Of a stretch of 43,009 nt of DNA, positions 1 to 43,009 are shown one piece after another. The stretch's first letter is position 1; each line of letters starts with the position of its first letter. The notes under the pieces were generated by a model. The model searched no databases. It was not told where the DNA came from and saw only the letters and a list, made by a program, of their open reading frames with translations. The stretch is from Acidobacteriota bacterium (GTDB lineage: Bacteria > Acidobacteriota > Vicinamibacteria > Fen-336). The stretch spans positions 1-43,009 of the forward strand of contig DAINRN010000001.1 in NCBI GenBank assembly GCA_036741815.1, read 5' to 3'. A program made the position numbers and the translations under genes.

Positions 1-338
1 AAGGTGAAGGGCTCGGACCACTTGGTGGCCAGGGTGCCCAGGCCGCAGCTCCAGTCCATGCCGAGCGCCCAGTCGTACCGCTGGCTGCCGAGCGCCTCCT
101 CCACCGGCTGGCCCATCCCCATCACCAGGCGATTAAACAGCGCCGTCTTGCGGGTGAAAGGGCTCTGCGAGCCGTAGTTGTAGTCGGTGGGCGTCACGTT
201 CTCGGAGCCCAGGTAGCGGTGGCGGGTCACCAGGGCGCCGCTCTGGTCGGCGACCAAGAGGAGGCGCGCGGTGCCCACCTCGGGGTGGTGCAAGGTCACA
301 TGCCAGGGGTAGGGGGTCTTGCCGCTGGGCCGCCTCAT
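1..338 (-). CDS. hypothetical protein, 3'-truncated by the left window edge (virion/tail module by position)
   Basis: Absent from the ORF track because it runs off the edge. ATG at 336-338 overlaps the stop of ORF 335-1492 (ATGA). My translation MRRPSGKTPYPWHVTLHHPEVGTARLLLVADQSG...DYNYGSQSPFTRKTALFNRLVMGMGQPVEEALGSQRYDWALGMDWSCGLGTLATKWSEPFT stays open to nt 1. Third codon positions are mostly G/C. Confidence 0.55.
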   Translation of the reverse strand, partial: MRRPSGKTPYPWHVTLHHPEVGTARLLLVADQSGALVTRHRYLGSENVTPTDYNYGSQSPFTRKTALFNRLVMGMGQPVEEALGSQRYDWALGMDWSCGLGTLATKWSEPFT

Positions 339-1492
339 CGGACGGGTCCGATCGTGTTGAACGCGCTCGAGCCGACCGGCACGAAGCTGCGATGGACGGG
401 CATGCGCTCGCGAGTCACCGCCTGCCACCGCTGGAACGCCAGGGACGCCTGCTCGAGGTTGCCTAAGCGCATGCGCTCGGCGAGCTGCTCCATGGTCTGC
501 GGGGCGGTCAGCCAGGCTTCCTTCAAGGCGCCGGCCACGACCCACTGCTCCTCAGGGATGGCCTCGTCGGTGTCCAGCTCCAGCCCCTCCTGCTCGCCGT
601 ACTCCCCGCCGGCGGCGCGACAGAGCGAGTAGGCGGGGAACAGGCCGTGCAGCACGTACTGGCCGGGCGCCATCAGGACCATGCCGGCGGGGTGAGCGGC
701 GTCGTTCGTGGTGGAGTAGCCCCGCTGGAGCTGGTAGGCGCCGCCCGCATGGCCGGTCACCTTGACCAGCTCCAGGTCGATGGTCACAAAGAAGGGCGGT
801 GCCGACGGCCAGCCGGCGCCCTCGGTCACGTCGGCGTCGGCCAGCGCGAGCGCGCCGGCGGGGAGGTCGGCGACCAGGGTGCCGATGCTGGCGCCACTGG
901 CCGGTAGGCCCCCGTCGAGACGGAGGTAGACCGCGCCGGCCACCTCCTCGAAGGCGCCGCGCAGCTCCGAGCGGTAGGGGTCCACCGTCTCGCGGCTGCC
1001 GGTGCCGGACAGGGAGCCCACCCGATAGAGGTGCTGGGCGGTGGTGAGCCAGGGCGCGAAGTCGGTCACCGGCTGGCGCCCTGGCACCGGCACGCGGGGG
1101 AGGGTCAGCTCGGCGGGCACCAGGCAGAACTTCAGGCTCTCGTTCAGGTAGTCGTGGAGCTGGGTGGGGTGGAACTCCGGCGCCAGCAGCTCGTACACCT
1201 CGCCAGGGGCCGGCGCCTCGTCCCACTGGTCGCCAGGGGGGAAGTCCCCGAAGATGCGGCCGGCCGTAAGGTCCACCTCGGCGACCACCCGCACCCGATC
1301 GCGCACGGCGGCGGCCTCCGGCCGATGGAGATACCACTCCACCAGATCGTCGCCGGTGGACACCGAGCTGCGGCGGCTGGGGTCGGACAGGTAGGTGCGG
1401 GTGGAGCTGTCGGCGGGGTCGCAGATCCCCGCCAGCAGCCCACTCCCCACATGTTGCGCGAACCGTCGGCGGTAGGCGCGCAGATTGGGCAT
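335..1492 (-). CDS. hypothetical protein, 385 aa (head-completion/adaptor or tail role inferred from position only)
   Basis: ORF track. ATG at 1490-1492 follows GGAGGG. The stop is coupled to the next start. I recognised no motif. Confidence 0.7.
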   Translation of the reverse strand: MPNLRAYRRRFAQHVGSGLLAGICDPADSSTRTYLSDPSRRSSVSTGDDLVEWYLHRPEAAAVRDRVRVVAEVDLTAGRIFGDFPPGDQWDEAPAPGEVYELLAPEFHPTQLHDYLNESLKFCLVPAELTLPRVPVPGRQPVTDFAPWLTTAQHLYRVGSLSGTGSRETVDPYRSELRGAFEEVAGAVYLRLDGGLPASGASIGTLVADLPAGALALADADVTEGAGWPSAPPFFVTIDLELVKVTGHAGGAYQLQRGYSTTNDAAHPAGMVLMAPGQYVLHGLFPAYSLCRAAGGEYGEQEGLELDTDEAIPEEQWVVAGALKEAWLTAPQTMEQLAERMRLGNLEQASLAFQRWQAVTRERMPVHRSFVPVGSSAFNTIGPVR

Positions 1493-1504
1493 GCGCCCTC
1501 CGTC

Positions 1505-1750
1505 TCAGGCAAGCCCCGTGCGGCCCTCGAAGGCCACCGGCGTCAGACTGCCAGGCACGCGGCGCCCCTCGAGGCCAAAGGGGTCACCGTGCGGGTCAGG
1601 GGCAGGGGCAACCGCGTCTTTGGTCTCCTGGGCCAGCTTGAGGCGCACGTAGGTCTCCCCTTGGGAGTCGGCCACCTCCAGCACCTCGCCAGGGAAGAGA
1701 CTGCGCCCCACCTCCACGGAGAATTGGGGCTCGAGCATCTTGATTCGCAT
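1505..1750 (-). CDS. hypothetical protein, 81 aa
   Basis: ORF track. AAGGAGG lies upstream of the ATG at 1748-1750. It sits between the capsid-associated genes and the 385-aa ORF. Confidence 0.6.
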   Translation of the reverse strand: MRIKMLEPQFSVEVGRSLFPGEVLEVADSQGETYVRLKLAQETKDAVAPAPDPHGDPFGLEGRRVPGSLTPVAFEGRTGLA

Positions 1751-1760
1751 AGTACCCTCC

Positions 1761-2135
1761 TTAGGCGCCCTTCGCCACGAAGTAGTCGATGTACACGCGC
1801 CCTACCAGCCCCACGGTCGAAGCCAGGCCGGTGATGGTGAGGAACTGGCCGGCGGGCCACTTGACGGCGCCGAGCGCCGGCAGGCTGTCGATCGTGCCGT
1901 TGCCGCCGCCGCCCACGTTGCCGGCGGCGATGAGGTTCGCCGCACCGGTGGTGGCGGTGGCCGCGATCCCCACGTTGGCGGTGGCCGCGCCGGTGGCCTT
2001 GGGGATCATGTCGATCACCACGCGCTTCACGATCAGGTCGGCGCCCTCAGGGTTGGCCAGGCCCAGGATGGCACCGCCGGTGGTAGCCGCCACCCCGACG
2101 ATGTCTACTTCGTAGCCGCCATATTGCTGGGGCAT
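1761..2135 (-). CDS. Gly/Ala-rich 124-aa protein; possible capsid decoration/cement protein
   Basis: ORF track. It lies immediately downstream of the major capsid gene. The beta-rich, Gly/Ala-rich sequence (VDIVGVAATTGGAILGL...VGRVYIDYF) is consistent with this role. The function is a positional inference. Confidence 0.5.
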   Translation of the reverse strand: MPQQYGGYEVDIVGVAATTGGAILGLANPEGADLIVKRVVIDMIPKATGAATANVGIAATATTGAANLIAAGNVGGGGNGTIDSLPALGAVKWPAGQFLTITGLASTVGLVGRVYIDYFVAKGA

Positions 2136-2147
2136 GGGTCCCTCCTC

Positions 2148-3167
2148 TTAGACGTACAGGTAGGAGAACGGGAAGCGGGTCGTGGAGGGACCCACCCCGC
2201 CGCTGGCATTGGCACGGTTGATCGGATTGGGTATTTGCGCCGCATAACGTGCTGTGACACGCAATGCAACCATATCTTGCTGTGCCAAGTTGTAAAGGAT
2301 GTTCCCTGCGCCGTCTTGGAGGACAGCCTGGTCTAACATCTTGTAAGTGATGTCCTGCCTGATGCCGACGATCCCCTGGTTCCAGTCGCCGGTGATCGCG
2401 CGCACCGTCTTGGGGGTGGGGTTGCCGATGTCCTGCCAGGCCAGGCCGGCATTGTTGAAGATGATCCGCTCGCTGTACAGCTCGCCACTCACGCGGTTCT
2501 TCTCGAGGCCCGTATTGGCGGGTCCGTCCTGGTGGTAGAGCAGCCCCTGGTTGAGGTCACGGGCGTTGCGGAGCGTGCTCTTGAACGTCATGGGCGCCCA
2601 AAAGCCGTTGGGGACGTAGCCGTCCACCTCGACCGCCGCCATGATGGCGTTGATGTCGGTGGCCACGTCGGTGGGCGCGCCGCTACCGGCCACCAGCACG
2701 TTGTTGGCCGCCGCGTAGGCCGCCGGCACCAGGCCGAGGAAGTTGGTCCACTCCACCGGCTTGCCGATCGCGAACATCACGGCGTTGTCCAGCGCGACCG
2801 CGATGGCTTCCTCGAGGTCAGGTTTGACCTCTTCCCACACCGAATAGTCCATATCGGCGGCCAATGTCTCTGGAATTGGCACAATAACCGCTAGCTCCGC
2901 TGCGTCGAGGTATTTATTGGCCCAGTTTACCTCAGTGGTTTGCTTCATGCCGGTGTCGCCGCTCACCCAGTAGGCGGTGGGGAGCAAGCTTTTGACCGGC
3001 ATGCGTTGCTGGGCGCGGGTCATGGTGCGGTGGCGGAACAGCTCAAGGACGGCCGACTTCTGCTTGACGCCCTCGATAATTTCGCGGCTCACGTCCTCGG
3101 GGATGAGGGCGCTGGCATCCGTCGAGCGGTCGATCACATTGCTGTAGGGCACATTCTCCTCCGGCAA
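2148..3167 (-). CDS. major capsid protein, HK97-fold family
   Basis: 339 aa. The C-terminal pattern ITGDWNQGIVGIRQDITYKMLDQ...LAQQDMVALRVTARYAAQIPNP is typical of HK97-like capsid proteins. A helical scaffold-like gene precedes it. Confidence 0.8.
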   Translation of the reverse strand: MPEENVPYSNVIDRSTDASALIPEDVSREIIEGVKQKSAVLELFRHRTMTRAQQRMPVKSLLPTAYWVSGDTGMKQTTEVNWANKYLDAAELAVIVPIPETLAADMDYSVWEEVKPDLEEAIAVALDNAVMFAIGKPVEWTNFLGLVPAAYAAANNVLVAGSGAPTDVATDINAIMAAVEVDGYVPNGFWAPMTFKSTLRNARDLNQGLLYHQDGPANTGLEKNRVSGELYSERIIFNNAGLAWQDIGNPTPKTVRAITGDWNQGIVGIRQDITYKMLDQAVLQDGAGNILYNLAQQDMVALRVTARYAAQIPNPINRANASGGVGPSTTRFPFSYLYV

Positions 3168-3197
3168 TAGGGGGTATTCAGTTGCGGAGGGGTGCTC

Positions 3198-3980
3198 TTA
3201 TCGCTTCATAGCGGTGCGGATGAAGTCGTCCATGCTGCTGCCGCCACTGGTGGCGCCCACGGCGGGGAGGTGCTCGGGCTCGCCCAGCTCGGGGCGGATC
3301 TGATGCACCAATTCCTTGCGGAAGGCGGGGTTGCTGCGGAGCCGCTTCTCGGCCTTCTGCTCGCCCTCGTGGACGCCCTTCTGATAGAGCGCGTCGGCGA
3401 TGCGGCCGGCCAGCAAGGCTCGCCCATTGCCGCCCACGATGGGCTCGGCGAGCAGGGCGTCACGGGTGGGGGTGTCGAGCTTCGCGAGGTAGGAGTCGAG
3501 GAAGACGTGGTCGTAGAAGTCCGAAATCTCCCCGACCCGCTGGGCGGCGTCGGTGGTCTCCCCCTGCTCGATCGCCTTGGCCTGGCGCTTGAGGTCGCCG
3601 CCGAGGATGTCGTCACCCTCATCGAAGGCCCGCTCGGCGCGGTCGAGCAGCTCGGTGACCTCGCGCTCGCGCTTGGCGGCCTCGCGGCGGTACAGCTCGG
3701 CGTCGGTGCGGGACTGCACGAGGCGGTCCAGCTCCTGCGGGGTTTGCGGCGGGGTCCAGGCGGGAGGCGGCGGGGATGTGCGGGGTTCCGACTGGTCCGG
3801 TGGCGATCCCTCACCGCTCGTCTCGGCTCGATCCTCAGGGGACGGGCGCCCCCCGTGAATCATGCGATCGAAGAAGTGACCGATGCCCTTGGAACCACCC
3901 GACGGCTCCTCACCCTGGCCTCCGCCGCGATCGGGAAGGGCCGGGGCGCCACTCTGGATCTCGCTTCCGTCCATGGCCAC
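3198..3980 (-). CDS. putative scaffolding protein
   Basis: 260 aa, acidic and helical, with a disordered Pro/Gly-rich N-terminus. It lies directly upstream of the capsid gene. The start is either GTG at 3980 or ATG at 3974. The function is inferred from position and composition. Confidence 0.55.
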   Translation of the reverse strand: MAMDGSEIQSGAPALPDRGGGQGEEPSGGSKGIGHFFDRMIHGGRPSPEDRAETSGEGSPPDQSEPRTSPPPPAWTPPQTPQELDRLVQSRTDAELYRREAAKREREVTELLDRAERAFDEGDDILGGDLKRQAKAIEQGETTDAAQRVGEISDFYDHVFLDSYLAKLDTPTRDALLAEPIVGGNGRALLAGRIADALYQKGVHEGEQKAEKRLRSNPAFRKELVHQIRPELGEPEHLPAVGATSGGSSMDDFIRTAMKR

Positions 3981-4089
3981 TGAAAAAAGCTCCTAGCGGA
4001 GGGGCGGCTGTGGAGAGGCTTGGCCACACCCCTCCACAGTCAGCCCTATCGTAGCATAGTCGCGGCCTGGTCGCGACTAGCCCCTCCTC
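3981..4089 (-). promoter_or_regulatory. structured 109-nt intergenic region upstream of the scaffold/capsid genes (two hairpins, T6 run, TACGAT -10-like box)
   Basis: Hairpin at 4008-4039: 11-bp stem including one G-U pair. Hairpin at 4057-4079: 8-bp stem TAGTCGCG/CGCGACTA. A6 run at 3983-3988 (U6 on the minus strand). atcgta at 4048-4053 reads TACGAT on the minus strand. Confidence 0.3.
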
Positions 4090-5172
4090 TTACCCCTCCG
4101 GCCGGTAGGGCAGGCCCATCAGCATGCGCTGGAGCCGCTTGGCCTCCTCGGGGTCCATGTTGGGGAAGGTCGGCGCTCCCTGGACGAGCTGGCCGTAGGT
4201 GGGGAGCTGGGCCTGCGCCTGCGCGTTGGCCTGGGCGCGCGCGCCCTCGAAGTCTGGCGCCTTAAAGCCCAGCGCGGCCTCGGTGTAGGCCGGCATCGGA
4301 CGGCCGGCGATCTCCGCGTTGTGGGCGGCCAGGTACTGGCGGTCCCACTCGGGGCTGGCGCGGTAGGGCAGGGTGGCCAGCATCGTGCTCACCACGTCCG
4401 CACCGGCCTGGCGTCCCTCGCTGGCGCGCTGCACCCCGTAGGTGCCGGCCTGGGCGGCGGCCCCCAGCCGCGCGGCCTGCGCGGCTCGCTCGTCCTGTAC
4501 CTGCTGGTAGGGCAAGTCGATGAACGCTTTGTACTGCTGGTTGAAGCGGTTGCCCTGTTGGGTCTCCTCGAGCTGCCCGCGCGCCAGCTCGTTGGCCGCC
4601 CGCTGGGCCTCGATGGTGTGCAGCAGGGTCTGCGTAGCCCGCACGTCGGCGTTACTCGAGAGCGTGAACTGGTCGCTGGCCAGGCGATTATTGAAGGTGT
4701 CCTGGCTCACGCCACGGTGGTACTGGTCGCGCGCCAGGTCGATCCCCGCCTGCCCCTGCGCGATGGAGGTCTGGTCGGTGGCGATCACCTCCCGCCGCCC
4801 GTCAGGGTAGACCGCGATGGTGTTGGGGCCGGAGGTGAGGTACTGGGGCTTCTCAGGGGTGGCGCTCCCCTTGATCAGATACCAGTCCTCGTCCTGGGGG
4901 TTCCACTGGAGGATGCCCTGCCCGCCCGGCAAGGTGAGGGTGTGCGGGGCGCCCGCCGCCGGCGCCGTGCCCGGCAGGAACGGCTGGGCCGGCCGGCTGG
5001 CGTCGATCTCCCACTCCCCCTGCGCGTTGGCCTTCTCGTAGACGATGTACCCCTGCACCAGGCGCGACTGCACGGTGCCCGGCTTGGGCTTGTTCAGGTC
5101 CAGGGTGCCCCCGCCGGTCCCTGCCCCCGCGACGGCCGCGGCCTCCGCCGCGCTCAGCTCCTGGTCTGCCAT
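4090..5172 (-). CDS. hypothetical virion-module protein, 360 aa
   Basis: ORF track frame. I moved the start from the GTG at 5184, which lies inside the SD, to the ATG at 5170-5172 preceded by GAGGAG. The C-terminal half is Gln/Ala-rich. Confidence 0.7.
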   Translation of the reverse strand: MADQELSAAEAAAVAGAGTGGGTLDLNKPKPGTVQSRLVQGYIVYEKANAQGEWEIDASRPAQPFLPGTAPAAGAPHTLTLPGGQGILQWNPQDEDWYLIKGSATPEKPQYLTSGPNTIAVYPDGRREVIATDQTSIAQGQAGIDLARDQYHRGVSQDTFNNRLASDQFTLSSNADVRATQTLLHTIEAQRAANELARGQLEETQQGNRFNQQYKAFIDLPYQQVQDERAAQAARLGAAAQAGTYGVQRASEGRQAGADVVSTMLATLPYRASPEWDRQYLAAHNAEIAGRPMPAYTEAALGFKAPDFEGARAQANAQAQAQLPTYGQLVQGAPTFPNMDPEEAKRLQRMLMGLPYRPEG

Positions 5173-5222
5173 GACACTCCTCACTCTCTACATGCGTAGG
5201 GGAGGGCTTTTTGTAAACCCCC

Positions 5223-8200
5223 CTACCCTGCGAGCCGCTCCCGCCGCCGCTCTTCCTGGCCCCTGGCCCGCTCTTGGAGCTGGGGGATCACCTGGCCGCG
5301 CGCCTGCTCCCTCGCCTTGGCGTACACCTGATGCACGTACTTGCGCTGTTCTTCGTCGCTGGCGCCCTTCCACTCGGGCGTGTTCATCGCCTGGTACAGG
5401 AGACCGAAGGTGAGCTGGCCGGCCGCCCCCTGGTAGGTCGCCTGCTCCTCCCGCGTCAGACGCACCGGCTCACTCCCGATCTGGAGGGTGCGGCCCACCA
5501 TCCCTGGCTGCACCCGATACCCTTCCGACGGCAGGTGCAGGCGGGTCAGCTCCCGCTCCACGAGGTTGGTGTGCTCGGGCGTCGAGCGGAAGGGGTTCAC
5601 CAGGCCGCCCACGCCCCGCATCCCCGCCGCGCGCTCGGCCGGCTGTCCGAAGGCGGTCTGTCGCTCGGGCACGAGCTGGTTGGCGCCAGGGATCACCGCC
5701 AGGATGGCCTCCCACGGCCCCTCAGGGTTCCGCACCCGCTCGTCCGAAGCTCGAGCGGCCGCCCCCACCACCCCTGGCACCACGCTGCGGGCCAGCCCCT
5801 CGATGAACGCCCCGCCCTTCTTTTCGGGCTCGTGGACGGCGTCCAGGGCCTGGGCCAGGGTCTGCATCATGGGCTGGTCGGTCATGGCCCGCGCCATGGC
5901 CAGCGCGGCGGTGGTGTAGATGGCGTTGCCGCTGTCGGCGTCCTTATGGGCCACTGCGTCGGCGATCGCGGGGCCGGCGGCCAGCACCGGCGCGATCGGC
6001 AGGAGCTGGTAAGAGTGCCAGGTGTCGCCGATCTTGATGCTGTAGGGCTGCTTCCCGATCCTGGCCCACTCGTCGCGCTCGGCGGCGTCCGACGGGGTCT
6101 GACCGGTGATGAGGTCCTGCTGGGCCAGTCCGTACATGCCGGCCATCAGCGCCGAGCCGATCGATGCCCGCGCGACCCCCTCCGAGACCATCTGCTGGGT
6201 CGCCTTGCCTCGCAGGCCCTGCACCCCCAGCATCCCGAACCCGATCGGGCTGCGCTCCATCGCGAACTTCGCGAGGTTGATGGGGGTGGCGTGGAAGGGC
6301 AGGATGGCGGTCATGCCCGGCAGCTCTTTTAAGTGCCCGACCTTCTCGGTGACGAGGTTCGTCTTCTGCCAGAGCTTCTCACTCGCGAGGTCCTGGGCGT
6401 GGGCGATCATCTCGTCGGTGGGGTTGACCCTTAAGGTCGCGGCGCGCTCTGCGAACGCGTCCCCCTTCAGGCCCTCTTGCTTGGCCAGGCGGTAGGCGTC
6501 GGCGTAGATGATCCCCTTCTGCGCCTGGGCGCGGGCCAGCGCATCGTTGGCCTTCACCAGGCGGGTGGGGGCATTCAGGAGCGCGCCCCCGAAGGGACCC
6601 TGCACCGCCTCCGGTCCCACCGCCGCCAGGTCCTCGCGGGCGGCCGAGACCGTGGCGCCGTGGCGCAGCACGTCCAGGGCGTCCTGCACGCCCTCCCCCA
6701 GCGCGGCAGCCATCCCCGCGTACTCGGCGGCCACCTCCCCGCCGTAGATCGTGCGCTTGCCGGTGAAGCGACCGATCACCGCGTCGATCGGCACGGCGGC
6801 GGCCTTCTCTAACGGATAGGCGGCCAGGGCGGCCTGGGTGGAGATCAGGTCGCGGATGCGGCCCACCGGCGCGGAGAGCAGGCTGTTGTACCAGGCCCAG
6901 CTCGCGTAGTCGCCGAGGTTCTTCTGGCCCAGCACCTTGATGGCGCGCGCGGTGGCCAGGGGGTCCTCGAGGTCCACCTCGTTGAGGTACTTGGCGAAGT
7001 CCGCTTCCTTGCGGTTCTTGTACATGGAGGAGAGGAGCGTGCGGGCGCGGGCGCCGGGGTCGGCGACCAGCTCGGGGTGGCGCGCCATCTGCGTGAGCAC
7101 GCGCACGGCCTCGCCCTGGCGTCCACCGGCCTCACTGGCGCGGTAGCGGGTGACCGCCTCGGCCAGGTCGGCCAGCTCGGCCTGGGGCAGACCACTCTTC
7201 CCCTGGCCGGTGGCGGCGGACTGGGCGGCGCGGAAGGCTTCGCGGGCATCGGCGATCGCCTGGGTGGGGGACTCCTCAGCGGCGGCAGCTCGAGCGCCCG
7301 CAGACGCAGCGCGGCGGCCGAACCCACCGGCCCGAAAGCCAGCAAATCCTGCCGCCGCACCGCCAAGCCCCCTGACTAAACGTTCCTCGGGGCTGGTTTC
7401 TTCCTCGGTCCCTAGCTGCCCGGCGCCGGCACCGGCGAAGGCGCCGAGGGCGTTGGGACGGGCTCCGGCTCCGGCGGCGTCGGTTCCGCCTGGGCCAGAG
7501 GCACCATGATCACTGCCCCGCTCTGATACACGGGGTGGTTCGCCGGCGCGGGGCGGCACCCCAGCCGGTCGAGCGCCTGTCGAAATGTCTCCTCGGGCAC
7601 GGGACTCATTCCAGGCACGATAGTCTTCCCAGGACGCTCCTGGGGCGTGCGTTTGGATCAGCTCGCCGATCTGTCTCGCGACCGCCGCGCTCTCCTCGGG
7701 CACCACCACGCGCACGAAGTCGCGCTCACTCGAGGTGCTGGTGAGGTACTCGGCGTCTTTGAGAGCGGCCACCAGCGCGTCGAGCTGCTCGCCCTGCGCG
7801 TTGATCTGGATGCCACCTACCTCCCCATAGTGTACGTCCGGCACGTGGATACCGATGCTTTCCACCTCGGGGGGCAGGCGCTCCAAGATCACGTCCGCGA
7901 TGCCCGTGGTGGTCTGTCGATTCCCGCCGGGCACCACCACTTGCAGACCGTAGTCGGTGGGGACCACGCGATGCACCAGCTCGATGCCTTCCATGAGGTA
8001 GGCGGGGGTCCCGTCCTCGAGGTCGTAGGCGTGGCGCAGGCCCAGCGCGGCCTGGTCGGCGCTCCCAATGGCGATCACCGGCGCCTGGCGCTCGGCGATG
8101 CTGCGGTAGCCGCTCTCGGCGGCCGCCTCGCCCACCGGCAGGGGTTGCGCGCCCTTCGAGCCCGCACCAGGGCTGCGGAGCTGCTCGGTGCCAGGGGCCG

Positions 8201-11200
8201 ACAGGTCGGCCTGGGCGGCTCGCGCCGACGCGATGTCGAGACCGGCCGCCTTCGCCTCATCGGAGGTGCCGAGCCGCCTCGACTCGAGCATCTTCGGGTC
8301 ATTCAGGACGGAGGTCAGGTCGCCGCTCTCGGCCTCGCCGCTCTCGAAGACGCCGGCCTGCTTCGCCTTGAGGAGCGCCTCCCCCAGGCTCATCCTGCCC
8401 TCGTCCACCGCGTCACGTAGTGACTTGGTGGCAGGGTGCTCGGTCATCTGCTTCATGGCGAACCACATGGCGGCCTGGGCCTGGTTGGGGGCGATTCCCC
8501 GCTCGCGGGCCAGGTAGCGGGTCAGGCCATCCGCCAGGCGGTAGGTGTTGTTGTCGCCGGCCAGCCACTCGTCGTACTTGAACCCGAACAGCTTGGCCAT
8601 CCAGGTGTCGATCACGCTGTGGGGGTCGTACTTGAGGTGCGCCATGTTGAGGATGTTGCCGCCGTAGCTGGCAGTTTTCAGGCCCTTCACGTCGGCGAAC
8701 CCGTCCTTGTAGATGGCCCACGCCTTGTCGAGCTTGTCGCCGGACCCCCAAAACTTCGGCGGCCCTCCTGGCACCGTCTCCATCTGGCCGGTGGCGGGGT
8801 TTCTGACTCGCTTGGGCTTGGTGGTCAGCGAGGGGTCGTTCCAGCGGGACGCCTCCCACTTCTTCCCCAGGTTGTCGCGGGTCAAGAGATCGTCGCGCGC
8901 CAGCTCCCGCGCCCAGCGCATGATGGCCAGGGACTGCGCGAAGTTCTCTTCCACGCTGGTCTGCGGGCTGGTGGCCGCGAAGAGGGCCGACCACTCGCGC
9001 ATGTTGTCCTGGCCCACCAGCTTCTCGGCCTCGGTCGCGAAGAGGTGATACCAATGCATCCAGGGCATCCCGATGTCGAGCGCCAGGCGCAGCTCGTCCA
9101 TGGTCCGCGGGAGCCCGTACTGGCTCTTGCCCGTCTCAAATTTGCTCGAGCTGTCGCTCCACCGCTGGGGCGAGAACGGCGCCTCGGGGCGGGGGCCTTG
9201 AGGGAACGCATCGAACATCTCGGTGACACTGGCGTGGGCCACGCCATCAGGGGACGCCAGCGCGCGGGCGCTCATGAAGTCGTTGACGGCCTTCTCCGGA
9301 CCCTCCGGCAGGCCAGGGTCGCCCACCGCCAGCCCCCCCTCGCGAATGCTGGGCACCTTACCGGCCAGGTACGCCTCCACGTCCGGCGCCGCCTGGCCGG
9401 CCAGGCGCTGGAGGTTCCCCACGTTCACCCCTGGGGGGGCGGACTCGGCGGGCGGGCGGAATCGCTCGATCACGTCCCGCCACCCCGCCTCCCAGTCGTC
9501 AGGGAGGGGGACACCGGCGAACTCCGCATGCGCCAGCTCGGCGGTCCGCACCGGTCCGATGGTCTTCCGCAGCCCCTCACCGGCCCGCACCTCGAGCTTG
9601 GCGATGGCCTCCTGGGCCTTGGTGGTGGCCGTGGGGAGCTTGCCGAGCGCCTCCGCGTGCTTCTTCTCGAGGGCCTGCTGGGTGTCGAGGAGCTTCTGCT
9701 GGGCCTTCGCTTCGGCCTCGGCGATCTTCGCTTCCGCGTTCGCGGCGGCCTTCTCGAGGGAGGTGGCCTGCTTCGCGCCCCGCGCATTGGCCACCGCGTG
9801 CTGCGCCGCCTCGTACTTCGCGCGAGCGGCGTCCACGGCGGCGTTGGCCTTCAGCACGTCCGCATGGCGATCGACCGCCGCCAGGGCCTGCTCGGCGGCG
9901 GTGACCGCGGTCTGCGCCTTCACCAGATCGGGGTGGCGTGCCAGAGCCTCGGGCGTGGCGCGCGCCAGCTCATCTGCGCGCAGGGCCGCCTGGTACGCGG
10001 CACGGGTAGCGCCCAGCGCGGCCTCGGCCTCCGCGAGGTTGGCCGGCGCTTCCGTCTTGGTCCCGCCGCGCGCGGCCAGGGTGACCGCCTCGCCGATGCG
10101 CGCGCCGGTGCCACGGGGGAACGCCCCCAGCGCGAAGCCGGCCAGCCCGGCCAGGGTGCCGTATTTCAGGTAGTCGCCGCTGCTGGTGTCCTCGCCGCCG
10201 GTGGTACGCGCCGCCAGGACTCCGCCGCCAGCCCCTTCCACCGCGCCGATCGCGCCCTGACGGGCGATGGTCGCGGCCGTGCGCTCGGCCGCCTGCCCGA
10301 TCCCAAAGGTCGAAGGGGGTAGCAGCGCATTCGCACTGGCGGCCTGCCCGTAGGACGGCTCGAAGCCGGGCAGACGCGACTGGGTGGCGAGTCCGGCGGC
10401 GCGCTCGGGAGCGGTCGCGCGCCCCAGCGGCTGCGTGGCCAGGCCGGCGGCGCGCTCGGCCTCCGTCGGCGCCGCCGCGAAGGGCAGCTCGGGCTGACTG
10501 GGAGTCACCGATTGGCGCACCCGATCGGCGGCCCGCCGGGCTTCCAGCTCGGCCAGGGGGTTCCCCTCCCGCTGCGCCTGGGCCGCCACCTCGTCAAACT
10601 GCGCGGCGGCCCGCGCGGCCAGGGGGCCGCTGGCACCGGCCGGGGGAGCGGCGGTGACCGCCCCCCGCTCGGCCAGGTTCCGTCCCAGGCTCATCCCTGC
10701 CCGGCCGGGGATGTCAGCGGCGCGCTCGAAGGCCCGCCCCACCCCGCCGACCAGGCGGTCGATCATATGGCCGGCCTTGGCGCCAGGGATGAAGTTGGTG
10801 GGGTCCAGCGCGTTCTCCACCACCGCGCCCACGCCGAGCCCCTCCGGCGGGATCAGCTCGAGGGGGCTGAGGGTTCCCCCCTCTGGCACGCGACCCAGGC
10901 CGGGCACCTCGCGCCCCTGGAAGGGCAGGGGGAGCTGGGTGGCGGCGATCTGCTCGGGCGTGGGCTGGTAGCGCAGCGCGGCCTCGGGCTTGGCGTAGAG
11001 GTCCGGCAGCAAGGCCCGCAGGCCGGCGTTCGCGGCCGGTCCGGCACCGGCGATGGCGCCGATGGGGGCCTCGGCGGCGCCCTGGATCACACCCCGCAGG
11101 GGGTCTTGCGGATAGCGGGCGGCCGCGTTCTGGATGGCGCTCACGGGGTTGTCCAGAGGGATGGGCGGCGGCGTGTACGGACCGATCGACGGGAGCTGCC

Positions 11201-12770
11201 AGGTACTGGGCTCGCGCGGGCGGATGGTCTCCACCGGCGGGGTCATGGCTCGTTCGCGCGCCGCGTACTGCTCGCCGAAGTCAAAGCTCGGCAGCACTGG
11301 CGCCGGCTGGGGGTTGGGGAGCGGGTCACTGTACATCCCCGCCGCGCCAGGGACCGCCGGCGGGAAGACTTGCGGTGGGGGTGGCTCGGGCGGAGGCGTG
11401 AGGGAGAGCGGGAGGTCGTAGGAGCTTTGTCCCAGCACGGGGTCCTGCCCCAGGCCGTAGGCATTGGCCCCGATGTTCCGCAGGGGCGGCGTGTAGGTCT
11501 TGAACGGCGAGGGGGCCGAGGGCGGCGGCACGAAGCTCTGCGCGGCCTCGATCGCCTGGCGGTTGATGGCGGCCAGGTCCGGCGCGCCGGCGGCCGTGCG
11601 GCCAGGCTGGGGGGGGAGCTGACTGCCCGGCAGGGGCTCAGGGATGGGCGGCTCGACCCCGTCGGGCAGGATCTTGGCCAGGTAGCGGCGGGTCTCCTCG
11701 AAGGGAGGGACCCCGCCGTACTGCTTCACCGCGCCAGGTCCGGCGTTGTAAGCGGCCAGGGCGGTGGCGGTGGAGCCGTACTGGCGCACGTAGCCGGCCA
11801 TCAGCTTCGCCGCGTAGTCGAGGCTCTCGAAGGGGTCATTGACGTTCACGCCAGGGTGGAACTGGGGCACGATCTGCGCGATGCCCTGCGCGCCGGCACT
11901 CGAGGCGCCGGTGATCTTGAACCCATTCTCTTGCTGGATCTGGCGCTCGAACACGTCGGGGTCGAACCCTGCCCGCTGGGCGGCGCCGCGCGCGTAGGCC
12001 CGCAGCCCCTCGGGGGAGGGGTCCCGCCGCGCGATGCTCTCGCCAGGAGTGAACGGGTTGTCGAGGTACAGCGCATGGGACGGCTGGCCGGCCACTCGCG
12101 CGATCTCCTCAGGGCTCATCCACTCTTTGCCGCCGCGATAGGCCGTCCCTGATGGTCCCACGAAGTAGCGGTCGTCCTCGGGGCGGTAGCCCAGGATCTG
12201 CCAGTAGTGGCCGGCCTCCCCCTGGAGCCCTGGCCCGCCGCTCGAGCTGAGCATGACGGGGTTGCCGTTCTGCACGTCCTGCTGCACCGCGCCCCAGTTG
12301 ACGCCGGCCTCCAGGCGGGTGGGCACCCCCATGGCGGTGAGGAGCTTCTGCTGGGCCTGCGGTCCCGCCTGGCCGCCCTCGGTCCAGCCGGTCTGCCGCG
12401 CCAGCACCAGGGCCTCTTGCAGGCTGGGCGGGCGGCCGGTGGTGGCCGCGAAGGCGATGGCCGCGGCCGGTCCACAGGCCGCCAGGGCCTCGGCGTAGGT
12501 CACGCCTGGCTGGTTGAACTGGCTCTGGCCCAGTGCCATGAGCTGCTCGGGTGAGCGCCCCGCCGTCGAGGATGGAGGACCAGCAGCCGGCGGGGCGCTC
12601 AGAGGCGCCGCAGGGGGCGGAGGGGTGAATTGCACGGGGTTGGCCACCATCTGCTCGAGCGCCGAGGTGTCCGGCGGGCGGTAGCGGTACTCCTCACGGT
12701 TGGCCGAGCGGAGCTGGCGCTGGAGGAGCAGCTCGTTGTGCTCTTCCTCGGTGATGCTAGGGAGCGGCAT
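5223..12770 (-). CDS. giant 2,515-aa multidomain virion/ejection-type protein (papain-like peptidase module + SLT lytic transglycosylase + Ala-rich coiled coil + unassigned domains)
   Basis: Single uninterrupted ORF in the track. Motifs are listed in the two domain features below. It sits in the late operon between the portal and capsid genes. Confidence 0.85.
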   Translation of the reverse strand: MPLPSITEEEHNELLLQRQLRSANREEYRYRPPDTSALEQMVANPVQFTPPPPAAPLSAPPAAGPPSSTAGRSPEQLMALGQSQFNQPGVTYAEALAACGPAAAIAFAATTGRPPSLQEALVLARQTGWTEGGQAGPQAQQKLLTAMGVPTRLEAGVNWGAVQQDVQNGNPVMLSSSGGPGLQGEAGHYWQILGYRPEDDRYFVGPSGTAYRGGKEWMSPEEIARVAGQPSHALYLDNPFTPGESIARRDPSPEGLRAYARGAAQRAGFDPDVFERQIQQENGFKITGASSAGAQGIAQIVPQFHPGVNVNDPFESLDYAAKLMAGYVRQYGSTATALAAYNAGPGAVKQYGGVPPFEETRRYLAKILPDGVEPPIPEPLPGSQLPPQPGRTAAGAPDLAAINRQAIEAAQSFVPPPSAPSPFKTYTPPLRNIGANAYGLGQDPVLGQSSYDLPLSLTPPPEPPPPQVFPPAVPGAAGMYSDPLPNPQPAPVLPSFDFGEQYAARERAMTPPVETIRPREPSTWQLPSIGPYTPPPIPLDNPVSAIQNAAARYPQDPLRGVIQGAAEAPIGAIAGAGPAANAGLRALLPDLYAKPEAALRYQPTPEQIAATQLPLPFQGREVPGLGRVPEGGTLSPLELIPPEGLGVGAVVENALDPTNFIPGAKAGHMIDRLVGGVGRAFERAADIPGRAGMSLGRNLAERGAVTAAPPAGASGPLAARAAAQFDEVAAQAQREGNPLAELEARRAADRVRQSVTPSQPELPFAAAPTEAERAAGLATQPLGRATAPERAAGLATQSRLPGFEPSYGQAASANALLPPSTFGIGQAAERTAATIARQGAIGAVEGAGGGVLAARTTGGEDTSSGDYLKYGTLAGLAGFALGAFPRGTGARIGEAVTLAARGGTKTEAPANLAEAEAALGATRAAYQAALRADELARATPEALARHPDLVKAQTAVTAAEQALAAVDRHADVLKANAAVDAARAKYEAAQHAVANARGAKQATSLEKAAANAEAKIAEAEAKAQQKLLDTQQALEKKHAEALGKLPTATTKAQEAIAKLEVRAGEGLRKTIGPVRTAELAHAEFAGVPLPDDWEAGWRDVIERFRPPAESAPPGVNVGNLQRLAGQAAPDVEAYLAGKVPSIREGGLAVGDPGLPEGPEKAVNDFMSARALASPDGVAHASVTEMFDAFPQGPRPEAPFSPQRWSDSSSKFETGKSQYGLPRTMDELRLALDIGMPWMHWYHLFATEAEKLVGQDNMREWSALFAATSPQTSVEENFAQSLAIMRWARELARDDLLTRDNLGKKWEASRWNDPSLTTKPKRVRNPATGQMETVPGGPPKFWGSGDKLDKAWAIYKDGFADVKGLKTASYGGNILNMAHLKYDPHSVIDTWMAKLFGFKYDEWLAGDNNTYRLADGLTRYLARERGIAPNQAQAAMWFAMKQMTEHPATKSLRDAVDEGRMSLGEALLKAKQAGVFESGEAESGDLTSVLNDPKMLESRRLGTSDEAKAAGLDIASARAAQADLSAPGTEQLRSPGAGSKGAQPLPVGEAAAESGYRSIAERQAPVIAIGSADQAALGLRHAYDLEDGTPAYLMEGIELVHRVVPTDYGLQVVVPGGNRQTTTGIADVILERLPPEVESIGIHVPDVHYGEVGGIQINAQGEQLDALVAALKDAEYLTSTSSERDFVRVVVPEESAAVARQIGELIQTHAPGASWEDYRAWNESRARGDISTGARPAGVPPRAGEPPRVSERGSDHGASGPGGTDAAGAGARPNALGAFAGAGAGQLGTEEETSPEERLVRGLGGAAAGFAGFRAGGFGRRAASAGARAAAAEESPTQAIADAREAFRAAQSAATGQGKSGLPQAELADLAEAVTRYRASEAGGRQGEAVRVLTQMARHPELVADPGARARTLLSSMYKNRKEADFAKYLNEVDLEDPLATARAIKVLGQKNLGDYASWAWYNSLLSAPVGRIRDLISTQAALAAYPLEKAAAVPIDAVIGRFTGKRTIYGGEVAAEYAGMAAALGEGVQDALDVLRHGATVSAAREDLAAVGPEAVQGPFGGALLNAPTRLVKANDALARAQAQKGIIYADAYRLAKQEGLKGDAFAERAATLRVNPTDEMIAHAQDLASEKLWQKTNLVTEKVGHLKELPGMTAILPFHATPINLAKFAMERSPIGFGMLGVQGLRGKATQQMVSEGVARASIGSALMAGMYGLAQQDLITGQTPSDAAERDEWARIGKQPYSIKIGDTWHSYQLLPIAPVLAAGPAIADAVAHKDADSGNAIYTTAALAMARAMTDQPMMQTLAQALDAVHEPEKKGGAFIEGLARSVVPGVVGAAARASDERVRNPEGPWEAILAVIPGANQLVPERQTAFGQPAERAAGMRGVGGLVNPFRSTPEHTNLVERELTRLHLPSEGYRVQPGMVGRTLQIGSEPVRLTREEQATYQGAAGQLTFGLLYQAMNTPEWKGASDEEQRKYVHQVYAKAREQARGQVIPQLQERARGQEERRRERLAG
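11667..12008 (-). other. SLT (soluble lytic transglycosylase) domain within the giant ORF (aa ~255-368)
   Basis: Canonical SLT motifs are present: FERQIQQENGF (catalytic Glu), AQGIAQIVP and ALAAYNAGPGAV. Confidence 0.85.
12051..12548 (-). other. papain-like (C39-type) cysteine peptidase-like module within the giant ORF (aa ~75-240)
   Basis: Candidate nucleophile in AEALAACGPAAAIAFA (Cys99). Candidate His in GEAGHYWQILGY (His188). The spacing and context resemble C39-like peptidase folds. This is pattern recognition only. Confidence 0.4.
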
Positions 12771-13146
12771 GGTACTTCGCCTCCCGCGCTCGGCGCGCCT
12801 CGCGCTCGAGGGTCACCAGCTTCTGAAAGCGGCGCTCCAGAGCTTCCTCCAGGGGGACGCCCTCCTGTTCCATGATCAGCGCGTTGGTGTAGGCGACCCA
12901 CTTGTCGCCCCCACTCTGGAGCAGCGGGTCCGTCGCGATCATCTCCGCGATTTCCGCGTGCTGGAGGTCGGCGCAGGAGTCACACAGCGGCCCCAGCCAG
13001 CCGCCGGCGAGCTTCGCGGTCGCGCAGGTACAGTCGGGGTTGCGGGCGGGGAGCGTCGGCTCGGCCGCCATGACCTCGTCGGCCGCCTGGGAGAAGCGAG
13101 CGCGCTCCTCGGGGGTCAACGGGTCCTCAGTAGGCTGGCTGGTCAT
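12757..13146 (-). CDS. hypothetical 129-aa protein with a Cys cluster (CTC...CDSC)
   Basis: Track frame 12757-13257. I set the start to the ATG at 13144-13146, which follows GGAGGAGGG. Sequence: MTSQPTEDPLTPEERARF...NPDCTCATAKLAGGWLGPLCDSCADLQH. Confidence 0.65.
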   Translation of the reverse strand: MTSQPTEDPLTPEERARFSQAADEVMAAEPTLPARNPDCTCATAKLAGGWLGPLCDSCADLQHAEIAEMIATDPLLQSGGDKWVAYTNALIMEQEGVPLEEALERRFQKLVTLEREARRAREAKYHAAP

Positions 13147-14281
13147 AGGGCGTCCCTCCTCCCCCGCGCACGCTCCCGCCGAGCTGGCGCCGACGGCGGC
13201 GCATGGCCAGGTAGGCCCGCTCCTCAGGGGTGGCATGCACGCCAGGGTCCTCCTCACGCAGGAGGATGGAAGCGCGGGGGCTGGCGGGGAACTTGGCGGG
13301 GTCGTTGGGGTCGCCCAGCACCAGGCGCTCGAGGCGGGCGTAGTCGGCCTCCCCCTGCTCGGAGCCGATGGAGGACTGCGCCAGGTTGTTCAGGCTGGCG
13401 GCGCCGCGTCCCACGGTGTTCCCGCGATCCAGGTGGATGCCGAACGCCTCATTCCCGCGCATGGTATTGCGGGCGGACTCGTCCACGCTCATCCCGAACT
13501 GGGGGCCACTGAGCCACTGCGGGCGGGGCTGGTAGGGGCCGAGCAGCTGCGCTTCCTGGGGGCCAAGCGCGTGACGCTGGCTGTACGGCTCGGGCAGACC
13601 GGCCAGGGGCAGGGGGTTCAGCTCGGGGGTGTACACCTGGGGGCCGGCGGCGGCGGCCGCTTCCTGGGCGCCCACCGCCTGTTGCCACTCGGCGCGCTGC
13701 TGCTGGGCCTTGATCCGCTCGTCGCTGATGGCCGAGCGGGCCGCCATCTGCTGACCGGCCAGACCGGCGCCGCTGGGCGGCGCGGTGGTGGGCGTGTACT
13801 GGCCGAAGCGATTGAGAAGCGACTCGTTCCGCATGGCCTCCTCGCGGAGGTCGAACTGGCGGCGCTGCTCCTGGCGGGCGGCCTGGTCGTTCAGCAGCTC
13901 GTACTGCCACTTCTGCTTGTAGTATTCCGCCTCGGTGGTCGGCGCCCCGCCCCAGCCAGGCGGGGCGCCCTGATAGCCCGGCGGGGGCTCATTGGGGACG
14001 CGGGTAGCCTCGAGCAAGGCGCGGGGGTCGTAGGAGAGGGGGCCGCCGGAGCTGCCGGCGGGGAGGGTGGAGCCCTGCACGCCACCGGTGGTGTCCGGCG
14101 GGGCGGGCGGCGCCGGCTGGTAGGGGTAGCCCGCGAGGGCGGCGCGCACCTGGGGGCTCATGCCCCACGGGTAGACGCCACTGGGGGCGCCCTCGAGGGG
14201 GACGTTATCGTAGAGGTCTTGCAGGGAACGTATACGGACGGGTTTCGGCGGCGGCGCGTAGCGCGGGCGAGGAGCGACCAC
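13127..14281 (-). CDS. Pro/Gln-rich hypothetical protein, 384 aa (virion-internal role possible)
   Basis: ORF track; GTG start. It overlaps the 3' end of the upstream ORF by about 77 nt. That upstream frame loses third-position G/C within the overlap. Confidence 0.65.
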   Translation of the reverse strand: MVAPRPRYAPPPKPVRIRSLQDLYDNVPLEGAPSGVYPWGMSPQVRAALAGYPYQPAPPAPPDTTGGVQGSTLPAGSSGGPLSYDPRALLEATRVPNEPPPGYQGAPPGWGGAPTTEAEYYKQKWQYELLNDQAARQEQRRQFDLREEAMRNESLLNRFGQYTPTTAPPSGAGLAGQQMAARSAISDERIKAQQQRAEWQQAVGAQEAAAAAGPQVYTPELNPLPLAGLPEPYSQRHALGPQEAQLLGPYQPRPQWLSGPQFGMSVDESARNTMRGNEAFGIHLDRGNTVGRGAASLNNLAQSSIGSEQGEADYARLERLVLGDPNDPAKFPASPRASILLREEDPGVHATPEERAYLAMRRRRRQLGGSVRGGGGTPYDQPAY

Positions 14282-14687
14282 CAGGGACTCGCATTTCTGA
14301 GGGGCGCTCGGGGGCGATCATCGCATCAGGGAGACCCGCGCGGCCTTCCCGCTCCGCCTTCCGCAAACGGGCGATCAGGTCCTTCTGCTCGTTCTCCGGC
14401 GCGCGGGTCACCAGCTCGGCCACGGCCTCGAGGTCGGGCGTCGGCTGGAGCATACCACGGGGCATGTAGAGCTTCCGCCACCACGCCTCGAACTCGTCCT
14501 GGGTCGGGGCGTTGGCCATGTAGGGCGGGTGCTCGCCGGCAATGCGGTGGTACACATTGTCGATCAAGGGCGGGGTGTCGTTGACCACGGTGTCCACCGC
14601 CCGCTCCCACATATGGGTGGGCCGCAGGCTGGGCTGGCGGGTGTCCTGGGGGGCCAGCGGCTGCTGGGTGGGGGTGGGCTCACGCAT
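14205..14687 (-). CDS. hypothetical protein, 160 aa
   Basis: ORF track. The ATG at 14685-14687 lies inside direct-repeat copy 1. The last ~25 codons overlap the next gene. Confidence 0.6.
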   Translation of the reverse strand: MREPTPTQQPLAPQDTRQPSLRPTHMWERAVDTVVNDTPPLIDNVYHRIAGEHPPYMANAPTQDEFEAWWRKLYMPRGMLQPTPDLEAVAELVTRAPENEQKDLIARLRKAEREGRAGLPDAMIAPERPSEMRVPGGRSSPALRAAAETRPYTFPARPLR

Positions 14688-14717
14688 CAGTGACCATCCC
14701 GCTCATCGAGCGCCTGG
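14657..14717. repeat. direct repeat copy 1 (61 bp) of a gene-junction sequence
   Basis: gcggctgctgggtgggggtgggctcacgcatcagtgaccatcccgctcatcgagcgcctgg. It matches 15056-15115 except for one extra g and one c/a mismatch. Confidence 0.9.
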
Positions 14718-15021
14718 TGAGCGCCTCGCGGGCTTGCTGATACGCTGCCTCTGCACCATAGGCATACGTGGCCCCCTCGGTACGAGGGTTCTGCGCCTCG
14801 ATCTGCGCCAGTGCCCAGCCGAGCGCCGCCCGTAGCCGCTCGTTCTCGGCGGCCAGCGCGTTACGGGTCAAGTGAGTGTCCACTACTATCCCGCGCGGGT
14901 GCCACTCGGAGCGGTGCACGGTCTCCCCCAACCTATCCTCCACTACCACGTAACCAGAGCCATCGGTGCGACCATGCACCGTGATCTTTTGCTCGTTGGC
15001 ATACAGCACCTGCTCAGCCAT
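14680..15021 (-). CDS. hypothetical 113-aa protein bracketed by the 60-bp direct repeats (moron-like insertion)
   Basis: ORF track; GGAGGGGGAG SD before the ATG. Its last ~12-13 codons are read from repeat copy 1 in a frame different from the one used in copy 2. Confidence 0.6.
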   Translation of the reverse strand: MAEQVLYANEQKITVHGRTDGSGYVVVEDRLGETVHRSEWHPRGIVVDTHLTRNALAAENERLRAALGWALAQIEAQNPRTEGATYAYGAEAAYQQAREALTRRSMSGMVTDA

Positions 15022-15055
15022 CTACTCCCCCTCCTTCCCCGTCGCGTGGGCCGGT

Positions 15056-15115
15056 GCGGCTGCTGGGTGGGGTGGGCTCACGCATCAGTGACCATCCCGC
15101 TCATAGAGCGCCTGG
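15056..15115. repeat. direct repeat copy 2 (60 bp)
   Basis: gcggctgctgggtggggtgggctcacgcatcagtgaccatcccgctcatagagcgcctgg. It contains the stop of ORF 15085-15282 and a remnant ATGCGTGAGCCCACC start. Confidence 0.9.
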
Positions 15116-15282
15116 CGCAGGTACTGGCAGAGGTCCAGGGCCTCCTCGTAGGCATCGCGGAGCGCATCGCGTCCGTTGTGGGGCACTAACACCTCCCCAT
15201 ACTTCTGGAGACCGGCGGCGGCCCGCACCGAAAGGTCCGACTGCACGAGCTTCACGATCCAGGGCCGCTGGTCGGTCTGCAT
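15085..15282 (-). CDS. hypothetical 65-aa protein (weak resemblance to small all-alpha MazG-like NTP-pyrophosphohydrolase-fold phage proteins)
   Basis: ORF track. The motif GLQKYGEVLVPHNGRDALRDAYEEALDLCQYLRQAL is reminiscent of that family. I could not test the match. Confidence 0.5.
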   Translation of the reverse strand: MQTDQRPWIVKLVQSDLSVRAAAGLQKYGEVLVPHNGRDALRDAYEEALDLCQYLRQALYERDGH

Positions 15283-15464
15283 CAGGCCACCTCTTGGAGC
15301 TGGGCGTCCTTGAGGAGCTGCACGATGTGGCGCAGCATGAGGCGGTCGATGGGCCGCAGCACGAACGGCTGGCCGTCCTCGAAGTCCAGCACGTCCTCGA
15401 GCCAGCCCGCCGCCACCGCGTAGGTCAGGTCCTCGAGTTGGACGGTGGTCGCCCGTTCCGCCAT
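15282..15464 (-). CDS. hypothetical protein, 60 aa
   Basis: ORF track; acidic and helical. The stop and the next start share one nt. Confidence 0.55.
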   Translation of the reverse strand: MAERATTVQLEDLTYAVAAGWLEDVLDFEDGQPFVLRPIDRLMLRHIVQLLKDAQLQEVA

Positions 15465-15465
15465 G

Positions 15466-15573
15466 TCATCGCTCCCGCAGCCAGCCGGCCAGGTACTCGA
15501 GCAGGGTGTAGGCCACCAGGGTGAGGAAGAAGCAGCCCACCACCGCGAACAGGAACAGGATCAGCTCACCCAC
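15466..15573 (-). CDS. tiny hydrophobic peptide, 35 aa, single predicted TM (not in ORF track)
   Basis: My translation is (GTG)GELILFLFAVVGCFFLTLVAYTLLEYLAGWLRER. The GTG overlaps the stop of the preceding tiny ORF. Its stop lies 1 nt before the next ATG. Confidence 0.35.
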   Translation of the reverse strand: MGELILFLFAVVGCFFLTLVAYTLLEYLAGWLRER

Positions 15574-15670
15574 GAAAGTGCCACCTCGCGAATTGGTCGA
15601 GGCGCTCCCACGCCCAGCCCACCATCAGCCAGAGCATAGCACCGACCGCCAGCCCCATGACACCGGCCAA
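15566..15670 (-). CDS. tiny hydrophobic peptide (34 aa from TTG 15670; 30 aa from ATG 15658; 52 aa if the CTG at 15724 is used)
   Basis: My translation is ...LALWTLYALGLLAGVMGLAVGAMLWLMVGWAWERLDQFARWHFRG. The frame is open from 15724, where CTGA overlaps the upstream stop. Confidence 0.3.
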   Translation of the reverse strand: MAGVMGLAVGAMLWLMVGWAWERLDQFARWHFRG

Positions 15671-15720
15671 GAGCCCCAGCGCGTAGAGGGTCCAGAGCGC
15701 CAGGTCCGGCGCCTCGGGGT

Positions 15721-16116
15721 TCAGGGGAAGCTCCGATAGTGGGTGATGCCGTCACGGGCGTACTCGTAGACGGCCCGCAGCTCGGCGATGGCCCGCTCCC
15801 TGGCCGGTCCCTCCGGCACCATCTCGCGGAGGATCTGGTGCAGCGCCAGGCAGACGTTCCAGACGGCGATGAGGCTGGCGCGCTCCCCCTCCTCGAGGTC
15901 CTCGAGCCCCTTCACCGGCAGCGGCATGAAGGTGCGCTGGTGGGCGAGCGGCTGCTGCCCCAGCGCGGCGTCCAGCTCCTCCTGGGCCTCGGTGGCCCGC
16001 CGGCGGAGGTCGATGAGCTGGCGGAGCTGAGTGGGGGTGGCCGGCGTGTGCGCCAGCTCGTCGGCCAGGGACTTCAGGCGGGCGGTTTGTTCAGGGGTTT
16101 CTTCAGAGCTTGGCAT
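15721..16116 (-). CDS. hypothetical protein, 131 aa
   Basis: ORF track. The ATG shares one nt with the upstream stop. Confidence 0.65.
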   Translation of the reverse strand: MPSSEETPEQTARLKSLADELAHTPATPTQLRQLIDLRRRATEAQEELDAALGQQPLAHQRTFMPLPVKGLEDLEEGERASLIAVWNVCLALHQILREMVPEGPARERAIAELRAVYEYARDGITHYRSFP

Positions 16117-16352
16117 CAGTCATCCACCACCACACTCACCGCCCAACCATAGACGGCGGTCAACATCTCGAGCGCCACCTGGCGCTCCCCCGACGCCACC
16201 ATACGCGTCATCAGGAGCGCCATCAGCTCCCCATAGGGACCGCGCAGCGCCTGGAGTGACGCCTGCTGCTCGCGGTTCAAGTGGGCAACCTGCTCGGGCG
16301 TGGGAAGGGGCGGGACGGAGAGCTGATAGCGTGAGGTACGGGTATCCTGCAT
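16116..16352 (-). CDS. hypothetical protein, 78 aa
   Basis: Track frame 16116-16598. I set the start to the ATG at 16350-16352, which follows AAGGAGGA just after the portal stop. Confidence 0.6.
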   Translation of the reverse strand: MQDTRTSRYQLSVPPLPTPEQVAHLNREQQASLQALRGPYGELMALLMTRMVASGERQVALEMLTAVYGWAVSVVVDD

Positions 16353-16362
16353 GGCGTCCTCC

Positions 16363-18402
16363 TTACATGCCAGGTTGCGGCAGCATCGCCTGGGGCACGG
16401 TGGGGGTCCCTGGCACCCCGCCCACCAGGCCCGGTTGCATCCCCTCGGCCGCATTGGGAGGCGGCGGCGGCAGCACCGGCAGCCCCGCCCCTGGCTCCAC
16501 CGGCAGCCCCGCGCCCCCTGGCAACCCCATGGGCTCCTGGCCAGGGACGCCACCGCTGGGTGGCATGGCGGTGAGGGCTTGACGGATCGCCTCCTCATCG
16601 CGTATATCTAGCTTCTGTAGGACCTTGTTAATGCGATCCCCCTTCACTCTCGGGTCCTGTTCTATGTCATAGACTAACCATTCCTCCCTATTTTCATCGT
16701 AGTTGCCACCACTGTCCTCTATGACCTCGCGTGGCGTCTTGATACGCAGTCGTAAGGCTTCACCAGCACTACGTAGCTGGATCAGGTCATTGGTGGGCGT
16801 CATGGGCTCGAGCTTCACGTGGTAGGTATGGTTGCCGTGGAGGTCCTCGGGGCCGAGCCGCAGCCAGCCGCGCCCTGGCGCTCGCCGACGGGCGGTGGCC
16901 GGCAGCTCGCCGAGTACGTAGACAGCTTCACACAGGTCATGCTCTATCAGCCAGCTCTCAAAGCCTACTCTACCGCTCAGCATAAACTCTAAGTTGTCAA
17001 TGATGGGGTCCCACAGCAATCTGGCCAAATGAGACGCTTGATTGAGCGCATATCCGCTCTCATCTCCGCTCACTACCCCCTGTACAACCGCAGGAAGGGC
17101 AAGGTTCAGCGTCTCGCGCGCAAACGCAATCATCTTCTCGAGGTCGATGCCCCCCTTGCCCAGCTCGATCGGGTCCAAGTCCCACGGCACAATCGACCCT
17201 GGCGTGATCTTGAACTTCTGCCCGTCCTGGCTCTCCACCCCTGGCGCCAGCGCCATCACCCCGTCGGCCAGGCCCAGGCCCGGCTGCGGCTTGCGCTTGT
17301 ACGCGGTGTACGCATAGCGGTAGGCTGTCTGCGTTTGCATGGTTATGAACGAGTTTAGCATCTCGTACATCCGCAGGAAGCCGAAGATGAGCGACAATCC
17401 CTGGCTCTCGACTCTTCTCGAGGATGTAGATACCCCAAAACAATGGAAATACGGCCCTCGGAGGGTGTTCGTCTCGCGTATGCCGTAGTTATGCTTCCAT
17501 TCCTTGAGGGTGTGCCCGTCGCCCCGCAGGAAGTTGTCCCCTGGCCCGCAGATGCACGTGCGGCAATACTCCGAGTCCCACACCTCATACACCCTGAGCG
17601 TCAGGGTGTTGGACCCCTTCATGCTCGAGCGCCAGTGCTCGACACTCACGCCCATCGCGGCCGGCACCACCTTGCCGTTCTTGGAGAGCCCGATCTCGCC
17701 CTTGTACCGCTCCAGGCAGGTATAGTAATCAACGTCTTTCACCTCTACTATGCACGTATAACCATCCTCACCCTGCACATAGAAGAAGTTTTCAGGTGGT
17801 ACGTCCATACTGGCGATCGGGTACGGAATGTTGCGCTTGTACTCCTCCGTCAGCTTGGTATAATCCGCATCGGACTGCTCGTAGCTGTAGTCGTGCTCCC
17901 GCTCGACGCGGTCATACAGCTCGCGCCTGGTCGTCCCCGCGTACTCGTAATACTCACCCCAGGCCCGCCGCGCGCGGGGGATCGTCTTGGCCACCGCCTC
18001 GCCCTTCGCCACCTGGCTGTACACGAGCTGGCGGGTCAGCCGCCGCTGGCTCTCGTGCTGCTGGCGCTCCCAGGCCGCCTCGAACCCCTTCTCGCGCAAG
18101 GTCTGGTTCCGCAGGCCCGTATCCCCGATCGTAACGGGATCAAAGTGGATCTTGGGCGGATTGACGCTCAGTGCAGCCGCAATCGTATTGACGGTGTGTA
18201 ATGCGTGCGGAAGTCGCACTTCTAACGTAGTATCCCGATATTCGTCGGGAATCTCCACCTCACGATCCATAAAGATGATCTCATCCGCGTATTGCATGAG
18301 CTGGTTGCGCGCCTGGAACGGGGCCATCACGTCCCTGACCAACCCCAACAAGTCCTTGGTGTCGCCGGCTCGGCCGGTGTAGCCCCGTCTCGCCTCAGCC
18401 AC
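16363..18402 (-). CDS. putative portal protein, 679 aa
   Basis: It is the largest ORF between the terminase and head genes. The size and a Pro/Gly-rich C-terminal tail fit large portal proteins. I recognised no diagnostic motif by eye. Confidence 0.5.
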   Translation of the reverse strand: MAEARRGYTGRAGDTKDLLGLVRDVMAPFQARNQLMQYADEIIFMDREVEIPDEYRDTTLEVRLPHALHTVNTIAAALSVNPPKIHFDPVTIGDTGLRNQTLREKGFEAAWERQQHESQRRLTRQLVYSQVAKGEAVAKTIPRARRAWGEYYEYAGTTRRELYDRVEREHDYSYEQSDADYTKLTEEYKRNIPYPIASMDVPPENFFYVQGEDGYTCIVEVKDVDYYTCLERYKGEIGLSKNGKVVPAAMGVSVEHWRSSMKGSNTLTLRVYEVWDSEYCRTCICGPGDNFLRGDGHTLKEWKHNYGIRETNTLRGPYFHCFGVSTSSRRVESQGLSLIFGFLRMYEMLNSFITMQTQTAYRYAYTAYKRKPQPGLGLADGVMALAPGVESQDGQKFKITPGSIVPWDLDPIELGKGGIDLEKMIAFARETLNLALPAVVQGVVSGDESGYALNQASHLARLLWDPIIDNLEFMLSGRVGFESWLIEHDLCEAVYVLGELPATARRRAPGRGWLRLGPEDLHGNHTYHVKLEPMTPTNDLIQLRSAGEALRLRIKTPREVIEDSGGNYDENREEWLVYDIEQDPRVKGDRINKVLQKLDIRDEEAIRQALTAMPPSGGVPGQEPMGLPGGAGLPVEPGAGLPVLPPPPPNAAEGMQPGLVGGVPGTPTVPQAMLPQPGM

Positions 18403-18679
18403 TCATCCGCTCCTCTTCAATCGCGTTGGGGTCCCACCCCGTCAGCCGGCGGGCCAGGTCCTCGAGGTGCTCCAGCCGCGCCTCCGACCAGCCATCCCGA
18501 CGGAGGCGCGCGCGCAGATGCCCCGCGTGAACCGTGCGGCTCCGCTCCCGCGAGCGGGCTTCCGCCAGCACCGCGCGCGCCTGGGCCACCGCTTTGACCG
18601 ACACCTCGGCCGCCGAGATCGCGTCCAGGTACTGCGACTCCACGCGGGTTAACTCGGTGAGATACACGGGCTCAACCAC
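18395..18679 (-). CDS. hypothetical helical protein, 94 aa
   Basis: ORF track; Arg/Ala/Glu-rich helices. Confidence 0.55.
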   Translation of the reverse strand: MVEPVYLTELTRVESQYLDAISAAEVSVKAVAQARAVLAEARSRERSRTVHAGHLRARLRRDGWSEARLEHLEDLARRLTGWDPNAIEEERMSG

Positions 18680-18992
18680 TCCGCACCTCCTCCTCCACCG
18701 TCGCCGCCGGTCGCATCCCCGCCAGGGCCAACCGCGTGAGGGTCACGCCATCCGCCAGCTCGGGGTGCTCCCGCAGCAGGCGAGTCCGCAGGCGCTGCAC
18801 CGATTGCGATGCCTGCCGCTCGGCGGCCCGTGCGCGCTGCAAGGGCACGACAAAGGGGCGAGCGGCCTCCCGCGCCGCCTCCATGCGGGCGCGCCGCCGC
18901 TCGTCCGTCAGGGCGTCACGGGCGGCCTGGAACTCCTGCAAGCGGCGGATGGCCGCCACGTAGTCCGCCTCCTCCGGCGTCCACTCAGGCAT
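18672..18992 (-). CDS. hypothetical helical protein, 106 aa
   Basis: Track frame 18672-19007. I set the start to the ATG at 18990-18992 (MPEWTPEEADY...). Confidence 0.55.
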   Translation of the reverse strand: MPEWTPEEADYVAAIRRLQEFQAARDALTDERRRARMEAAREAARPFVVPLQRARAAERQASQSVQRLRTRLLREHPELADGVTLTRLALAGMRPAATVEEEVRSG

Positions 18993-19296
18993 GCTGCACC
19001 TCTCCATTCCCGCCGAGCACCACCGCCGGCGGCTGCACCCACGGGGGCGCCCCGTGGGTGTCCCACGCGTCCACCATGTCCCGCAGCATGGCCTCCGGCA
19101 CCCCCAGCGCCCGCAGCTTGCGCCAGGCCGCCTGGAACGCCGCCCGCGCCGGCTCTTCCTCCAGCGCGACGGCGAGCTGACGGCGCTTCAGCTCGCCGAT
19201 CACATCCCCCAGCAGCACCTGGCTGGCCCGCGCGATCTCAAGGTCGGCCTGCGCCCGCGCCAGCTCCCACCAGGCCGTCAGCTTCTGCTCGTTCAT
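18985..19296 (-). CDS. hypothetical helical protein, 103 aa
   Basis: Track frame 18985-19302. The ATG at 19294-19296 forms an ATGA with the upstream stop. Confidence 0.55.
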   Translation of the reverse strand: MNEQKLTAWWELARAQADLEIARASQVLLGDVIGELKRRQLAVALEEEPARAAFQAAWRKLRALGVPEAMLRDMVDAWDTHGAPPWVQPPAVVLGGNGEVQHA

Positions 19297-19565
19297 GACC
19301 ACAGCGCCTCGAAGGGCGGGGGGAGGTCCGGCCGCACGCTCCCTGGCGGCCGCGGTCGGCGGTCGCTGCGCGGCGCCTTGAACACCTCGAGGTGCCCCCA
19401 GCGGATGCAGGCGGCCAGGTAGCCGTCGTAGTAGTCGAGCCGCGAGCTGCGGTCCCGCCGGCAGTAGTCCTCCGCGTACACGTCGAGGAGCTTCTGCTGC
19501 TCCTCCCAGGTCAGCTCTGGCGGCGGCGGCACCGCGTTATGCGCGTGCTTCTTGGGTTCCGACAT
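19293..19565 (-). CDS. hypothetical protein, 90 aa
   Basis: Track frame 19293-19841. The ATG at 19563-19565 follows GGGAGGGGA. Sequence: MSEPKKHAHNAVPPPPELTWEEQQKLLDVYAEDYC... Confidence 0.55.
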   Translation of the reverse strand: MSEPKKHAHNAVPPPPELTWEEQQKLLDVYAEDYCRRDRSSRLDYYDGYLAACIRWGHLEVFKAPRSDRRPRPPGSVRPDLPPPFEALWS

Positions 19566-20301
19566 CCATCCCCTCCCTCGCGGCGGCCAGGCGCCGCCGG
19601 CTACTGGCCACGTAGTCTGCACTCTGGTCAAATCCCCGCCCCCGGCGCCCCAGCCGCTCCGCCACCACCACCGTGGTGCCGCTCCCCACGAAGGGATCGA
19701 CCACCAGATCGCCAGGGAACGACAGCAGGGTGATGAGCCGCCGCGCCAGCTCCTCGGGGAAGGCGGCGGGGTGGCGCTCCCACGCGTGGCTCTCGCTGGG
19801 GATGCGCCACAGCCCATTCGTCCACGCCAGCCACTCCTCATGCGTCAGGTCGCTCTCGCTGGCCAGGCGCCCCTGGCCCCAGCGCCCCTTGCTGAACAGC
19901 GCGATCATCTCCACCCGCGCGATCACGTGGGGCGCGCTGGCGCTGTCCACGCTGCCCCGTGCGGTCGTCTTGGTGATGTGGTCGTCCTCCCACACGATCG
20001 ACGAGCGGTAGGTCCAGCCGGCCGCGAGCGCCTCCCGCACCGCTTCCGCGTAGGTGGGGCGGAACCCGCCCCTGGTGGTGTCGAGCGGGACGTTCAGCGC
20101 CAGGCGCCCCCGCTCCCTGGTCACGCGGAACGCCTCGCGCAGCCAGGCGTACAAGTGCTCCATCCAGGCCAGCGCGTCATCGTCCTCCCCGCCGTAGTCC
20201 TTGTCGAGCCCATAGGGCGGCGAGGTCAGGATCAGGTCGGCCACCTCGGAGTCCAGCGGCAGGCAGGCCGCGTCGGCCACCTCGAGGCAGGCGTCGTTCA
20301 T
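19537..20301 (-). CDS. DNA methyltransferase, N6-adenine/N4-cytosine type (SPPY motif; motif IV precedes motif I)
   Basis: Motif IV is DLILTSPPYGL and motif I is VVDPFVGSGTT. The start is the ATG at 20299-20301 (ATGA with the upstream stop), not the track start at 20505. Confidence 0.8.
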   Translation of the reverse strand: MNDACLEVADAACLPLDSEVADLILTSPPYGLDKDYGGEDDDALAWMEHLYAWLREAFRVTRERGRLALNVPLDTTRGGFRPTYAEAVREALAAGWTYRSSIVWEDDHITKTTARGSVDSASAPHVIARVEMIALFSKGRWGQGRLASESDLTHEEWLAWTNGLWRIPSESHAWERHPAAFPEELARRLITLLSFPGDLVVDPFVGSGTTVVVAERLGRRGRGFDQSADYVASSRRRLAAAREGMDVGTQEARA

Positions 20302-20687
20302 CGCACGCGTTCCTTCCCGCCCACCGGCCCCACCAGGATGGACGGAGGCAGCGGCAGCTCGAGCAGGGTCGGCCGCCAGAGATGCAAGGTGTGCCCGTGG
20401 AAGTTGATGTACTGGCTGGCCGGTGGGTGGTACTCGACCACGCAATCCTCGGGGTCCCAAAAGATCCCCTTCAGGTAGCTCATCTCGTCCCACACCGGCG
20501 TCCACTCGTGGGTCCCGTCGGACACGTGGCAGCTCACGTGCTCCCAGCCCTCGCCGTCACTCGCGATCACCAGGAGCTGGCGCGAGGGGATCAGGCCACT
20601 GAGCGCGAAGGCCCCGTTGTTCCCATAGCTCTCGTCCGACGCCAGGGGGCCGGCGATGATGCGCTGGGCTTCAGGGACGTGAAACAT
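20298..20687 (-). CDS. conserved phage protein of unknown function, 129 aa
   Basis: ORF track. The pattern GNNGAF...VIASDGEGWEHVS...WDEMSYLKGIFWDPED...LHLW recurs in prophages near packaging genes, from my recollection only. Confidence 0.65.
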   Translation of the reverse strand: MFHVPEAQRIIAGPLASDESYGNNGAFALSGLIPSRQLLVIASDGEGWEHVSCHVSDGTHEWTPVWDEMSYLKGIFWDPEDCVVEYHPPASQYINFHGHTLHLWRPTLLELPLPPSILVGPVGGKERVR

Positions 20688-20925
20688 GGCGCTCCTCCTC
20701 CCGCTCGAGGTCGGCCACCGCGTGGCAGTCGGCGCACAGCACCTCGAGGTCCTCGGGCTCCTCGTACCCCAGGCGCGCGTAGGTCTTGTGATGCACCTCG
20801 AGGTACTTCCTGGCGCCGCACCGCTCGCAGCGGTGGCCGGCCGCCTCCAGGGCCTCGGCGCGGGTGTCAGCCCAGGCCGGTGACTCGAGATACCACTCGT
20901 AGAATCGACTGTGGGTCGCCCTCAT
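20671..20925 (-). CDS. HNH endonuclease, 84 aa
   Basis: CERCGARKYLEVHHKTY...LEVLCADCHAVAD (Cys pairs plus HH...H). Such small HNH genes often accompany the terminase in cos phages. Confidence 0.8.
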   Translation of the reverse strand: MRATHSRFYEWYLESPAWADTRAEALEAAGHRCERCGARKYLEVHHKTYARLGYEEPEDLEVLCADCHAVADLEREEERHVSRP

Positions 20926-21113
20926 CCGCTCCGCTCCCGCGCCCGCGCCCGCGCCTCGAGCACCCGATCGCTGGCGCGCACCACGTCCAGATAGCCCTCC
21001 CGAATGCGGATCGACAGATCCGACTGCTCGTCCAGCAGCCCGTGCAGCACCCGCCGCGCCGTCTCGAGCCCCTGCTCGGCCTCCTCCAACGTCAGCTCGG
21101 TCGTCTCGTTCAT
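20922..21113 (-). CDS. hypothetical protein, 63 aa
   Basis: ORF track. It is coupled by ATGA overlaps to TerL upstream and HNH downstream. Confidence 0.55.
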   Translation of the reverse strand: MNETTELTLEEAEQGLETARRVLHGLLDEQSDLSIRIREGYLDVVRASDRVLEARARARERSG

Positions 21114-22774
21114 CCGATCCTCACGAATTGGTCTTCCACGCGGGGGCGCTTGCCGTTCGTCCAGCTCCCCTGGATCACGTGGTCACTGGGGAGCGTCAGC
21201 GCCAGCGCCAGGGCGCCGCTGGAGGCATCCACGAGGTCGTCGTGGGCGCCGCGCGGGAAGGCCAGCAGCTCCGCCAGGTAGTGCGGGAACCACGGCGCGG
21301 TGCGGTCCGCGTAGAGCATCCCCTGGTCGCCACGGTTCGCGACGAGCATGGCCCGCGTGGTCTTGTCGATCGTCTCGGCCACCGCGAGCATGCCCACGGG
21401 GTGGCCACCCCTGGCGCAGAGGGTGATCACCCGACGGACGAGGTCTTGCGTGGCCAGGCTGCGCGTGTAGGCCCCCTTCCACACGCCGACGTAGTGGGGG
21501 CGCACGGTGGTGACGTAGCGGGCGAGCGCGCCGGCCAGGCCCCGCTCGTCGTCGGCGCGGGCATCCACCTGGCCGTCCTCGGTCCGCACCTCTTCCACAT
21601 GCGCCCACCAGGCGTGCAGGATGAAGGCGTCCTGGGTCTGACGGTCCAGCCCGATGGTCACCGCCGCCGTGTAGTCGGCCTCCTCGCGGGCACTGAACGC
21701 GAGGTCGAAGAAGCTCACCAGCAGCAGGCGGTCGCGCCGGCTCTTCCCCGTGGCGTCGGGGGTGCGGAACCCCGCCGGCAGGGGCTTCAGCAGGCCGTCG
21801 TGGAACAGCGCACCCTTGCGGGGGACCGGGCGCTGTTGGAACTGGGCCGCCGCCGCGTAGGCGCCGAGCTGGGCCTCCAGCGCAATCACCTGCTCGAGGG
21901 GGAAGCGCACCTCGTGCAGCAGCTCGCCCTCGAGGTGACGCGGGTCCGCATAGATCGGACAGGTGTCGTGGGGGTCCGGCAGAGCTTCCGACGGCTCCTC
22001 ACCGGCCAGGGGGAACACCCGCTGCTCGTAGCGCATGGGCAGGTTGAGGGTGTGCCACTCGCCGGTGGCCTTCAAGACGCCGGCCAGGTCCTGGGCGTGG
22101 ACCCGCTGCTGGATCACGACCTCGACCGTGGTGGCGGGATCGTTCCCGCGCGTAGACATCGTCTCGGCCCACCACTGGACGGTGGACTCGCGCACCAGCT
22201 CCGATTCGCCCTGGCGCACGTTGTGCGGGTCGTCGCAGACCAGCCGGTGGCCGCCTTCGCCGGTACCGGTGCCGCCAGGGCTGGTCGCGATGCGGTGGCC
22301 GCCGGCGGTGTTCTCATACTTCTGCTTCAGGTTCTGGTCGCCCTGGAACTCCCAGCCGATGGCTCGGCAGCCGCGATACCAGGGCGTCAGCATCAGGCGC
22401 CTCGCGCGGACGGCGTCACGGGTGGCCAGGGTCTCGGCGTAGCTGGCGCACAGCCACTGGGTGTACGGAGCCCACAGCCACTCCCAGCTCGGCCAGAAGA
22501 CGGAGACCACCAGGGACTTGCCGCTCCGAGGAGGCACGGTAATGAGCAGCTTGTGCAGCTCGCCTCGGCTGCACGCCTCGAGATGCTCGGCCAGGCAATC
22601 AAGGTGCCACCCCGCCTGGAAGGTCGCCCCTGGCTGGGCCAGTATCCACGCCTGCGGCAGGTACTCCCGCAAGGTCAAGGGCGGGTCCGCCTGCACCGGC
22701 GGCCGCTCGGGCTTCCTCGAGCTGGGGGAAGCTGGCGGTGGCAACAATACGGGCGGCACGGTCCGATAGGTCAT
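21110..22774 (-). CDS. terL: terminase large subunit
   Basis: Walker A-like ITVPPRSGKS and Walker B-like HRLVCDDPHN are present. Nuclease-domain patterns FFDLAFSAREEADYTAAV and AHDDLVDASSGAL are also present. I set the start to the ATG at 22772-22774; a GTG at 22696 is an alternative. The 724-aa track version has a frame-artefact N-terminus. Confidence 0.9.
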   Translation of the reverse strand: MTYRTVPPVLLPPPASPSSRKPERPPVQADPPLTLREYLPQAWILAQPGATFQAGWHLDCLAEHLEACSRGELHKLLITVPPRSGKSLVVSVFWPSWEWLWAPYTQWLCASYAETLATRDAVRARRLMLTPWYRGCRAIGWEFQGDQNLKQKYENTAGGHRIATSPGGTGTGEGGHRLVCDDPHNVRQGESELVRESTVQWWAETMSTRGNDPATTVEVVIQQRVHAQDLAGVLKATGEWHTLNLPMRYEQRVFPLAGEEPSEALPDPHDTCPIYADPRHLEGELLHEVRFPLEQVIALEAQLGAYAAAAQFQQRPVPRKGALFHDGLLKPLPAGFRTPDATGKSRRDRLLLVSFFDLAFSAREEADYTAAVTIGLDRQTQDAFILHAWWAHVEEVRTEDGQVDARADDERGLAGALARYVTTVRPHYVGVWKGAYTRSLATQDLVRRVITLCARGGHPVGMLAVAETIDKTTRAMLVANRGDQGMLYADRTAPWFPHYLAELLAFPRGAHDDLVDASSGALALALTLPSDHVIQGSWTNGKRPRVEDQFVRIG

Positions 22775-23108
22775 TGTGGGCGTGGAGAACGAACTCAGGG
22801 GGCTGAAGGCGGAGCCATTCGGGATCTGCCAGGAGGTCCGCCTCAGCGGTGATGGCTCGGAAGACGGCGGCAACGTAAGCGGCAATCCACTCTCCCAGGT
22901 CGCGGCTCTCACCGGCTGGCCGTGGGTCCGGCCGCTCGATCGGCACCCGTCCAGCCCGTGGATAGGTCCCGTTCGCGAGGGCCTGGTCGCGCCAGCTCTG
23001 CACCGTGCCGCGCGCCACGTGGTGCTTGGCGGCCACCTGGCGCACCGAGAGCCCCAGCGCCAGATCGGCGACCACCTTCGAGCGCAGCTCCACGGGATAC
23101 ACCGGCAC
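22599..23108 (-). CDS. terS: putative terminase small subunit (N-terminal HTH)
   Basis: GTG at 23106-23108 follows GAGGAGG. The HTH is LSVRQVAAKHHVARGTVQSWR. It lies immediately upstream of terL. The 3' ~100-175 nt overlap terL and lose third-position G/C. Confidence 0.55.
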   Translation of the reverse strand: MPVYPVELRSKVVADLALGLSVRQVAAKHHVARGTVQSWRDQALANGTYPRAGRVPIERPDPRPAGESRDLGEWIAAYVAAVFRAITAEADLLADPEWLRLQPPEFVLHAHNDLSDRAARIVATASFPQLEEARAAAGAGGPALDLAGVPAAGVDTGPARGDLPGGVAP

Positions 23109-23135
23109 GGGCAGCCTCCTCGGACATCAGCCAAC

Positions 23136-23169
23136 GGGGCGCCTGGGTTGACGAGACCCAGGCCGCCCC
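23136..23169 (-). promoter_or_regulatory. GC-rich hairpin in the 176-nt intergenic region upstream of terS (possible cos/pac-associated or terminator-like element)
   Basis: ggggcgcctgggt-tgacgag-acccaggccgcccc gives a ~13-bp stem with one bulge. There is no U-tract. Confidence 0.3.
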
Positions 23170-23284
23170 TGGCCGGTAACCCAAGAGCCTCAGGCGACCT
23201 ACAGGTAGCACCCCTCAGTGGACCCCGCAAGCCGGTCAGGCCCCGGCCATCATAGCATGGGCCATGGCCGGCCAGGCCGGTCAC

Positions 23285-23635
23285 CTAGTCGGGGATGAGG
23301 TTGCCTTCCGCCACGAACTCCGCCGCGCGGGCCTGCCACTGGGCGTACAGCTCGTCGCTGATGGACGGCAGCGCCTCGAAGAAGGGGCGGGCGTGGTATT
23401 GGAGGTCCTCGAGGGGGCAGCGGTAGAGGACGGCCAGGGGGCCGCGCACCAGGCTCATCACGAAGTAGGCCAGGTTGTCATGGGTGACCCCCAGCAGCAC
23501 CACTTGCCAGGGCGGGGAGGGCACCCGCTGCTGCACGGCCTTCGCGAAGCTCCAGCCCAGCCGCAGCCACAGGTCCGGCGACACCAACAGGCGGGGCTCG
23601 CCGCCCAGCTCGATCCACTCGTCGTGCGGTTCCAT
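23285..23635 (-). CDS. hypothetical protein, 116 aa
   Basis: ORF track; no motif recognised. Confidence 0.6.
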   Translation of the reverse strand: MEPHDEWIELGGEPRLLVSPDLWLRLGWSFAKAVQQRVPSPPWQVVLLGVTHDNLAYFVMSLVRGPLAVLYRCPLEDLQYHARPFFEALPSISDELYAQWQARAAEFVAEGNLIPD

Positions 23636-23645
23636 AGGCAGCAGC

Positions 23646-24023
23646 TTACCAGAGGCGCCACCAGGGACGTGGCCGGTGACTCGCCACCTCGAGCTGGTAG
23701 GTCAGCACCGCCACCTGGCCGGCCAGGTCCGCGATCTCGGCCGCCTGGCGGTCGATCAGCTCGGTGAGGGGGCGCACCTCTCGCGCCAGGGTGGCCACCA
23801 CCAGCTCGACGCCGAGCGCGCGCAGCTCCCCCTCGCCCTTGGGCACCGCGATCTCCACCGGCCCTCCCGCGCGGGTCTGACGCTTGGGATAGCGGCCGGC
23901 CACCACCCGCTTGTCGAGGGTCCGCTCGCTGATGCCGAGCCGCACCGCCGCCTCACTCTTCCTCAGCCACTCGGTCGTTTCTTCTGACCCCTCCGAAGGT
24001 CTCGCCTCGCTGGTCTCGTGCAT
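23646..24023 (-). CDS. MerR/excisionase-type HTH DNA-binding protein with a C-terminal coiled coil, 125 aa (first gene after the terminator)
   Basis: WLRKSEAAVRLGISERTLDKRVVAGRYP is an HTH_17-like motif. It could be a regulator, an Xis-like protein or a second TerS-like protein. Confidence 0.55.
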   Translation of the reverse strand: MHETSEARPSEGSEETTEWLRKSEAAVRLGISERTLDKRVVAGRYPKRQTRAGGPVEIAVPKGEGELRALGVELVVATLAREVRPLTELIDRQAAEIADLAGQVAVLTYQLEVASHRPRPWWRLW

Positions 24024-24071
24024 GAAAAAGCCCCCCTTCCGTCGCTCGTCAGAGCGTAGACGGAAGGGGGG
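24024..24071 (-). terminator. intrinsic terminator at the early/late operon boundary
   Basis: Perfect 13-bp stem: CCCCCCTTCCGTC (24031-24043) pairs with GACGGAAGGGGGG (24059-24071). On the minus strand it is followed by CUUUUUC, which runs directly into the ATG at 24023. Confidence 0.75.
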
Positions 24072-24098
24072 CGGGTCTGCCAGTCACAGGGAGGTCAC

Positions 24099-24290
24099 TT
24101 AGCGGAAGGGGCCAATCTCCCGTCGGATCATCGCCCGTCGCTCCAGCTCCTCCTTGACGGTGGGCAGTCGCCCGTGGTCGTGCGTGAAGGCGTTCACCCA
24201 CGCCTCGAGGAGCTGCTGGCGGAAGCGGCGGGTCTCCCAGCCGCGCCTCCCCCGCTCCTGATTGGATGGGTCGGGAATCCGCCGGGGCAT
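24099..24290 (-). CDS. Arg-rich 63-aa protein, last gene of the early operon
   Basis: Track frame 24099-24602, with an internal ATG at 24288-24290. Sequence: MPRRIPDPSNQERGRRGWETRRFRQQLLEAW... Confidence 0.55.
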   Translation of the reverse strand: MPRRIPDPSNQERGRRGWETRRFRQQLLEAWVNAFTHDHGRLPTVKEELERRAMIRREIGPFR

Positions 24291-24520
24291 CAGAGGTTCT
24301 CCACGGCCCACTGCTGGGCGCCCACGAGGCTGGAGTCGTCGTGCAGGTAGGCCAGGTCGTGCGGGCGCAGCACCAGGAACGTGTTGACCACCCCCGCGTG
24401 GCGCTCGCCCGTGATGAGCCCCACGCACTGACCGTCCTTCCAGACGGTTTGCGCGTGGGGGGTGTCTCCCATCACGGGGTCGTGCCAGGTGCGGCGGCGG
24501 GAGTCGATCGTGGTGCTCAT
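24290..24520 (-). CDS. hypothetical protein, 76 aa
   Basis: ORF track; ATGA coupling at 24517-24520. Confidence 0.6.
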   Translation of the reverse strand: MSTTIDSRRRTWHDPVMGDTPHAQTVWKDGQCVGLITGERHAGVVNTFLVLRPHDLAYLHDDSSLVGAQQWAVENL

Positions 24521-24777
24521 CCTCGGCCTCCTTGGGTTTTCGGCTGCGCGGGTCGCAGCACCAGCTCGCGGGAGCGGGGCGCCTCGCGGGCCTCCACCGC
24601 ACGGGCGATGCGCTCGAGCAGCCGTCGCTGGGCGATGATCTCCTGCACCTGGCGCTCCAGCAGCTCCCGCACCACCGCGATCAGGGCCTCGGCCTGCGGG
24701 TCCAGCTCCACCGGCGGGGGCGGGGTGTCCAGGGCGGCGTACAACTCCTCGAGCTGCTCGTTCAAGGGCTCCGTCAT
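24517..24777 (-). CDS. hypothetical helical protein, 86 aa
   Basis: Track frame 24517-24969. The internal ATG at 24775-24777 forms an ATGA with the upstream stop. Confidence 0.55.
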   Translation of the reverse strand: MTEPLNEQLEELYAALDTPPPPVELDPQAEALIAVVRELLERQVQEIIAQRRLLERIARAVEAREAPRSRELVLRPAQPKTQGGRG

Positions 24778-25085
24778 CAGCTCCTCGCTTTCTGGCCGGT
24801 CACGTAGGTGAAGTGGTCGGCGGCCTTCCGCAGATGGCCCTCGGCCTGGATCATCTCGAACTCGGCATCGCCGCTCACCAGGCGCTCGGGGTGGCGGTAG
24901 TGGTAGACGGCCGCCAGGTCGCTGGCCGCCCGCAGGCTGTTGCGGGCGGCCTCGAGGAGCTGGCGCCACTCCTCGCGCTGCACCTCCTGGCTCGCGCTGA
25001 ACACGTCTTCCTGGGCGGCCTGGGCGTCAGCCCACGCGTCCAGGTCGTCGTCGCTGAGGGGGACGGGATTATGCAGGTAGCTCAT
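24777..25085 (-). CDS. hypothetical protein, 102 aa
   Basis: The ATG at 25083-25085 follows GGAGTGAATCCC. The track start (GTG 25094) lies inside that SD. Confidence 0.6.
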   Translation of the reverse strand: MSYLHNPVPLSDDDLDAWADAQAAQEDVFSASQEVQREEWRQLLEAARNSLRAASDLAAVYHYRHPERLVSGDAEFEMIQAEGHLRKAADHFTYVTGQKARS

Positions 25086-25098
25086 GGGATTCACTCCT

Positions 25099-25263
25099 CT
25101 AGCGGGTCGCGGACTTGATGGAATGCTCGGTCAGCCAGTCACGAAAGATGCGGGTCACCAGGGAGCCGATCGGCACCCCCTGGCGGATGGCCTCGGCGCG
25201 GATCTCGCGCCACACCCCCTGGTCAACCCCGCGAATGTTGGCGCGCTCGGTGGTCGCTTGCAT
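25099..25263 (-). CDS. ribbon-helix-helix-like small DNA-binding protein, 54 aa
   Basis: MQATTERANIRGVDQGVWREIRAEAIRQGVPIGSLVTRIFRDWL has a beta-alpha-alpha pattern. It starts 1 nt after the stop of the Mom-like gene. Confidence 0.5.
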   Translation of the reverse strand: MQATTERANIRGVDQGVWREIRAEAIRQGVPIGSLVTRIFRDWLTEHSIKSATR

Positions 25264-25264
25264 G

Positions 25265-26047
25265 TCAATTCCTCTCCTCATCGGTGCGCTTCGGGTAGGG
25301 GAGCGGCGCGAAGGCCGCCAGGTCGCGAGCCAGCGCCTTGCGCTCGCGGCGGTTCCCCAGCGTGAAGGCGTAGCGGTGGTTGCCGCCGTGGCGGAGCTTC
25401 CGCAGCTCGCCGGCCCCCTCGAGCTGGGCCTCGGCGTAGGCATGGCCGCGCTGGCCGGTGCCGGCCTTGGCGGCGGTGCGGTCGTTGAACACCGAGCCGT
25501 CGGCCTTCAGGCGCAGGATGCGGGGGCGGCTGCGCCCCAGGTAGGTGGCGTTGGTCGCCTGGTAGATGGTGCCCACGTGGCCGGCGAAGAGGCGTTCGCC
25601 CCGAGCGTTGGTGCGGGCCACGGGATCGCTGAAGGAGACGATGCCCCGCACCCCCTCGTCGGCGGCCTGCTCGAACAGCGCCGCCAGGAACCACGACTCG
25701 GCGTTGGCCGGCACGCGGTTCAGCAGCACGAAGCGCCCCAGCTCGAGCGACTCGCGGTAGGGGGCGAGCTGGGGGAAGACGCCGGTCAGCACCTCCTTGC
25801 GGACGGGGATGGACAGCACCGCCACCCCGACCAGCTCCGGCCCCTCGTAGAGGCCGTAGCGCAGGCGGGAGGCGGGGTAGCTGGTCGAGTAGTGGTGGGT
25901 GCGGACGAAGGACTTGGCCAGGGCCTCGGGGACGGGGGCCACCGCGTACTCGGCGCGGTTGAAGCCCCCCTCAGAGATGGGGCGCCACGAGTGCGCGCCC
26001 TCGAGCCACCGCTGGCAGACCGTGGTGTCGGCAGGGGTCGTGCTCAT
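25265..26047 (-). CDS. GNAT-fold, Mom-like candidate DNA-modification protein, 260 aa
   Basis: FVRTHHYSTSYP, LELGRFVLL..VPANAESWFL, IVSFSDP and GHVGTIYQATNATYLGRS match my recollection of the Mom family of adenine-modifying acyltransferase-fold proteins. The start is the ATG at 26045-26047 (ATGA). Confidence 0.45.
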   Translation of the reverse strand: MSTTPADTTVCQRWLEGAHSWRPISEGGFNRAEYAVAPVPEALAKSFVRTHHYSTSYPASRLRYGLYEGPELVGVAVLSIPVRKEVLTGVFPQLAPYRESLELGRFVLLNRVPANAESWFLAALFEQAADEGVRGIVSFSDPVARTNARGERLFAGHVGTIYQATNATYLGRSRPRILRLKADGSVFNDRTAAKAGTGQRGHAYAEAQLEGAGELRKLRHGGNHRYAFTLGNRRERKALARDLAAFAPLPYPKRTDEERN

Positions 26048-26289
26048 CAGGCCGTCCACGCCTTCTGGAACCCGAACACCTTGGCCAGGCGATCGGCCTC
26101 CTGCTGGAGCAGGGCGCGGAACTCGTCCTGCTCGGCCTCCGTCATCTGCTCGGCCAGGTCGGCGTGCTGCTCGGTCCAGTACCCGAGCGCCACGCTCACG
26201 CCGTGCATCAGGATGTCCTGGGCCTCCTGGCGAGCGGCCCGCTTCGACGGGAAGGGGAAGGTCGGGGTGAGGTCCTGGGCGGCGGCCAT
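26047..26289 (-). CDS. hypothetical protein, 80 aa
   Basis: ORF track; coupled at both ends. Confidence 0.6.
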   Translation of the reverse strand: MAAAQDLTPTFPFPSKRAARQEAQDILMHGVSVALGYWTEQHADLAEQMTEAEQDEFRALLQQEADRLAKVFGFQKAWTA

Positions 26290-26546
26290 CAGAGCGCCTT
26301 CCCGTAGGCCGCGCGCTCTTGCTCGAGGAAGGCCAGGTCGGCCTGCTCCTGCTCCTGGCGCGCGGCGCGCAGGGTCTCGCCCCTGCGCAAGATGGTGATC
26401 AGGGCATCCTGATCACCGGTGATGTAGGGCTCAGCCCTCACGAGGTCCCACAGGATCTCCATGAGGGCCGCCTTGGAGAACTTGTCGAGCACCGCGCGCG
26501 GGGACGGGGGCACCAGGGAGGCGGGACGCTTGCGGTGGCCGGCCAT
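26289..26546 (-). CDS. hypothetical protein, 85 aa
   Basis: Track frame 26289-26846. The ATG at 26544-26546 shares one nt with the upstream TGA. Confidence 0.55.
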   Translation of the reverse strand: MAGHRKRPASLVPPSPRAVLDKFSKAALMEILWDLVRAEPYITGDQDALITILRRGETLRAARQEQEQADLAFLEQERAAYGKAL

Positions 26547-27220
26547 CAGTTGACCCCCTGCGCAGCCTTCGCCGGCTGATGCTTGCGGATCTGGCCGTAC
26601 TTGGTGACGGCGACGGTCTTGGCGCAGGCGGGGCAGCGCACGTAGTGGGAGCGGCCGCTGACCGTGGCCGGCTGGTCCGAGCCCACGCAGTAGTCCCGCT
26701 TGATGCCGAGGGTCCACTCGAGCGGCGCGGACGGGAAGCAGACGCTGCACAGGCGGGGGCCGTGCGCCTCGACCGCGTCGGCCTCGGTCAGGCCGGAGAG
26801 CTGGGGCAACCAGCCGAACTGGGTCGTCCAGCGGCAGGTGCCGCACGTGGTGGTGGCGTGGATGTGGCCCCCGTCGGAGCTGGTCACCAGGAAGAACCGC
26901 TGCCAGCCGGTGTACTGCTGGCCCAGCTCCTTGAGCTGCGCGACCAGGGCCTGGTGGGCCTGGCGCAGGACCGGCAGCATGCTGACGGCGTCGGCATGAC
27001 GGCCAACCTCGCGCAGGATGCGGGGGGTGGCGACGATGGCCTCCTCGTCGGTGAGCTTCCAGGGCTGGCCCTTCGTCCAGGTGTCGCGGCGGTCACCGGC
27101 GGCCGAGTGAACGCGGTCCATCATGCGTCCAATCGCCGCGTAGGCATGCTGCACCTCGTCGGACTTGTTGGCGATCGCGGTGTCGATCAGGACCTCGGGG
27201 CGCTCGGTGGAAACGGTCAA
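26546..27220 (-). CDS. Cys-rich hypothetical protein, 224 aa
   Basis: The start is re-set to the TTG at 27218-27220. It aligns with the ATG of the paralogous leader at 29579; both proteins begin MTVS. Motifs: GGHIHATTTCGTCRW, CSVCFPSAP, CPAC. Confidence 0.65.
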   Translation of the reverse strand: MTVSTERPEVLIDTAIANKSDEVQHAYAAIGRMMDRVHSAAGDRRDTWTKGQPWKLTDEEAIVATPRILREVGRHADAVSMLPVLRQAHQALVAQLKELGQQYTGWQRFFLVTSSDGGHIHATTTCGTCRWTTQFGWLPQLSGLTEADAVEAHGPRLCSVCFPSAPLEWTLGIKRDYCVGSDQPATVSGRSHYVRCPACAKTVAVTKYGQIRKHQPAKAAQGVN

Positions 27221-27271
27221 GGGATTCACTCCTTAGCGGGGGGCCTCGCCGACCCAGCTACCGCACCCCTC

Positions 27272-27301
27272 ATTGTACACCACTGGCACCACTGGCGCCA
27301 A
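27272..27301 (-). promoter_or_regulatory. sigma70-like promoter, copy A (TTGGCG-18 nt-TACAAT)
   Basis: The -10 TACAAT is at 27272-27277 and the -35 TTGGCG is at 27296-27301. It is part of a ~95-bp cassette duplicated at 29560-29658. Confidence 0.55.
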
Positions 27302-27310
27302 GGGCACAAC

Positions 27311-27350
27311 GAAGGGGCCGGCCTCCTGGCAGGGAGGAGCCGGCCCCTTC
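27311..27350 (-). terminator. strong hairpin terminator candidate downstream of ORF 27364-27579
   Basis: GAAGGGGCCGGCTCCT...AGGAGGCCGGCCCCTTC gives a 16-bp stem with one bulge. It is followed by GTTGTG, a weak U-tract. It lies immediately upstream of promoter copy A. Confidence 0.55.
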
Positions 27351-27363
27351 GCGGGCGGGCAGT

Positions 27364-27579
27364 TTACTGCGGGTCGCTGAGGTGGCGGTAGCTCGCGCGG
27401 AACCCCTCGGGGGTGCTGAAGTGGTCGAGCCCCTTCCGCCCCAGGTAGTGGACCTCCCCCTCGGAGACCTCCATCACGAACACCTCCTGCCCGCTGGCCT
27501 TGGCCACCCACAGGGAGTGCCGCGCGATCGGCCGGTCTTGCGTCCACTCGAGGAAGCTGAGCTGCTCCAGGTCAGTCAT
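27364..27579 (-). CDS. hypothetical protein, 71 aa
   Basis: Track frame 27364-27960, with an internal ATG at 27577-27579. Sequence: MTDLEQLSFLEWTQDRPIARHSLWVAKASGQEVFVMEV... Confidence 0.55.
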   Translation of the reverse strand: MTDLEQLSFLEWTQDRPIARHSLWVAKASGQEVFVMEVSEGEVHYLGRKGLDHFSTPEGFRASYRHLSDPQ

Positions 27580-28096
27580 CCGACCCCTCCTCCGCCGCCT
27601 CGCGCTCCCGCTCGAGCCGATGGGCCACCGACCGCCAGTGCAGCACCAGCAGCGCCTGGGCGTGCTCGCTGTGGTCCAGCCACTGCTGCACATCCCAGCC
27701 GGTGAGGCGCCAGGCGCTGCCGGTGAGGTGCCCGACCACCTCGGCCTTGAAGGTCTGGTGCAGCAGCCAGGCCAGGGACGGCTCCGCGTGCCAGGTCCTG
27801 CCCGCCGCCCGCACGGCCGCCGGCTCCTCGCCGAAGAAGTCGGCCAGGATGGACAGCGCCAGATCGGCGGGGCCGCTGCCAGGGTAACCCCACTCCATGC
27901 CCGTGGGACTGTGCAGCTCGACGTGGGGGAGGGGGTGGACGTGAACCCCGCCGGTCTCACCGGTCATCACCTCGGCCTCCTGGGGGTAGGGGTCGCCCCC
28001 TCGGTGCTGAGCGACCAGGGTGTTCCACTCCGCAGTGGAGAGGCGGCGCCCGCGATACCAGACCCGCTGCTGGTGGGAGGTCAACCCGGCCGTCAT
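27572..28096 (-). CDS. conserved hypothetical protein, 174 aa (WGYPGSGPADLALSIL motif)
   Basis: Track frame 27572-28522. The ATG at 28094-28096 forms an ATGA with the upstream stop. The motif recalls an uncharacterised phage/bacterial family. Confidence 0.6.
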   Translation of the reverse strand: MTAGLTSHQQRVWYRGRRLSTAEWNTLVAQHRGGDPYPQEAEVMTGETGGVHVHPLPHVELHSPTGMEWGYPGSGPADLALSILADFFGEEPAAVRAAGRTWHAEPSLAWLLHQTFKAEVVGHLTGSAWRLTGWDVQQWLDHSEHAQALLVLHWRSVAHRLEREREAAEEGSDD

Positions 28097-28317
28097 GAGC
28101 GCACCTCGCCGGTCAGGGTCCAGCCGTCCTTGTAGCCGTACCCCGCAGGGAGGCTGCGCGGCTCCCGTCGATAGGCGATGCCCGCCGCCCGATCCTCGCA
28201 CCCAGCGAGGAACGCCTTGCGATAGGCCGGCTGGCGGTAGAGCTTGGCCTCGGGGTTGGCCTCGCACCACATCGCGTACCGCTCCTCGGCAACGGTGGGC
28301 TCGCGCTGCGCGGTCAT
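28093..28317 (-). CDS. hypothetical protein, 74 aa
   Basis: Track frame 28093-28695. The ATG at 28315-28317 forms an ATGA with the upstream stop. Confidence 0.55.
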   Translation of the reverse strand: MTAQREPTVAEERYAMWCEANPEAKLYRQPAYRKAFLAGCEDRAAGIAYRREPRSLPAGYGYKDGWTLTGEVRS

Positions 28318-29579
28318 CGAGCCACCTCCACCAGCCAGCCGCTCTCGAGGCAGGCCGGCAGCTCGGCCGCCGGCAGCGCCAGGTACATGCCCGAGACGTA
28401 GCGGCCAGCCTGGCTGTTCCGCAGGTACTGGGTGGGGCAGACGACGCGGAAGAGGGGGAACTCCACCCCGTCCGAAGCGCGGCGGACGTAGGGGGTGGCC
28501 TCCCGCCGCACCCCGTCGCCATTCGGGTCCGAGTAGTCGTAGTTGGCCGGCGCCGTGGTGTAGATCACCAGGGAGCTGTCGGCGACGGGGGCCGCGTGGC
28601 CGGCGGCGTCCAGGGCGGCGCGGTCGAAGGGCTCCGCTCGGCCGGCCAGGGTCGCCACGCCGATGCGACGGGCGTACCGCTCGACCAGCCAGCACGCCTG
28701 GAGCGGGATCTCGGTCACCACTCCCCCCTCGAGCTGGGCGTTGGTGCGGGTCTCGCGAACCCAGGCCACGCCCCCCTCCCCGTAGCGCAGCACCTCGGTA
28801 ACGGTGAGGTCCATGAGGAGGTTGTCGGGGTCGTTCGCGAAGGTCGTCACGGTGAAGCGGGTGCCCACCGGCAGGGGCGCGGTCGGCGGGGTCGGGGCCT
28901 GGCGCTCGAAGCGGGCCACGTAGTCGGACTCGTACTGGGCCTCGAGGTCACCGCCGGCGGTGAGGCAGACCGGCCAGATGGTGCTGGCCGCGTAGTCGCC
29001 CTCGGGGCCGACATCATGGCGAGCGTCGGCGATGGCCTCGGCCAGGGTGTCGAAGCGATCGCCGGTGACCACGTCGCCGTTCGCCAACTCAGGGGCGGTC
29101 TCGAACCCGACGACGGGCATGTCATAGGCGGTCTCCCACCAGGGGCGGGCGTCCGACGCGCCCTCAGGCTCGGCAAGGGGGGCCTCGGGCTCAGGGTCGA
29201 TCGGGCCATACTTGGCGGTCAGCTCCTGCTGGCGCACGACCTCGCGCTGCCACACCGCCAGGCGCTCATCCCAGCTCGTGAAGTGGGGGGCCTCGCCGTA
29301 GCGGGGGAGGCGGTACGCGCGGTAGTTGCCGGCGCCCATGGCCTCGACCACCAGGCCGGCGGCCACCGCCGCGTCGGTCAGCTCGGCCTGGCGAACGCCG
29401 GTGGCCTTCACGTTGATGATGGCATCGCCGTAGTGGAAGGAGCGCACGGTGCGGCCGGCGCGATTGATCATGGTGCCCGCCTCGGCCACCCGCTCGGTGC
29501 GGACGGTGAACTCGTTGCGACGGAAGCCGGCCGCCTGGAGGGCGGTGATCGCGCGCTGGGCCTGGTCGGAAACGGTCAT
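28314..29579 (-). CDS. hypothetical protein, 421 aa
   Basis: The ATG at 29577-29579 follows GGAGTGAATCCC. The track start at 29630 lies inside the promoter -10 box. No motif recognised. Confidence 0.7.
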   Translation of the reverse strand: MTVSDQAQRAITALQAAGFRRNEFTVRTERVAEAGTMINRAGRTVRSFHYGDAIINVKATGVRQAELTDAAVAAGLVVEAMGAGNYRAYRLPRYGEAPHFTSWDERLAVWQREVVRQQELTAKYGPIDPEPEAPLAEPEGASDARPWWETAYDMPVVGFETAPELANGDVVTGDRFDTLAEAIADARHDVGPEGDYAASTIWPVCLTAGGDLEAQYESDYVARFERQAPTPPTAPLPVGTRFTVTTFANDPDNLLMDLTVTEVLRYGEGGVAWVRETRTNAQLEGGVVTEIPLQACWLVERYARRIGVATLAGRAEPFDRAALDAAGHAAPVADSSLVIYTTAPANYDYSDPNGDGVRREATPYVRRASDGVEFPLFRVVCPTQYLRNSQAGRYVSGMYLALPAAELPACLESGWLVEVAR

Positions 29580-29628
29580 GGGATTCACTCCAGAGGCGGG
29601 GGGCCTCGCCGACCCCTCCCCGCCCCTC

Positions 29629-29658
29629 ATTGTACACCATCGGCACCAGTGGCGCCAA
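29629..29658 (-). promoter_or_regulatory. sigma70-like promoter, copy B (TTGGCG-18 nt-TACAAT)
   Basis: The -10 is at 29629-29634 and the -35 is at 29653-29658. It is ~85% identical to copy A over about 95 bp, including the leader and the first 4 codons. Confidence 0.55.
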
Positions 29659-29663
29659 GGTGC

Positions 29664-30020
29664 TCATGGGGTCAACCAGCTCACCTCGCGGTAGCGCACG
29701 CCCCAGTTGATGGCATCGCGGCAGGATGCCATCCAGAGGTCGATATGCGCCCCTCTCACGCCCCCGCCGGTGTCGAGGGCCTCGAACCCGTCGCCGAGCC
29801 CTTCGACGCTCAGCGTGGACCACAGGGGGATCACGGACGGATCGACGGCCACCGCGCCAGGGCGTACCCACAGGCCGGTCCGCATCCTCCCCTCGAGGCA
29901 GTAGGCGGTCACCTTGAAGACGCCGCCCTCCACCTGGGCCTCGGCCGGGGGGACACAGGTGGCCACCAGCAGCGCCGCACAAGCGACCGCATGCAGCGTG
30001 CTCGCCGGTGCCCGGCTCAA
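29664..30020 (-). CDS. secreted 3D-domain (MltA/RlpA-like double-psi beta-barrel) protein, 118 aa
   Basis: Signal-peptide-like N-terminus: MSRAPASTLHAVACAALLVATCVPPAEA. 3D-domain pattern: FKVTAYC...GAVAVDPSVIPLWSTL.VEGLG...ALDTGGGVRGAHIDLWM. Confidence 0.7.
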   Translation of the reverse strand: MSRAPASTLHAVACAALLVATCVPPAEAQVEGGVFKVTAYCLEGRMRTGLWVRPGAVAVDPSVIPLWSTLSVEGLGDGFEALDTGGGVRGAHIDLWMASCRDAINWGVRYREVSWLTP

Positions 30021-30451
30021 TGGGCCACCCCATTCGTCCTGGTGGCGGGGGGCGCGTGGCGACTGGCGGCCACCGTCAGGGCCGCCAGGTGTTGCACGCT
30101 GCGGCGGAAGTGCTCCCGCTCGTAGGGGCCGATCGTGTCGCTCGCCAGCACGCGTACCACCAGCGAGAGGGTGCCGTCCCAGCCCAGGCCGGCCAGGGAC
30201 GGCGGCGCGAAGCCGGCCGCCACGTAGAAGCTCTCCAGCTCCTGTACGGTCGGGAACTGGAGATGGGCCGCTAAGGCCGCCACCACCGCCTCACGGGGCG
30301 CCACCCGCTGGCCGGACTCGATGCGGGTGAGGTAGCTGGGGTCCAGGCCGGCCTTGTGGGCCAGCGCGTTGCGGGAGTACCCGCAGCGGGTGCGGGCGAG
30401 CGTGAGCTGCACCGCGAAGTCGTCATGGGGGAGGGCGGGGGACTGCACCAT
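30017..30451 (-). CDS. Xre-family HTH transcriptional regulator, 144 aa
   Basis: The ATG at 30449-30451 follows GAGGAGGAA. The HTH is LARTRCGYSRNALAHKAGLDPSYLTRIESGQR. Confidence 0.75.
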   Translation of the reverse strand: MVQSPALPHDDFAVQLTLARTRCGYSRNALAHKAGLDPSYLTRIESGQRVAPREAVVAALAAHLQFPTVQELESFYVAAGFAPPSLAGLGWDGTLSLVVRVLASDTIGPYEREHFRRSVQHLAALTVAASRHAPPATRTNGVAH

Positions 30452-30845
30452 GGGGGATTCCTCCTCGGTCCAGGGGGACCGGCGTCTCAATGATGATGCG
30501 GGTCTCACGAATCCTGGGCGCCACCACCGCGCGCACCTCGAGCTGCACGTGGTCGGTGTCGTCGGCCTCCAGCACGCCGGCGTCCACCAGGCCGTCGAGC
30601 AGGGGCTTCGCGAGACCGGCCAGGTTGTCCGCATCGCGGCGGCGGTGGAGCGGGTACACAAATTCGATCGCGACGAAGGCCCGCGCGAAGTGGGGCAGCA
30701 CCCCACCAGGGAGCGCGCCGCGCAGATGCCACTTGGCGTCGTCGCGAAGCTGCATCAGGGTACGGAAGTGCGTCCGACGCACGCCGTTCAGGGACAGGCG
30801 TCGATCGGGCACGAAGTCCGGCAGCACCACCAGTAGGGTCGTCAT
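30423..30845 (-). CDS. rusA: RusA-family Holliday junction resolvase
   Basis: RRRDADNLAGLAKPLLDGLVDAGVLEADDTDHV is the RusA catalytic Asp pattern. The ATG at 30843-30845 forms an ATGA with the upstream stop. Confidence 0.8.
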   Translation of the reverse strand: MTTLLVVLPDFVPDRRLSLNGVRRTHFRTLMQLRDDAKWHLRGALPGGVLPHFARAFVAIEFVYPLHRRRDADNLAGLAKPLLDGLVDAGVLEADDTDHVQLEVRAVVAPRIRETRIIIETPVPLDRGGIPHGAVPRPPP

Positions 30846-31117
30846 GCGGCGCCCTGCGGGAGGGCCTTCTCCTTGGTCTCCTTGCGGTGCTGCCGCAGCT
30901 CGGCCTCCTGGCGGCGCCACCCCTCAAGGACGCCTAACAGCAGCTTGGCGTCCGCGAGGGGCAGCTCCGAGAGCCAGGGCACGTGGTACAGGTGCTCAGC
31001 CAGCGCGTCGAGCTGGCGGTCGTTCAGGCGGCCCGCCGCCTCGGCGCGAATCGCGGTGATGAAGTCGGTGAGGGTGACCGGCGCCTTGGCCGGCGCCGTT
31101 TCGGGTCGGGTAACCAC
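30842..31117 (-). CDS. hypothetical protein, 91 aa
   Basis: ORF track. GTG start follows GGAGTG. Third positions are strongly G/C. Confidence 0.6.
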   Translation of the reverse strand: MVTRPETAPAKAPVTLTDFITAIRAEAAGRLNDRQLDALAEHLYHVPWLSELPLADAKLLLGVLEGWRRQEAELRQHRKETKEKALPQGAA

Positions 31118-31155
31118 CGGTCCACTCCGAGGGGTGCTGAACCAATCGGTCCTCC

Positions 31156-32067
31156 CTAGTCGTCGCGGGCGAAGGAGATCACCTCGCCCTCGGGGGTCCT
31201 GGCATACACGCGGGTCTGCCAGGGGGGGAGCTTCTGACTGCGGAGCCCGTCGTTGTACCGCTCCACCAGGGCGAGCCCCATCGCCGACGTGCCGAGCTTC
31301 CGTCCCAGGCTCGACGCCATCAGGTTGGACTGGGCGATCATGGTCTCGGGGGTCACGAGCTGGAGCTGTTTCACCAGGCGCTCGGGGTCGTAGTGCTCGT
31401 AGGTCTCGTAGCGCGCGAGGAACTGGGCCACCCCGTTAATGAATCGCACCGTCCACCCGCGCTCGCTGTTGCCCCATACCTTCCGCAGGGTGCGGAAGGT
31501 GCGCCGCAGCAGCGCGGGGCCGAACTGGTGGTAAATCTGCTCGGCCGACCAGACGGCGTTCATCATGCCCGGCGCGCCGGTGGCGTAGGTGAGGGGCAGC
31601 TCGAGACCGGCCTCCTCACGGGTGAGGAGCTGCACCGCCAGCGCGGTGGGATCGCCGGCCTCCACGCGGGCGCGGAAGCGGTCCAGGGCCGTCTGACGGT
31701 TGACCGTCGCAAACGCCACGTACAGGGTGGCCTCGTCGGCGTAGGTCAGCCCCTGGTAGATCAGGGCCGGTAGGCTCGCCACCCCGTGCTGCTCGGCGGC
31801 GGCCTGCCGGTGGCGCCCGTCGAGAATGGCGAAGGCGTGGTCTTCGCTGCCAGGGGTCACGCGCTCGGAGAGGTAGAGCACCCCCACCGCGCGCAGGTCC
31901 CACGCTTTGAGGATGCGGTCCACCTTGGGCTGCGAGAGGGGGCGCTCGTACGGGGCGCTGAACATGGCACCCAGCGGCACCCACGCGAAGCGGGTCTGTC
32001 GCTGGAAGCTGACGGCTTCCGCCTGGGCGGTGCCGTTGGCGGCGAGGGTCCGAAGGGCTGCACTCAT
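31156..32067 (-). CDS. ParB-like nuclease-domain protein, 303 aa
   Basis: HAFAILDGRHRQAAAEQHG is the ParB/Srx-fold DGxHR motif. The ATG at 32065-32067 forms an ATGA with the upstream stop. Confidence 0.6.
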   Translation of the reverse strand: MSAALRTLAANGTAQAEAVSFQRQTRFAWVPLGAMFSAPYERPLSQPKVDRILKAWDLRAVGVLYLSERVTPGSEDHAFAILDGRHRQAAAEQHGVASLPALIYQGLTYADEATLYVAFATVNRQTALDRFRARVEAGDPTALAVQLLTREEAGLELPLTYATGAPGMMNAVWSAEQIYHQFGPALLRRTFRTLRKVWGNSERGWTVRFINGVAQFLARYETYEHYDPERLVKQLQLVTPETMIAQSNLMASSLGRKLGTSAMGLALVERYNDGLRSQKLPPWQTRVYARTPEGEVISFARDD

Positions 32068-32312
32068 GTCGTCGTCTCCATCTCCTTCTTCACGATGCGG
32101 ATACAACGGGAAGCCCCGTGGGGTCCCCGCACGATGTGCCCGCTCTGCTCGAGCTGCTCGAGGTGGCGGGCCACACTGGACTTGCTGGCGTAGCCGCGGC
32201 CCGCCTGGATCTCTTCGTAGCTCGGCATCCAGCCGTGCCGCTTTTGGAAGGCCGCCAGGAACGCCAGCACGTGGCGGGTTTCATCCTCGGGATACAGACG
32301 GTGCTCACCCAT
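32064..32312 (-). CDS. LexA-N-terminal-like winged-helix DNA-binding protein, 82 aa
   Basis: SYEEIQAGRGYASKSSVARHLEQLEQSGHI resembles the LexA DNA-binding domain. There is no peptidase domain. Confidence 0.6.
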   Translation of the reverse strand: MGEHRLYPEDETRHVLAFLAAFQKRHGWMPSYEEIQAGRGYASKSSVARHLEQLEQSGHIVRGPHGASRCIRIVKKEMETTT

Positions 32313-33240
32313 CGCTTCTCACCTCCTTTGCGTTCAGCCGTAGGTTGGGGGACCCCTTGGGCCATTCCACCAGGGTACTCATCTCGTGGATGCGCCAGGC
32401 GATGCGCGGCCCTAAGCGGCGCTGGCTCCCCAGCTCCAGCACCGTCAGGTTACTCGTGTAGATGGTGGCGCGGTGGCGCTCGTGGCGATAGTCGATCAGC
32501 TCATAGAACTTGGCGGCCGCCCAGCCGTCAGCACCATCCTTCCCCTGCTCGGCGCCGAGGTCGTCAAGGAGCAGGAGCTTGGTTCGCTGGGCCGCCCCCA
32601 TCACGTCGGCCTCGGTGATGCCGGAGCTGGCGTCGTAGGTCTGCCGCAGCCGCGCCAGCAGCACCGGCGCCTTGATGAAGAGCGCATCGCAGTGGTCGCG
32701 CTCCATGCGCTGCCGCAGGGCGCAGACGGCCATGGAAGTCTTCCCCACGCCCCACTCCCCCAGGAGCAGGAGGCCCGGCGTGGACGGCGCCACCGCCCAG
32801 GCCATCACCTTCTTCACCAGGGGCTCGGTGAGGGGATGGGAGGGATAGGTTGCCCAGGTAAGGTCGGCGTAGTGAACGAGCTGCTCATCCCCCGACCCGA
32901 ACAGGCGGTTGAGGCGGCGCTCCTGGGCGAGCCCACAGTCCGGACAGTCCACCGTCTTCCCGTACTGTGGATGGTCGGGGTAGAGGGTCCGATCCACCAC
33001 CAGCCCCACGCCGAAGCATCTCGAGCATCTCGGCTCGACTGGGGAGGGGTCGCTCCAAATCTGCGAGTCGTTGCTGCTCGAGCTTGATCTCGGTGGCTCG
33101 TCCCAGCTCGATCTGGTCGGCGCTGAGGGGTCGTCCATCGCGCCCGAGCGGTACGCCTGGATCTGCTCCCACACCGTCTTGGGGAGCGCCTGCTCGAACA
33201 CGCTGCCCAGCGGCGCCATTGGTTGCTCGTCGCGCGGCAT
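32305..33240 (-). CDS. DnaC/IstB-like AAA+ helicase loader with an N-terminal CxxC...CxxC zinc module, 311 aa
   Basis: Walker A is GEWGVGKTS, Walker B is LLLLDDLGAEQ and sensor I is IYTSN. The zinc module is CSRC...CPDC. The ATG at 33238-33240 follows AAGGAGG. Confidence 0.8.
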   Translation of the reverse strand: MPRDEQPMAPLGSVFEQALPKTVWEQIQAYRSGAMDDPSAPTRSSWDEPPRSSSSSNDSQIWSDPSPVEPRCSRCFGVGLVVDRTLYPDHPQYGKTVDCPDCGLAQERRLNRLFGSGDEQLVHYADLTWATYPSHPLTEPLVKKVMAWAVAPSTPGLLLLGEWGVGKTSMAVCALRQRMERDHCDALFIKAPVLLARLRQTYDASSGITEADVMGAAQRTKLLLLDDLGAEQGKDGADGWAAAKFYELIDYRHERHRATIYTSNLTVLELGSQRRLGPRIAWRIHEMSTLVEWPKGSPNLRLNAKEVRSDG

Positions 33241-33967
33241 AGCGGCCTCCTTGCCGTAGGTCCTGGCGGTCCCCCTCGAGGGCATTCAACAGCCGGCCGG
33301 TGGAGCAGGGCTTGTGCTTCTCCTCGCACCAGGCGCGGATCTTCATGGCCACCACCTCCACGTCGAGGTCGGCCTGGTAGCCGGCCACCTTGGCGTAGAA
33401 GCGGGCCGTGGGCTCGTAGCCCTTCGCGCCGGCCAGTACGTCCTGAAAGCCTTCCAGGCCGGCCGGCACCTCCAGCGCGAGCGGGGGCGCCGCCGCGCGC
33501 TCTCCGGTTCCATGACCGGTTCTATTGACCGGTTCTTGATCTACTGGGGTGGCAACGGTGTCACCGTTTGTGACCGCAGGTGTCACCGTTTGTGGACCGG
33601 AGGTGTCACCCTTTGTGACCGGAGGTGTCACCCTTTGGGCGAGTCCTTCCTCTAATAGGGTGGCCACCCTGTCACCCTTTGGCCGGTACTCATCCACCCA
33701 GTTGTCGAGCACCAGCTCCCAGTGGGTGGCGCAGCCGCGGCCACCCCGACGGTGGGCCACCGGCCGGATGAGCCCGCGCTGCTCCAGGGCACGGAACCCT
33801 CGCTGGATGGTGCGCTCACTCTTGCCCAGCTCAGCGGCCAGCAGAGCGACCCCCGGCCGGCAGCTCTGCCCGTCGTTGTTGGCATGGCGCGCCATGCCAA
33901 TCAGGATCACCGTCGCACTGTCGGGGAGATGGAGGTTCAGCACGCGGTCCTGTAATCGGTAGCTCAT
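32885..33967 (-). CDS. replication initiator (lambda O-like role): N-terminal wHTH, iteron-bearing linker, C-terminal domain. The last ~118 codons overlap the loader gene out of frame.
   Basis: The N-terminal wHTH is LIGMARHANNDGQSCRPGVALLAAELGKSERTIQRGFRALEQRGLI. There is no in-frame stop until 32885. Third-position G/C collapses after ~33240. Confidence 0.6.
   Translation of the reverse strand: MSYRLQDRVLNLHLPDSATVILIGMARHANNDGQSCRPGVALLAAELGKSERTIQRGFRALEQRGLIRPVAHRRGGRGCATHWELVLDNWVDEYRPKGDRVATLLEEGLAQRVTPPVTKGDTSGPQTVTPAVTNGDTVATPVDQEPVNRTGHGTGERAAAPPLALEVPAGLEGFQDVLAGAKGYEPTARFYAKVAGYQADLDVEVVAMKIRAWCEEKHKPCSTGRLLNALEGDRQDLRQGGRYAARRATNGAAGQRVRAGAPQDGVGADPGVPLGRDGRPLSADQIELGRATEIKLEQQRLADLERPLPSRAEMLEMLRRGAGGGSDPLPRPSTVREDGGLSGLWARPGAPPQPPVRVGG
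33504..33536. repeat. short direct repeats (CCGGTTC x3; GACCGGTTCT x2) flanking the iteron array
   Basis: CCGGTTC occurs at 33504-33510. GACCGGTTCT occurs at 33514-33523 and 33527-33536. This is the locally least GC-rich stretch. Confidence 0.6.
33557..33686. repeat. iteron array: four tandem 22-23-bp repeats plus one partial copy (candidate origin of replication)
   Basis: The unit is GGTGTCACC(G/C)TTTGTG(G)ACCG(C/G)A, at 33557-33578, 33579-33601, 33602-33623 and 33624-33645 (3' half diverged). A partial copy lies at 33669-33686. Each unit carries a GTCAC/GTGAC dyad. Confidence 0.7.
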
Positions 33968-34167
33968 GACACACCTCCCAGCGGGGGGATGTGGAGCTGG
34001 AAGATGACTCGCCCATCCTCGTCGTGGATGGAGAGATACCCCCGCGCGACCAAGTCTTGGAGGGAGCGCCGCACCGCCTCCTCGGTCAAGCCCGTCTCGC
34101 TCGCGAGCTGCGCCACGTGCGGGAAGCTCAACGGTCCCAGGCGGGGCAAAAAGTCAGACGCACTCAA
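33964..34167 (-). CDS. small winged-helix DNA-binding protein, 67 aa
   Basis: VAQLASETGLTEEAVRRSLQDLVARGYL. ATGA coupling at both ends. Confidence 0.55.
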   Translation of the reverse strand: MSASDFLPRLGPLSFPHVAQLASETGLTEEAVRRSLQDLVARGYLSIHDEDGRVIFQLHIPPLGGVS

Positions 34168-34433
34168 AGCAGTACCTCCTTGCGATAGTCGGCGATCAGC
34201 CGCAGGGCGAGGGGCGCTGGAAGCAGGGAGTAGTCACCGCACGCGGCGCACGAGGTCCAGACATTGGCCCGCGTGGCGGTCTCGACATAGCGGAGGCAGA
34301 TGGTGCAGTGGGGACAGCGACCCACCACCGGACCGAGCTGCAAGAAGGCCAGGGCGGCCGGCGACACGTAGAACCGGCGCATAGTGGCCAGGTCGGTGTC
34401 TTTTCGCGTTGTAGGGGGATCTGCTAGACTCAC
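34164..34433 (-). CDS. zinc-ribbon protein, 89 aa
   Basis: CPHCTIC...CAACG. The GTG at 34431-34433 follows GGAGGTAATCCCAC. An internal ATG (M18) is an alternative start. Confidence 0.5.
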   Translation of the reverse strand: MSLADPPTTRKDTDLATMRRFYVSPAALAFLQLGPVVGRCPHCTICLRYVETATRANVWTSCAACGDYSLLPAPLALRLIADYRKEVLL

Positions 34434-34436
34434 GTG

Positions 34437-34514
34437 GGATTACCTCCACGAATTTCGAGGGATGCGGCGGATTACCTCCGCGAATCTTCGGGATTCACCT
34501 CTCTCGTCTTGAGG
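34437..34514 (-). repeat. three tandem SD-like repeats (GGAGGTRAATCC-containing units) in the 5' leader of ORF 34164-34433
   Basis: Plus-strand units: ggattacctccacgaatttcgagg (34437-34460), ggattacctccgcgaatcttcgg (34469-34491) and ggattcacctctctcgtcttgagg (34491-34514). Confidence 0.7.
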
Positions 34515-34545
34515 CGGCCGACCTTCTCGCCGGAGGTCGGCCGCC
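34513..34545 (-). terminator. perfect 11-bp GC hairpin just after the first early gene (tR1-like position)
   Basis: GGCGGCCGACC-N11-GGTCGGCCGCC. It starts 12 nt downstream of the stop at 34558. There is no clear U-tract on the minus strand; TTTAT follows on the plus strand. Confidence 0.5.
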
Positions 34546-34557
34546 ACGTTTATAGGG

Positions 34558-34860
34558 TCAGCGCGTGAGGGCCAGGGCCAGCGTGCTCGCCTCTGCTTCC
34601 TCGTCACTCGTCGGGTCCTCCTGGGTCATAGCGGCCGCCAGGCGCTCGGCGAGCGCGCGGCGACGGTCGAGCGCGGCCGCCTCGAGCAGAATGGGCGGGG
34701 ACTCCAACCCCCGCTCGATGAGCGTGTTGACCACCGAGCTGGCGTCCCAGCCGGTGCGGCGCATCCAGGTCTGCACGCCAGGGCGATGCGCGGCGCGGAG
34801 ACGAATGGGCGTGAACTCGCGGGGCACGCGGCGCCCGCGAGGTGGATCGGTGGGCTCCAA
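34558..34860 (-). CDS. first early gene: RHH-like, Cro-position DNA-binding protein, 100 aa
   Basis: The TTG at 34858-34860 follows GGAGGATG. The pattern FTPIRLRAAHRPGVQTWMRRTGWDASSVVNTLIERGL is RHH-like. It is divergent from the Xre repressor. Confidence 0.5.
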   Translation of the reverse strand: MEPTDPPRGRRVPREFTPIRLRAAHRPGVQTWMRRTGWDASSVVNTLIERGLESPPILLEAAALDRRRALAERLAAAMTQEDPTSDEEAEASTLALALTR

Positions 34861-34913
34861 AACATCCTCCAGTGACCGTCATACGTCTACACCTGACAGA
34901 AGAACACCCAGCC

Positions 34914-34942
34914 AGTGTACGCCGATCAGTGGCGGCGAACAA
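34914..34942 (-). promoter_or_regulatory. early promoter candidate (TTGTTC-17 nt-TACACT), related in sequence to promoter copies A and B
   Basis: The -10 is at 34914-34919 and the -35 is at 34937-34942. A GTGTAGAC motif (34885-34892) lies between the -10 and the SD. Confidence 0.5.
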
Positions 34943-35037
34943 GGCCGGTTGTAGCGGGCAGGCTGGGGAATCGGGTCACCGGTTGTGTCAGATGGCACCG
35001 TGACACCGGCCAGGGTGTATGATGGCAGCGGACCCAC

Positions 35038-35061
35038 CTACACCCGTAGACGAGTGTAGAC
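35038..35061. promoter_or_regulatory. operator-like dyad CTACAC-N10-GTGTAG(AC) upstream of the repressor gene
   Basis: ctacacccgtagacgagtgtagac. The 8-mer GTGTAGAC recurs in the opposite orientation at 34885-34892. A TATGAT -10-like box is at 35018-35023, but the -35 is poor. Confidence 0.4.
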
Positions 35062-35092
35062 ACCCCTGCGGGTCCAGAATCGGAGGGAAGGT

Positions 35093-35614
35093 TTGACGGC
35101 AAACGTAGCCCAGTATCCCCGTCGGCTCTGCGCGCGTCATGGAGTGAATCAAGCAGGCTTTGCCCGCGGGCTGGGCGTGGACCCTTCGCGGGTGAACAAG
35201 TGGATGCGCCCGACGAAGCCCTATCGCCCCAGTCCCGAAAAGTGTCTACAGATCGCCGCGTACTTCGGCGTCGAGCCCGCCGAGTTTCTCACCGAGTGCG
35301 GGTACGATCCCGCGCTCCATCTGCTCGAGGATGGCTCCCAACGGGTCTATGTCCAAGAGGCACCGGCGGCGGACCTCCACCTCGAGGACTGCGTGGTGAT
35401 CTACCGCGAGATGCTGCGCCCCCTCGACCGCGCGCAGCGCCAGGACCTCACCGAGATCAACACCCTGCTGAAGCACCTGTTGCTCCACCCGCGCGTCGGC
35501 CCCGTGGTCGCCGACACCCCGATTGACCGCGTGAAGCGGGTCAAAACGCCGCTCCCGCAGCCGGTGACCAGTGCGTCCGTTCGTGAGCGGGAGCTGGTCA
35601 ACTCCGCCCCCTAA
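35093..35614 (+). CDS. Xre/CI-type repressor candidate, 173 aa
   Basis: The TTG start follows GGAGGGAAGG. The HTH is LCARHGVNQAGFARGLGVDPSRVNKWMR...LQIAAYFGVEPAEF. It is divergent from the early operon. Confidence 0.7.
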   Translation: MTANVAQYPRRLCARHGVNQAGFARGLGVDPSRVNKWMRPTKPYRPSPEKCLQIAAYFGVEPAEFLTECGYDPALHLLEDGSQRVYVQEAPAADLHLEDCVVIYREMLRPLDRAQRQDLTEINTLLKHLLLHPRVGPVVADTPIDRVKRVKTPLPQPVTSASVRERELVNSAP

Positions 35615-35640
35615 GTGGCACCCCTCAGTGGCCAGTAGCC

Positions 35641-35667
35641 GGCCCGTAGGGTGACTCCCTGCGGGCC
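35641..35667 (+). terminator. hairpin downstream of the repressor gene
   Basis: GGCCCGTAGGG-TGACT-CCCTGCGGGCC gives an 11-bp stem with one G-T pair. There is no strong U-tract. Confidence 0.45.
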
Positions 35668-35736
35668 GTCGCTCGTCTAAGCGTGAAATAAGGAGGTCGA
35701 GCTAATGCATATTATCTCTACCTTGGAGGTGCTCCC

Positions 35737-35928
35737 TTGCTCCCCACCCCCGAACAGCAGTGGCGGGCCGCCATGGAGCGCCTGCGGGTGCTCGCCACGC
35801 AGCGCCTGAGCCGCATCCAGTCCCTCGCCGACAACGACGCCGCCATCCTCGAGGCGATCGTGGCCGCCGATGTGGCCTTCCACAACTTCCTGGCCTCGCG
35901 GCAAGCAAAGCCACCGGACGCGTGCTAG
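35737..35928 (+). CDS. hypothetical helical protein, 63 aa
   Basis: The TTG start is 8 nt after GGAGG. Third-position G/C is very high. The window's most AT-rich patch (35680-35720, TATTAT at 35710-35715) lies upstream. Confidence 0.6.
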   Translation: MLPTPEQQWRAAMERLRVLATQRLSRIQSLADNDAAILEAIVAADVAFHNFLASRQAKPPDAC

Positions 35929-35940
35929 ACTGGCCGGTGA

Positions 35941-35995
35941 GGGGCGGGGGGCTTCTGTGGGCAGAGCGGTTCCACCCCGCCCCGTCTTTTCTCTC
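35941..35995 (+). terminator. intrinsic terminator (GGGGCGGGG...CCCCGCCCC stem followed by GTCTTTTCTCTC)
   Basis: 9-bp outer stem with an inner GTGG/CCAC helix at 35941-35983. A T-rich tail follows at 35985-35995. Confidence 0.6.
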
Positions 35996-36009
35996 AAGGG
36001 AGGTCTCCC

Positions 36010-36147
36010 ATGCCGCTCCACCCTGGCCGCTCCAAGAAAACCATCAGCCAGAACATCCGCACCGAGATCAAGCACGGCAAGCCGCCCAAGCAGGCGGTCG
36101 CCATCGCCCTCAGGAACGCCGGCGCCCCGCCGAAGAAGCAGCGTTGA
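36010..36147 (+). CDS. small basic protein, 45 aa (not in ORF track)
   Basis: AAGGGAGG lies 6 nt before the ATG. Sequence: MPLHPGRSKKTISQNIRTEIKHGKPPKQAVAIALRNAGAPPKKQR. Nearly all third positions are G/C. The KQAVAIAL motif recalls a widespread small basic protein family. Confidence 0.55.
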   Translation: MPLHPGRSKKTISQNIRTEIKHGKPPKQAVAIALRNAGAPPKKQR

Positions 36148-36328
36148 GGAAGCGCACCAGCTCCTCACAGCGCCGACAGCGCCCCAGCGCGGGAGCTGGC
36201 CCTTTCCAGGGGTAGTGGCGCCCACAGAGCCCCGTGAGGGCCAATCCTTCGCCCCCTACCAGGCGGGCGTGCGCGCGGGTGGGGTTCAGCCCGCTGACCA
36301 CGCTGTACCAGACCACCTCGGCGGTCAC
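36110..36328 (-). CDS. small Cys-containing protein, 72 aa, last gene of the lysis cassette
   Basis: The GTG at 36326-36328 forms a GTGA with the holin stop. Motifs: LCGRHYPW...CRRC. The 3' 38 nt converge on and overlap the plus-strand 45-aa gene. Confidence 0.5.
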   Translation of the reverse strand: MTAEVVWYSVVSGLNPTRAHARLVGGEGLALTGLCGRHYPWKGPAPALGRCRRCEELVRFLNAASSAGRRRS

Positions 36329-36495
36329 CCCACCAGGCCCCCGTGGTCGAAGAACAGGCCGGCGGTCACGAACAGCAGGCCCAGGTGGGACGGGGTGCTG
36401 TACCACCGCTCGGTCGGGGTGAGCGACGGCAGGAACAGCGCGATGGCAAAGAAGATGATCGCGACACAGTAGCAGATGGTGGCGAGTAACTGCAT
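36325..36495 (-). CDS. holin candidate, 56 aa, two predicted TM helices (not in ORF track)
   Basis: The ATG at 36493-36495 follows the endolysin stop and GGAGGA. Sequence: MQLLATICYCVAIIFFAIALFLPSLTPTERWYSTPSHLGLLFVTAGLFFDHGGLVG. Confidence 0.55.
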   Translation of the reverse strand: MQLLATICYCVAIIFFAIALFLPSLTPTERWYSTPSHLGLLFVTAGLFFDHGGLVG

Positions 36496-36504
36496 GGGGT
36501 CCTC

Positions 36505-37230
36505 CTACACGTAGAGCAGCTCGTGGACGATGCGCTCCAGCTCGTCCAGGCCGGCATCCGCTCCCTGGACCCGCCGGCGCACCTCGGCCCAGTCCTCCGC
36601 GTCGGCCGGTGACTGGATGTCATGGTCCTTCCAATACTCGGCGAAAATGACCGCGGCATTGCCCGGCTCCAGCGCCGCCTCGGGGTGCTCCACGAGGTTG
36701 ACGGACACCACCGGCGACATCTTGCGGTAATTCGACTCCCACGTCAATTGTATGTCACCACGCCCCCAATAGGGCGCATAGCGCAGGTTTGCGTAGCGCC
36801 ACTCCTCGCTCATCCAGAACGCCTCGGTGACCGGCAGGAAGGTATGCGCGGTCTCAATGCTGCACGTGCCGATCGACCCCGCCTGGCTGTTGCGGCTGGC
36901 CTGGCCGCGCTCGACCAGGCCATGGTGGATGAGTGGCCAGGTGGTCTCGACGCCCTCGAGCGGGGCATTGGCGGCCGCACTGATGGTGAGCGCGTCCCAG
37001 TGCTCCCACGGGTCCCCGTTGGGCGCCACCAGGGGCGGAGTGGTCGGCGGGGGCACGAAGAGCTGCGCGACGGTGGCCTCCGCCACGCAGTACACGCCGG
37101 CGCCAGGGATCTGGAGCAGCGCCCCGTTGTAGTAGGCCCGCACCGTGCAGAGGCTGATGGGCAGCTCCTGGGTCAGGGGCGGTCCCAGCTTGGCGCCCAG
37201 CTCAGCGGCTCGATCCTCGATCGCAGTCAC
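36505..37230 (-). CDS. endolysin, glycoside hydrolase family 19 (chitinase-like) catalytic domain with an unassigned ~100-aa N-terminal region
   Basis: CSIETAHTFLPVTE carries the catalytic Glu pair context. YWGRGDIQLTWESNYRKM matches the GH19 GRGxIQLT.xxNY signature. The tail is AAVIFAEYWKDH...DWAEVRRRVQGADAGLDEL. The GTG at 37228-37230 forms a GTGA with the upstream stop; the 374-aa track version is over-extended. Confidence 0.8.
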   Translation of the reverse strand: MTAIEDRAAELGAKLGPPLTQELPISLCTVRAYYNGALLQIPGAGVYCVAEATVAQLFVPPPTTPPLVAPNGDPWEHWDALTISAAANAPLEGVETTWPLIHHGLVERGQASRNSQAGSIGTCSIETAHTFLPVTEAFWMSEEWRYANLRYAPYWGRGDIQLTWESNYRKMSPVVSVNLVEHPEAALEPGNAAVIFAEYWKDHDIQSPADAEDWAEVRRRVQGADAGLDELERIVHELLYV

Positions 37231-37622
37231 GGCGTCACCTCCTCGCCGACGCCCACGCCGGCGATCGACTGATGCAGCACGAACGGCCCCTCGGCCAGGG
37301 TCTTCACCTTGGTGCCGGTCTTGATCCCCTCCAGCTCGCAGTACAGCTCCACCTTGCGCCCCCCCACCTCGTAGTCGGCGGTGTCGGCCGAGTTGATCAC
37401 CACGTGGAGCAGGCCGGCCGTGAGCGGGAGCTGGGGCACCACGCCGGCGGGGGCGGTCTTGGTCGCGAACGCCAGGGTGCCACGGGGTTGGTCCCGCACG
37501 CTGAAGGCAAAGCTCGTGAAGTCGCCCAGGTCCTCCGGCGCCCCGTACTCGTTCACCACCCAGTAGGGCACGATCACGTCGTCGCCGGTCCACATTTCGA
37601 CCTTCTGTTGCGTGGCAGTCAT
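37227..37622 (-). CDS. hypothetical beta-rich protein, 131 aa (tail/virion module)
   Basis: ORF track; third-position G/C is high. Confidence 0.65.
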   Translation of the reverse strand: MTATQQKVEMWTGDDVIVPYWVVNEYGAPEDLGDFTSFAFSVRDQPRGTLAFATKTAPAGVVPQLPLTAGLLHVVINSADTADYEVGGRKVELYCELEGIKTGTKVKTLAEGPFVLHQSIAGVGVGEEVTP

Positions 37623-37789
37623 CGGCCACCTCCCTTCAAGGGCTCGAGCTGCTCCCGACTGATGGCCACGCGGGGCTCGAGCTGCTCGCGCGCGATCGCC
37701 ACCAACGGCTCGAGGATGATCCCCGCCGGCACGTAGGGCGGCGCCTCCACCAGCGCACCCCCGGCCCCGAACAGCAGGAGGAGCGTCAT
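37619..37789 (-). CDS. small protein, 56 aa, containing a 33-bp tandem repeat
   Basis: The ATG at 37787-37789 forms an ATGA with the upstream stop. It has a hydrophobic N-terminus (MTLLLLFGAGGALV) and the repeat EPLVAIAREQLEPRVAISREQLEP. Confidence 0.45.
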   Translation of the reverse strand: MTLLLLFGAGGALVEAPPYVPAGIILEPLVAIAREQLEPRVAISREQLEPLKGGGR

Positions 37790-38184
37790 GCGAGCACCCC
37801 GTGGTCCAGGGCCGCCCAGGGTCGCGCGAGCCACCCGAGCGGCCCCTCGTTCTCGACGCGGGTCCACTCCTCGCCCTCGATCACCACGGCCAGGGTCACG
37901 GTGTAGCCCACCCCCGTTCCCTCCCCGTACACATCCACGGTGGCCGCGAAGGGCAGGAGCGCGTTCCGCAGCGCGGGCGGCCACTCGGCGGCCTGGTCGT
38001 GGGGATGCTTGGCCCCCACGTCGGGCCGCTCCTCCTCGCCGTCGGCGGGGGTCACGGTGTGACTCTTCAGCCCCTGCCAGTACCGCCCGTGGGTCGCCAG
38101 GTGGCCCTCCACGTAGCTCTCCAGCAGCGGCAGCCACTCGGCGGCCTTGGCGTCACACTCGGCCAGGATCTCGTCCTTGGTCAT
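37786..38184 (-). CDS. hypothetical protein, 132 aa
   Basis: ORF track; ATGA coupling at both ends. Confidence 0.65.
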   Translation of the reverse strand: MTKDEILAECDAKAAEWLPLLESYVEGHLATHGRYWQGLKSHTVTPADGEEERPDVGAKHPHDQAAEWPPALRNALLPFAATVDVYGEGTGVGYTVTLAVVIEGEEWTRVENEGPLGWLARPWAALDHGVLA

Positions 38185-38933
38185 GGCACCCCCGTGAAGG
38201 GGTAGAGCACCCCGTTACCACCCGCCCACAGCGCGCTGCGCTGGGTGGAGGAGAGGGGCGGCCCGCTGGCGGACTTCCACAGCCCCACCCCCGCCATCCG
38301 CCCGTTCATGTACTCCCCGCTCGACCACCTCCCCAGGTAGAAGGGGGAGGGGGAGGCGAAGAGGGGGCCGGTGAAGGCGGCGGTGACGGGGGTGCCGTTG
38401 TTGACTTGCAGGTTGATGGTGCCCGCCGTCACGTCGAACCACCCGATCAGCAGGTTCCAGGTGGACACGGTGGGGGTGGTGGGCCACACCGCGCTCGCCA
38501 GGCCCGATCCGTTGGCGCTGGCGTAGAAGTAGTATTTCGTTGATCCCAGGTCGAAGTAGAGCAGGTAGCTGTAGCTGCCGCCCGGACCGAAGATGCCCGC
38601 GATGCCCTGGTGGATGCTCACGGTGTCGTGGTTCACCCAGGCCGCCACCGCCAGGCTGCCGGTGCCGGGCAGCACGATGGCGTCGTTGGCCCGCAGCATG
38701 TGCTCGCCATCGGTGGCGTTGAAGTGGCGAGCGGTGCCCCCCACCGGCCGTCCCGCCCCGCTGGTGACGGTGTTCACGTCGGTGAGGTGCTCGGTGCCCA
38801 CCGAGTCCAGCATGTTGCCGCTGGCCTCGGCTCCCTCCCAAAAGGTGGCCAGGCCGGTGAGGAGCGAGGAGGCCGGCGGGGGGGCCGCCACCCCCTGCGG
38901 ACCCGCATGCAAGAGCGAGAGACGGCCTGGCAT
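38181..38933 (-). CDS. LamG/concanavalin-A-like lectin-fold protein, 250 aa (tail-associated)
   Basis: The ATG at 38931-38933 forms an ATGA with the fibre stop. Patterns typical of Laminin_G_3-type domains: GSLAVAAWVN.D, YYFYASANGSG, FYLGRWSSGEYMNGRMAGVGLW. Confidence 0.55.
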   Translation of the reverse strand: MPGRLSLLHAGPQGVAAPPPASSLLTGLATFWEGAEASGNMLDSVGTEHLTDVNTVTSGAGRPVGGTARHFNATDGEHMLRANDAIVLPGTGSLAVAAWVNHDTVSIHQGIAGIFGPGGSYSYLLYFDLGSTKYYFYASANGSGLASAVWPTTPTVSTWNLLIGWFDVTAGTINLQVNNGTPVTAAFTGPLFASPSPFYLGRWSSGEYMNGRMAGVGLWKSASGPPLSSTQRSALWAGGNGVLYPFTGVP

Positions 38934-40648
38934 CAGCGCCCCTTGTAGCCGGTGACACTGACCAGCACATTGGCGGCGGCCGCCGTCACGAAGTTGAGCG
39001 CGGTGGCCGCCGAGGTGGCCAGCGGCGTGGGGAAGCTGACCGTGACCCCCCCACCGGCGGCGGCGGCGTAGCAGTACCACATTTCCGCCCCGCCGTTGAA
39101 CAGGGTCACCAGGGTGCTCACCGTCGCGTGCTGGTTCACGATCGTCAGGCTGGTGATGTAGATCCGTATCCCCGCCGCCTGCGCCGCGATGATCGGGGTG
39201 GGCGTAGCCGCCGCCGTGCAGAACACGTTGGCCTGGAGGAGGTTCTCCGGCAAGCTGTAGGGCAGCACCAGGAGCTTCCCCACCTTGTCGGCCACCAGGG
39301 CCGCCAGCACGCCCGCCCCCAGCACCGCCGGCTCGGCGAGCTGGACCTCCGCGCCCACCTGCGTGCTGTTATCGGGGTTGTTCGCCCCGTTGGCGCCGTG
39401 GCCCCACAGGGGGATGGCCACCTGGCCGGTGGGGATGTTCACGTCGCCGATGACCACCCCGCTGTTGGGGGCGAGCTTCCCGATGGCGTTGGAGCCCGCC
39501 GGCAGCGCCACGTCGGTGGCCAGCACCACCCGCTGGGTGAGCGCGGTCACCGCCCCGCTCGCGCCCTGGACCCCCACCTGGCCCGCGATGGGGTTGACCT
39601 TGGCGCGGTCATTCTCATCCCAGTCGTCGATCACCCCCAGCGAGGCATCGGCCAGCGCGTTGGTGGTGGCCACCGTGCCGCTCACCGTCACCGCCCCGTT
39701 CGCCCCGATCCCCTGCACATAGAGCACGCCGGGGGTCGAGGCGGGGATCGCGGTCGCGGCGACCCCCAGCTTGACCAGGTCGAAGTTACTGTCGGCCGGG
39801 TCCCGCCCATAGAGGAACGAGGCCACCCCCAGCCCGACCGGGGTGGCGGTGGGCACGGTGTCGGGCAGCGTCCCGACTGCCCCAATGGACACCTGGAGGG
39901 ACCCCCCCGCGACCACCGCCTTCTTCCCCGTGCCGGGGCCAGCGGTATCCTCGATCACCATGACCTGGGCGCGGTTCAGGTTGACCCGCGCGGCGGCCAG
40001 TTGGTTCTCGGTGACCACGTCGAGGGTGGCGGCCTCGTCCACCAGGAACCCTGGAGGGGTCACGGGGGTGCCCCCCATCCAGGTGGACTTGTCCGCCGGC
40101 CCCGCCGTGGTGGTGATGGACCCGCTAATAGGAATGGGGACCGCCCCCACCGCGCCCTGCACGGTGACGACATTGTTGGGATAGGCGGTGCCGGCCACCT
40201 GCCCCCCCTGGATGGGCACCGCGCTCTGGTTGGAGGCCAGCACCACCGGCAGACTCGCCACCATGAGTTGCTGCCCCCGCACCAGATCACCCCCGTTGGA
40301 GTCCTTGATGCGCACGGTGCCCACGTCCGTGGTGGCGACCGCCGGCCAGAACGTGCCACTCACCGGTAGCGGCGTCCCCCCGGTGGGTGCCCCCTGCACC
40401 GTGACGACCCCACCGGCGGGCGTGCCCGCCAGCCCCTGGCCGGTGATGGTGACGGTGGGCAGGGCCTTCACCTCCACCTCGAGCCCGCTGGCGCCCACCT
40501 TGGCCACCGTCTGCTGGCCGAAGGTCCCATCCATGAGCTTCAGGTACTGGATGGCCTCGCCGGAGGGAAGGAGGTCCACGCCGATCTTGGTGTTGGCCGG
40601 CACCGTCGAGGCGGGGGGCGAGACCGTGGGGATATGGGCTAAGGGCAT
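38933..40648 (-). CDS. tail fibre / receptor-binding protein candidate, 571 aa, with internal repeats
   Basis: Gly/Val/Thr/Ala-rich beta sequence. The repeated unit is VVTVQGA.(G)..P(L/I)P(V/I)SG, in GGVVTVQGAPTGGTPLPVSG and NNVVTVQGAVGAVPIPISG. The C-terminal domain is compact. Confidence 0.5.
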   Translation of the reverse strand: MPLAHIPTVSPPASTVPANTKIGVDLLPSGEAIQYLKLMDGTFGQQTVAKVGASGLEVEVKALPTVTITGQGLAGTPAGGVVTVQGAPTGGTPLPVSGTFWPAVATTDVGTVRIKDSNGGDLVRGQQLMVASLPVVLASNQSAVPIQGGQVAGTAYPNNVVTVQGAVGAVPIPISGSITTTAGPADKSTWMGGTPVTPPGFLVDEAATLDVVTENQLAAARVNLNRAQVMVIEDTAGPGTGKKAVVAGGSLQVSIGAVGTLPDTVPTATPVGLGVASFLYGRDPADSNFDLVKLGVAATAIPASTPGVLYVQGIGANGAVTVSGTVATTNALADASLGVIDDWDENDRAKVNPIAGQVGVQGASGAVTALTQRVVLATDVALPAGSNAIGKLAPNSGVVIGDVNIPTGQVAIPLWGHGANGANNPDNSTQVGAEVQLAEPAVLGAGVLAALVADKVGKLLVLPYSLPENLLQANVFCTAAATPTPIIAAQAAGIRIYITSLTIVNQHATVSTLVTLFNGGAEMWYCYAAAAGGGVTVSFPTPLATSAATALNFVTAAAANVLVSVTGYKGR

Positions 40649-40974
40649 CAGGTGCTCCGTTCGAGGGTGGCGGCCTCACCGGCGCCGTTCAGTTGCTCCT
40701 CGAGCAGCTCCGTGGCGGGCGCCGTCAACAAGAGCGGGGCAGCGGCGGGGGCCGCCATCACCGCCATGGCCGCGATGTGGGCGAGGTTGACGTAGACGTA
40801 CTCGTAGCCCTGGACCTCGCACGCGACCGCCAGCGCGGGGTCCAGCACCAACAGGCTCCCGCGTGGCTCGAGCGTGTGCTTGTTCCCCAGGTGGTCGATC
40901 AGCGTGAGGTCGAAGTCTCGCGCATGGATCTGCCCCTGCGGGGTGGCCTGGGCGGTGGTGTGCTCCAGCGGCAT
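40648..40974 (-). CDS. hypothetical protein, 108 aa
   Basis: The ATG at 40972-40974 follows AAGGAG. The 310-aa track version is over-extended. Confidence 0.6.
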   Translation of the reverse strand: MPLEHTTAQATPQGQIHARDFDLTLIDHLGNKHTLEPRGSLLVLDPALAVACEVQGYEYVYVNLAHIAAMAVMAAPAAAPLLLTAPATELLEEQLNGAGEAATLERST

Positions 40975-40988
40975 GTACTGACTCCTTG

Positions 40989-41942
40989 TCACGTGGCAGT
41001 CTTGAAGGTGAGGAGCGTGAGGGAGAGGTCGTGGCGGGGGCCGTCGGTGGTGGCCCCCGCCAGGTAGCGATCGGCAAAGTCGGTGATGGCCGCCCGCTGC
41101 TCCTCTCCGTCCGGCAGCAGCACTTTCACGTCGTCGCCCTTGGCCTCGAGCTTCCGCAACAGGTCGTGCAGCTCCTTCGCGGAGATGCGGGTCACATGGC
41201 CGTCGCGGCGCACCAGGCGCGGACCCACGTGGGCGGTGAACGCGATCTCCTCGATGGAGCTGGGGTGGACTTGCTCGCCCAGCGCGATCCCCTCGAGGAT
41301 GGGCGTGTCGCCAGGGTCGTCGGTCTCGAGCGTCACGCGGAGCTGTATCCACTTGTCGGTGGCGCCCGGCGGGAACACCAGGGGCTCGCCATTGGTGGAC
41401 ACGTCGCCAGGGAGCGGCCGCCACTCGGTGTCGTTCGCCAGCTGGTAGTCGAAGCGCACCCGCTGGTGGTTGCTGAGCGCGGTCCCAAAGGCCGTCACGT
41501 CGAAGAAGGTCTTGTTGTCCGCCTGGAACCCCGCGTTGTGGCGAGACAGCACCGTGGAGCCGCTGGAGCGGAACTGGCAATAGGGGTCATTGGGAGAGAA
41601 CGGCCCCTGCGCCGGCAGGATCGTCCAGCACAGGCCGCCGTCGGCGAACCCCAGGTAGAGGCGCCCGTTGCCGCTGGGCTCGCCGGCCAGGCTGTGCTGC
41701 ATCCAGGTAGCCCGCCGGCCGGGCCAGCTCTCGAGCGCACCATGCATGACAGGTACTGTCTGCGAAGCGGGGTCTTTTGCCTGGCTAGGGTTGAGCCATG
41801 CACCATACTTGCCCACAAAGGTGGTGCCGCCCACCTCCGCCCGCTCGTCGTAGATCGCCCACCACAGATGCCAGGGTCCCCACGGCGCCAGGGCCACGAT
41901 GCGCCCCTGCACCGGCGAGCTGTTCTCGATCAGCCGCTCCAC
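40989..41942 (-). CDS. hypothetical tail-module protein, 317 aa (start uncertain; may be a continuation of the upstream BNR ORF)
   Basis: The coding-looking part of the 559-aa track ORF begins near 41942. The GTG at 41940-41942 overlaps the upstream ORF end by 13 nt. The SD is weak. Confidence 0.5.
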   Translation of the reverse strand: MERLIENSSPVQGRIVALAPWGPWHLWWAIYDERAEVGGTTFVGKYGAWLNPSQAKDPASQTVPVMHGALESWPGRRATWMQHSLAGEPSGNGRLYLGFADGGLCWTILPAQGPFSPNDPYCQFRSSGSTVLSRHNAGFQADNKTFFDVTAFGTALSNHQRVRFDYQLANDTEWRPLPGDVSTNGEPLVFPPGATDKWIQLRVTLETDDPGDTPILEGIALGEQVHPSSIEEIAFTAHVGPRLVRRDGHVTRISAKELHDLLRKLEAKGDDVKVLLPDGEEQRAAITDFADRYLAGATTDGPRHDLSLTLLTFKTAT

Positions 41943-43009
41943 GCCGAGGGCTCGACGTTGGCGCTCGAGGGGGAGGTGCCGTGGATGCGGTACAGCCCCA
42001 TGCCGTAGGGCGTGTACACGTCCCCCTTCCACACCACGGCGCAGCGGCCGTTGTTGGGGTGGCGGGGGAGCGAGCGGTCGGGCGTCACGTCGGAGATCAC
42101 CGCGCCGGTGGCGGGCGTGGTGCCCACCGAAATGCGGGTCTCGCTGAAGGTGTAGAGCACCCCGTCCAGCCGCAGGATGCGGGTGATGGGGCTGGGGCGC
42201 TCGTCCTTGTAGACAATCTTGTGACTGGCGTTCAGTCCGCTGATGGTGCCGATCAGGGGGTCCACGAAGGTCTCGTACACGAAGTTGTTCAGCAGGTAGA
42301 CGGGGGTGGTGTCCTCGGACACGGTGGAGGAGTGCAGGAAGTTGAACCCCTCGTGCGCCAGCGCGCGGCCCTCGAGGTGGCTGGCGGCCTGCTCCCAGGT
42401 GGTGCCGTCCCAGCGCCAGAAGGCGCCCAGGTCCACCCCTACCCACAGGTAGGGCCGCCCCTGACTGGGCGCCGCCAGGAGCTGGTAGGCCCCCTGGCCG
42501 ACCGCGGCCTCCGGCGGCTGCTGGTCCGTCCAGTAGTGGTTCGACCAGCCGTCGAGGTTGCCATTGTCCTGATAGCTGGTGGTCGGGAGCCCGATCGCTT
42601 TCCAGGTCACCCCGCCGTCGGCCGAGCGAAAGAGGGTGGTGATGAAGTCCACCGGCGGCGCCGTCCACGCCAGGTCCACGCGGTGGGTGTCGTCCAGCAC
42701 GTCCGGCGCGGTGGTCACCGTGCGCGGCAGGCCGGCCTCCGAGTAGGGCGGATAGGGGCTGGGGAACAGGTAGAAGCCCGACGCCGTGCTCCAGGCCAGC
42801 CGATAGATGAGGGTCTGCGTGCCAGGGGTGCCCACGATGGTGGCGGTGGGCACCGGCGGGACCGCGTCCGGCGGCGAAAAGTCGCGGAGGAGGGTGAAGT
42901 CCTCGGGGCCGTTGATCTCGGTGGCGATGGAGTCGTACACCCGCTCCCCACTCAGCACGTACAGGTGGCGCACCCCCTGTGATGCCAGCACTTCCTCCAG
43001 CGTCCGGCC
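41930..43009 (-). CDS. Asp-box (BNR) repeat protein, 5' end probably beyond the window edge
   Basis: FRSADGGVTWKAI matches the S-x-D-x-G-x-T-W Asp-box. WRWDGTTWEQ is a degenerate second copy. The frame is open from 42991 to 43009 (GRTLEEV...), and the track start is only a GTG. Confidence 0.6.
   Translation of the reverse strand, partial: GRTLEEVLASQGVRHLYVLSGERVYDSIATEINGPEDFTLLRDFSPPDAVPPVPTATIVGTPGTQTLIYRLAWSTASGFYLFPSPYPPYSEAGLPRTVTTAPDVLDDTHRVDLAWTAPPVDFITTLFRSADGGVTWKAIGLPTTSYQDNGNLDGWSNHYWTDQQPPEAAVGQGAYQLLAAPSQGRPYLWVGVDLGAFWRWDGTTWEQAASHLEGRALAHEGFNFLHSSTVSEDTTPVYLLNNFVYETFVDPLIGTISGLNASHKIVYKDERPSPITRILRLDGVLYTFSETRISVGTTPATGAVISDVTPDRSLPRHPNNGRCAVVWKGDVYTPYGMGLYRIHGTSPSSANVEPSAWSG

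Follow-up and report, generated by a model that had tools for sequence, protein, structure and literature searches.

The 43,009-nucleotide stretch of DNA analysed here (the window) raises the question of what a single gene of 2,515 codons, lying among phage head genes, does for the virus that carries it. Our answer, drawn from sequence comparison and structure prediction, is that the gene probably encodes a polyvalent-type internal-virion (ejection) protein of a tailed phage of ~40 to 45 kb that is apparently short-tailed, a reading to which we give a probability of about 0.7. The gene takes up 17.5% of the window and stands in a block with the order terminase, portal-sized gene, giant gene, scaffold-like gene, and capsid gene:

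21110..23284, minus strand: large terminase subunit (PHROG 38, E = 6e-61)
16363..18402, minus strand: portal-sized protein of 679 aa, with a 38% identical counterpart at that position in a related phage and no family match
12780..12785, minus strand: ribosome-binding site (GGGAGG) read from the sequence, 9 nt ahead of the ATG
5223..12770, minus strand: the whole giant gene, 2,515 codons plus stop, product of 264.5 kDa and pI 5.6
4090..5184: gene for 364 aa, between the capsid gene and the giant gene
3198..3980: scaffold-like gene for 260 aa, between the capsid gene and the giant gene
2148..3167, minus strand: HK97-type major capsid protein (PF05065, E = 1.6e-22; PHROG 10, E = 6e-44)

From its size and position, the 679-aa protein is presumably the portal. 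Searches of the neighbouring products (384, 364, 260, 679, 385, 571, 353, and 310 aa) against Pfam, PHROG, and NCBIfam assigned them to no family, and nowhere in the neighbourhood did a tape-measure, tube, sheath, or chaperone family turn up. Partners resembling T7 gp14 or gp15 were not recognised, with BLAST comparisons to proteins B and C of phage ProddE and to the neighbours in a related locus (L005) giving negative results, and there are no terminal repeats in the window. Three related loci (L002, L004, and L005, the second judged by gene size) share the order of terminase and portal-sized gene, giant gene, and capsid-sized gene, and none of the three contains a tape-measure-sized gene. 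Many homologues of the giant protein are located on contigs of 38 to 46 kb. The phage's tail genes match no family, and its short-tailed morphology is presumed. The giant gene, with the portal-sized gene on one side and the scaffold and capsid genes on the other, is not in the position of T7 gp16, which follows the tail-tubular, gp14, and gp15 genes.

The N-terminal part of the protein contains two candidate wall-degrading enzymes:

12051..12548, minus strand: papain-like domain of the Peptidase_C39_2 type, aa 75-240, with candidate catalytic residues C99 and H188
11667..11996, minus strand: SLT lytic transglycosylase domain, aa 259-368 (PF01464 and PHROGs)

Both had been proposed from motifs in the first-pass annotation (a papain-like or C39-like Cys/His arrangement at aa ~75-240 and SLT motifs at aa ~255-368), and both hold up. 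The SLT domain matches PF01464 at aa 259-353 with E = 1.5e-11 (44.3 bits; cut-off, 21.3), as well as PHROGs 342 and 669, the latter annotated as "endolysin." The predicted catalytic residue E281 is invariant in 87 sequences, as are Y341, N342, and G344 of the AYNxG motif; the residue after the glutamate, position 282, is Asn here and Ser in 98% of relatives. The match of the preceding domain to PF13529 at aa 95-200 is borderline, at 20.6 bits when the full length is searched and 24.9 bits when aa 1-250 are searched alone, relative to a gathering cut-off of 24 bits; scores among relatives range from 18.6 to 29.3 bits. C99, the only cysteine in the giant protein, is invariant together with G100 and H188-Y189 in 68 homologues of the domain, in which P101 is conserved in 99% and Q84 in 97%. 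In most of the relatives without the C39-like domain, M23 or NlpC/P60 takes its place, and relatives found through the middle domain described below include glucosaminidase, SLT_3, and NlpC/P60 domains; this suggests a slot for peptidoglycan hydrolases, and the C39-like domain is probably a peptidoglycan endopeptidase. The C39_2 family is not specific to wall hydrolases, however, and the domain could cut a polyprotein instead.

The protein is linked to virions by its C terminus:

5226..7163, minus strand: conserved "internal virion protein" module, aa ~1870-2515 (match to PHROG 6651 and to a ProddE profile)
5235..5570, minus strand: C-terminal end-piece, aa ~2401-2512 (hhalign against the LPD38-type module)

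The module is all-alpha, with moderately hydrophobic helices, and is marked by the motifs LPF..TP.N....ERSP.G and LTG..P.D..ER....G.QPYS; it occurs in about 50 of 100 homologues, several of them without an SLT domain. It matches PHROG 6651, "internal virion protein," with E = 1e-20 to 1e-23. Its profile aligns with aa 612-1247 of "internal virion protein D" of ProddE (E = 8e-89), a Desulfovibrio phage of the Autographiviridae in which this protein holds the T7 gp16 position, and with a 1,121-aa protein of a Manatee Spring podovirus (E = 1e-105), the gene for which lies just upstream of the endolysin gene. Searches by tblastn with the module likewise recovered internal virion protein D of ProddE, with weaker matches in CRP-403 and cyanophage P60. 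Homology to T7 gp16 itself was not found by profile, BLAST, or fold search: profile A2 gave E = 0.12, and BLAST gave only a nonsignificant alignment in the SLT region (E = 0.32). The PDB holds structures of T7 gp14 to gp16, and a Foldseek search of the PDB with the AlphaFold2 model of the C-terminal module (pLDDT 77.8, pTM 0.70) returned no fold match (best E = 0.36). The top PDB matches for this model and for that of the middle domain, which were terpene synthases and membrane transporters, are noise (E > 0.3, TM ~0.1). The giant protein contains no strong transmembrane segment, the highest mean Kyte-Doolittle value being 1.72.

Homology to the LPD38-type module found in other giant proteins, gp75 of phage Bcep22 among them, can be demonstrated only for the last ~110 aa; gp75 itself matches the LPD38-type profile with E = 9e-59. 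The end-piece aligned to that module over 106 columns with an hhalign probability of 96% (E = 2.8e-9), compared with ~1% or less for controls. A longer LPD38 alignment of 458 columns, obtained by hhalign with mact 0.05, had near-zero column confidence and was rejected. The Pfam LPD38 model has no match in the giant protein, and pairwise BLAST to one LPD38 relative (P0101) gave nothing.

Between the wall enzymes and the virion module lie two globular domains and two linkers:

9381..11663, minus strand: Pro/Ala/Gly-rich low-complexity linker, aa 370-1130 (composition and window scan)
8286..9308, minus strand: all-alpha cargo domain, distantly DUF7178-like, aa ~1155-1495 (clusters, AlphaFold2, weak DUF7178 and PHROG 3842 matches)
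7641..8093, minus strand: second globular domain, aa ~1560-1710, with the motif H.V...G....V.LPGGN (consensus of alignment A3)
7281..7640, minus strand: Gly/Ala/Arg/Pro linker, aa 1711-1830 (GC3 0.53-0.73, GC2 0.60-0.87)

The first linker has no match in Pfam or PHROG. An Ala/Glu/Lys-rich, coiled-coil-like region had been placed at aa ~700-1050; the Ala-rich region is real, but aa 700-900 are rich in Pro and Gly, and only aa ~905-1060, the sole Pro/Gly-free part of the linker, are Ala/Glu/Lys-rich and helix-prone, with a weak heptad pattern.

The middle domain is matched in 184 representative clusters (E <= 1e-3), nearly all of them proteins of 1,400 to 6,300 aa. Finding these relatives required an exhaustive search of representatives; a word-indexed homologue search with the same query returned nothing, and tblastn found no match in the phage and plasmid records searched. 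The domain contains the conserved motifs WY..F, FGITS.QT...N, AKT.SY..N, DPNST.D.WM, and QAQAA.WF, and its invariant residues are E1259, T1267, N1276, G1357, K1365, D1388, Q1432, and W1436. Six of these eight (E, T, N, K, D, and Q) are polar or charged, and the conservation of polar residues suggests an enzyme. DUF7178 (PF23802) scores 19.2 to 19.6 bits against the domain, below its gathering cut-off of 27; 10 of 28 relatives match the family weakly and one (P0006) passes at 47.7 bits. The domain is at best a distant relative of DUF7178. It also matches PHROG 3842 (E = 1.8e-5). The AlphaFold2 model is confident (pLDDT 84.4, pTM 0.85), and its structural matches in BFVD are giant proteins of uncultured phages, while Foldseek against the PDB found no fold match (best E = 0.45, TM ~0.1). 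A lysozyme-like fold, considered because of a Glu and G-I-T-S-x-Q motifs, was rejected: the spacing is unlike that of SLT domains and Foldseek found no lysozyme. The second domain is conserved alongside the middle domain in related giant proteins (BLAST reaches it in P0009 and P0019) and has no match in Pfam, in PHROG, or among PDB sequences. PDB sequence searches gave nothing meaningful, whether the query was the full-length protein, the profile of the middle domain or of the C-terminal module, or aa 1500-1790. The first-pass annotation had described aa ~1150-1420 and the C-terminal ~650 aa as globular, as both models now bear out, and had left about 1,900 aa unassigned; some 950 of these now fall in families (the internal-virion module and the DUF7178-like domain).

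Homologues pair the same head and tail with hallmark domains of polyvalent proteins, namely, DdrB-ParB, InPase, LPD3, LPD38, and ART-PolyVal. In one relative (P0007), DdrB-ParB lies between a corresponding head of 50% identity and the same tail, and two others share the tail, one with LPD3 and MTase plus ResIII (P0070) and the other with LPD3 and InPase plus DdrB-ParB (P0071). Judged from these domain orders, the middle is a swappable slot that is filled in close relatives by putative nuclease-like, pyrophosphatase, or methylase-helicase domains. Scanning the genome collection with a single head sequence found no relatives, and an alignment of the C39-like domain was the query that worked. The clusters with the middle domain, at least 184, are apparently phage encoded.

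The homology to ProddE and PHROG 6651, the hallmark domains in homologues, and the lack of recognised tape-measure, tube, or sheath families in the neighbourhood uphold the earlier suggestion, based in part on the last of these points, that the gene encodes a polyvalent virion or ejection-type protein. In the preferred reading, a few copies would be packed in the capsid by means of the C-terminal module and, upon infection, would exit by way of the portal and tail, either before the DNA or together with it. To open the wall, the SLT domain would cut the glycan strands and the C39-like domain the peptide cross-links; the hosts are probably soil Chloroflexota or Actinomycetota with thick walls. 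The C-terminal module, which is helical and partly hydrophobic, may help to form or anchor a conduit for the DNA, and the middle domains would enter the cell as early-acting cargo. The channel and effector roles are our inference. It is possible, though we hold this joint reading tentatively and on balance doubt it, that the middle domain is a new enzyme family with a fold unseen in solved structures that serves as a phage-delivered early effector, directed perhaps at host defence, the wall, or the membrane, and that the C-terminal end-piece is a general capsid-loading signal.

No phage product acts earlier in the infected cell than giant ejection and polyvalent proteins, which can fill a sixth of a small genome, or even more, and of which very few have been studied. 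A three-part plan of wall-cutting head, exchangeable cargo slot, and capsid or ejection tail is clear here and now extends to phages with relatives in genome bins of soil Chloroflexota and Actinomycetota, and the middle cargo domain is abundant and has a confident predicted structure with no solved structural relative. If the preferred reading is true, the head could be mined as a wall hydrolase with two activities and the tail module used to load foreign proteins into capsids.

The protein belongs to a class that is already described, and current understanding is not overturned. The general concept of polyvalent proteins was set out by Iyer et al. 2017 (PMC5512222), whose paper covers 131 domains, and, as in their phage-type examples, several unrelated domains, wall-attacking ones included, share one polypeptide here. 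At least two disparate biochemistries mark such proteins, and here there are an SLT domain, a putative Cys peptidase, two globular domains, and a virion module; the gene also shows the virion or late-gene location of the class. Pfam searches of the giant protein for hallmark LPD or effector domains, such as LPD38, LPD3, and DdrB-ParB, gave no match at E <= 1. A zincin-like processing metallopeptidase, which is common in the class but not universal, was sought by HExxH/HxxEH motif and Pfam match and not found. Phage PTXU04 cannot infect without its polyvalent protein of 2,198 aa (PMC11879866).

Among individual proteins, the overall plan is shared with gp75 of Bcep22 and its homologue gp69 of JC1, "DarB-like antirestriction" proteins of 4,602 aa in Lessievirus podoviruses: an N-terminal lytic transglycosylase, variable cargo, and a conserved C terminus, encoded by one gene among virion genes that takes a large share of the genome. 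In JC1 gp69 the lytic transglycosylase is followed by MTase/helicase, LPD3, and a C-terminal LPD38 (PMC9144972). The cargo in these proteins is thus MTase, helicase, and LPD3, whereas here it is the DUF7178-like domain and the second domain, and the C39-like peptidase at the N terminus is extra. The C-terminal module is of a different, diverged type unmatched by the LPD38 Pfam model, its last ~110 aa being homologous to gp75 at the profile level; gp75 has no direct match to the giant protein or to profiles A1, A2, and A4. The gene also precedes the capsid gene here, whereas those for gp75 and gp69 follow the tail genes. T7 gp16, annotated as "internal virion protein with endolysin domain," likewise has its SLT domain near the N terminus, and the C-terminal half of internal virion protein D of ProddE is homologous to the last ~600 aa of the giant protein. 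In contrast to gp16, the protein is twice as long, has additional peptidase and cargo domains, and has no detectable sequence or fold similarity to it; the gene position differs, and separate gp14- and gp15-like genes were not recognised. A giant multidomain podovirus protein built on the same general plan is also found in phi24B (gp47, 2,811 aa, in Stx podoviruses); it contains LPD5, LPD1, LPD38, and a MuF-C metallopeptidase, none of them detected in the protein described here. Proteomics found phi24B gp47, with its LPD38 domain, in virions, and its proposed role is that of an ejection protein that travels inside the capsid and lengthens the tail conduit (bioRxiv 10.64898/2026.04.10.717836).

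The alternative that survives best, though we consider it unlikely, is that the protein is packed and ejected mainly as a carrier of effectors of the MuF or DarB type and is not a structural part of a conduit, delivering enzymes for anti-defence or takeover, perhaps once the C39-like domain has cleaved the protein itself. C39-family peptidases are processing proteases, relatives carry antirestriction-type domains in the middle slot, and a strong transmembrane helix was not found, all of which would suit such a carrier. Coming directly after the portal-sized gene, the giant gene occupies the classical MuF position (PMC5512222), but this is the only MuF-like feature: no Phage_Mu_F domain (MuF/SPP1 gp7) was detected with Pfam or PHROG. 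The C-terminal module, moreover, is homologous to an internal virion protein at the gp16 position, and relatives without the C39-like domain mostly carry wall endopeptidases (M23, NlpC/P60) and not processing proteases. The carrier and conduit roles are also mutually compatible.

The preferred reading, that of an internal-virion protein, presupposes one intact gene, and it is very improbable that misassembly produced the ORF by fusing two or more genes or by hiding frameshifts in repeats. The ORF, with its ATG at 12770 and the stop of the upstream gene at 12757 (a 14-nt overlap), was compared with that of a second assembly, JGI contig Ga0208685_1000116, in which it is intact without a single substitution in the protein and with one difference:

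10542..10607, minus strand: 66-bp in-frame length polymorphism, aa 722-743, present here and missing from the JGI contig

This difference lies within the Ala-rich region and could point to misassembly, but it is in frame and flanked by an 11-bp direct repeat, CCCCCTGGCCG. When the ORF is divided into 17 blocks of 150 codons, GC3 is 0.85 to 0.94 in 16 of them and dips to 0.53 to 0.73 only in the linker at aa 1711-1830, where both alternative frames contain stops; over the whole ORF, the other two frames are closed by 55 and 27 stops, and the recognisable domains on either side of every linker share one frame. Some relatives, such as L012 (816 and 1,311 aa), encode the head and the C-terminal module in two neighbouring genes, as a fusion would predict, but dozens of relatives of 1,400 to 2,800 aa have the same head-to-tail layout in one ORF, and an ORF of 2,849 aa in another (L014) carries all three modules. 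The claim of an uninterrupted minus-strand ORF of 2,515 codons filling about a sixth of the window is thus confirmed, with exact limits at 5223..12770 and with coding GC3 and the second assembly in agreement.

A tape-measure protein of a long-tailed phage with wall-degrading domains, as in SPbeta YomI, is disfavoured to the point of being scarcely credible. The SLT segment does match the tape-measure proteins of SPbeta-like Bacillus phages, the YomI-type proteins being also long (41% identity over ~100 aa), and PF10145, a family of tape-measure proteins of phage tails, occurs in some weak homologues. For the capsid protein, the nearest relatives come from Arthrobacter phages (45% identity), which are long-tailed. 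The likeness to YomI is confined to the SLT domain, however, and matches to proteins bearing tape-measure domains cover the SLT or C39 part only, with neither PF10145 nor any other tape-measure domain in the giant protein. The gene is upstream of the scaffold and capsid genes and not behind tail-tube or chaperone genes, its neighbours include no tube, sheath, or chaperone family, and the C-terminal module is common to two podoviruses. A non-virion, late-expressed lysis enzyme or exolysin is hardly to be believed either: SLT and peptidase domains and the match of the SLT part to the "endolysin" PHROG 669 would fit one, but no holin or spanin adjoins the gene, ~85% of its 2,515 aa lie outside the two wall-enzyme domains, and it is located in the head-gene block and carries the internal-virion module.

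The minus-strand gene at 5223..12770 encodes a giant protein that, judged from its homologies, belongs to an already described class, the polyvalent giants that short-tailed phages are held to eject. Comparison with relatives shows a predicted build of three parts: a head with wall hydrolases, a middle that varies, and a tail of internal-virion type. The polyvalent ejection-protein interpretation proposed in the first-pass annotation is supported. The features of the gene and its protein are as follows.

5223..12770, minus strand: giant gene, 2,515 codons plus stop, 264.5 kDa, 17.5% of the window
aa 75-240: C39-like peptidase domain (borderline Pfam Peptidase_C39_2 match plus residue pattern)
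aa 259-368: SLT domain (Pfam match, E = 1.5e-11)
aa 370-1130: low-complexity linker, Pro/Ala/Gly-rich
10542..10607 (aa 722-743): 66-bp in-frame length variant, present in the window and missing from the JGI contig
aa ~1155-1495: middle domain (all-alpha AlphaFold2 model)
aa ~1560-1710: second middle domain, conserved jointly with the first in related giant proteins
7281..7640 (aa 1711-1830): Gly/Ala/Arg/Pro linker with odd codon-position GC
aa ~1870-2515: C-terminal module (homology, profile, PHROG 6651)

Long spurious open reading frames are common in the window because its G+C content is ~70% (an opposite-strand frame of 628 aa is present), and the coding signal of the giant frame was therefore checked. 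GC3 was 0.85 to 0.94 in all but one of the 17 blocks of 150 codons, and the remaining two frames contained 55 and 27 stops. The gene starts with an ATG at 12770, which lies 9 nt downstream of GGGAGG, and its first 14 nt are shared with the end of the preceding gene, stop codon included. The linker at aa 1711-1830 has a GC3 of only 0.53 to 0.73, compared with about 0.9 elsewhere in the frame, and its GC2 rises to 0.60 to 0.87, compared with about 0.5; both alternative frames are closed there, and the flanking conserved domains share one frame. The JGI metagenome contig Ga0208685_1000116, which is 99.96 to 100% identical to the window apart from the 66-bp variant, encodes the same gene with zero substitutions and a single in-frame deletion, so the original reading of one uninterrupted gene with these same coordinates stands. 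The variant is flanked by the 11-bp direct repeat CCCCCTGGCCG and could reflect either replication slippage or an assembly difference within the Ala-rich linker, a region whose length varies between the two contigs while the frame is kept.

The N-terminal head combines two putative wall-degrading domains. The Peptidase_C39_2 score was borderline: with a cutoff of 24, the full-length sequence reached 20.6 bits and the isolated segment 24.9 bits. Much stronger evidence for the predicted C39-like assignment comes from the residue pattern: C99, the sole cysteine among the 2,515 residues, and H188 do not vary among 68 homologous domains, and 97% of these keep Q84, in agreement with the Cys/His arrangement first noticed in the sequence. 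The SLT motifs recognized at the same time are confirmed by the clear Pfam match and by 87 sequences in which neither the predicted catalytic E281 nor the Y-N-x-G motif varies; the residue following the Glu is Asn in the giant protein versus Ser in 98% of relatives. The C39-like domain could alternatively be a processing protease. However, most relatives without the domain carry the wall-enzyme domains M23 or NlpC/P60 in its stead, and we therefore read it as a peptidoglycan endopeptidase. Giant proteins retrieved by way of the middle domain include ones with glucosaminidase, SLT_3, and NlpC/P60 domains. The description of the Ala-rich region behind the head as coiled-coil-like is right only in part, since the linker is free of Pro and Gly only at aa ~905-1060, where the heptad pattern is weak.

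The middle domain at aa ~1155-1495, which overlaps the stretch at aa ~1150-1420 previously described as globular without a family, gave a confident all-alpha AlphaFold2 model (pLDDT 84.4, pTM 0.85). When 1.84 billion representative proteins were searched exhaustively with HMMER, 184 clusters matched at E <= 1e-3, with nearly all matches within proteins of 1,400 to 6,325 aa, and eight positions were invariant in an alignment of 28 members (E, T, N, G, K, D, Q, and W). The polar residues among those conserved suggest that the domain is an enzyme. Foldseek found no fold match in the PDB (best E = 0.45, TM ~0.1); against a viral structure library, the model matched parts of giant proteins of uncultured phages (probability 1.0, TM ~0.4), some of which are annotated as ART-PolyVal-like or "large polyvalent protein associated domain." The domain matches PHROG 3842 (function unknown) at E = 1.8e-5 and falls below the threshold for Pfam DUF7178 (19 bits versus 27), which one relative passes; no mention of DUF7178 was found in the literature searched. 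Neither the 50,697 deposited phage records nor the 72,556 plasmids searched by tblastn contained a match to the domain. The second middle domain had no family match and no PDB sequence match.

The C-terminal ~650 aa, also first described as globular and unassigned, can now be linked to internal virion proteins. About half of 100 first-search homologs share a C-terminal region of ~600 aa at 24 to 34% identity, including SLT-less proteins with InPase, DdrB-ParB, LPD3, or MTase plus ResIII domains. The module matches PHROG 6651, "internal virion protein" (E = 1e-20 to 1e-23), and tblastn against deposited phages retrieved eight records only, among them products annotated as "internal virion protein D" in Desulfovibrio phage ProddE and roseophage CRP-403 and as "internal virion protein" in cyanophage P60. 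The gene order of ProddE is T7-like, with tail tubular proteins A and B followed by internal virion proteins B, C, and D and then the tail fiber. A profile of the module matched aa 612-1247 of the 1,268-aa ProddE protein D (E = 8e-89) and a 1,121-aa protein of a Manatee Spring podovirus (E = 1e-105), with no match to T7 gp16 (E = 0.12), and its helical AlphaFold2 model (pLDDT 77.8) had no PDB fold match. By homology, the region therefore belongs with the internal virion proteins, although its sequence type is not that of T7. Another kind of module, containing Pfam LPD38, forms the C terminus of 49 further giant proteins in the same collection and also of Bcep22 gp75 (E = 9e-59); profile-profile comparison linked the two kinds only over their final ~110 residues (probability 96%, E = 2.8e-9; controls, about 1% or less).

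The relative P0007 shares its head (50% identity) and its tail with the giant protein but holds DdrB-ParB between them, and other relatives carry InPase, LPD3, or MTase-helicase in this slot. The modular build is underlined by genomes that place head and C-terminal module in two neighboring genes, as in the following pair.

Locus L012, 8567..14904, on a 978-kb contig of a Chloroflexota MAG: adjacent genes for an 816-aa wall-hydrolase head and a 1,311-aa protein with the internal-virion module

Several other MAG loci contain the C39-like domain in an open reading frame of 273 to 330 aa, and from these arrangements the family is taken to undergo gene fusion and fission. Relatives of the C39-like domain were found in MAG contigs assigned for the most part to Chloroflexota (10 of 16), with others from Actinomycetota, Gemmatimonadales, and Acidobacteria; soil Chloroflexota and Actinomycetota are the probable hosts. 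Two of these relatives lie on contigs of 0.98 and 5.4 Mb, sizes that suggest prophages; the larger contig (5.39 Mb, locus L008) is from Actinomycetota.

The giant gene lies among phage genes on the same strand, listed here in gene order.

21110..23284, minus strand: large terminase
19537..20505, minus strand: N6/N4 DNA methylase
16363..18402, minus strand: portal-sized protein, 679 aa, predicted portal role
between the portal-sized and giant genes, minus strand: small open reading frames, then a 384-aa protein
between the giant and capsid genes, minus strand: 364-aa protein, then a 260-aa scaffold-like protein
2148..3167, minus strand: HK97-type capsid protein

The same order was found in three other contigs, one of them the near-identical JGI contig, and the portal-sized, scaffold-like, and capsid proteins of locus L005 are 33 to 44% identical to those of the window. 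As already remarked from the sequence, no tape-measure, tube, or sheath families were found among the neighboring genes; no product of the putative tail block is longer than 571 aa, and many homologs of the giant protein are on contigs of 38 to 46 kb. A short tail is therefore likely. The capsid protein is closest to capsids of Arthrobacter phages (45% identity), which are long-tailed, whereas the tail module of the giant protein is shared with podoviruses; by these similarities the head module is mosaic. Searches of Pfam, PHROG, and NCBIfam and a tblastn search of the 50,697 phage records all failed to match the portal-sized protein. It is conserved in L005 (38% identity), and its gene sits in a dip in G+C content (0.62 to 0.64 versus ~0.70).

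Polyvalent proteins were defined by Iyer et al. (2017), who also pointed out examples with lysozyme domains encoded among the late genes of phages (PMC5512222). In JC1 gp69 and Bcep22 gp75, an N-terminal lytic transglycosylase is followed by MTase/helicase, LPD3, and a C-terminal LPD38, in a giant protein that accounts for 22% of the genome (PMC9144972). The 2,811-aa gp47 of phi24B was detected in virions by proteomics, and its proposed role is that of an ejection protein carried in the capsid and lengthening the tail conduit (bioRxiv 10.64898/2026.04.10.717836); infection by PTXU04 needs a 2,198-aa polyvalent protein (PMC11879866). By analogy, the giant protein would work like these proteins. 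It would be packed in the capsid via its C-terminal module and ejected through the portal and tail, the wall would be cut in its glycan strands as well as its peptide cross-links, the helical, moderately hydrophobic tail module would join in the DNA conduit, and the middle domains would be delivered into the cell. Taken strictly, the protein falls outside the LPD38, DUF7178, MuF, and T7 gp16 sequence families. What is new is the paired C39-like/SLT head, an uncharacterized cargo domain without a solved structural relative, the position of the giant gene in the head block, and the probable soil hosts.

Further genes of the window are listed below.

25265..26398: Mom-like DNA-modification protein (PF25680, E = 2e-28)
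31156..32106: DUF6551/ParB-like gene, adjoining the plus-strand cluster
32305..33285: DnaC-like gene, adjoining the plus-strand cluster
33989..36472, plus strand: cluster of open reading frames (131, 173, and 200 aa) that breaks the otherwise minus-strand array
38181..39080: 299-aa protein with a Laminin_G_3/concanavalin-like lectin domain (E = 2e-11)

Since the Mom-like protein occurs together with the separate N6/N4 methylase, the phage may modify its own DNA in two ways; the Mom-like protein has an N-terminal extension of ~145 aa without assignment. No integrase was seen among the window genes scanned. Genes of 571, 310, and 353+ aa beside the lectin-domain gene had no family match, and the lectin-domain protein itself is likely a receptor-binding tail protein. 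The plus-strand cluster may be a regulatory switch region.

Follow-up and report, generated by a model that had tools for sequence, protein, structure and literature searches.

A Mom-family protein and a small neighboring RHH protein encoded on a phage-like contig of an Acidobacteriota bacterium

The stretch of DNA analyzed here (the window) is one whole contig of 43,009 bp, which belongs to an 84%-complete genome bin made up of 748 contigs. The contig has a GC content of ~70%, carries nearly all of its genes on the minus strand, and is phage-like, resembling the genome of a tailed phage, or of a prophage, from a high-GC bacterium. It encodes a large terminase (21110–23284; PHROG 38, 6e-61), a protein that may be a small terminase or an HTH protein (23646–24023), a major capsid protein (2148–3167) and a 2,515-aa ORF (5223–12770, minus strand) in which an SLT transglycosylase domain is joined by a weak C39-like peptidase domain. 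Also present are an IstB/DnaC-like ATPase, a DUF6551 protein, a 3D-domain protein and an Xre-type regulator. The IstB-like ATPase and the DUF6551 protein raised the possibility of a Mu-like transposable phage; no transposase was seen on the contig, and no terminal repeat was found on it. A 47-nt direct repeat occurs at 14671–14717 and 15069–15115 (98% identity, 398 nt apart), each copy at a gene boundary. On the contig that carries the closest relative of the locus with genomic context (locus L014, Logan contig SRR26290502), the counterpart of the 2,515-aa protein has 3,023 aa and C39_2, Glucosaminidase and ddrB-ParB domains.

At the center of this analysis are two adjacent genes, one for a 260-aa protein of the Mom family and one for a 54-aa RHH-like protein. 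Their positions and those of the surrounding features are given in Table 1.

Table 1. Features at and around the mom–RHH locus, in window coordinates
Feature	Coordinates	Strand	Evidence or remarks
N6/N4 DNA methyltransferase, TSPPY motif	19537..20301	-	PF01555, 3.7e-36; PHROG 67, 7.5e-42
Likely terminator: strong hairpin followed by CUUUUUC	24031..24071	-	Fold -44.3 kcal/mol, z -5.4
Gene for 102-aa acidic protein of helical composition	24777..25085	-	Follows the RHH gene closely; without match in Pfam, PHROG, PADLOC or PDB
RHH gene, 54 aa (P0002)	25099..25263	-	Begins one base (25264) after the mom stop
mom-family gene, 260 aa (P0001)	25265..26047	-	PF25680, PHROG 1384, 8bv8, Foldseek, hhalign
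80-aa upstream gene	26047..26289	-	Its stop and the mom ATG overlap; family and PDB searches gave no significant match
Sigma-70-like promoter (TTGGCG, 18 nt, TACAAT)	27272..27301	-	Only one upstream of the mom operon

Both genes had been proposed from the DNA letters, and both ORFs are real: they lie on the minus strand, 1 nt apart, and the larger one contains every motif that had been quoted for it (THHYSTSYP, LELGRFVLLNRVPANAESWFL, IVSFSDP and GHVGTIYQATNATYLG). The mom ORF begins with the ATG at 26047 and ends with a stop codon at 25265–25267. An alternative, in-frame GTG at 26059 would give a product of 264 aa, which is the length of entry P0003 in the protein collection. The start codon of mom and the stop codon of the 80-aa gene upstream overlap in the sequence ATGA, while at the 3′ end the last mom codons contain the Shine-Dalgarno-like run GAGGAGAGGA of the RHH gene. 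The RHH gene would be co-transcribed, and is probably translationally coupled, with mom. The third-position GC of the RHH ORF (0.89, next to 0.96 for mom and ~0.71 for the region) supports real coding. The family matches of the 260-aa protein are far beyond chance.

The 260-aa protein has the GNAT fold and is an unremarkable member of the Mom family, which is already established. It matches Pfam PF25680 with 101.6 bits (cut-off 27.1; 5.9e-29) over profile positions 2–202 of 202, and PHROG 1384, 'Mom-like DNA modification protein', at 2.3e-35. Its sole PDB sequence match is phage Mu Mom (8bv8, 3.3e-7), and its profile aligns to Mu Mom in hhalign at 97.6% probability (E 2.6e-12). The AlphaFold2 model, for which 51 relatives were used (pLDDT 90.9), likewise has 8bv8 as its top Foldseek match (E 3.2e-12, TM 0.69 normalized to target length), followed by generic GNAT acetyltransferases with E-values of 2.5e-5 or weaker. 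Among Pfam acetyltransferase families, none other than Mom matches the protein at E <= 1, and in NCBIfam only XF1762_fam is hit, below threshold (19.4 bits vs a cut-off of 50). PADLOC returns nothing for Mom, the RHH protein or neighboring proteins. The original prediction favored a Mom-family protein over a tRNA-acetylating GNAT toxin and suggested a profile search against models of both; the Pfam search returns Mom as the only matching family, and the choice is borne out by the sequence and structure matches as well as by the functional residues discussed below.

What this protein does can be approached through its best-studied relative. PMC13219725 describes how Mu Mom transfers glycine from Gly-tRNAGly to the N6 of adenine in dsDNA; a rearrangement of the glycyl adduct on the base then yields 6-NcmdA, and this modification blocks restriction. 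The original prediction had presented Mom as an acyltransferase-fold enzyme that methylcarbamoylates adenine to evade restriction; methylcarbamoylation is the older description, and Mu Mom is now shown to use Gly-tRNAGly (PMC13219725). We extracted the sequence of Mu Mom from the record of the Mu genome and used MAFFT to align it with the query and with members of its clade. Mutations that cripple Mu Mom affect H48, Y49, R101, S114, D139 and Y149 (PMC7261163), which are H58, Y59, R111, S124, D149 and Y159 in the 241-aa numbering of PMC13219725, where R111 and S124 are called essential. All six align to identical residues in the query (H52, Y53, R105, S118, D141 and Y162, respectively). H52, Y53, R105, D141 and Y162 are invariant in 51 clade members, at least 90% of which also have S118. 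Mu's essential HTH-like insertion (~175–209) likewise has a counterpart in the alignment, with predicted helices at 189–197 and 202–212, and the two proteins further have in common a C-terminal PYPK motif and a phage-encoded origin.

With the active-site residues and the fold retained, Mu-type glycyl transfer is most likely the function of the 260-aa protein, both the shared Gly-tRNAGly reaction and the anti-restriction role being drawn by analogy with Mu Mom. By homology, the phage enzyme would take glycine from the host's Gly-tRNAGly, as the contig contains no tRNA genes (and hence no phage tRNAGly) and the donor would be a host tRNA. The glycine would then be transferred to the N6 of adenines flipped out of double-stranded DNA, and the adduct would rearrange to N6-carbamoylmethyl-adenine (6-NcmdA), which is expected to shield the phage DNA from restriction enzymes.

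The resemblance to Mu Mom has its limits, as identity between the two proteins is only ~24–30%. Unlike Mu Mom, the query and its clade carry an 11-residue insertion after the catalytic Asp, exactly at the position of the essential Mu R151, and the equivalent of this arginine is uncertain: HMMER pairs it with query R152, MAFFT and hhalign leave it unaligned, and the clade-invariant R145 is another candidate. The query also has a clade-specific N-terminal hairpin with the motif CQRW..R.HSWR..SEGGF, which is missing from Mu, and Mu W48 (dimerization) and W181 are not conserved, being replaced by Ala and Val. Given the ambiguous R151 counterpart, the two lost tryptophans and the low identity, the donor aminoacyl-tRNA and the target sequence could differ from those of Mu. 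Together with the clade-specific motif, these features are also what would speak for a Mom-family enzyme with altered chemistry, which would use another aminoacyl-tRNA or acyl donor, or another nucleic-acid target, and produce a hypermodification other than 6-NcmdA. [quoted passage not shown]

Proteins of this kind are widespread. A protein search finds 998 Mom relatives at E <= 0.001, of which all 120 listed carry PF25680; the best non-self match has 68% identity, and some relatives bear the NCBI name 'Mom family adenine methylcarbamoylation protein' (e.g. in Micromonospora). In deposited phage genomes, tblastn finds Mom in 164 records, every one below 60% identity (26–35% for the 40 records listed), and many of the records are annotated 'Mom-like DNA modification protein' or 'acetyltransferase'. 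A megablast of 24000–28000 against the phage collection gave no match. According to scans of genomes and viral contigs, the clade occurs mainly in uncultured viral contigs and in the genomes of Actinomycetota, Chloroflexota, Myxococcota and Acidobacteriota. The Mom proteins from Actinomycetota, Chloroflexota and viral contigs are 48–68% identical to the query over their full length and have the same invariant residues and insertion. They lie mostly in prophage-like or viral contigs, but they have other neighbors, and none of the loci compared below has the RHH gene downstream of mom.

The second protein is far more elusive. The 54-aa sequence by itself has no match in Pfam, PHROG or NCBIfam, and a word-indexed protein search returned only the query. 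An exhaustive phmmer search of 1.84 billion representatives retrieves 65 relatives at E <= 1e-3, mostly 45–60 aa long, with the common pattern IRGVD..LWR..RAEAV.RGV..G.L...I...WL. FitA-like_RHH (PF22513) is matched by 26 of 57 relatives, while others match RHH_4, ParG, RHH_10 or RHH_1. The family profile matches ParG (1p94, 1.8e-4) and a CopG-family protein (9kkd, 3.1e-4). In a model of the monomer, an extended N-terminus precedes two helices (15–28 and 32–46), with ~8 residues remaining after the second; Foldseek ranks StnY, Arc and CopG first for this model, with non-significant E-values. An RHH fold of the 54-aa protein is therefore supported through its remote relatives and profile matches and, together with the two-helix model, these agree with its earlier description as RHH-like. 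The protein resembles the minimal RHH proteins Arc, CopG and ParG in having a short predicted N-terminal strand (unstructured in the monomer model) and two helices within ~45–55 aa, but unlike them its own sequence has no direct Pfam match. It would be a minimal DNA-binding protein in the size class of Arc, CopG and ParG.

The arrangement of signals around the two genes suggests how they might be expressed. The only sigma-70-like promoter in 23900–27500 is on the minus strand, reading from 27301 to 27272, and is preceded by a strong hairpin. With this single promoter and the terminator listed in Table 1, mom and the RHH gene fall into one operon of about nine small genes. In the proposed arrangement, mom would be part of an accessory operon of about nine genes, opened by the promoter at 27301–27272 and closed by the terminator at ~24031–24071, just upstream of the terminase genes. 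This differs from Mu, as mom is located within an accessory operon in the middle of the genome, ahead of the terminase genes, and not at the genome end, and as no Com-type zinc-finger gene overlaps its 5′ end. A Com-like zinc-finger gene upstream of mom was ruled out, as the 80-aa protein has no cysteines. The 102-aa gene after the RHH gene has the RBS/start cassette GGAGTGAATCCCATG. This type of cassette (GGAGTGAATCCC plus a start codon) is found three times on the contig, at 25082–25106 (the gene right after the RHH gene), 27217–27241 and 29576–29600.

The promoter spacer is filled by two tandem copies of a 9-bp sequence, GCCAGTGGT (27279–27296, minus strand). A duplicated copy of the promoter is found at 29618–29660, with a related copy of the repeat at 29636–29653 (minus strand); in all, there are three matches to the repeat vs 0.1 expected by chance. 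These repeats may serve as a candidate operator for some regulator. Direct repeats of such kind are typical RHH operators, so the RHH protein could autoregulate the operon through them, although the link between the protein and the repeats is conjectural and we think it improbable. A bolder combination, to which we give equally little weight, would have the Mom enzymes of this clade install an undescribed hypermodification, using a donor or target different from that of Mu, while the RHH protein may gate expression via the tandem promoter repeats. The idea of a different donor or target stems from the 11-residue insertion at the R151 position, the distinct N-terminal hairpin and the lack of a Mu-type dimer tryptophan.

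The close spacing of the two genes invites the question whether they work together. A functional pair could take two forms: the RHH protein would act as a repressor or timer of the operon and limit production of the potentially cytotoxic Mom to the times when it is needed, or it would bind Mom directly. Mu limits Mom through the Com and C controls, to which such a pair would be analogous in purpose, not in mechanism. The 1-nt gap, the ribosome-binding site of the RHH gene within the mom 3′ end, the shared operon and the tandem 9-bp repeats in the promoter spacer that recur at the second promoter copy would all fit a pair, as would the finding that the closest relative has a different small, putatively zinc-binding protein at the same position. 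If the two genes formed a module, however, it should recur, and the related loci show otherwise. No RHH copy was found beside mom by tblastn in 15 related loci. We then collected 160 loci that encode Mom relatives, of which 80 are genomic and 80 are viral, together with flanks of 3 kb, and compared an HMM of the RHH family with all of their six-frame ORFs; none of the 160 gave a match, the window itself being the only one. The ORFs immediately downstream of Mom relatives on the same strand are highly diverse, and a Pfam scan of 61 small ones detects an RHH family in none, and a few HTH and zinc-binding domains. The closest relative (L014, with a Mom 67% identical to the query) has instead a gene for a 57-aa CxxC..HxxC protein (10791–10964) that overlaps the mom stop. 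Mom and the RHH protein as a module, as the original prediction had it, are therefore not upheld: absence from the 160 loci and the 61 small neighbors, and a different gene in the closest relative, make the adjacency lineage-specific. With the link between repeats and RHH protein a conjecture as well, we deem a functional pair improbable. The putative zinc-binding protein of L014 recalls the small zinc-finger protein Com of Mu, but is encoded downstream, not upstream, of mom.

A GNAT fold beside an RHH fold also brings to mind the toxin–antitoxin systems of the TacAT, AtaRT and KacAT type, in which a GNAT-fold protein neighbors an RHH protein. In this class, the antitoxin gene comes first. For the window, such a reading would make Mom the toxin and the RHH protein its antitoxin or, in a variant, the RHH protein the antitoxin of the downstream 102-aa gene. 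Many relatives of the RHH protein match FitA-like_RHH, and the chromosomal ones in a 301-genome sample of the phylum are antitoxins, each followed by a PIN-, Fic- or MazF-like gene. These antitoxins, however, have 76–95 aa and a toxin-binding tail, whereas the RHH protein ends ~8 residues past its second helix, at 54 aa, and has no toxin-neutralizing tail. The gene order in the window (GNAT, then RHH) is the reverse of the antitoxin-first order among the RHH relatives. On the toxin side, only Mom is matched among acetyltransferase families at E <= 1, PADLOC has no matches, and the Mom-family protein has 260 aa vs ~170 aa for the toxins; the 102-aa protein is acidic, and no toxin family matches it. 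Nor is the pairing conserved. The toxin–antitoxin reading is thus rejected, with family, size and gene order all against it, and we consider it extremely improbable. The original prediction had judged this class unfit from the size and the gene order, and the family assignment and the missing tail point the same way. Mom and TacT both handle Gly-tRNAGly (PMC13219725). The same genome bin does encode a conventional RHH antitoxin of 86 aa with a PIN-like gene behind it (G000:C190:6325-6447, L179), which is unrelated to the phage contig.

The RHH protein is therefore most likely neither a cofactor of Mom nor an antitoxin. Its gene is independent and lineage-specific, and the protein is most likely a small transcriptional regulator, a role that we assign from its fold and size. 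For the locus as a whole, we are fairly confident that it combines a Mom-family enzyme for glycyl transfer, belonging to a phage or prophage, with an independent, lineage-specific RHH regulator.

This adds one more high-GC phage to a large Mom family that is already cataloged. The useful outcome is a negative one, in that the RHH protein stands outside any conserved hypermodification module and the two genes do not form a toxin–antitoxin system; for both reasons, routine annotation suffices for this locus. The clade itself is common among the Actinomycetota and Chloroflexota of soil and groundwater. No characterized member of it was found in the Mom literature cited here (PMC7261163 and PMC13219725), and a single representative could reasonably serve to test whether momylation that depends on Gly-tRNA also occurs outside the Mu-like enzymes.

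Mom would not be the only DNA-modifying enzyme of this phage. The separate SPPY methyltransferase that had been noticed on the contig matches PF01555 and PHROG 67 and is confirmed as a second DNA-modification gene (Table 1). This suggests that the phage protects its DNA in two ways, with a Mom-type adenine hypermodification and with a separate N6/N4 methyltransferase. Several loci of Mom relatives have a gene with DNA-methyltransferase motifs (FAGGGG or DPPYG type) immediately next to mom, upstream in L009, L010 and L013 and downstream in L101 and L170, which hints at a recurrent association of Mom with methyltransferases.

What the first reader, a model, noticed from the sequence alone, without database searches (positions are those of the whole stretch)
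33504..33686. Iteron array embedded in the replication-initiator gene: candidate phage origin
Seen in sequence:
- Four head-to-tail 22-23-bp repeats GGTGTCACC(G/C)TTTGTG(G)ACCG(C/G)A lie at 33557-33645, with a partial fifth copy at 33669-33686.
- Each repeat contains a GTCAC...GTGAC dyad.
- Three CCGGTTC / two GACCGGTTCT repeats lie directly adjacent (33504-33536), in the locally least GC-rich stretch.
- All of these sit inside the linker of the wHTH initiator ORF, where they translate as ...VTPPVTKGDTSGPQTVTPAVTNGDTVATPV....
- A similar sequence (GGTCACCGGTTGTGTCA, 34974-34990) lies in the lysis/lysogeny switch region.

Established precedent: the lambda ori consists of iterons inside gene O.

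Inference: this is the ori bound by the initiator's own N-terminal domain, and the DnaC-like loader gene follows it. The iteron-like site in the switch region hints at coupling between replication and early transcription.
Basis: partly seen in the sequence, partly recalled or inferred. Interest (0 to 1): 0.6.

Follow-up and report, generated by a model that had tools for sequence, protein, structure and literature searches.

The report
Replication origin inside phage initiator gene
The repeats are real and are almost certainly this phage's replication origin, written into the flexible middle of its own initiator gene as in phage lambda; it is an ordinary, well-preserved member of a very widespread origin type.

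Summary
Five same-strand copies of TGTCACCSTTTG lie at 33559-33681, spaced 22/23/22/44 bp, and occur nowhere else in the 43-kb phage contig or the 4-Mb MAG. Next to them are three 12/13-mers (33502-35). All sit in the predicted disordered linker (aa ~91-171) of an HTH_36, O-like initiator. A DnaC/IstB-like loader gene follows.

The repeats are DNA-level, not peptide repeats:
- The same word is read in two frames (KGD / RVT).
- GC3 falls to 0.52 against 0.85-0.96 in the flanks.
- Relatives at 30-48% identity keep the DNA word at the same place, and identical residues use the same codon far more often there (82-85% vs 48-50%).
- A three-iteron DNA pattern finds 68 viral contigs, 65 of them inside such initiator genes. 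A scrambled control finds none.
- Bifidobacterium phage PMBT6 has the same layout, unannotated.

The 12/13-mers are a variant of GAACCRTCA repeats that are conserved across initiators with many different iterons. Earlier agents of this scan reported that motif on other genomes.

The "iteron-like" site in the switch region is not beyond chance window-wide (P≈0.16).

Verdict: a lambda-type origin inside the initiator gene, a new member of a known kind. Binding and origin firing remain untested.

The parts
33698..33967 (-). Codes for the N-terminal winged-helix (HTH_36) domain of the initiator, aa 1-90. This is the presumed iteron-binding domain.
   Evidence: Pfam HTH_36 at aa 13-67, E 6e-13. PHROG replication initiation / O-like families. 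AF2 pLDDT 89-98 over aa 1-90. Foldseek matches winged-helix proteins only.
33455..33697 (-). Codes for the linker, aa ~91-171, which carries all the origin elements.
   Evidence: The AF2 model shows no secondary structure here, pLDDT 45-66. GC3 is 0.52 for aa 93-155 (the part holding the repeats), against 0.85 (N-domain) and 0.96 (C part).
33668..33689 (-). Iteron 5 (distal, half-site): CAAAGGGTGACAGG on the gene strand, read as P-K-G-D-R.
   Evidence: Exact core match at 33670-33681. It lies 44 bp (2 x 22) from iteron 4. It is part of a 39-nt repeat, 77% identical to 33532-33570.
33624..33645 (-). Iteron 4 (right arm degenerate), read as Q-R-V-T-P.
33602..33623 (-). Iteron 3 (full dyad GTCACCCTTTGTGAC), read as T-K-G-D-T.
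33579..33601 (-). Iteron 2 (23 bp, one extra G in the right arm), read as Q-T-V-T-P.
33557..33578 (-). Iteron 1 (full dyad, nearest the 12/13-mers), read as T-N-G-D-T.
33533..33550 (-). Junction box ACCCCAGTAGATCAAGAA (gene strand), which contains the GATC. CCCCAGTAG and TCA within it are invariant (with A or G between) in the four closest relatives, including those with a different iteron.
   Evidence: DNA alignment A4. The 18-mer is identical in L021.
33502..33535 (-). Three 12/13-mers, GAACCGGTCAATA / GAACCGGTCATG / GAACCGGAG, also read in two frames (E-P-V, R-T-G, G-T-G). This is the presumed unwinding or helicase-entry element.
   Evidence: TRF period 13. Window 33506-33546 is among the 0.6% least stable 40-bp windows. 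The homologous GAACCRTCA triplets occur downstream of the iterons only: 28/71 downstream, 0/71 upstream, control 7/330. They are widespread in initiator genes.
33475..33504 (-). GAGAG plus a G+C-only tract (GAGAGCGCGCGGCGGCGCCCCCGCTCGCGC) following the 12/13-mers. A GAGAG / GCGCGC tract recurs at this place in many relatives.
   Evidence: Seen. Its hairpin is no more stable than shuffles (z 0.87), so its role is open.
33248..33454 (-). Codes for the C-terminal helical part of the initiator (aa 172-240), the presumed loader/helicase-recruiting domain.
   Evidence: AF2 helices at 172-240, low confidence. This part aligns to the C-terminal parts of P0011, P0013 and P0027. The frame looks coding only down to about 33290.
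32305..33285 (-). DnaC/IstB-like AAA+ helicase-loader gene directly downstream.
   Evidence: phrog_50, E 2.6e-33; IstB_IS21, E 6.6e-8. The same gene order occurs in all five closest relatives, except that L023's downstream gene runs off the contig and is unannotated.
34972..34987 (+). Iteron-like site in the divergent early-promoter region. Doubtful as part of the system.
   Evidence: 12/13 match. PWM score 14.3 bits against shuffle maxima of 11.9 +/- 2.2. P(>=1 such hit in 43 kb) = 0.157.

Best explanation
This is the phage's origin of theta-type replication, embedded in the linker-coding part of its own initiator gene, as ori-lambda is embedded in gene O.

Proposed mechanism (steps 1-4 are inferred by analogy; step 5 is shown by the sequences):
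1. The initiator's N-terminal winged-helix domain binds the five iterons. Their core on the gene strand is CAAASGGTGACA. Their spacing of 22/23/22/44 bp is about two helical turns, so all sites lie on one face of the DNA.
2. This builds an O-some-like complex that stresses the DNA.
3. The neighbouring low-stability segment opens. That segment consists of the junction box plus three 12/13-mers (33502-33550).
4. The C-terminal part of the initiator, together with the DnaC/IstB-like loader encoded next door, places the host replicative helicase there.
5. Because GGTGAC gives a TGA stop in one of the three frames, the iterons can only sit in the other two. This forces the alternating 22/23-bp spacing and produces the alternating KGD(T) / RVT(P) peptides.

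Shown here:
- The array exists, is unique, is constrained at the DNA level and lies in the linker.
- The layout is conserved family-wide.
- The loader gene is consistently adjacent.
For: 1. Uniqueness and phasing: five exact cores on one strand, chance expectation 0.15. The only such array in 4.06 Mb. The best tandem repeat in the window.
2. The repeat is in the DNA, not the peptide. The period is 22-23 bp, and the core is read as K/N-G-D in one frame and Q-R/T-V-T in another. GC3 is 0.52 here against 0.85/0.96 in the flanks.
3. Relatives at 30-48% protein identity carry 4-6 copies of the same or a related DNA word at the same place in the gene, 21-23 bp apart. In L018, L020 and L023 the word is read in all three frames.
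4. At identical residues the same codon is used in 85% and 82% of cases in the origin part, against 50% and 48% in the N-domain (WIN vs L021 and L022; Fisher P 0.007 and 0.015; six relatives pooled P 3e-6).
5. The pattern GGGTGACACC-N10-13-GGGTGAC-N14-17-GGTGAC matches 68 viral contigs, and 65 of the matches lie in an ORF with the HTH_36-like N-domain, a median of 31 aa after it. A scrambled-core control gives 0 matches. In 71 distinct arrays the spacings 22 (72x) and 23 (55x) outnumber the in-frame 21 (32x), and 65 of 71 arrays use two frames.
6. Three or more GAACCNTCA-like 10-14-nt-spaced repeats follow the iterons in 28/71 arrays and precede them in 0/71; the control is 7/330.
7. Window 33506-33546 is among the 0.6% least stable 40-bp windows.
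8. The AF2 model shows a confident wHTH at aa 1-90 and an unstructured stretch at aa 91-171.
9. A DnaC/IstB-like gene follows the initiator here and in the closest relatives.
10. Precedent: the lambda and Stx-phage origin (iterons plus an AT-rich tract) lies in the middle of gene O (PMC7466680). The RK2 and oriC unwinding elements are built of 13-mers next to the initiator sites (PMC4980987).
Against: - There is no experimental or read-depth evidence.
- GC skew shows nothing at 33.5 kb.
- The 12/13-mer segment is only relatively unstable (about 48% GC) and is not the stability minimum of the contig.
- That the initiator itself binds the iterons is an inference. Positions R52, Q55 and R56 of the predicted recognition helix are nearly invariant across relatives whose iterons differ, so the specificity determinants are unknown.
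- No TTWTNCACA DnaA box occurs in the window, so any role of host DnaA is open.
Confidence: 0.8

Rival explanations
1. The repeats are DNA sites with a function other than initiation. Candidates are autoregulatory operators, copy-number control by handcuffing in a plasmid-like prophage, a centromere for the ParB-like protein, or a packaging site. The true origin would lie elsewhere.
For: - DNA-level conservation by itself does not say which function is served.
- The contig has a ParB-like DUF6551 gene.
- Iterons of plasmids also serve in control.
Against: - The arrays are tied one-to-one to the initiator gene: 65/68 viral matches.
- The ParB-like gene was seen next to the module only here and in L019.
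- The fixed order of iterons, then 11-13-mers, then a GC tract, with fixed polarity, is the anatomy of an origin.
- No other repeat array exists in the contig.
- Control functions would add to an origin role rather than replace it.
Confidence: 0.12
2. The repeats are a peptide repeat of the linker, selected at the protein level, and the DNA similarity is only a by-product.
For: Homologues share KGD(T) and ERVT(P) motifs in the linker.
Against: - Both motifs are translations of one DNA word in two frames, and the period is not a multiple of three.
- In L018, L020 and L023 one word gives three different peptides.
- Synonymous sites are more conserved than in the folded domain, despite the use of rare A/T-ending codons.
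- In 19 of 87 in-gene arrays, the strand that matches the search pattern is the antisense strand of the gene.
Confidence: 0.02
3. The array is a recent, functionless slippage expansion in a tolerant, disordered linker.
For: Disordered linkers tolerate insertions. Copy number varies between relatives, from 3 to 9.
Against: - The same word, spacing and position persist across Actinomycetota, Pseudomonadota, Myxococcota, Chloroflexota, Planctomycetota and others.
- They also persist in a cultured phage.
- The copies within this array differ at several positions outside a conserved core.
Confidence: 0.03

Closest known systems
ori-lambda inside gene O of phage lambda and the Stx phages (also P22 gene 18 and SPP1 gene 38, from my own knowledge)
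   Same: - Direct repeats with internal dyad symmetry lie in the middle of the initiator gene, between an N-terminal DNA-binding domain and a C-terminal recruiting domain.
- A less stable tract lies on the downstream side.
- The helicase-loading gene comes next (PMC7466680).
- HHpred places an HTH_36 domain in lambda O (PMC5509034).
   Different: - There was no Pfam match to the lambda O family itself, only HTH_36 and PHROG 'O-like' families at about 1e-8.
- The iteron sequence is unrelated to lambda's as I recall it.
- Instead of a plain AT-rich tract, the unwinding side is three sequence-specific 12/13-mers plus a GC tract.
- The loader is a DnaC/IstB-type AAA+ protein, not lambda P.
The HTH_36-initiator origin family with GAACCRTCA 11-13-mers. 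It is seen here in IMG/VR contigs, prophages of many phyla and Bifidobacterium phage PMBT6. Earlier agents of this scan noted it on other genomes.
   Same: - The same order of elements: wHTH domain, 4-6 iterons 21-23 bp apart, three 11-13-mers, then GAGAG and a GC tract.
- The same GGGTGACACC iteron core and the 22/23/22 spacing, as in PMBT6 and 71 distinct arrays.
   Different: - The window's 12/13-mer carries one extra G (GAACCGGTCA rather than GAACCRTCA).
- Two of its five iterons are half-sites.
- The initiator ORF runs about 400 nt into the loader gene, where relatives overlap by 4-41 nt.
Iteron plasmid origins such as RK2 oriV (iterons + four 13-mers in the unwinding element + DnaA boxes)
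   Same: Iterons about two turns apart lie beside repeated 13-mers that in RK2 are essential for opening and are bound as single strands by the initiator (PMC4980987).
   Different: - Here the origin lies inside the initiator gene.
- No DnaA box consensus is found.
- No homologue was found in 72,556 plasmid records at E 1e-5.

Membership tests
Lambda-type origin embedded in the initiator gene | Three or more same-orientation initiator-site repeats, spaced about two helical turns apart, inside the initiator's coding sequence | tested here: met
   Five cores on one strand at 22/23/22/44 bp inside ORF 32885-33967.
Lambda-type origin embedded in the initiator gene | The repeats lie between the N-terminal DNA-binding domain and the C-terminal domain | tested here: met
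   HTH_36 at aa 13-67. The AF2 model has a wHTH at aa 1-90, an unstructured stretch at aa 91-171 and helices at 172-240. The repeats occupy aa 93-155.
Lambda-type origin embedded in the initiator gene | An easily melted tract directly beside the repeats | tested here: met
   33506-33546 has z = 2.9 and is among the 0.6% least stable 40-bp windows. It is about 48% GC in a 70% GC contig, but is not the global minimum.
Lambda-type origin embedded in the initiator gene | A helicase-loading gene immediately downstream | tested here: met
   DnaC/IstB-like, phrog_50 E 2.6e-33. The order is conserved in relatives. It is not homologous to lambda P.
Lambda-type origin embedded in the initiator gene | The initiator binds the repeats and replication starts there | not testable with these tools
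   This needs EMSA/footprinting and origin mapping. The read-depth route was closed and GC skew is uninformative.
Lambda O protein family (sequence membership) | A significant match to the lambda O family models | tested here: inconclusive
   Pfam gives only HTH_36. The PHROG 'replication initiation O-like' families 678, 391 and 8540 match the N-domain at 4e-8 to 1e-3.
HTH_36 initiator / GAACCRTCA-12-mer origin family | Iterons 21-23 bp apart, shortly after the N-terminal HTH_36 domain and conserved as DNA | tested here: met
HTH_36 initiator / GAACCRTCA-12-mer origin family | Three or more GAACCRTCA-type 11-13-mers downstream of the iterons | tested here: met
   The window has GAACCGGTCAATA / GAACCGGTCATG / GAACCGGAG, a variant with one extra G. 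The family pattern is shown.
Iteron-plasmid origin (RK2 oriV type) | DnaA boxes beside the iterons, and an origin outside the rep gene | tested here: not met
   No TTWTNCACA in the window. The origin lies inside the gene. No plasmid homologue was found.

The most novel reading that the evidence does not exclude
The conserved part of this origin type may be the GAACCRTCA 11-13-mer triplet with its GAGAG/GC tract, not the iterons. That triplet is kept across phages of many phyla whose iterons differ completely.

It could be a dedicated opening or helicase-entry element, read (perhaps as single-stranded DNA) by an invariant part of the initiator or by the loader. The variable iterons would then only supply specificity. 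If so, the near-invariant R-x-x-Q-R of the 'recognition' helix may not be what reads the iterons.

A lesser possibility is that the iteron-like site at 34972-34987 lets the initiator repress its own early promoter.
Probability: 0.3. Interest if true: 0.6.

Novelty: new member of a known kind. Interest (0 to 1): 0.35.

Why it matters
- It gives this uncultured phage a concrete, testable origin of replication.
- It explains the odd KGDT/RVTP 'motifs' seen in the linkers of many HTH_36 phage initiators: they are the shadow of a DNA signal read in two frames.
- It explains the alternating 22/23-bp spacing, which follows from avoiding the TGA frame of GGTGAC.
- In practice, the iteron + 12-mer signature can be used to annotate origins in many phage and prophage genomes, where the gene is at present labelled only 'HTH domain protein'. 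Cultured phage PMBT6 is one such case.
- It does not change what is known about how such origins work.

Tried and rejected
- **Close relatives by single-protein search:** none found. Alignment A1 was too divergent for locus finding.
- **BLAST of the origin region:** searches of this origin against phages, and of two related origin regions variously against phages, plasmids and E. coli genomes, gave no match. A protein search of plasmids also gave no match.
- **GC skew:** extremes at 14.7 and 24.0 kb, nothing at the array.
- **Alternative origin in the AT-richest DNA (16.6-18.3 kb):** it is one 679-aa ORF without repeat arrays.
- **tRNAs:** none.
- **Promoter scan of 33400-35200:** nothing. The 'terminator' it calls at 33504-33519 is just the first 13-mer pair.
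- **Hairpin of the GC tract:** no better than shuffles.
- **Solved structures:** only generic winged helices.
- **The small wHTH gene upstream (33964-34167):** it is not conserved in relatives and is not a paralogue of the initiator N-domain.
- **Literature:** searches for the motif, for PMBT6 and for HTH_36 with iterons found no description of this origin type. The library is partial.
- **Switch-site coupling:** rejected as unsupported.

Full report
**Setting**

The window is the whole contig C1 of a fragmented MAG (43,009 bp, 69.8% GC). It is a phage or prophage. It encodes a large terminase, a major head protein, a Mom-like protein and an endolysin, and has a divergent repressor/early-operon switch. 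I did not determine the host.

**The observation**

Tandem Repeats Finder gives a period-22 array at 33557-33637 (3.6 copies, score 132, the best in the window). It also gives a period-13 array at 33504-33536.

The 12-nt core TGTCACCSTTTG occurs five times exactly, at 33559, 33581, 33604, 33626 and 33670. All copies are on one strand and none lie elsewhere. Chance expectation is 0.15. Nothing like the array exists elsewhere in the 4.06-Mb assembly.

The spacing is 22, 23, 22 and 44 bp, about two (or four) helical turns, so all sites face one side of the DNA. Copies 1 and 3 carry the full GTCAC-N5-GTGAC dyad. Copy 2 has an extra base. Copies 4 and 5 are half-sites.

**Where it lies**

The array is inside ORF 32885-33967 (minus strand).
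- The N-terminus is an HTH_36 winged helix and matches PHROG replication-initiator / O-like families.
- An AlphaFold model built on 37 relatives gives a confident domain for aa 1-90, no structure for aa ~91-171, and low-confidence helices at 172-240.
- The next gene is a DnaC/IstB-like loader.

**DNA signal or peptide repeat?**

Four results bear on it.
1. The period is not a multiple of three. On the gene strand the core CAAASGGTGACA is read alternately as (P/T)-K/N-G-D and Q-R/T-V-T.
2. Third-position G+C drops to 0.52 in the origin part, against 0.85 and 0.96 on either side. Codon choice is therefore being overridden.
3. An exhaustive profile search finds 1,493 homologues. The closer ones share 'KGD(T)' and 'ERVT(P)' in their linkers. 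These are the two legal translations of GGGTGAC(ACC).
4. The DNA of relatives confirms this.
   - L021 and L022 (43-44% identity) have 4-6 copies of AAAGGGTGACACC, 21-23 bp apart, in two frames.
   - L018 and L020 have ACCCCGTCGTTT, and L023 has AAACCCCGTCAC. Each is read in three frames as three different peptides.
   - At residues identical between the window and L021 or L022, the same codon is used in 85% or 82% of cases in the origin part, against 50% or 48% in the folded N-domain (P 0.007 and 0.015; six relatives pooled 3e-6).

**Family-wide test**

I searched with the three-iteron pattern GGGTGACACC-N10-13-GGGTGAC-N14-17-GGTGAC.
- It matches 68 IMG/VR contigs and 74 contigs of named genomes. 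A scrambled-core control matches none of the viral contigs.
- 65 of the 68 viral matches and 22 of the 74 genomic matches lie in an ORF whose N-terminus is the same HTH_36-like domain, a median of 31 aa behind it.
- Hosts of the in-gene arrays include Micromonospora, Mycobacterium, Bifidobacterium, Collinsella, Stenotrophomonas, Sphingopyxis, Rhizobiaceae, Myxococcota, Anaerolineales, Phycisphaeraceae and Ignavibacteriales.
- In 71 distinct arrays the spacings 22 (72x) and 23 (55x) dominate over the in-frame 21 (32x). 65 arrays use two frames. The commonest pattern, 22-23-22 in frames 2-0-2-0, is exactly that of the window.

The reason is simple. GGTGAC read in the third frame is GG-TGA-C, which contains a stop. 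Copies can therefore only alternate between the other two frames, and that requires steps of 22 and 23.

The cultured Bifidobacterium phage PMBT6 has the same layout in a gene annotated only as 'HTH domain-containing protein', with no origin annotated in the region fetched around that gene.

**The second element**

The CCGGTTC repeats are, on the gene strand, GAACCGGTCAATA / GAACCGGTCATG / GAACCGGAG. They too are read in two frames.
- Relatives have GTCAT(A)GAAACG x3 (L018, L020) or GATC-containing 11-12-mers (L021, L022) at the same place. A junction box (CCCCAGTAG-R-TCA) precedes them and is invariant even where the iterons differ.
- Among the 71 arrays, 28 have three or more such 10-14-nt-spaced repeats within 170 nt downstream. 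None have them upstream. Control segments give 7/330.
- Notes of earlier agents of this scan on other genomes (e1-374933, e1-020466, e1-432419, e1-3281902) say that a 12-mer beside the iterons is conserved across phyla. I tested this. GAACCRTC x3 matches more than 116 viral contigs.
- Of the 68 contigs with enough upstream sequence, 48 carry it inside an HTH_36-like initiator ORF. Most of these in-gene cases have arrays mostly about 22 bp apart upstream, but the repeated words are very varied. Only 5 of 63 distinct upstream stretches are of the GTGAC type.
- So the 11-13-mers are the conserved part and the iterons are the variable, specificity-giving part. The window's version has one extra G.
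- The segment 33506-33546 is among the 0.6% least stable 40-bp windows, though it is not the minimum of the contig.
- A GAGAG/GC-only tract follows, here and in many relatives. Its hairpin is unremarkable.

**The switch-region site**

GTCACCGGTTGTG at 34975-34987 is real.
- A position-weight matrix built from the five copies ranks it as the best non-array hit only in its 16-bp form (14.3 bits). Shuffle maxima average 11.9 +/- 2.2.
- In 300 first-order Markov simulations, 15.7% of 43-kb sequences hold a hit at least that strong.
- It would be notable only if the 232-bp switch had been named in advance (0.0009 expected there).
- I treat the proposed coupling as unsupported, not as excluded.

**Mechanism and comparison**

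The anatomy matches the lambda and Stx-phage origin: iterons plus a meltable tract in the middle of gene O (PMC7466680). The repeated 12/13-mers recall the 13-mer unwinding elements of oriC and RK2. In RK2 these are essential and are bound as single strands by the initiator (PMC4980987). HHpred work by others places an HTH_36 domain in lambda O (PMC5509034).

I therefore read the region as an origin. The initiator binds the iterons, the 12/13-mer segment opens, and the C-terminal part with the DnaC-like loader brings in the host helicase. Binding, opening and firing are all inferred.

Points against or still open:
- GC skew is uninformative.
- No DnaA box is present.
- R52, Q55 and R56 of the predicted recognition helix are nearly invariant although the iterons vary.

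**Verdict**

This is a new member of a known kind, and of an origin family that this scan has already met on other DNA. It is of modest interest.

Noticed in passing
window 32885-33285: The initiator ORF has no stop until 32885, so it overlaps the loader gene out of frame by about 400 nt. Third-position G+C shows that only the loader frame looks coding beyond about 33290. In the relatives with a called loader gene (L018-L022) the two genes overlap by only 4-41 nt; in L023 the next gene starts 22 nt downstream. This points to a lost stop codon, an assembly indel or a real overprinted tail.
   Followed up: partly
window 32950-33060 (loader aa ~85-120): The DnaC/IstB-like loader has an N-terminal C-x2-C ... 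C-x2-C motif (PRCSRCFG...VDCPDCG). It looks like a zinc ribbon and recalls the helicase-binding N-domain of DnaI-type loaders (from my own knowledge).
   Followed up: no
window 16363-18402: A single 679-aa ORF has much lower G+C (about 44-50% locally) than the 70% contig. It holds all of the least stable DNA of the window. It contains no repeat arrays, and I did not test its function.
   Followed up: partly
L021:1180-1215 and L022:2290-2340: In two close relatives the short repeats after the iterons are GATC-containing 11-12-mers (GATCAAGAAAA / GATCAGAGAAAA). They are reminiscent of the GATC-bearing 13-mers of E. coli oriC. The window keeps a single GATC at 33538-33541.
   Followed up: no
L036, L039, L060, L072, L086 (genome contigs of Conexibacteraceae, Oerskovia, Flavobacteriales and a Proteobacteria MAG): 52 of the 74 genomic matches to the three-iteron pattern are not inside an HTH_36 initiator ORF. 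Several are long tandem arrays of 22-24-bp units with the same GGGTGAC core and no frame open across them on the matching strand. They may be origins of other replicons, or unrelated repeats.
   Followed up: no
L063:4253-4706 and L046:3607-3873: An HTH_36-like N-domain lies just upstream of an iteron array, but no frame is open across the array. These may be frameshifted or split initiator genes.
   Followed up: no
window 37637-37714: The second-best tandem repeat of the window has period 33 and 2.4 copies (score 93). It lies inside a minus-strand ORF just downstream of the endolysin gene.
   Followed up: no
window 33964-34167: A 67-aa winged-helix protein is encoded immediately upstream of the initiator, with a 4-nt overlap. 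It has weak HTH_36 / DnaD_N / RP-C matches. It is not similar to the small genes at the same position in L018 and L021, nor to the initiator's own N-domain.
   Followed up: yes
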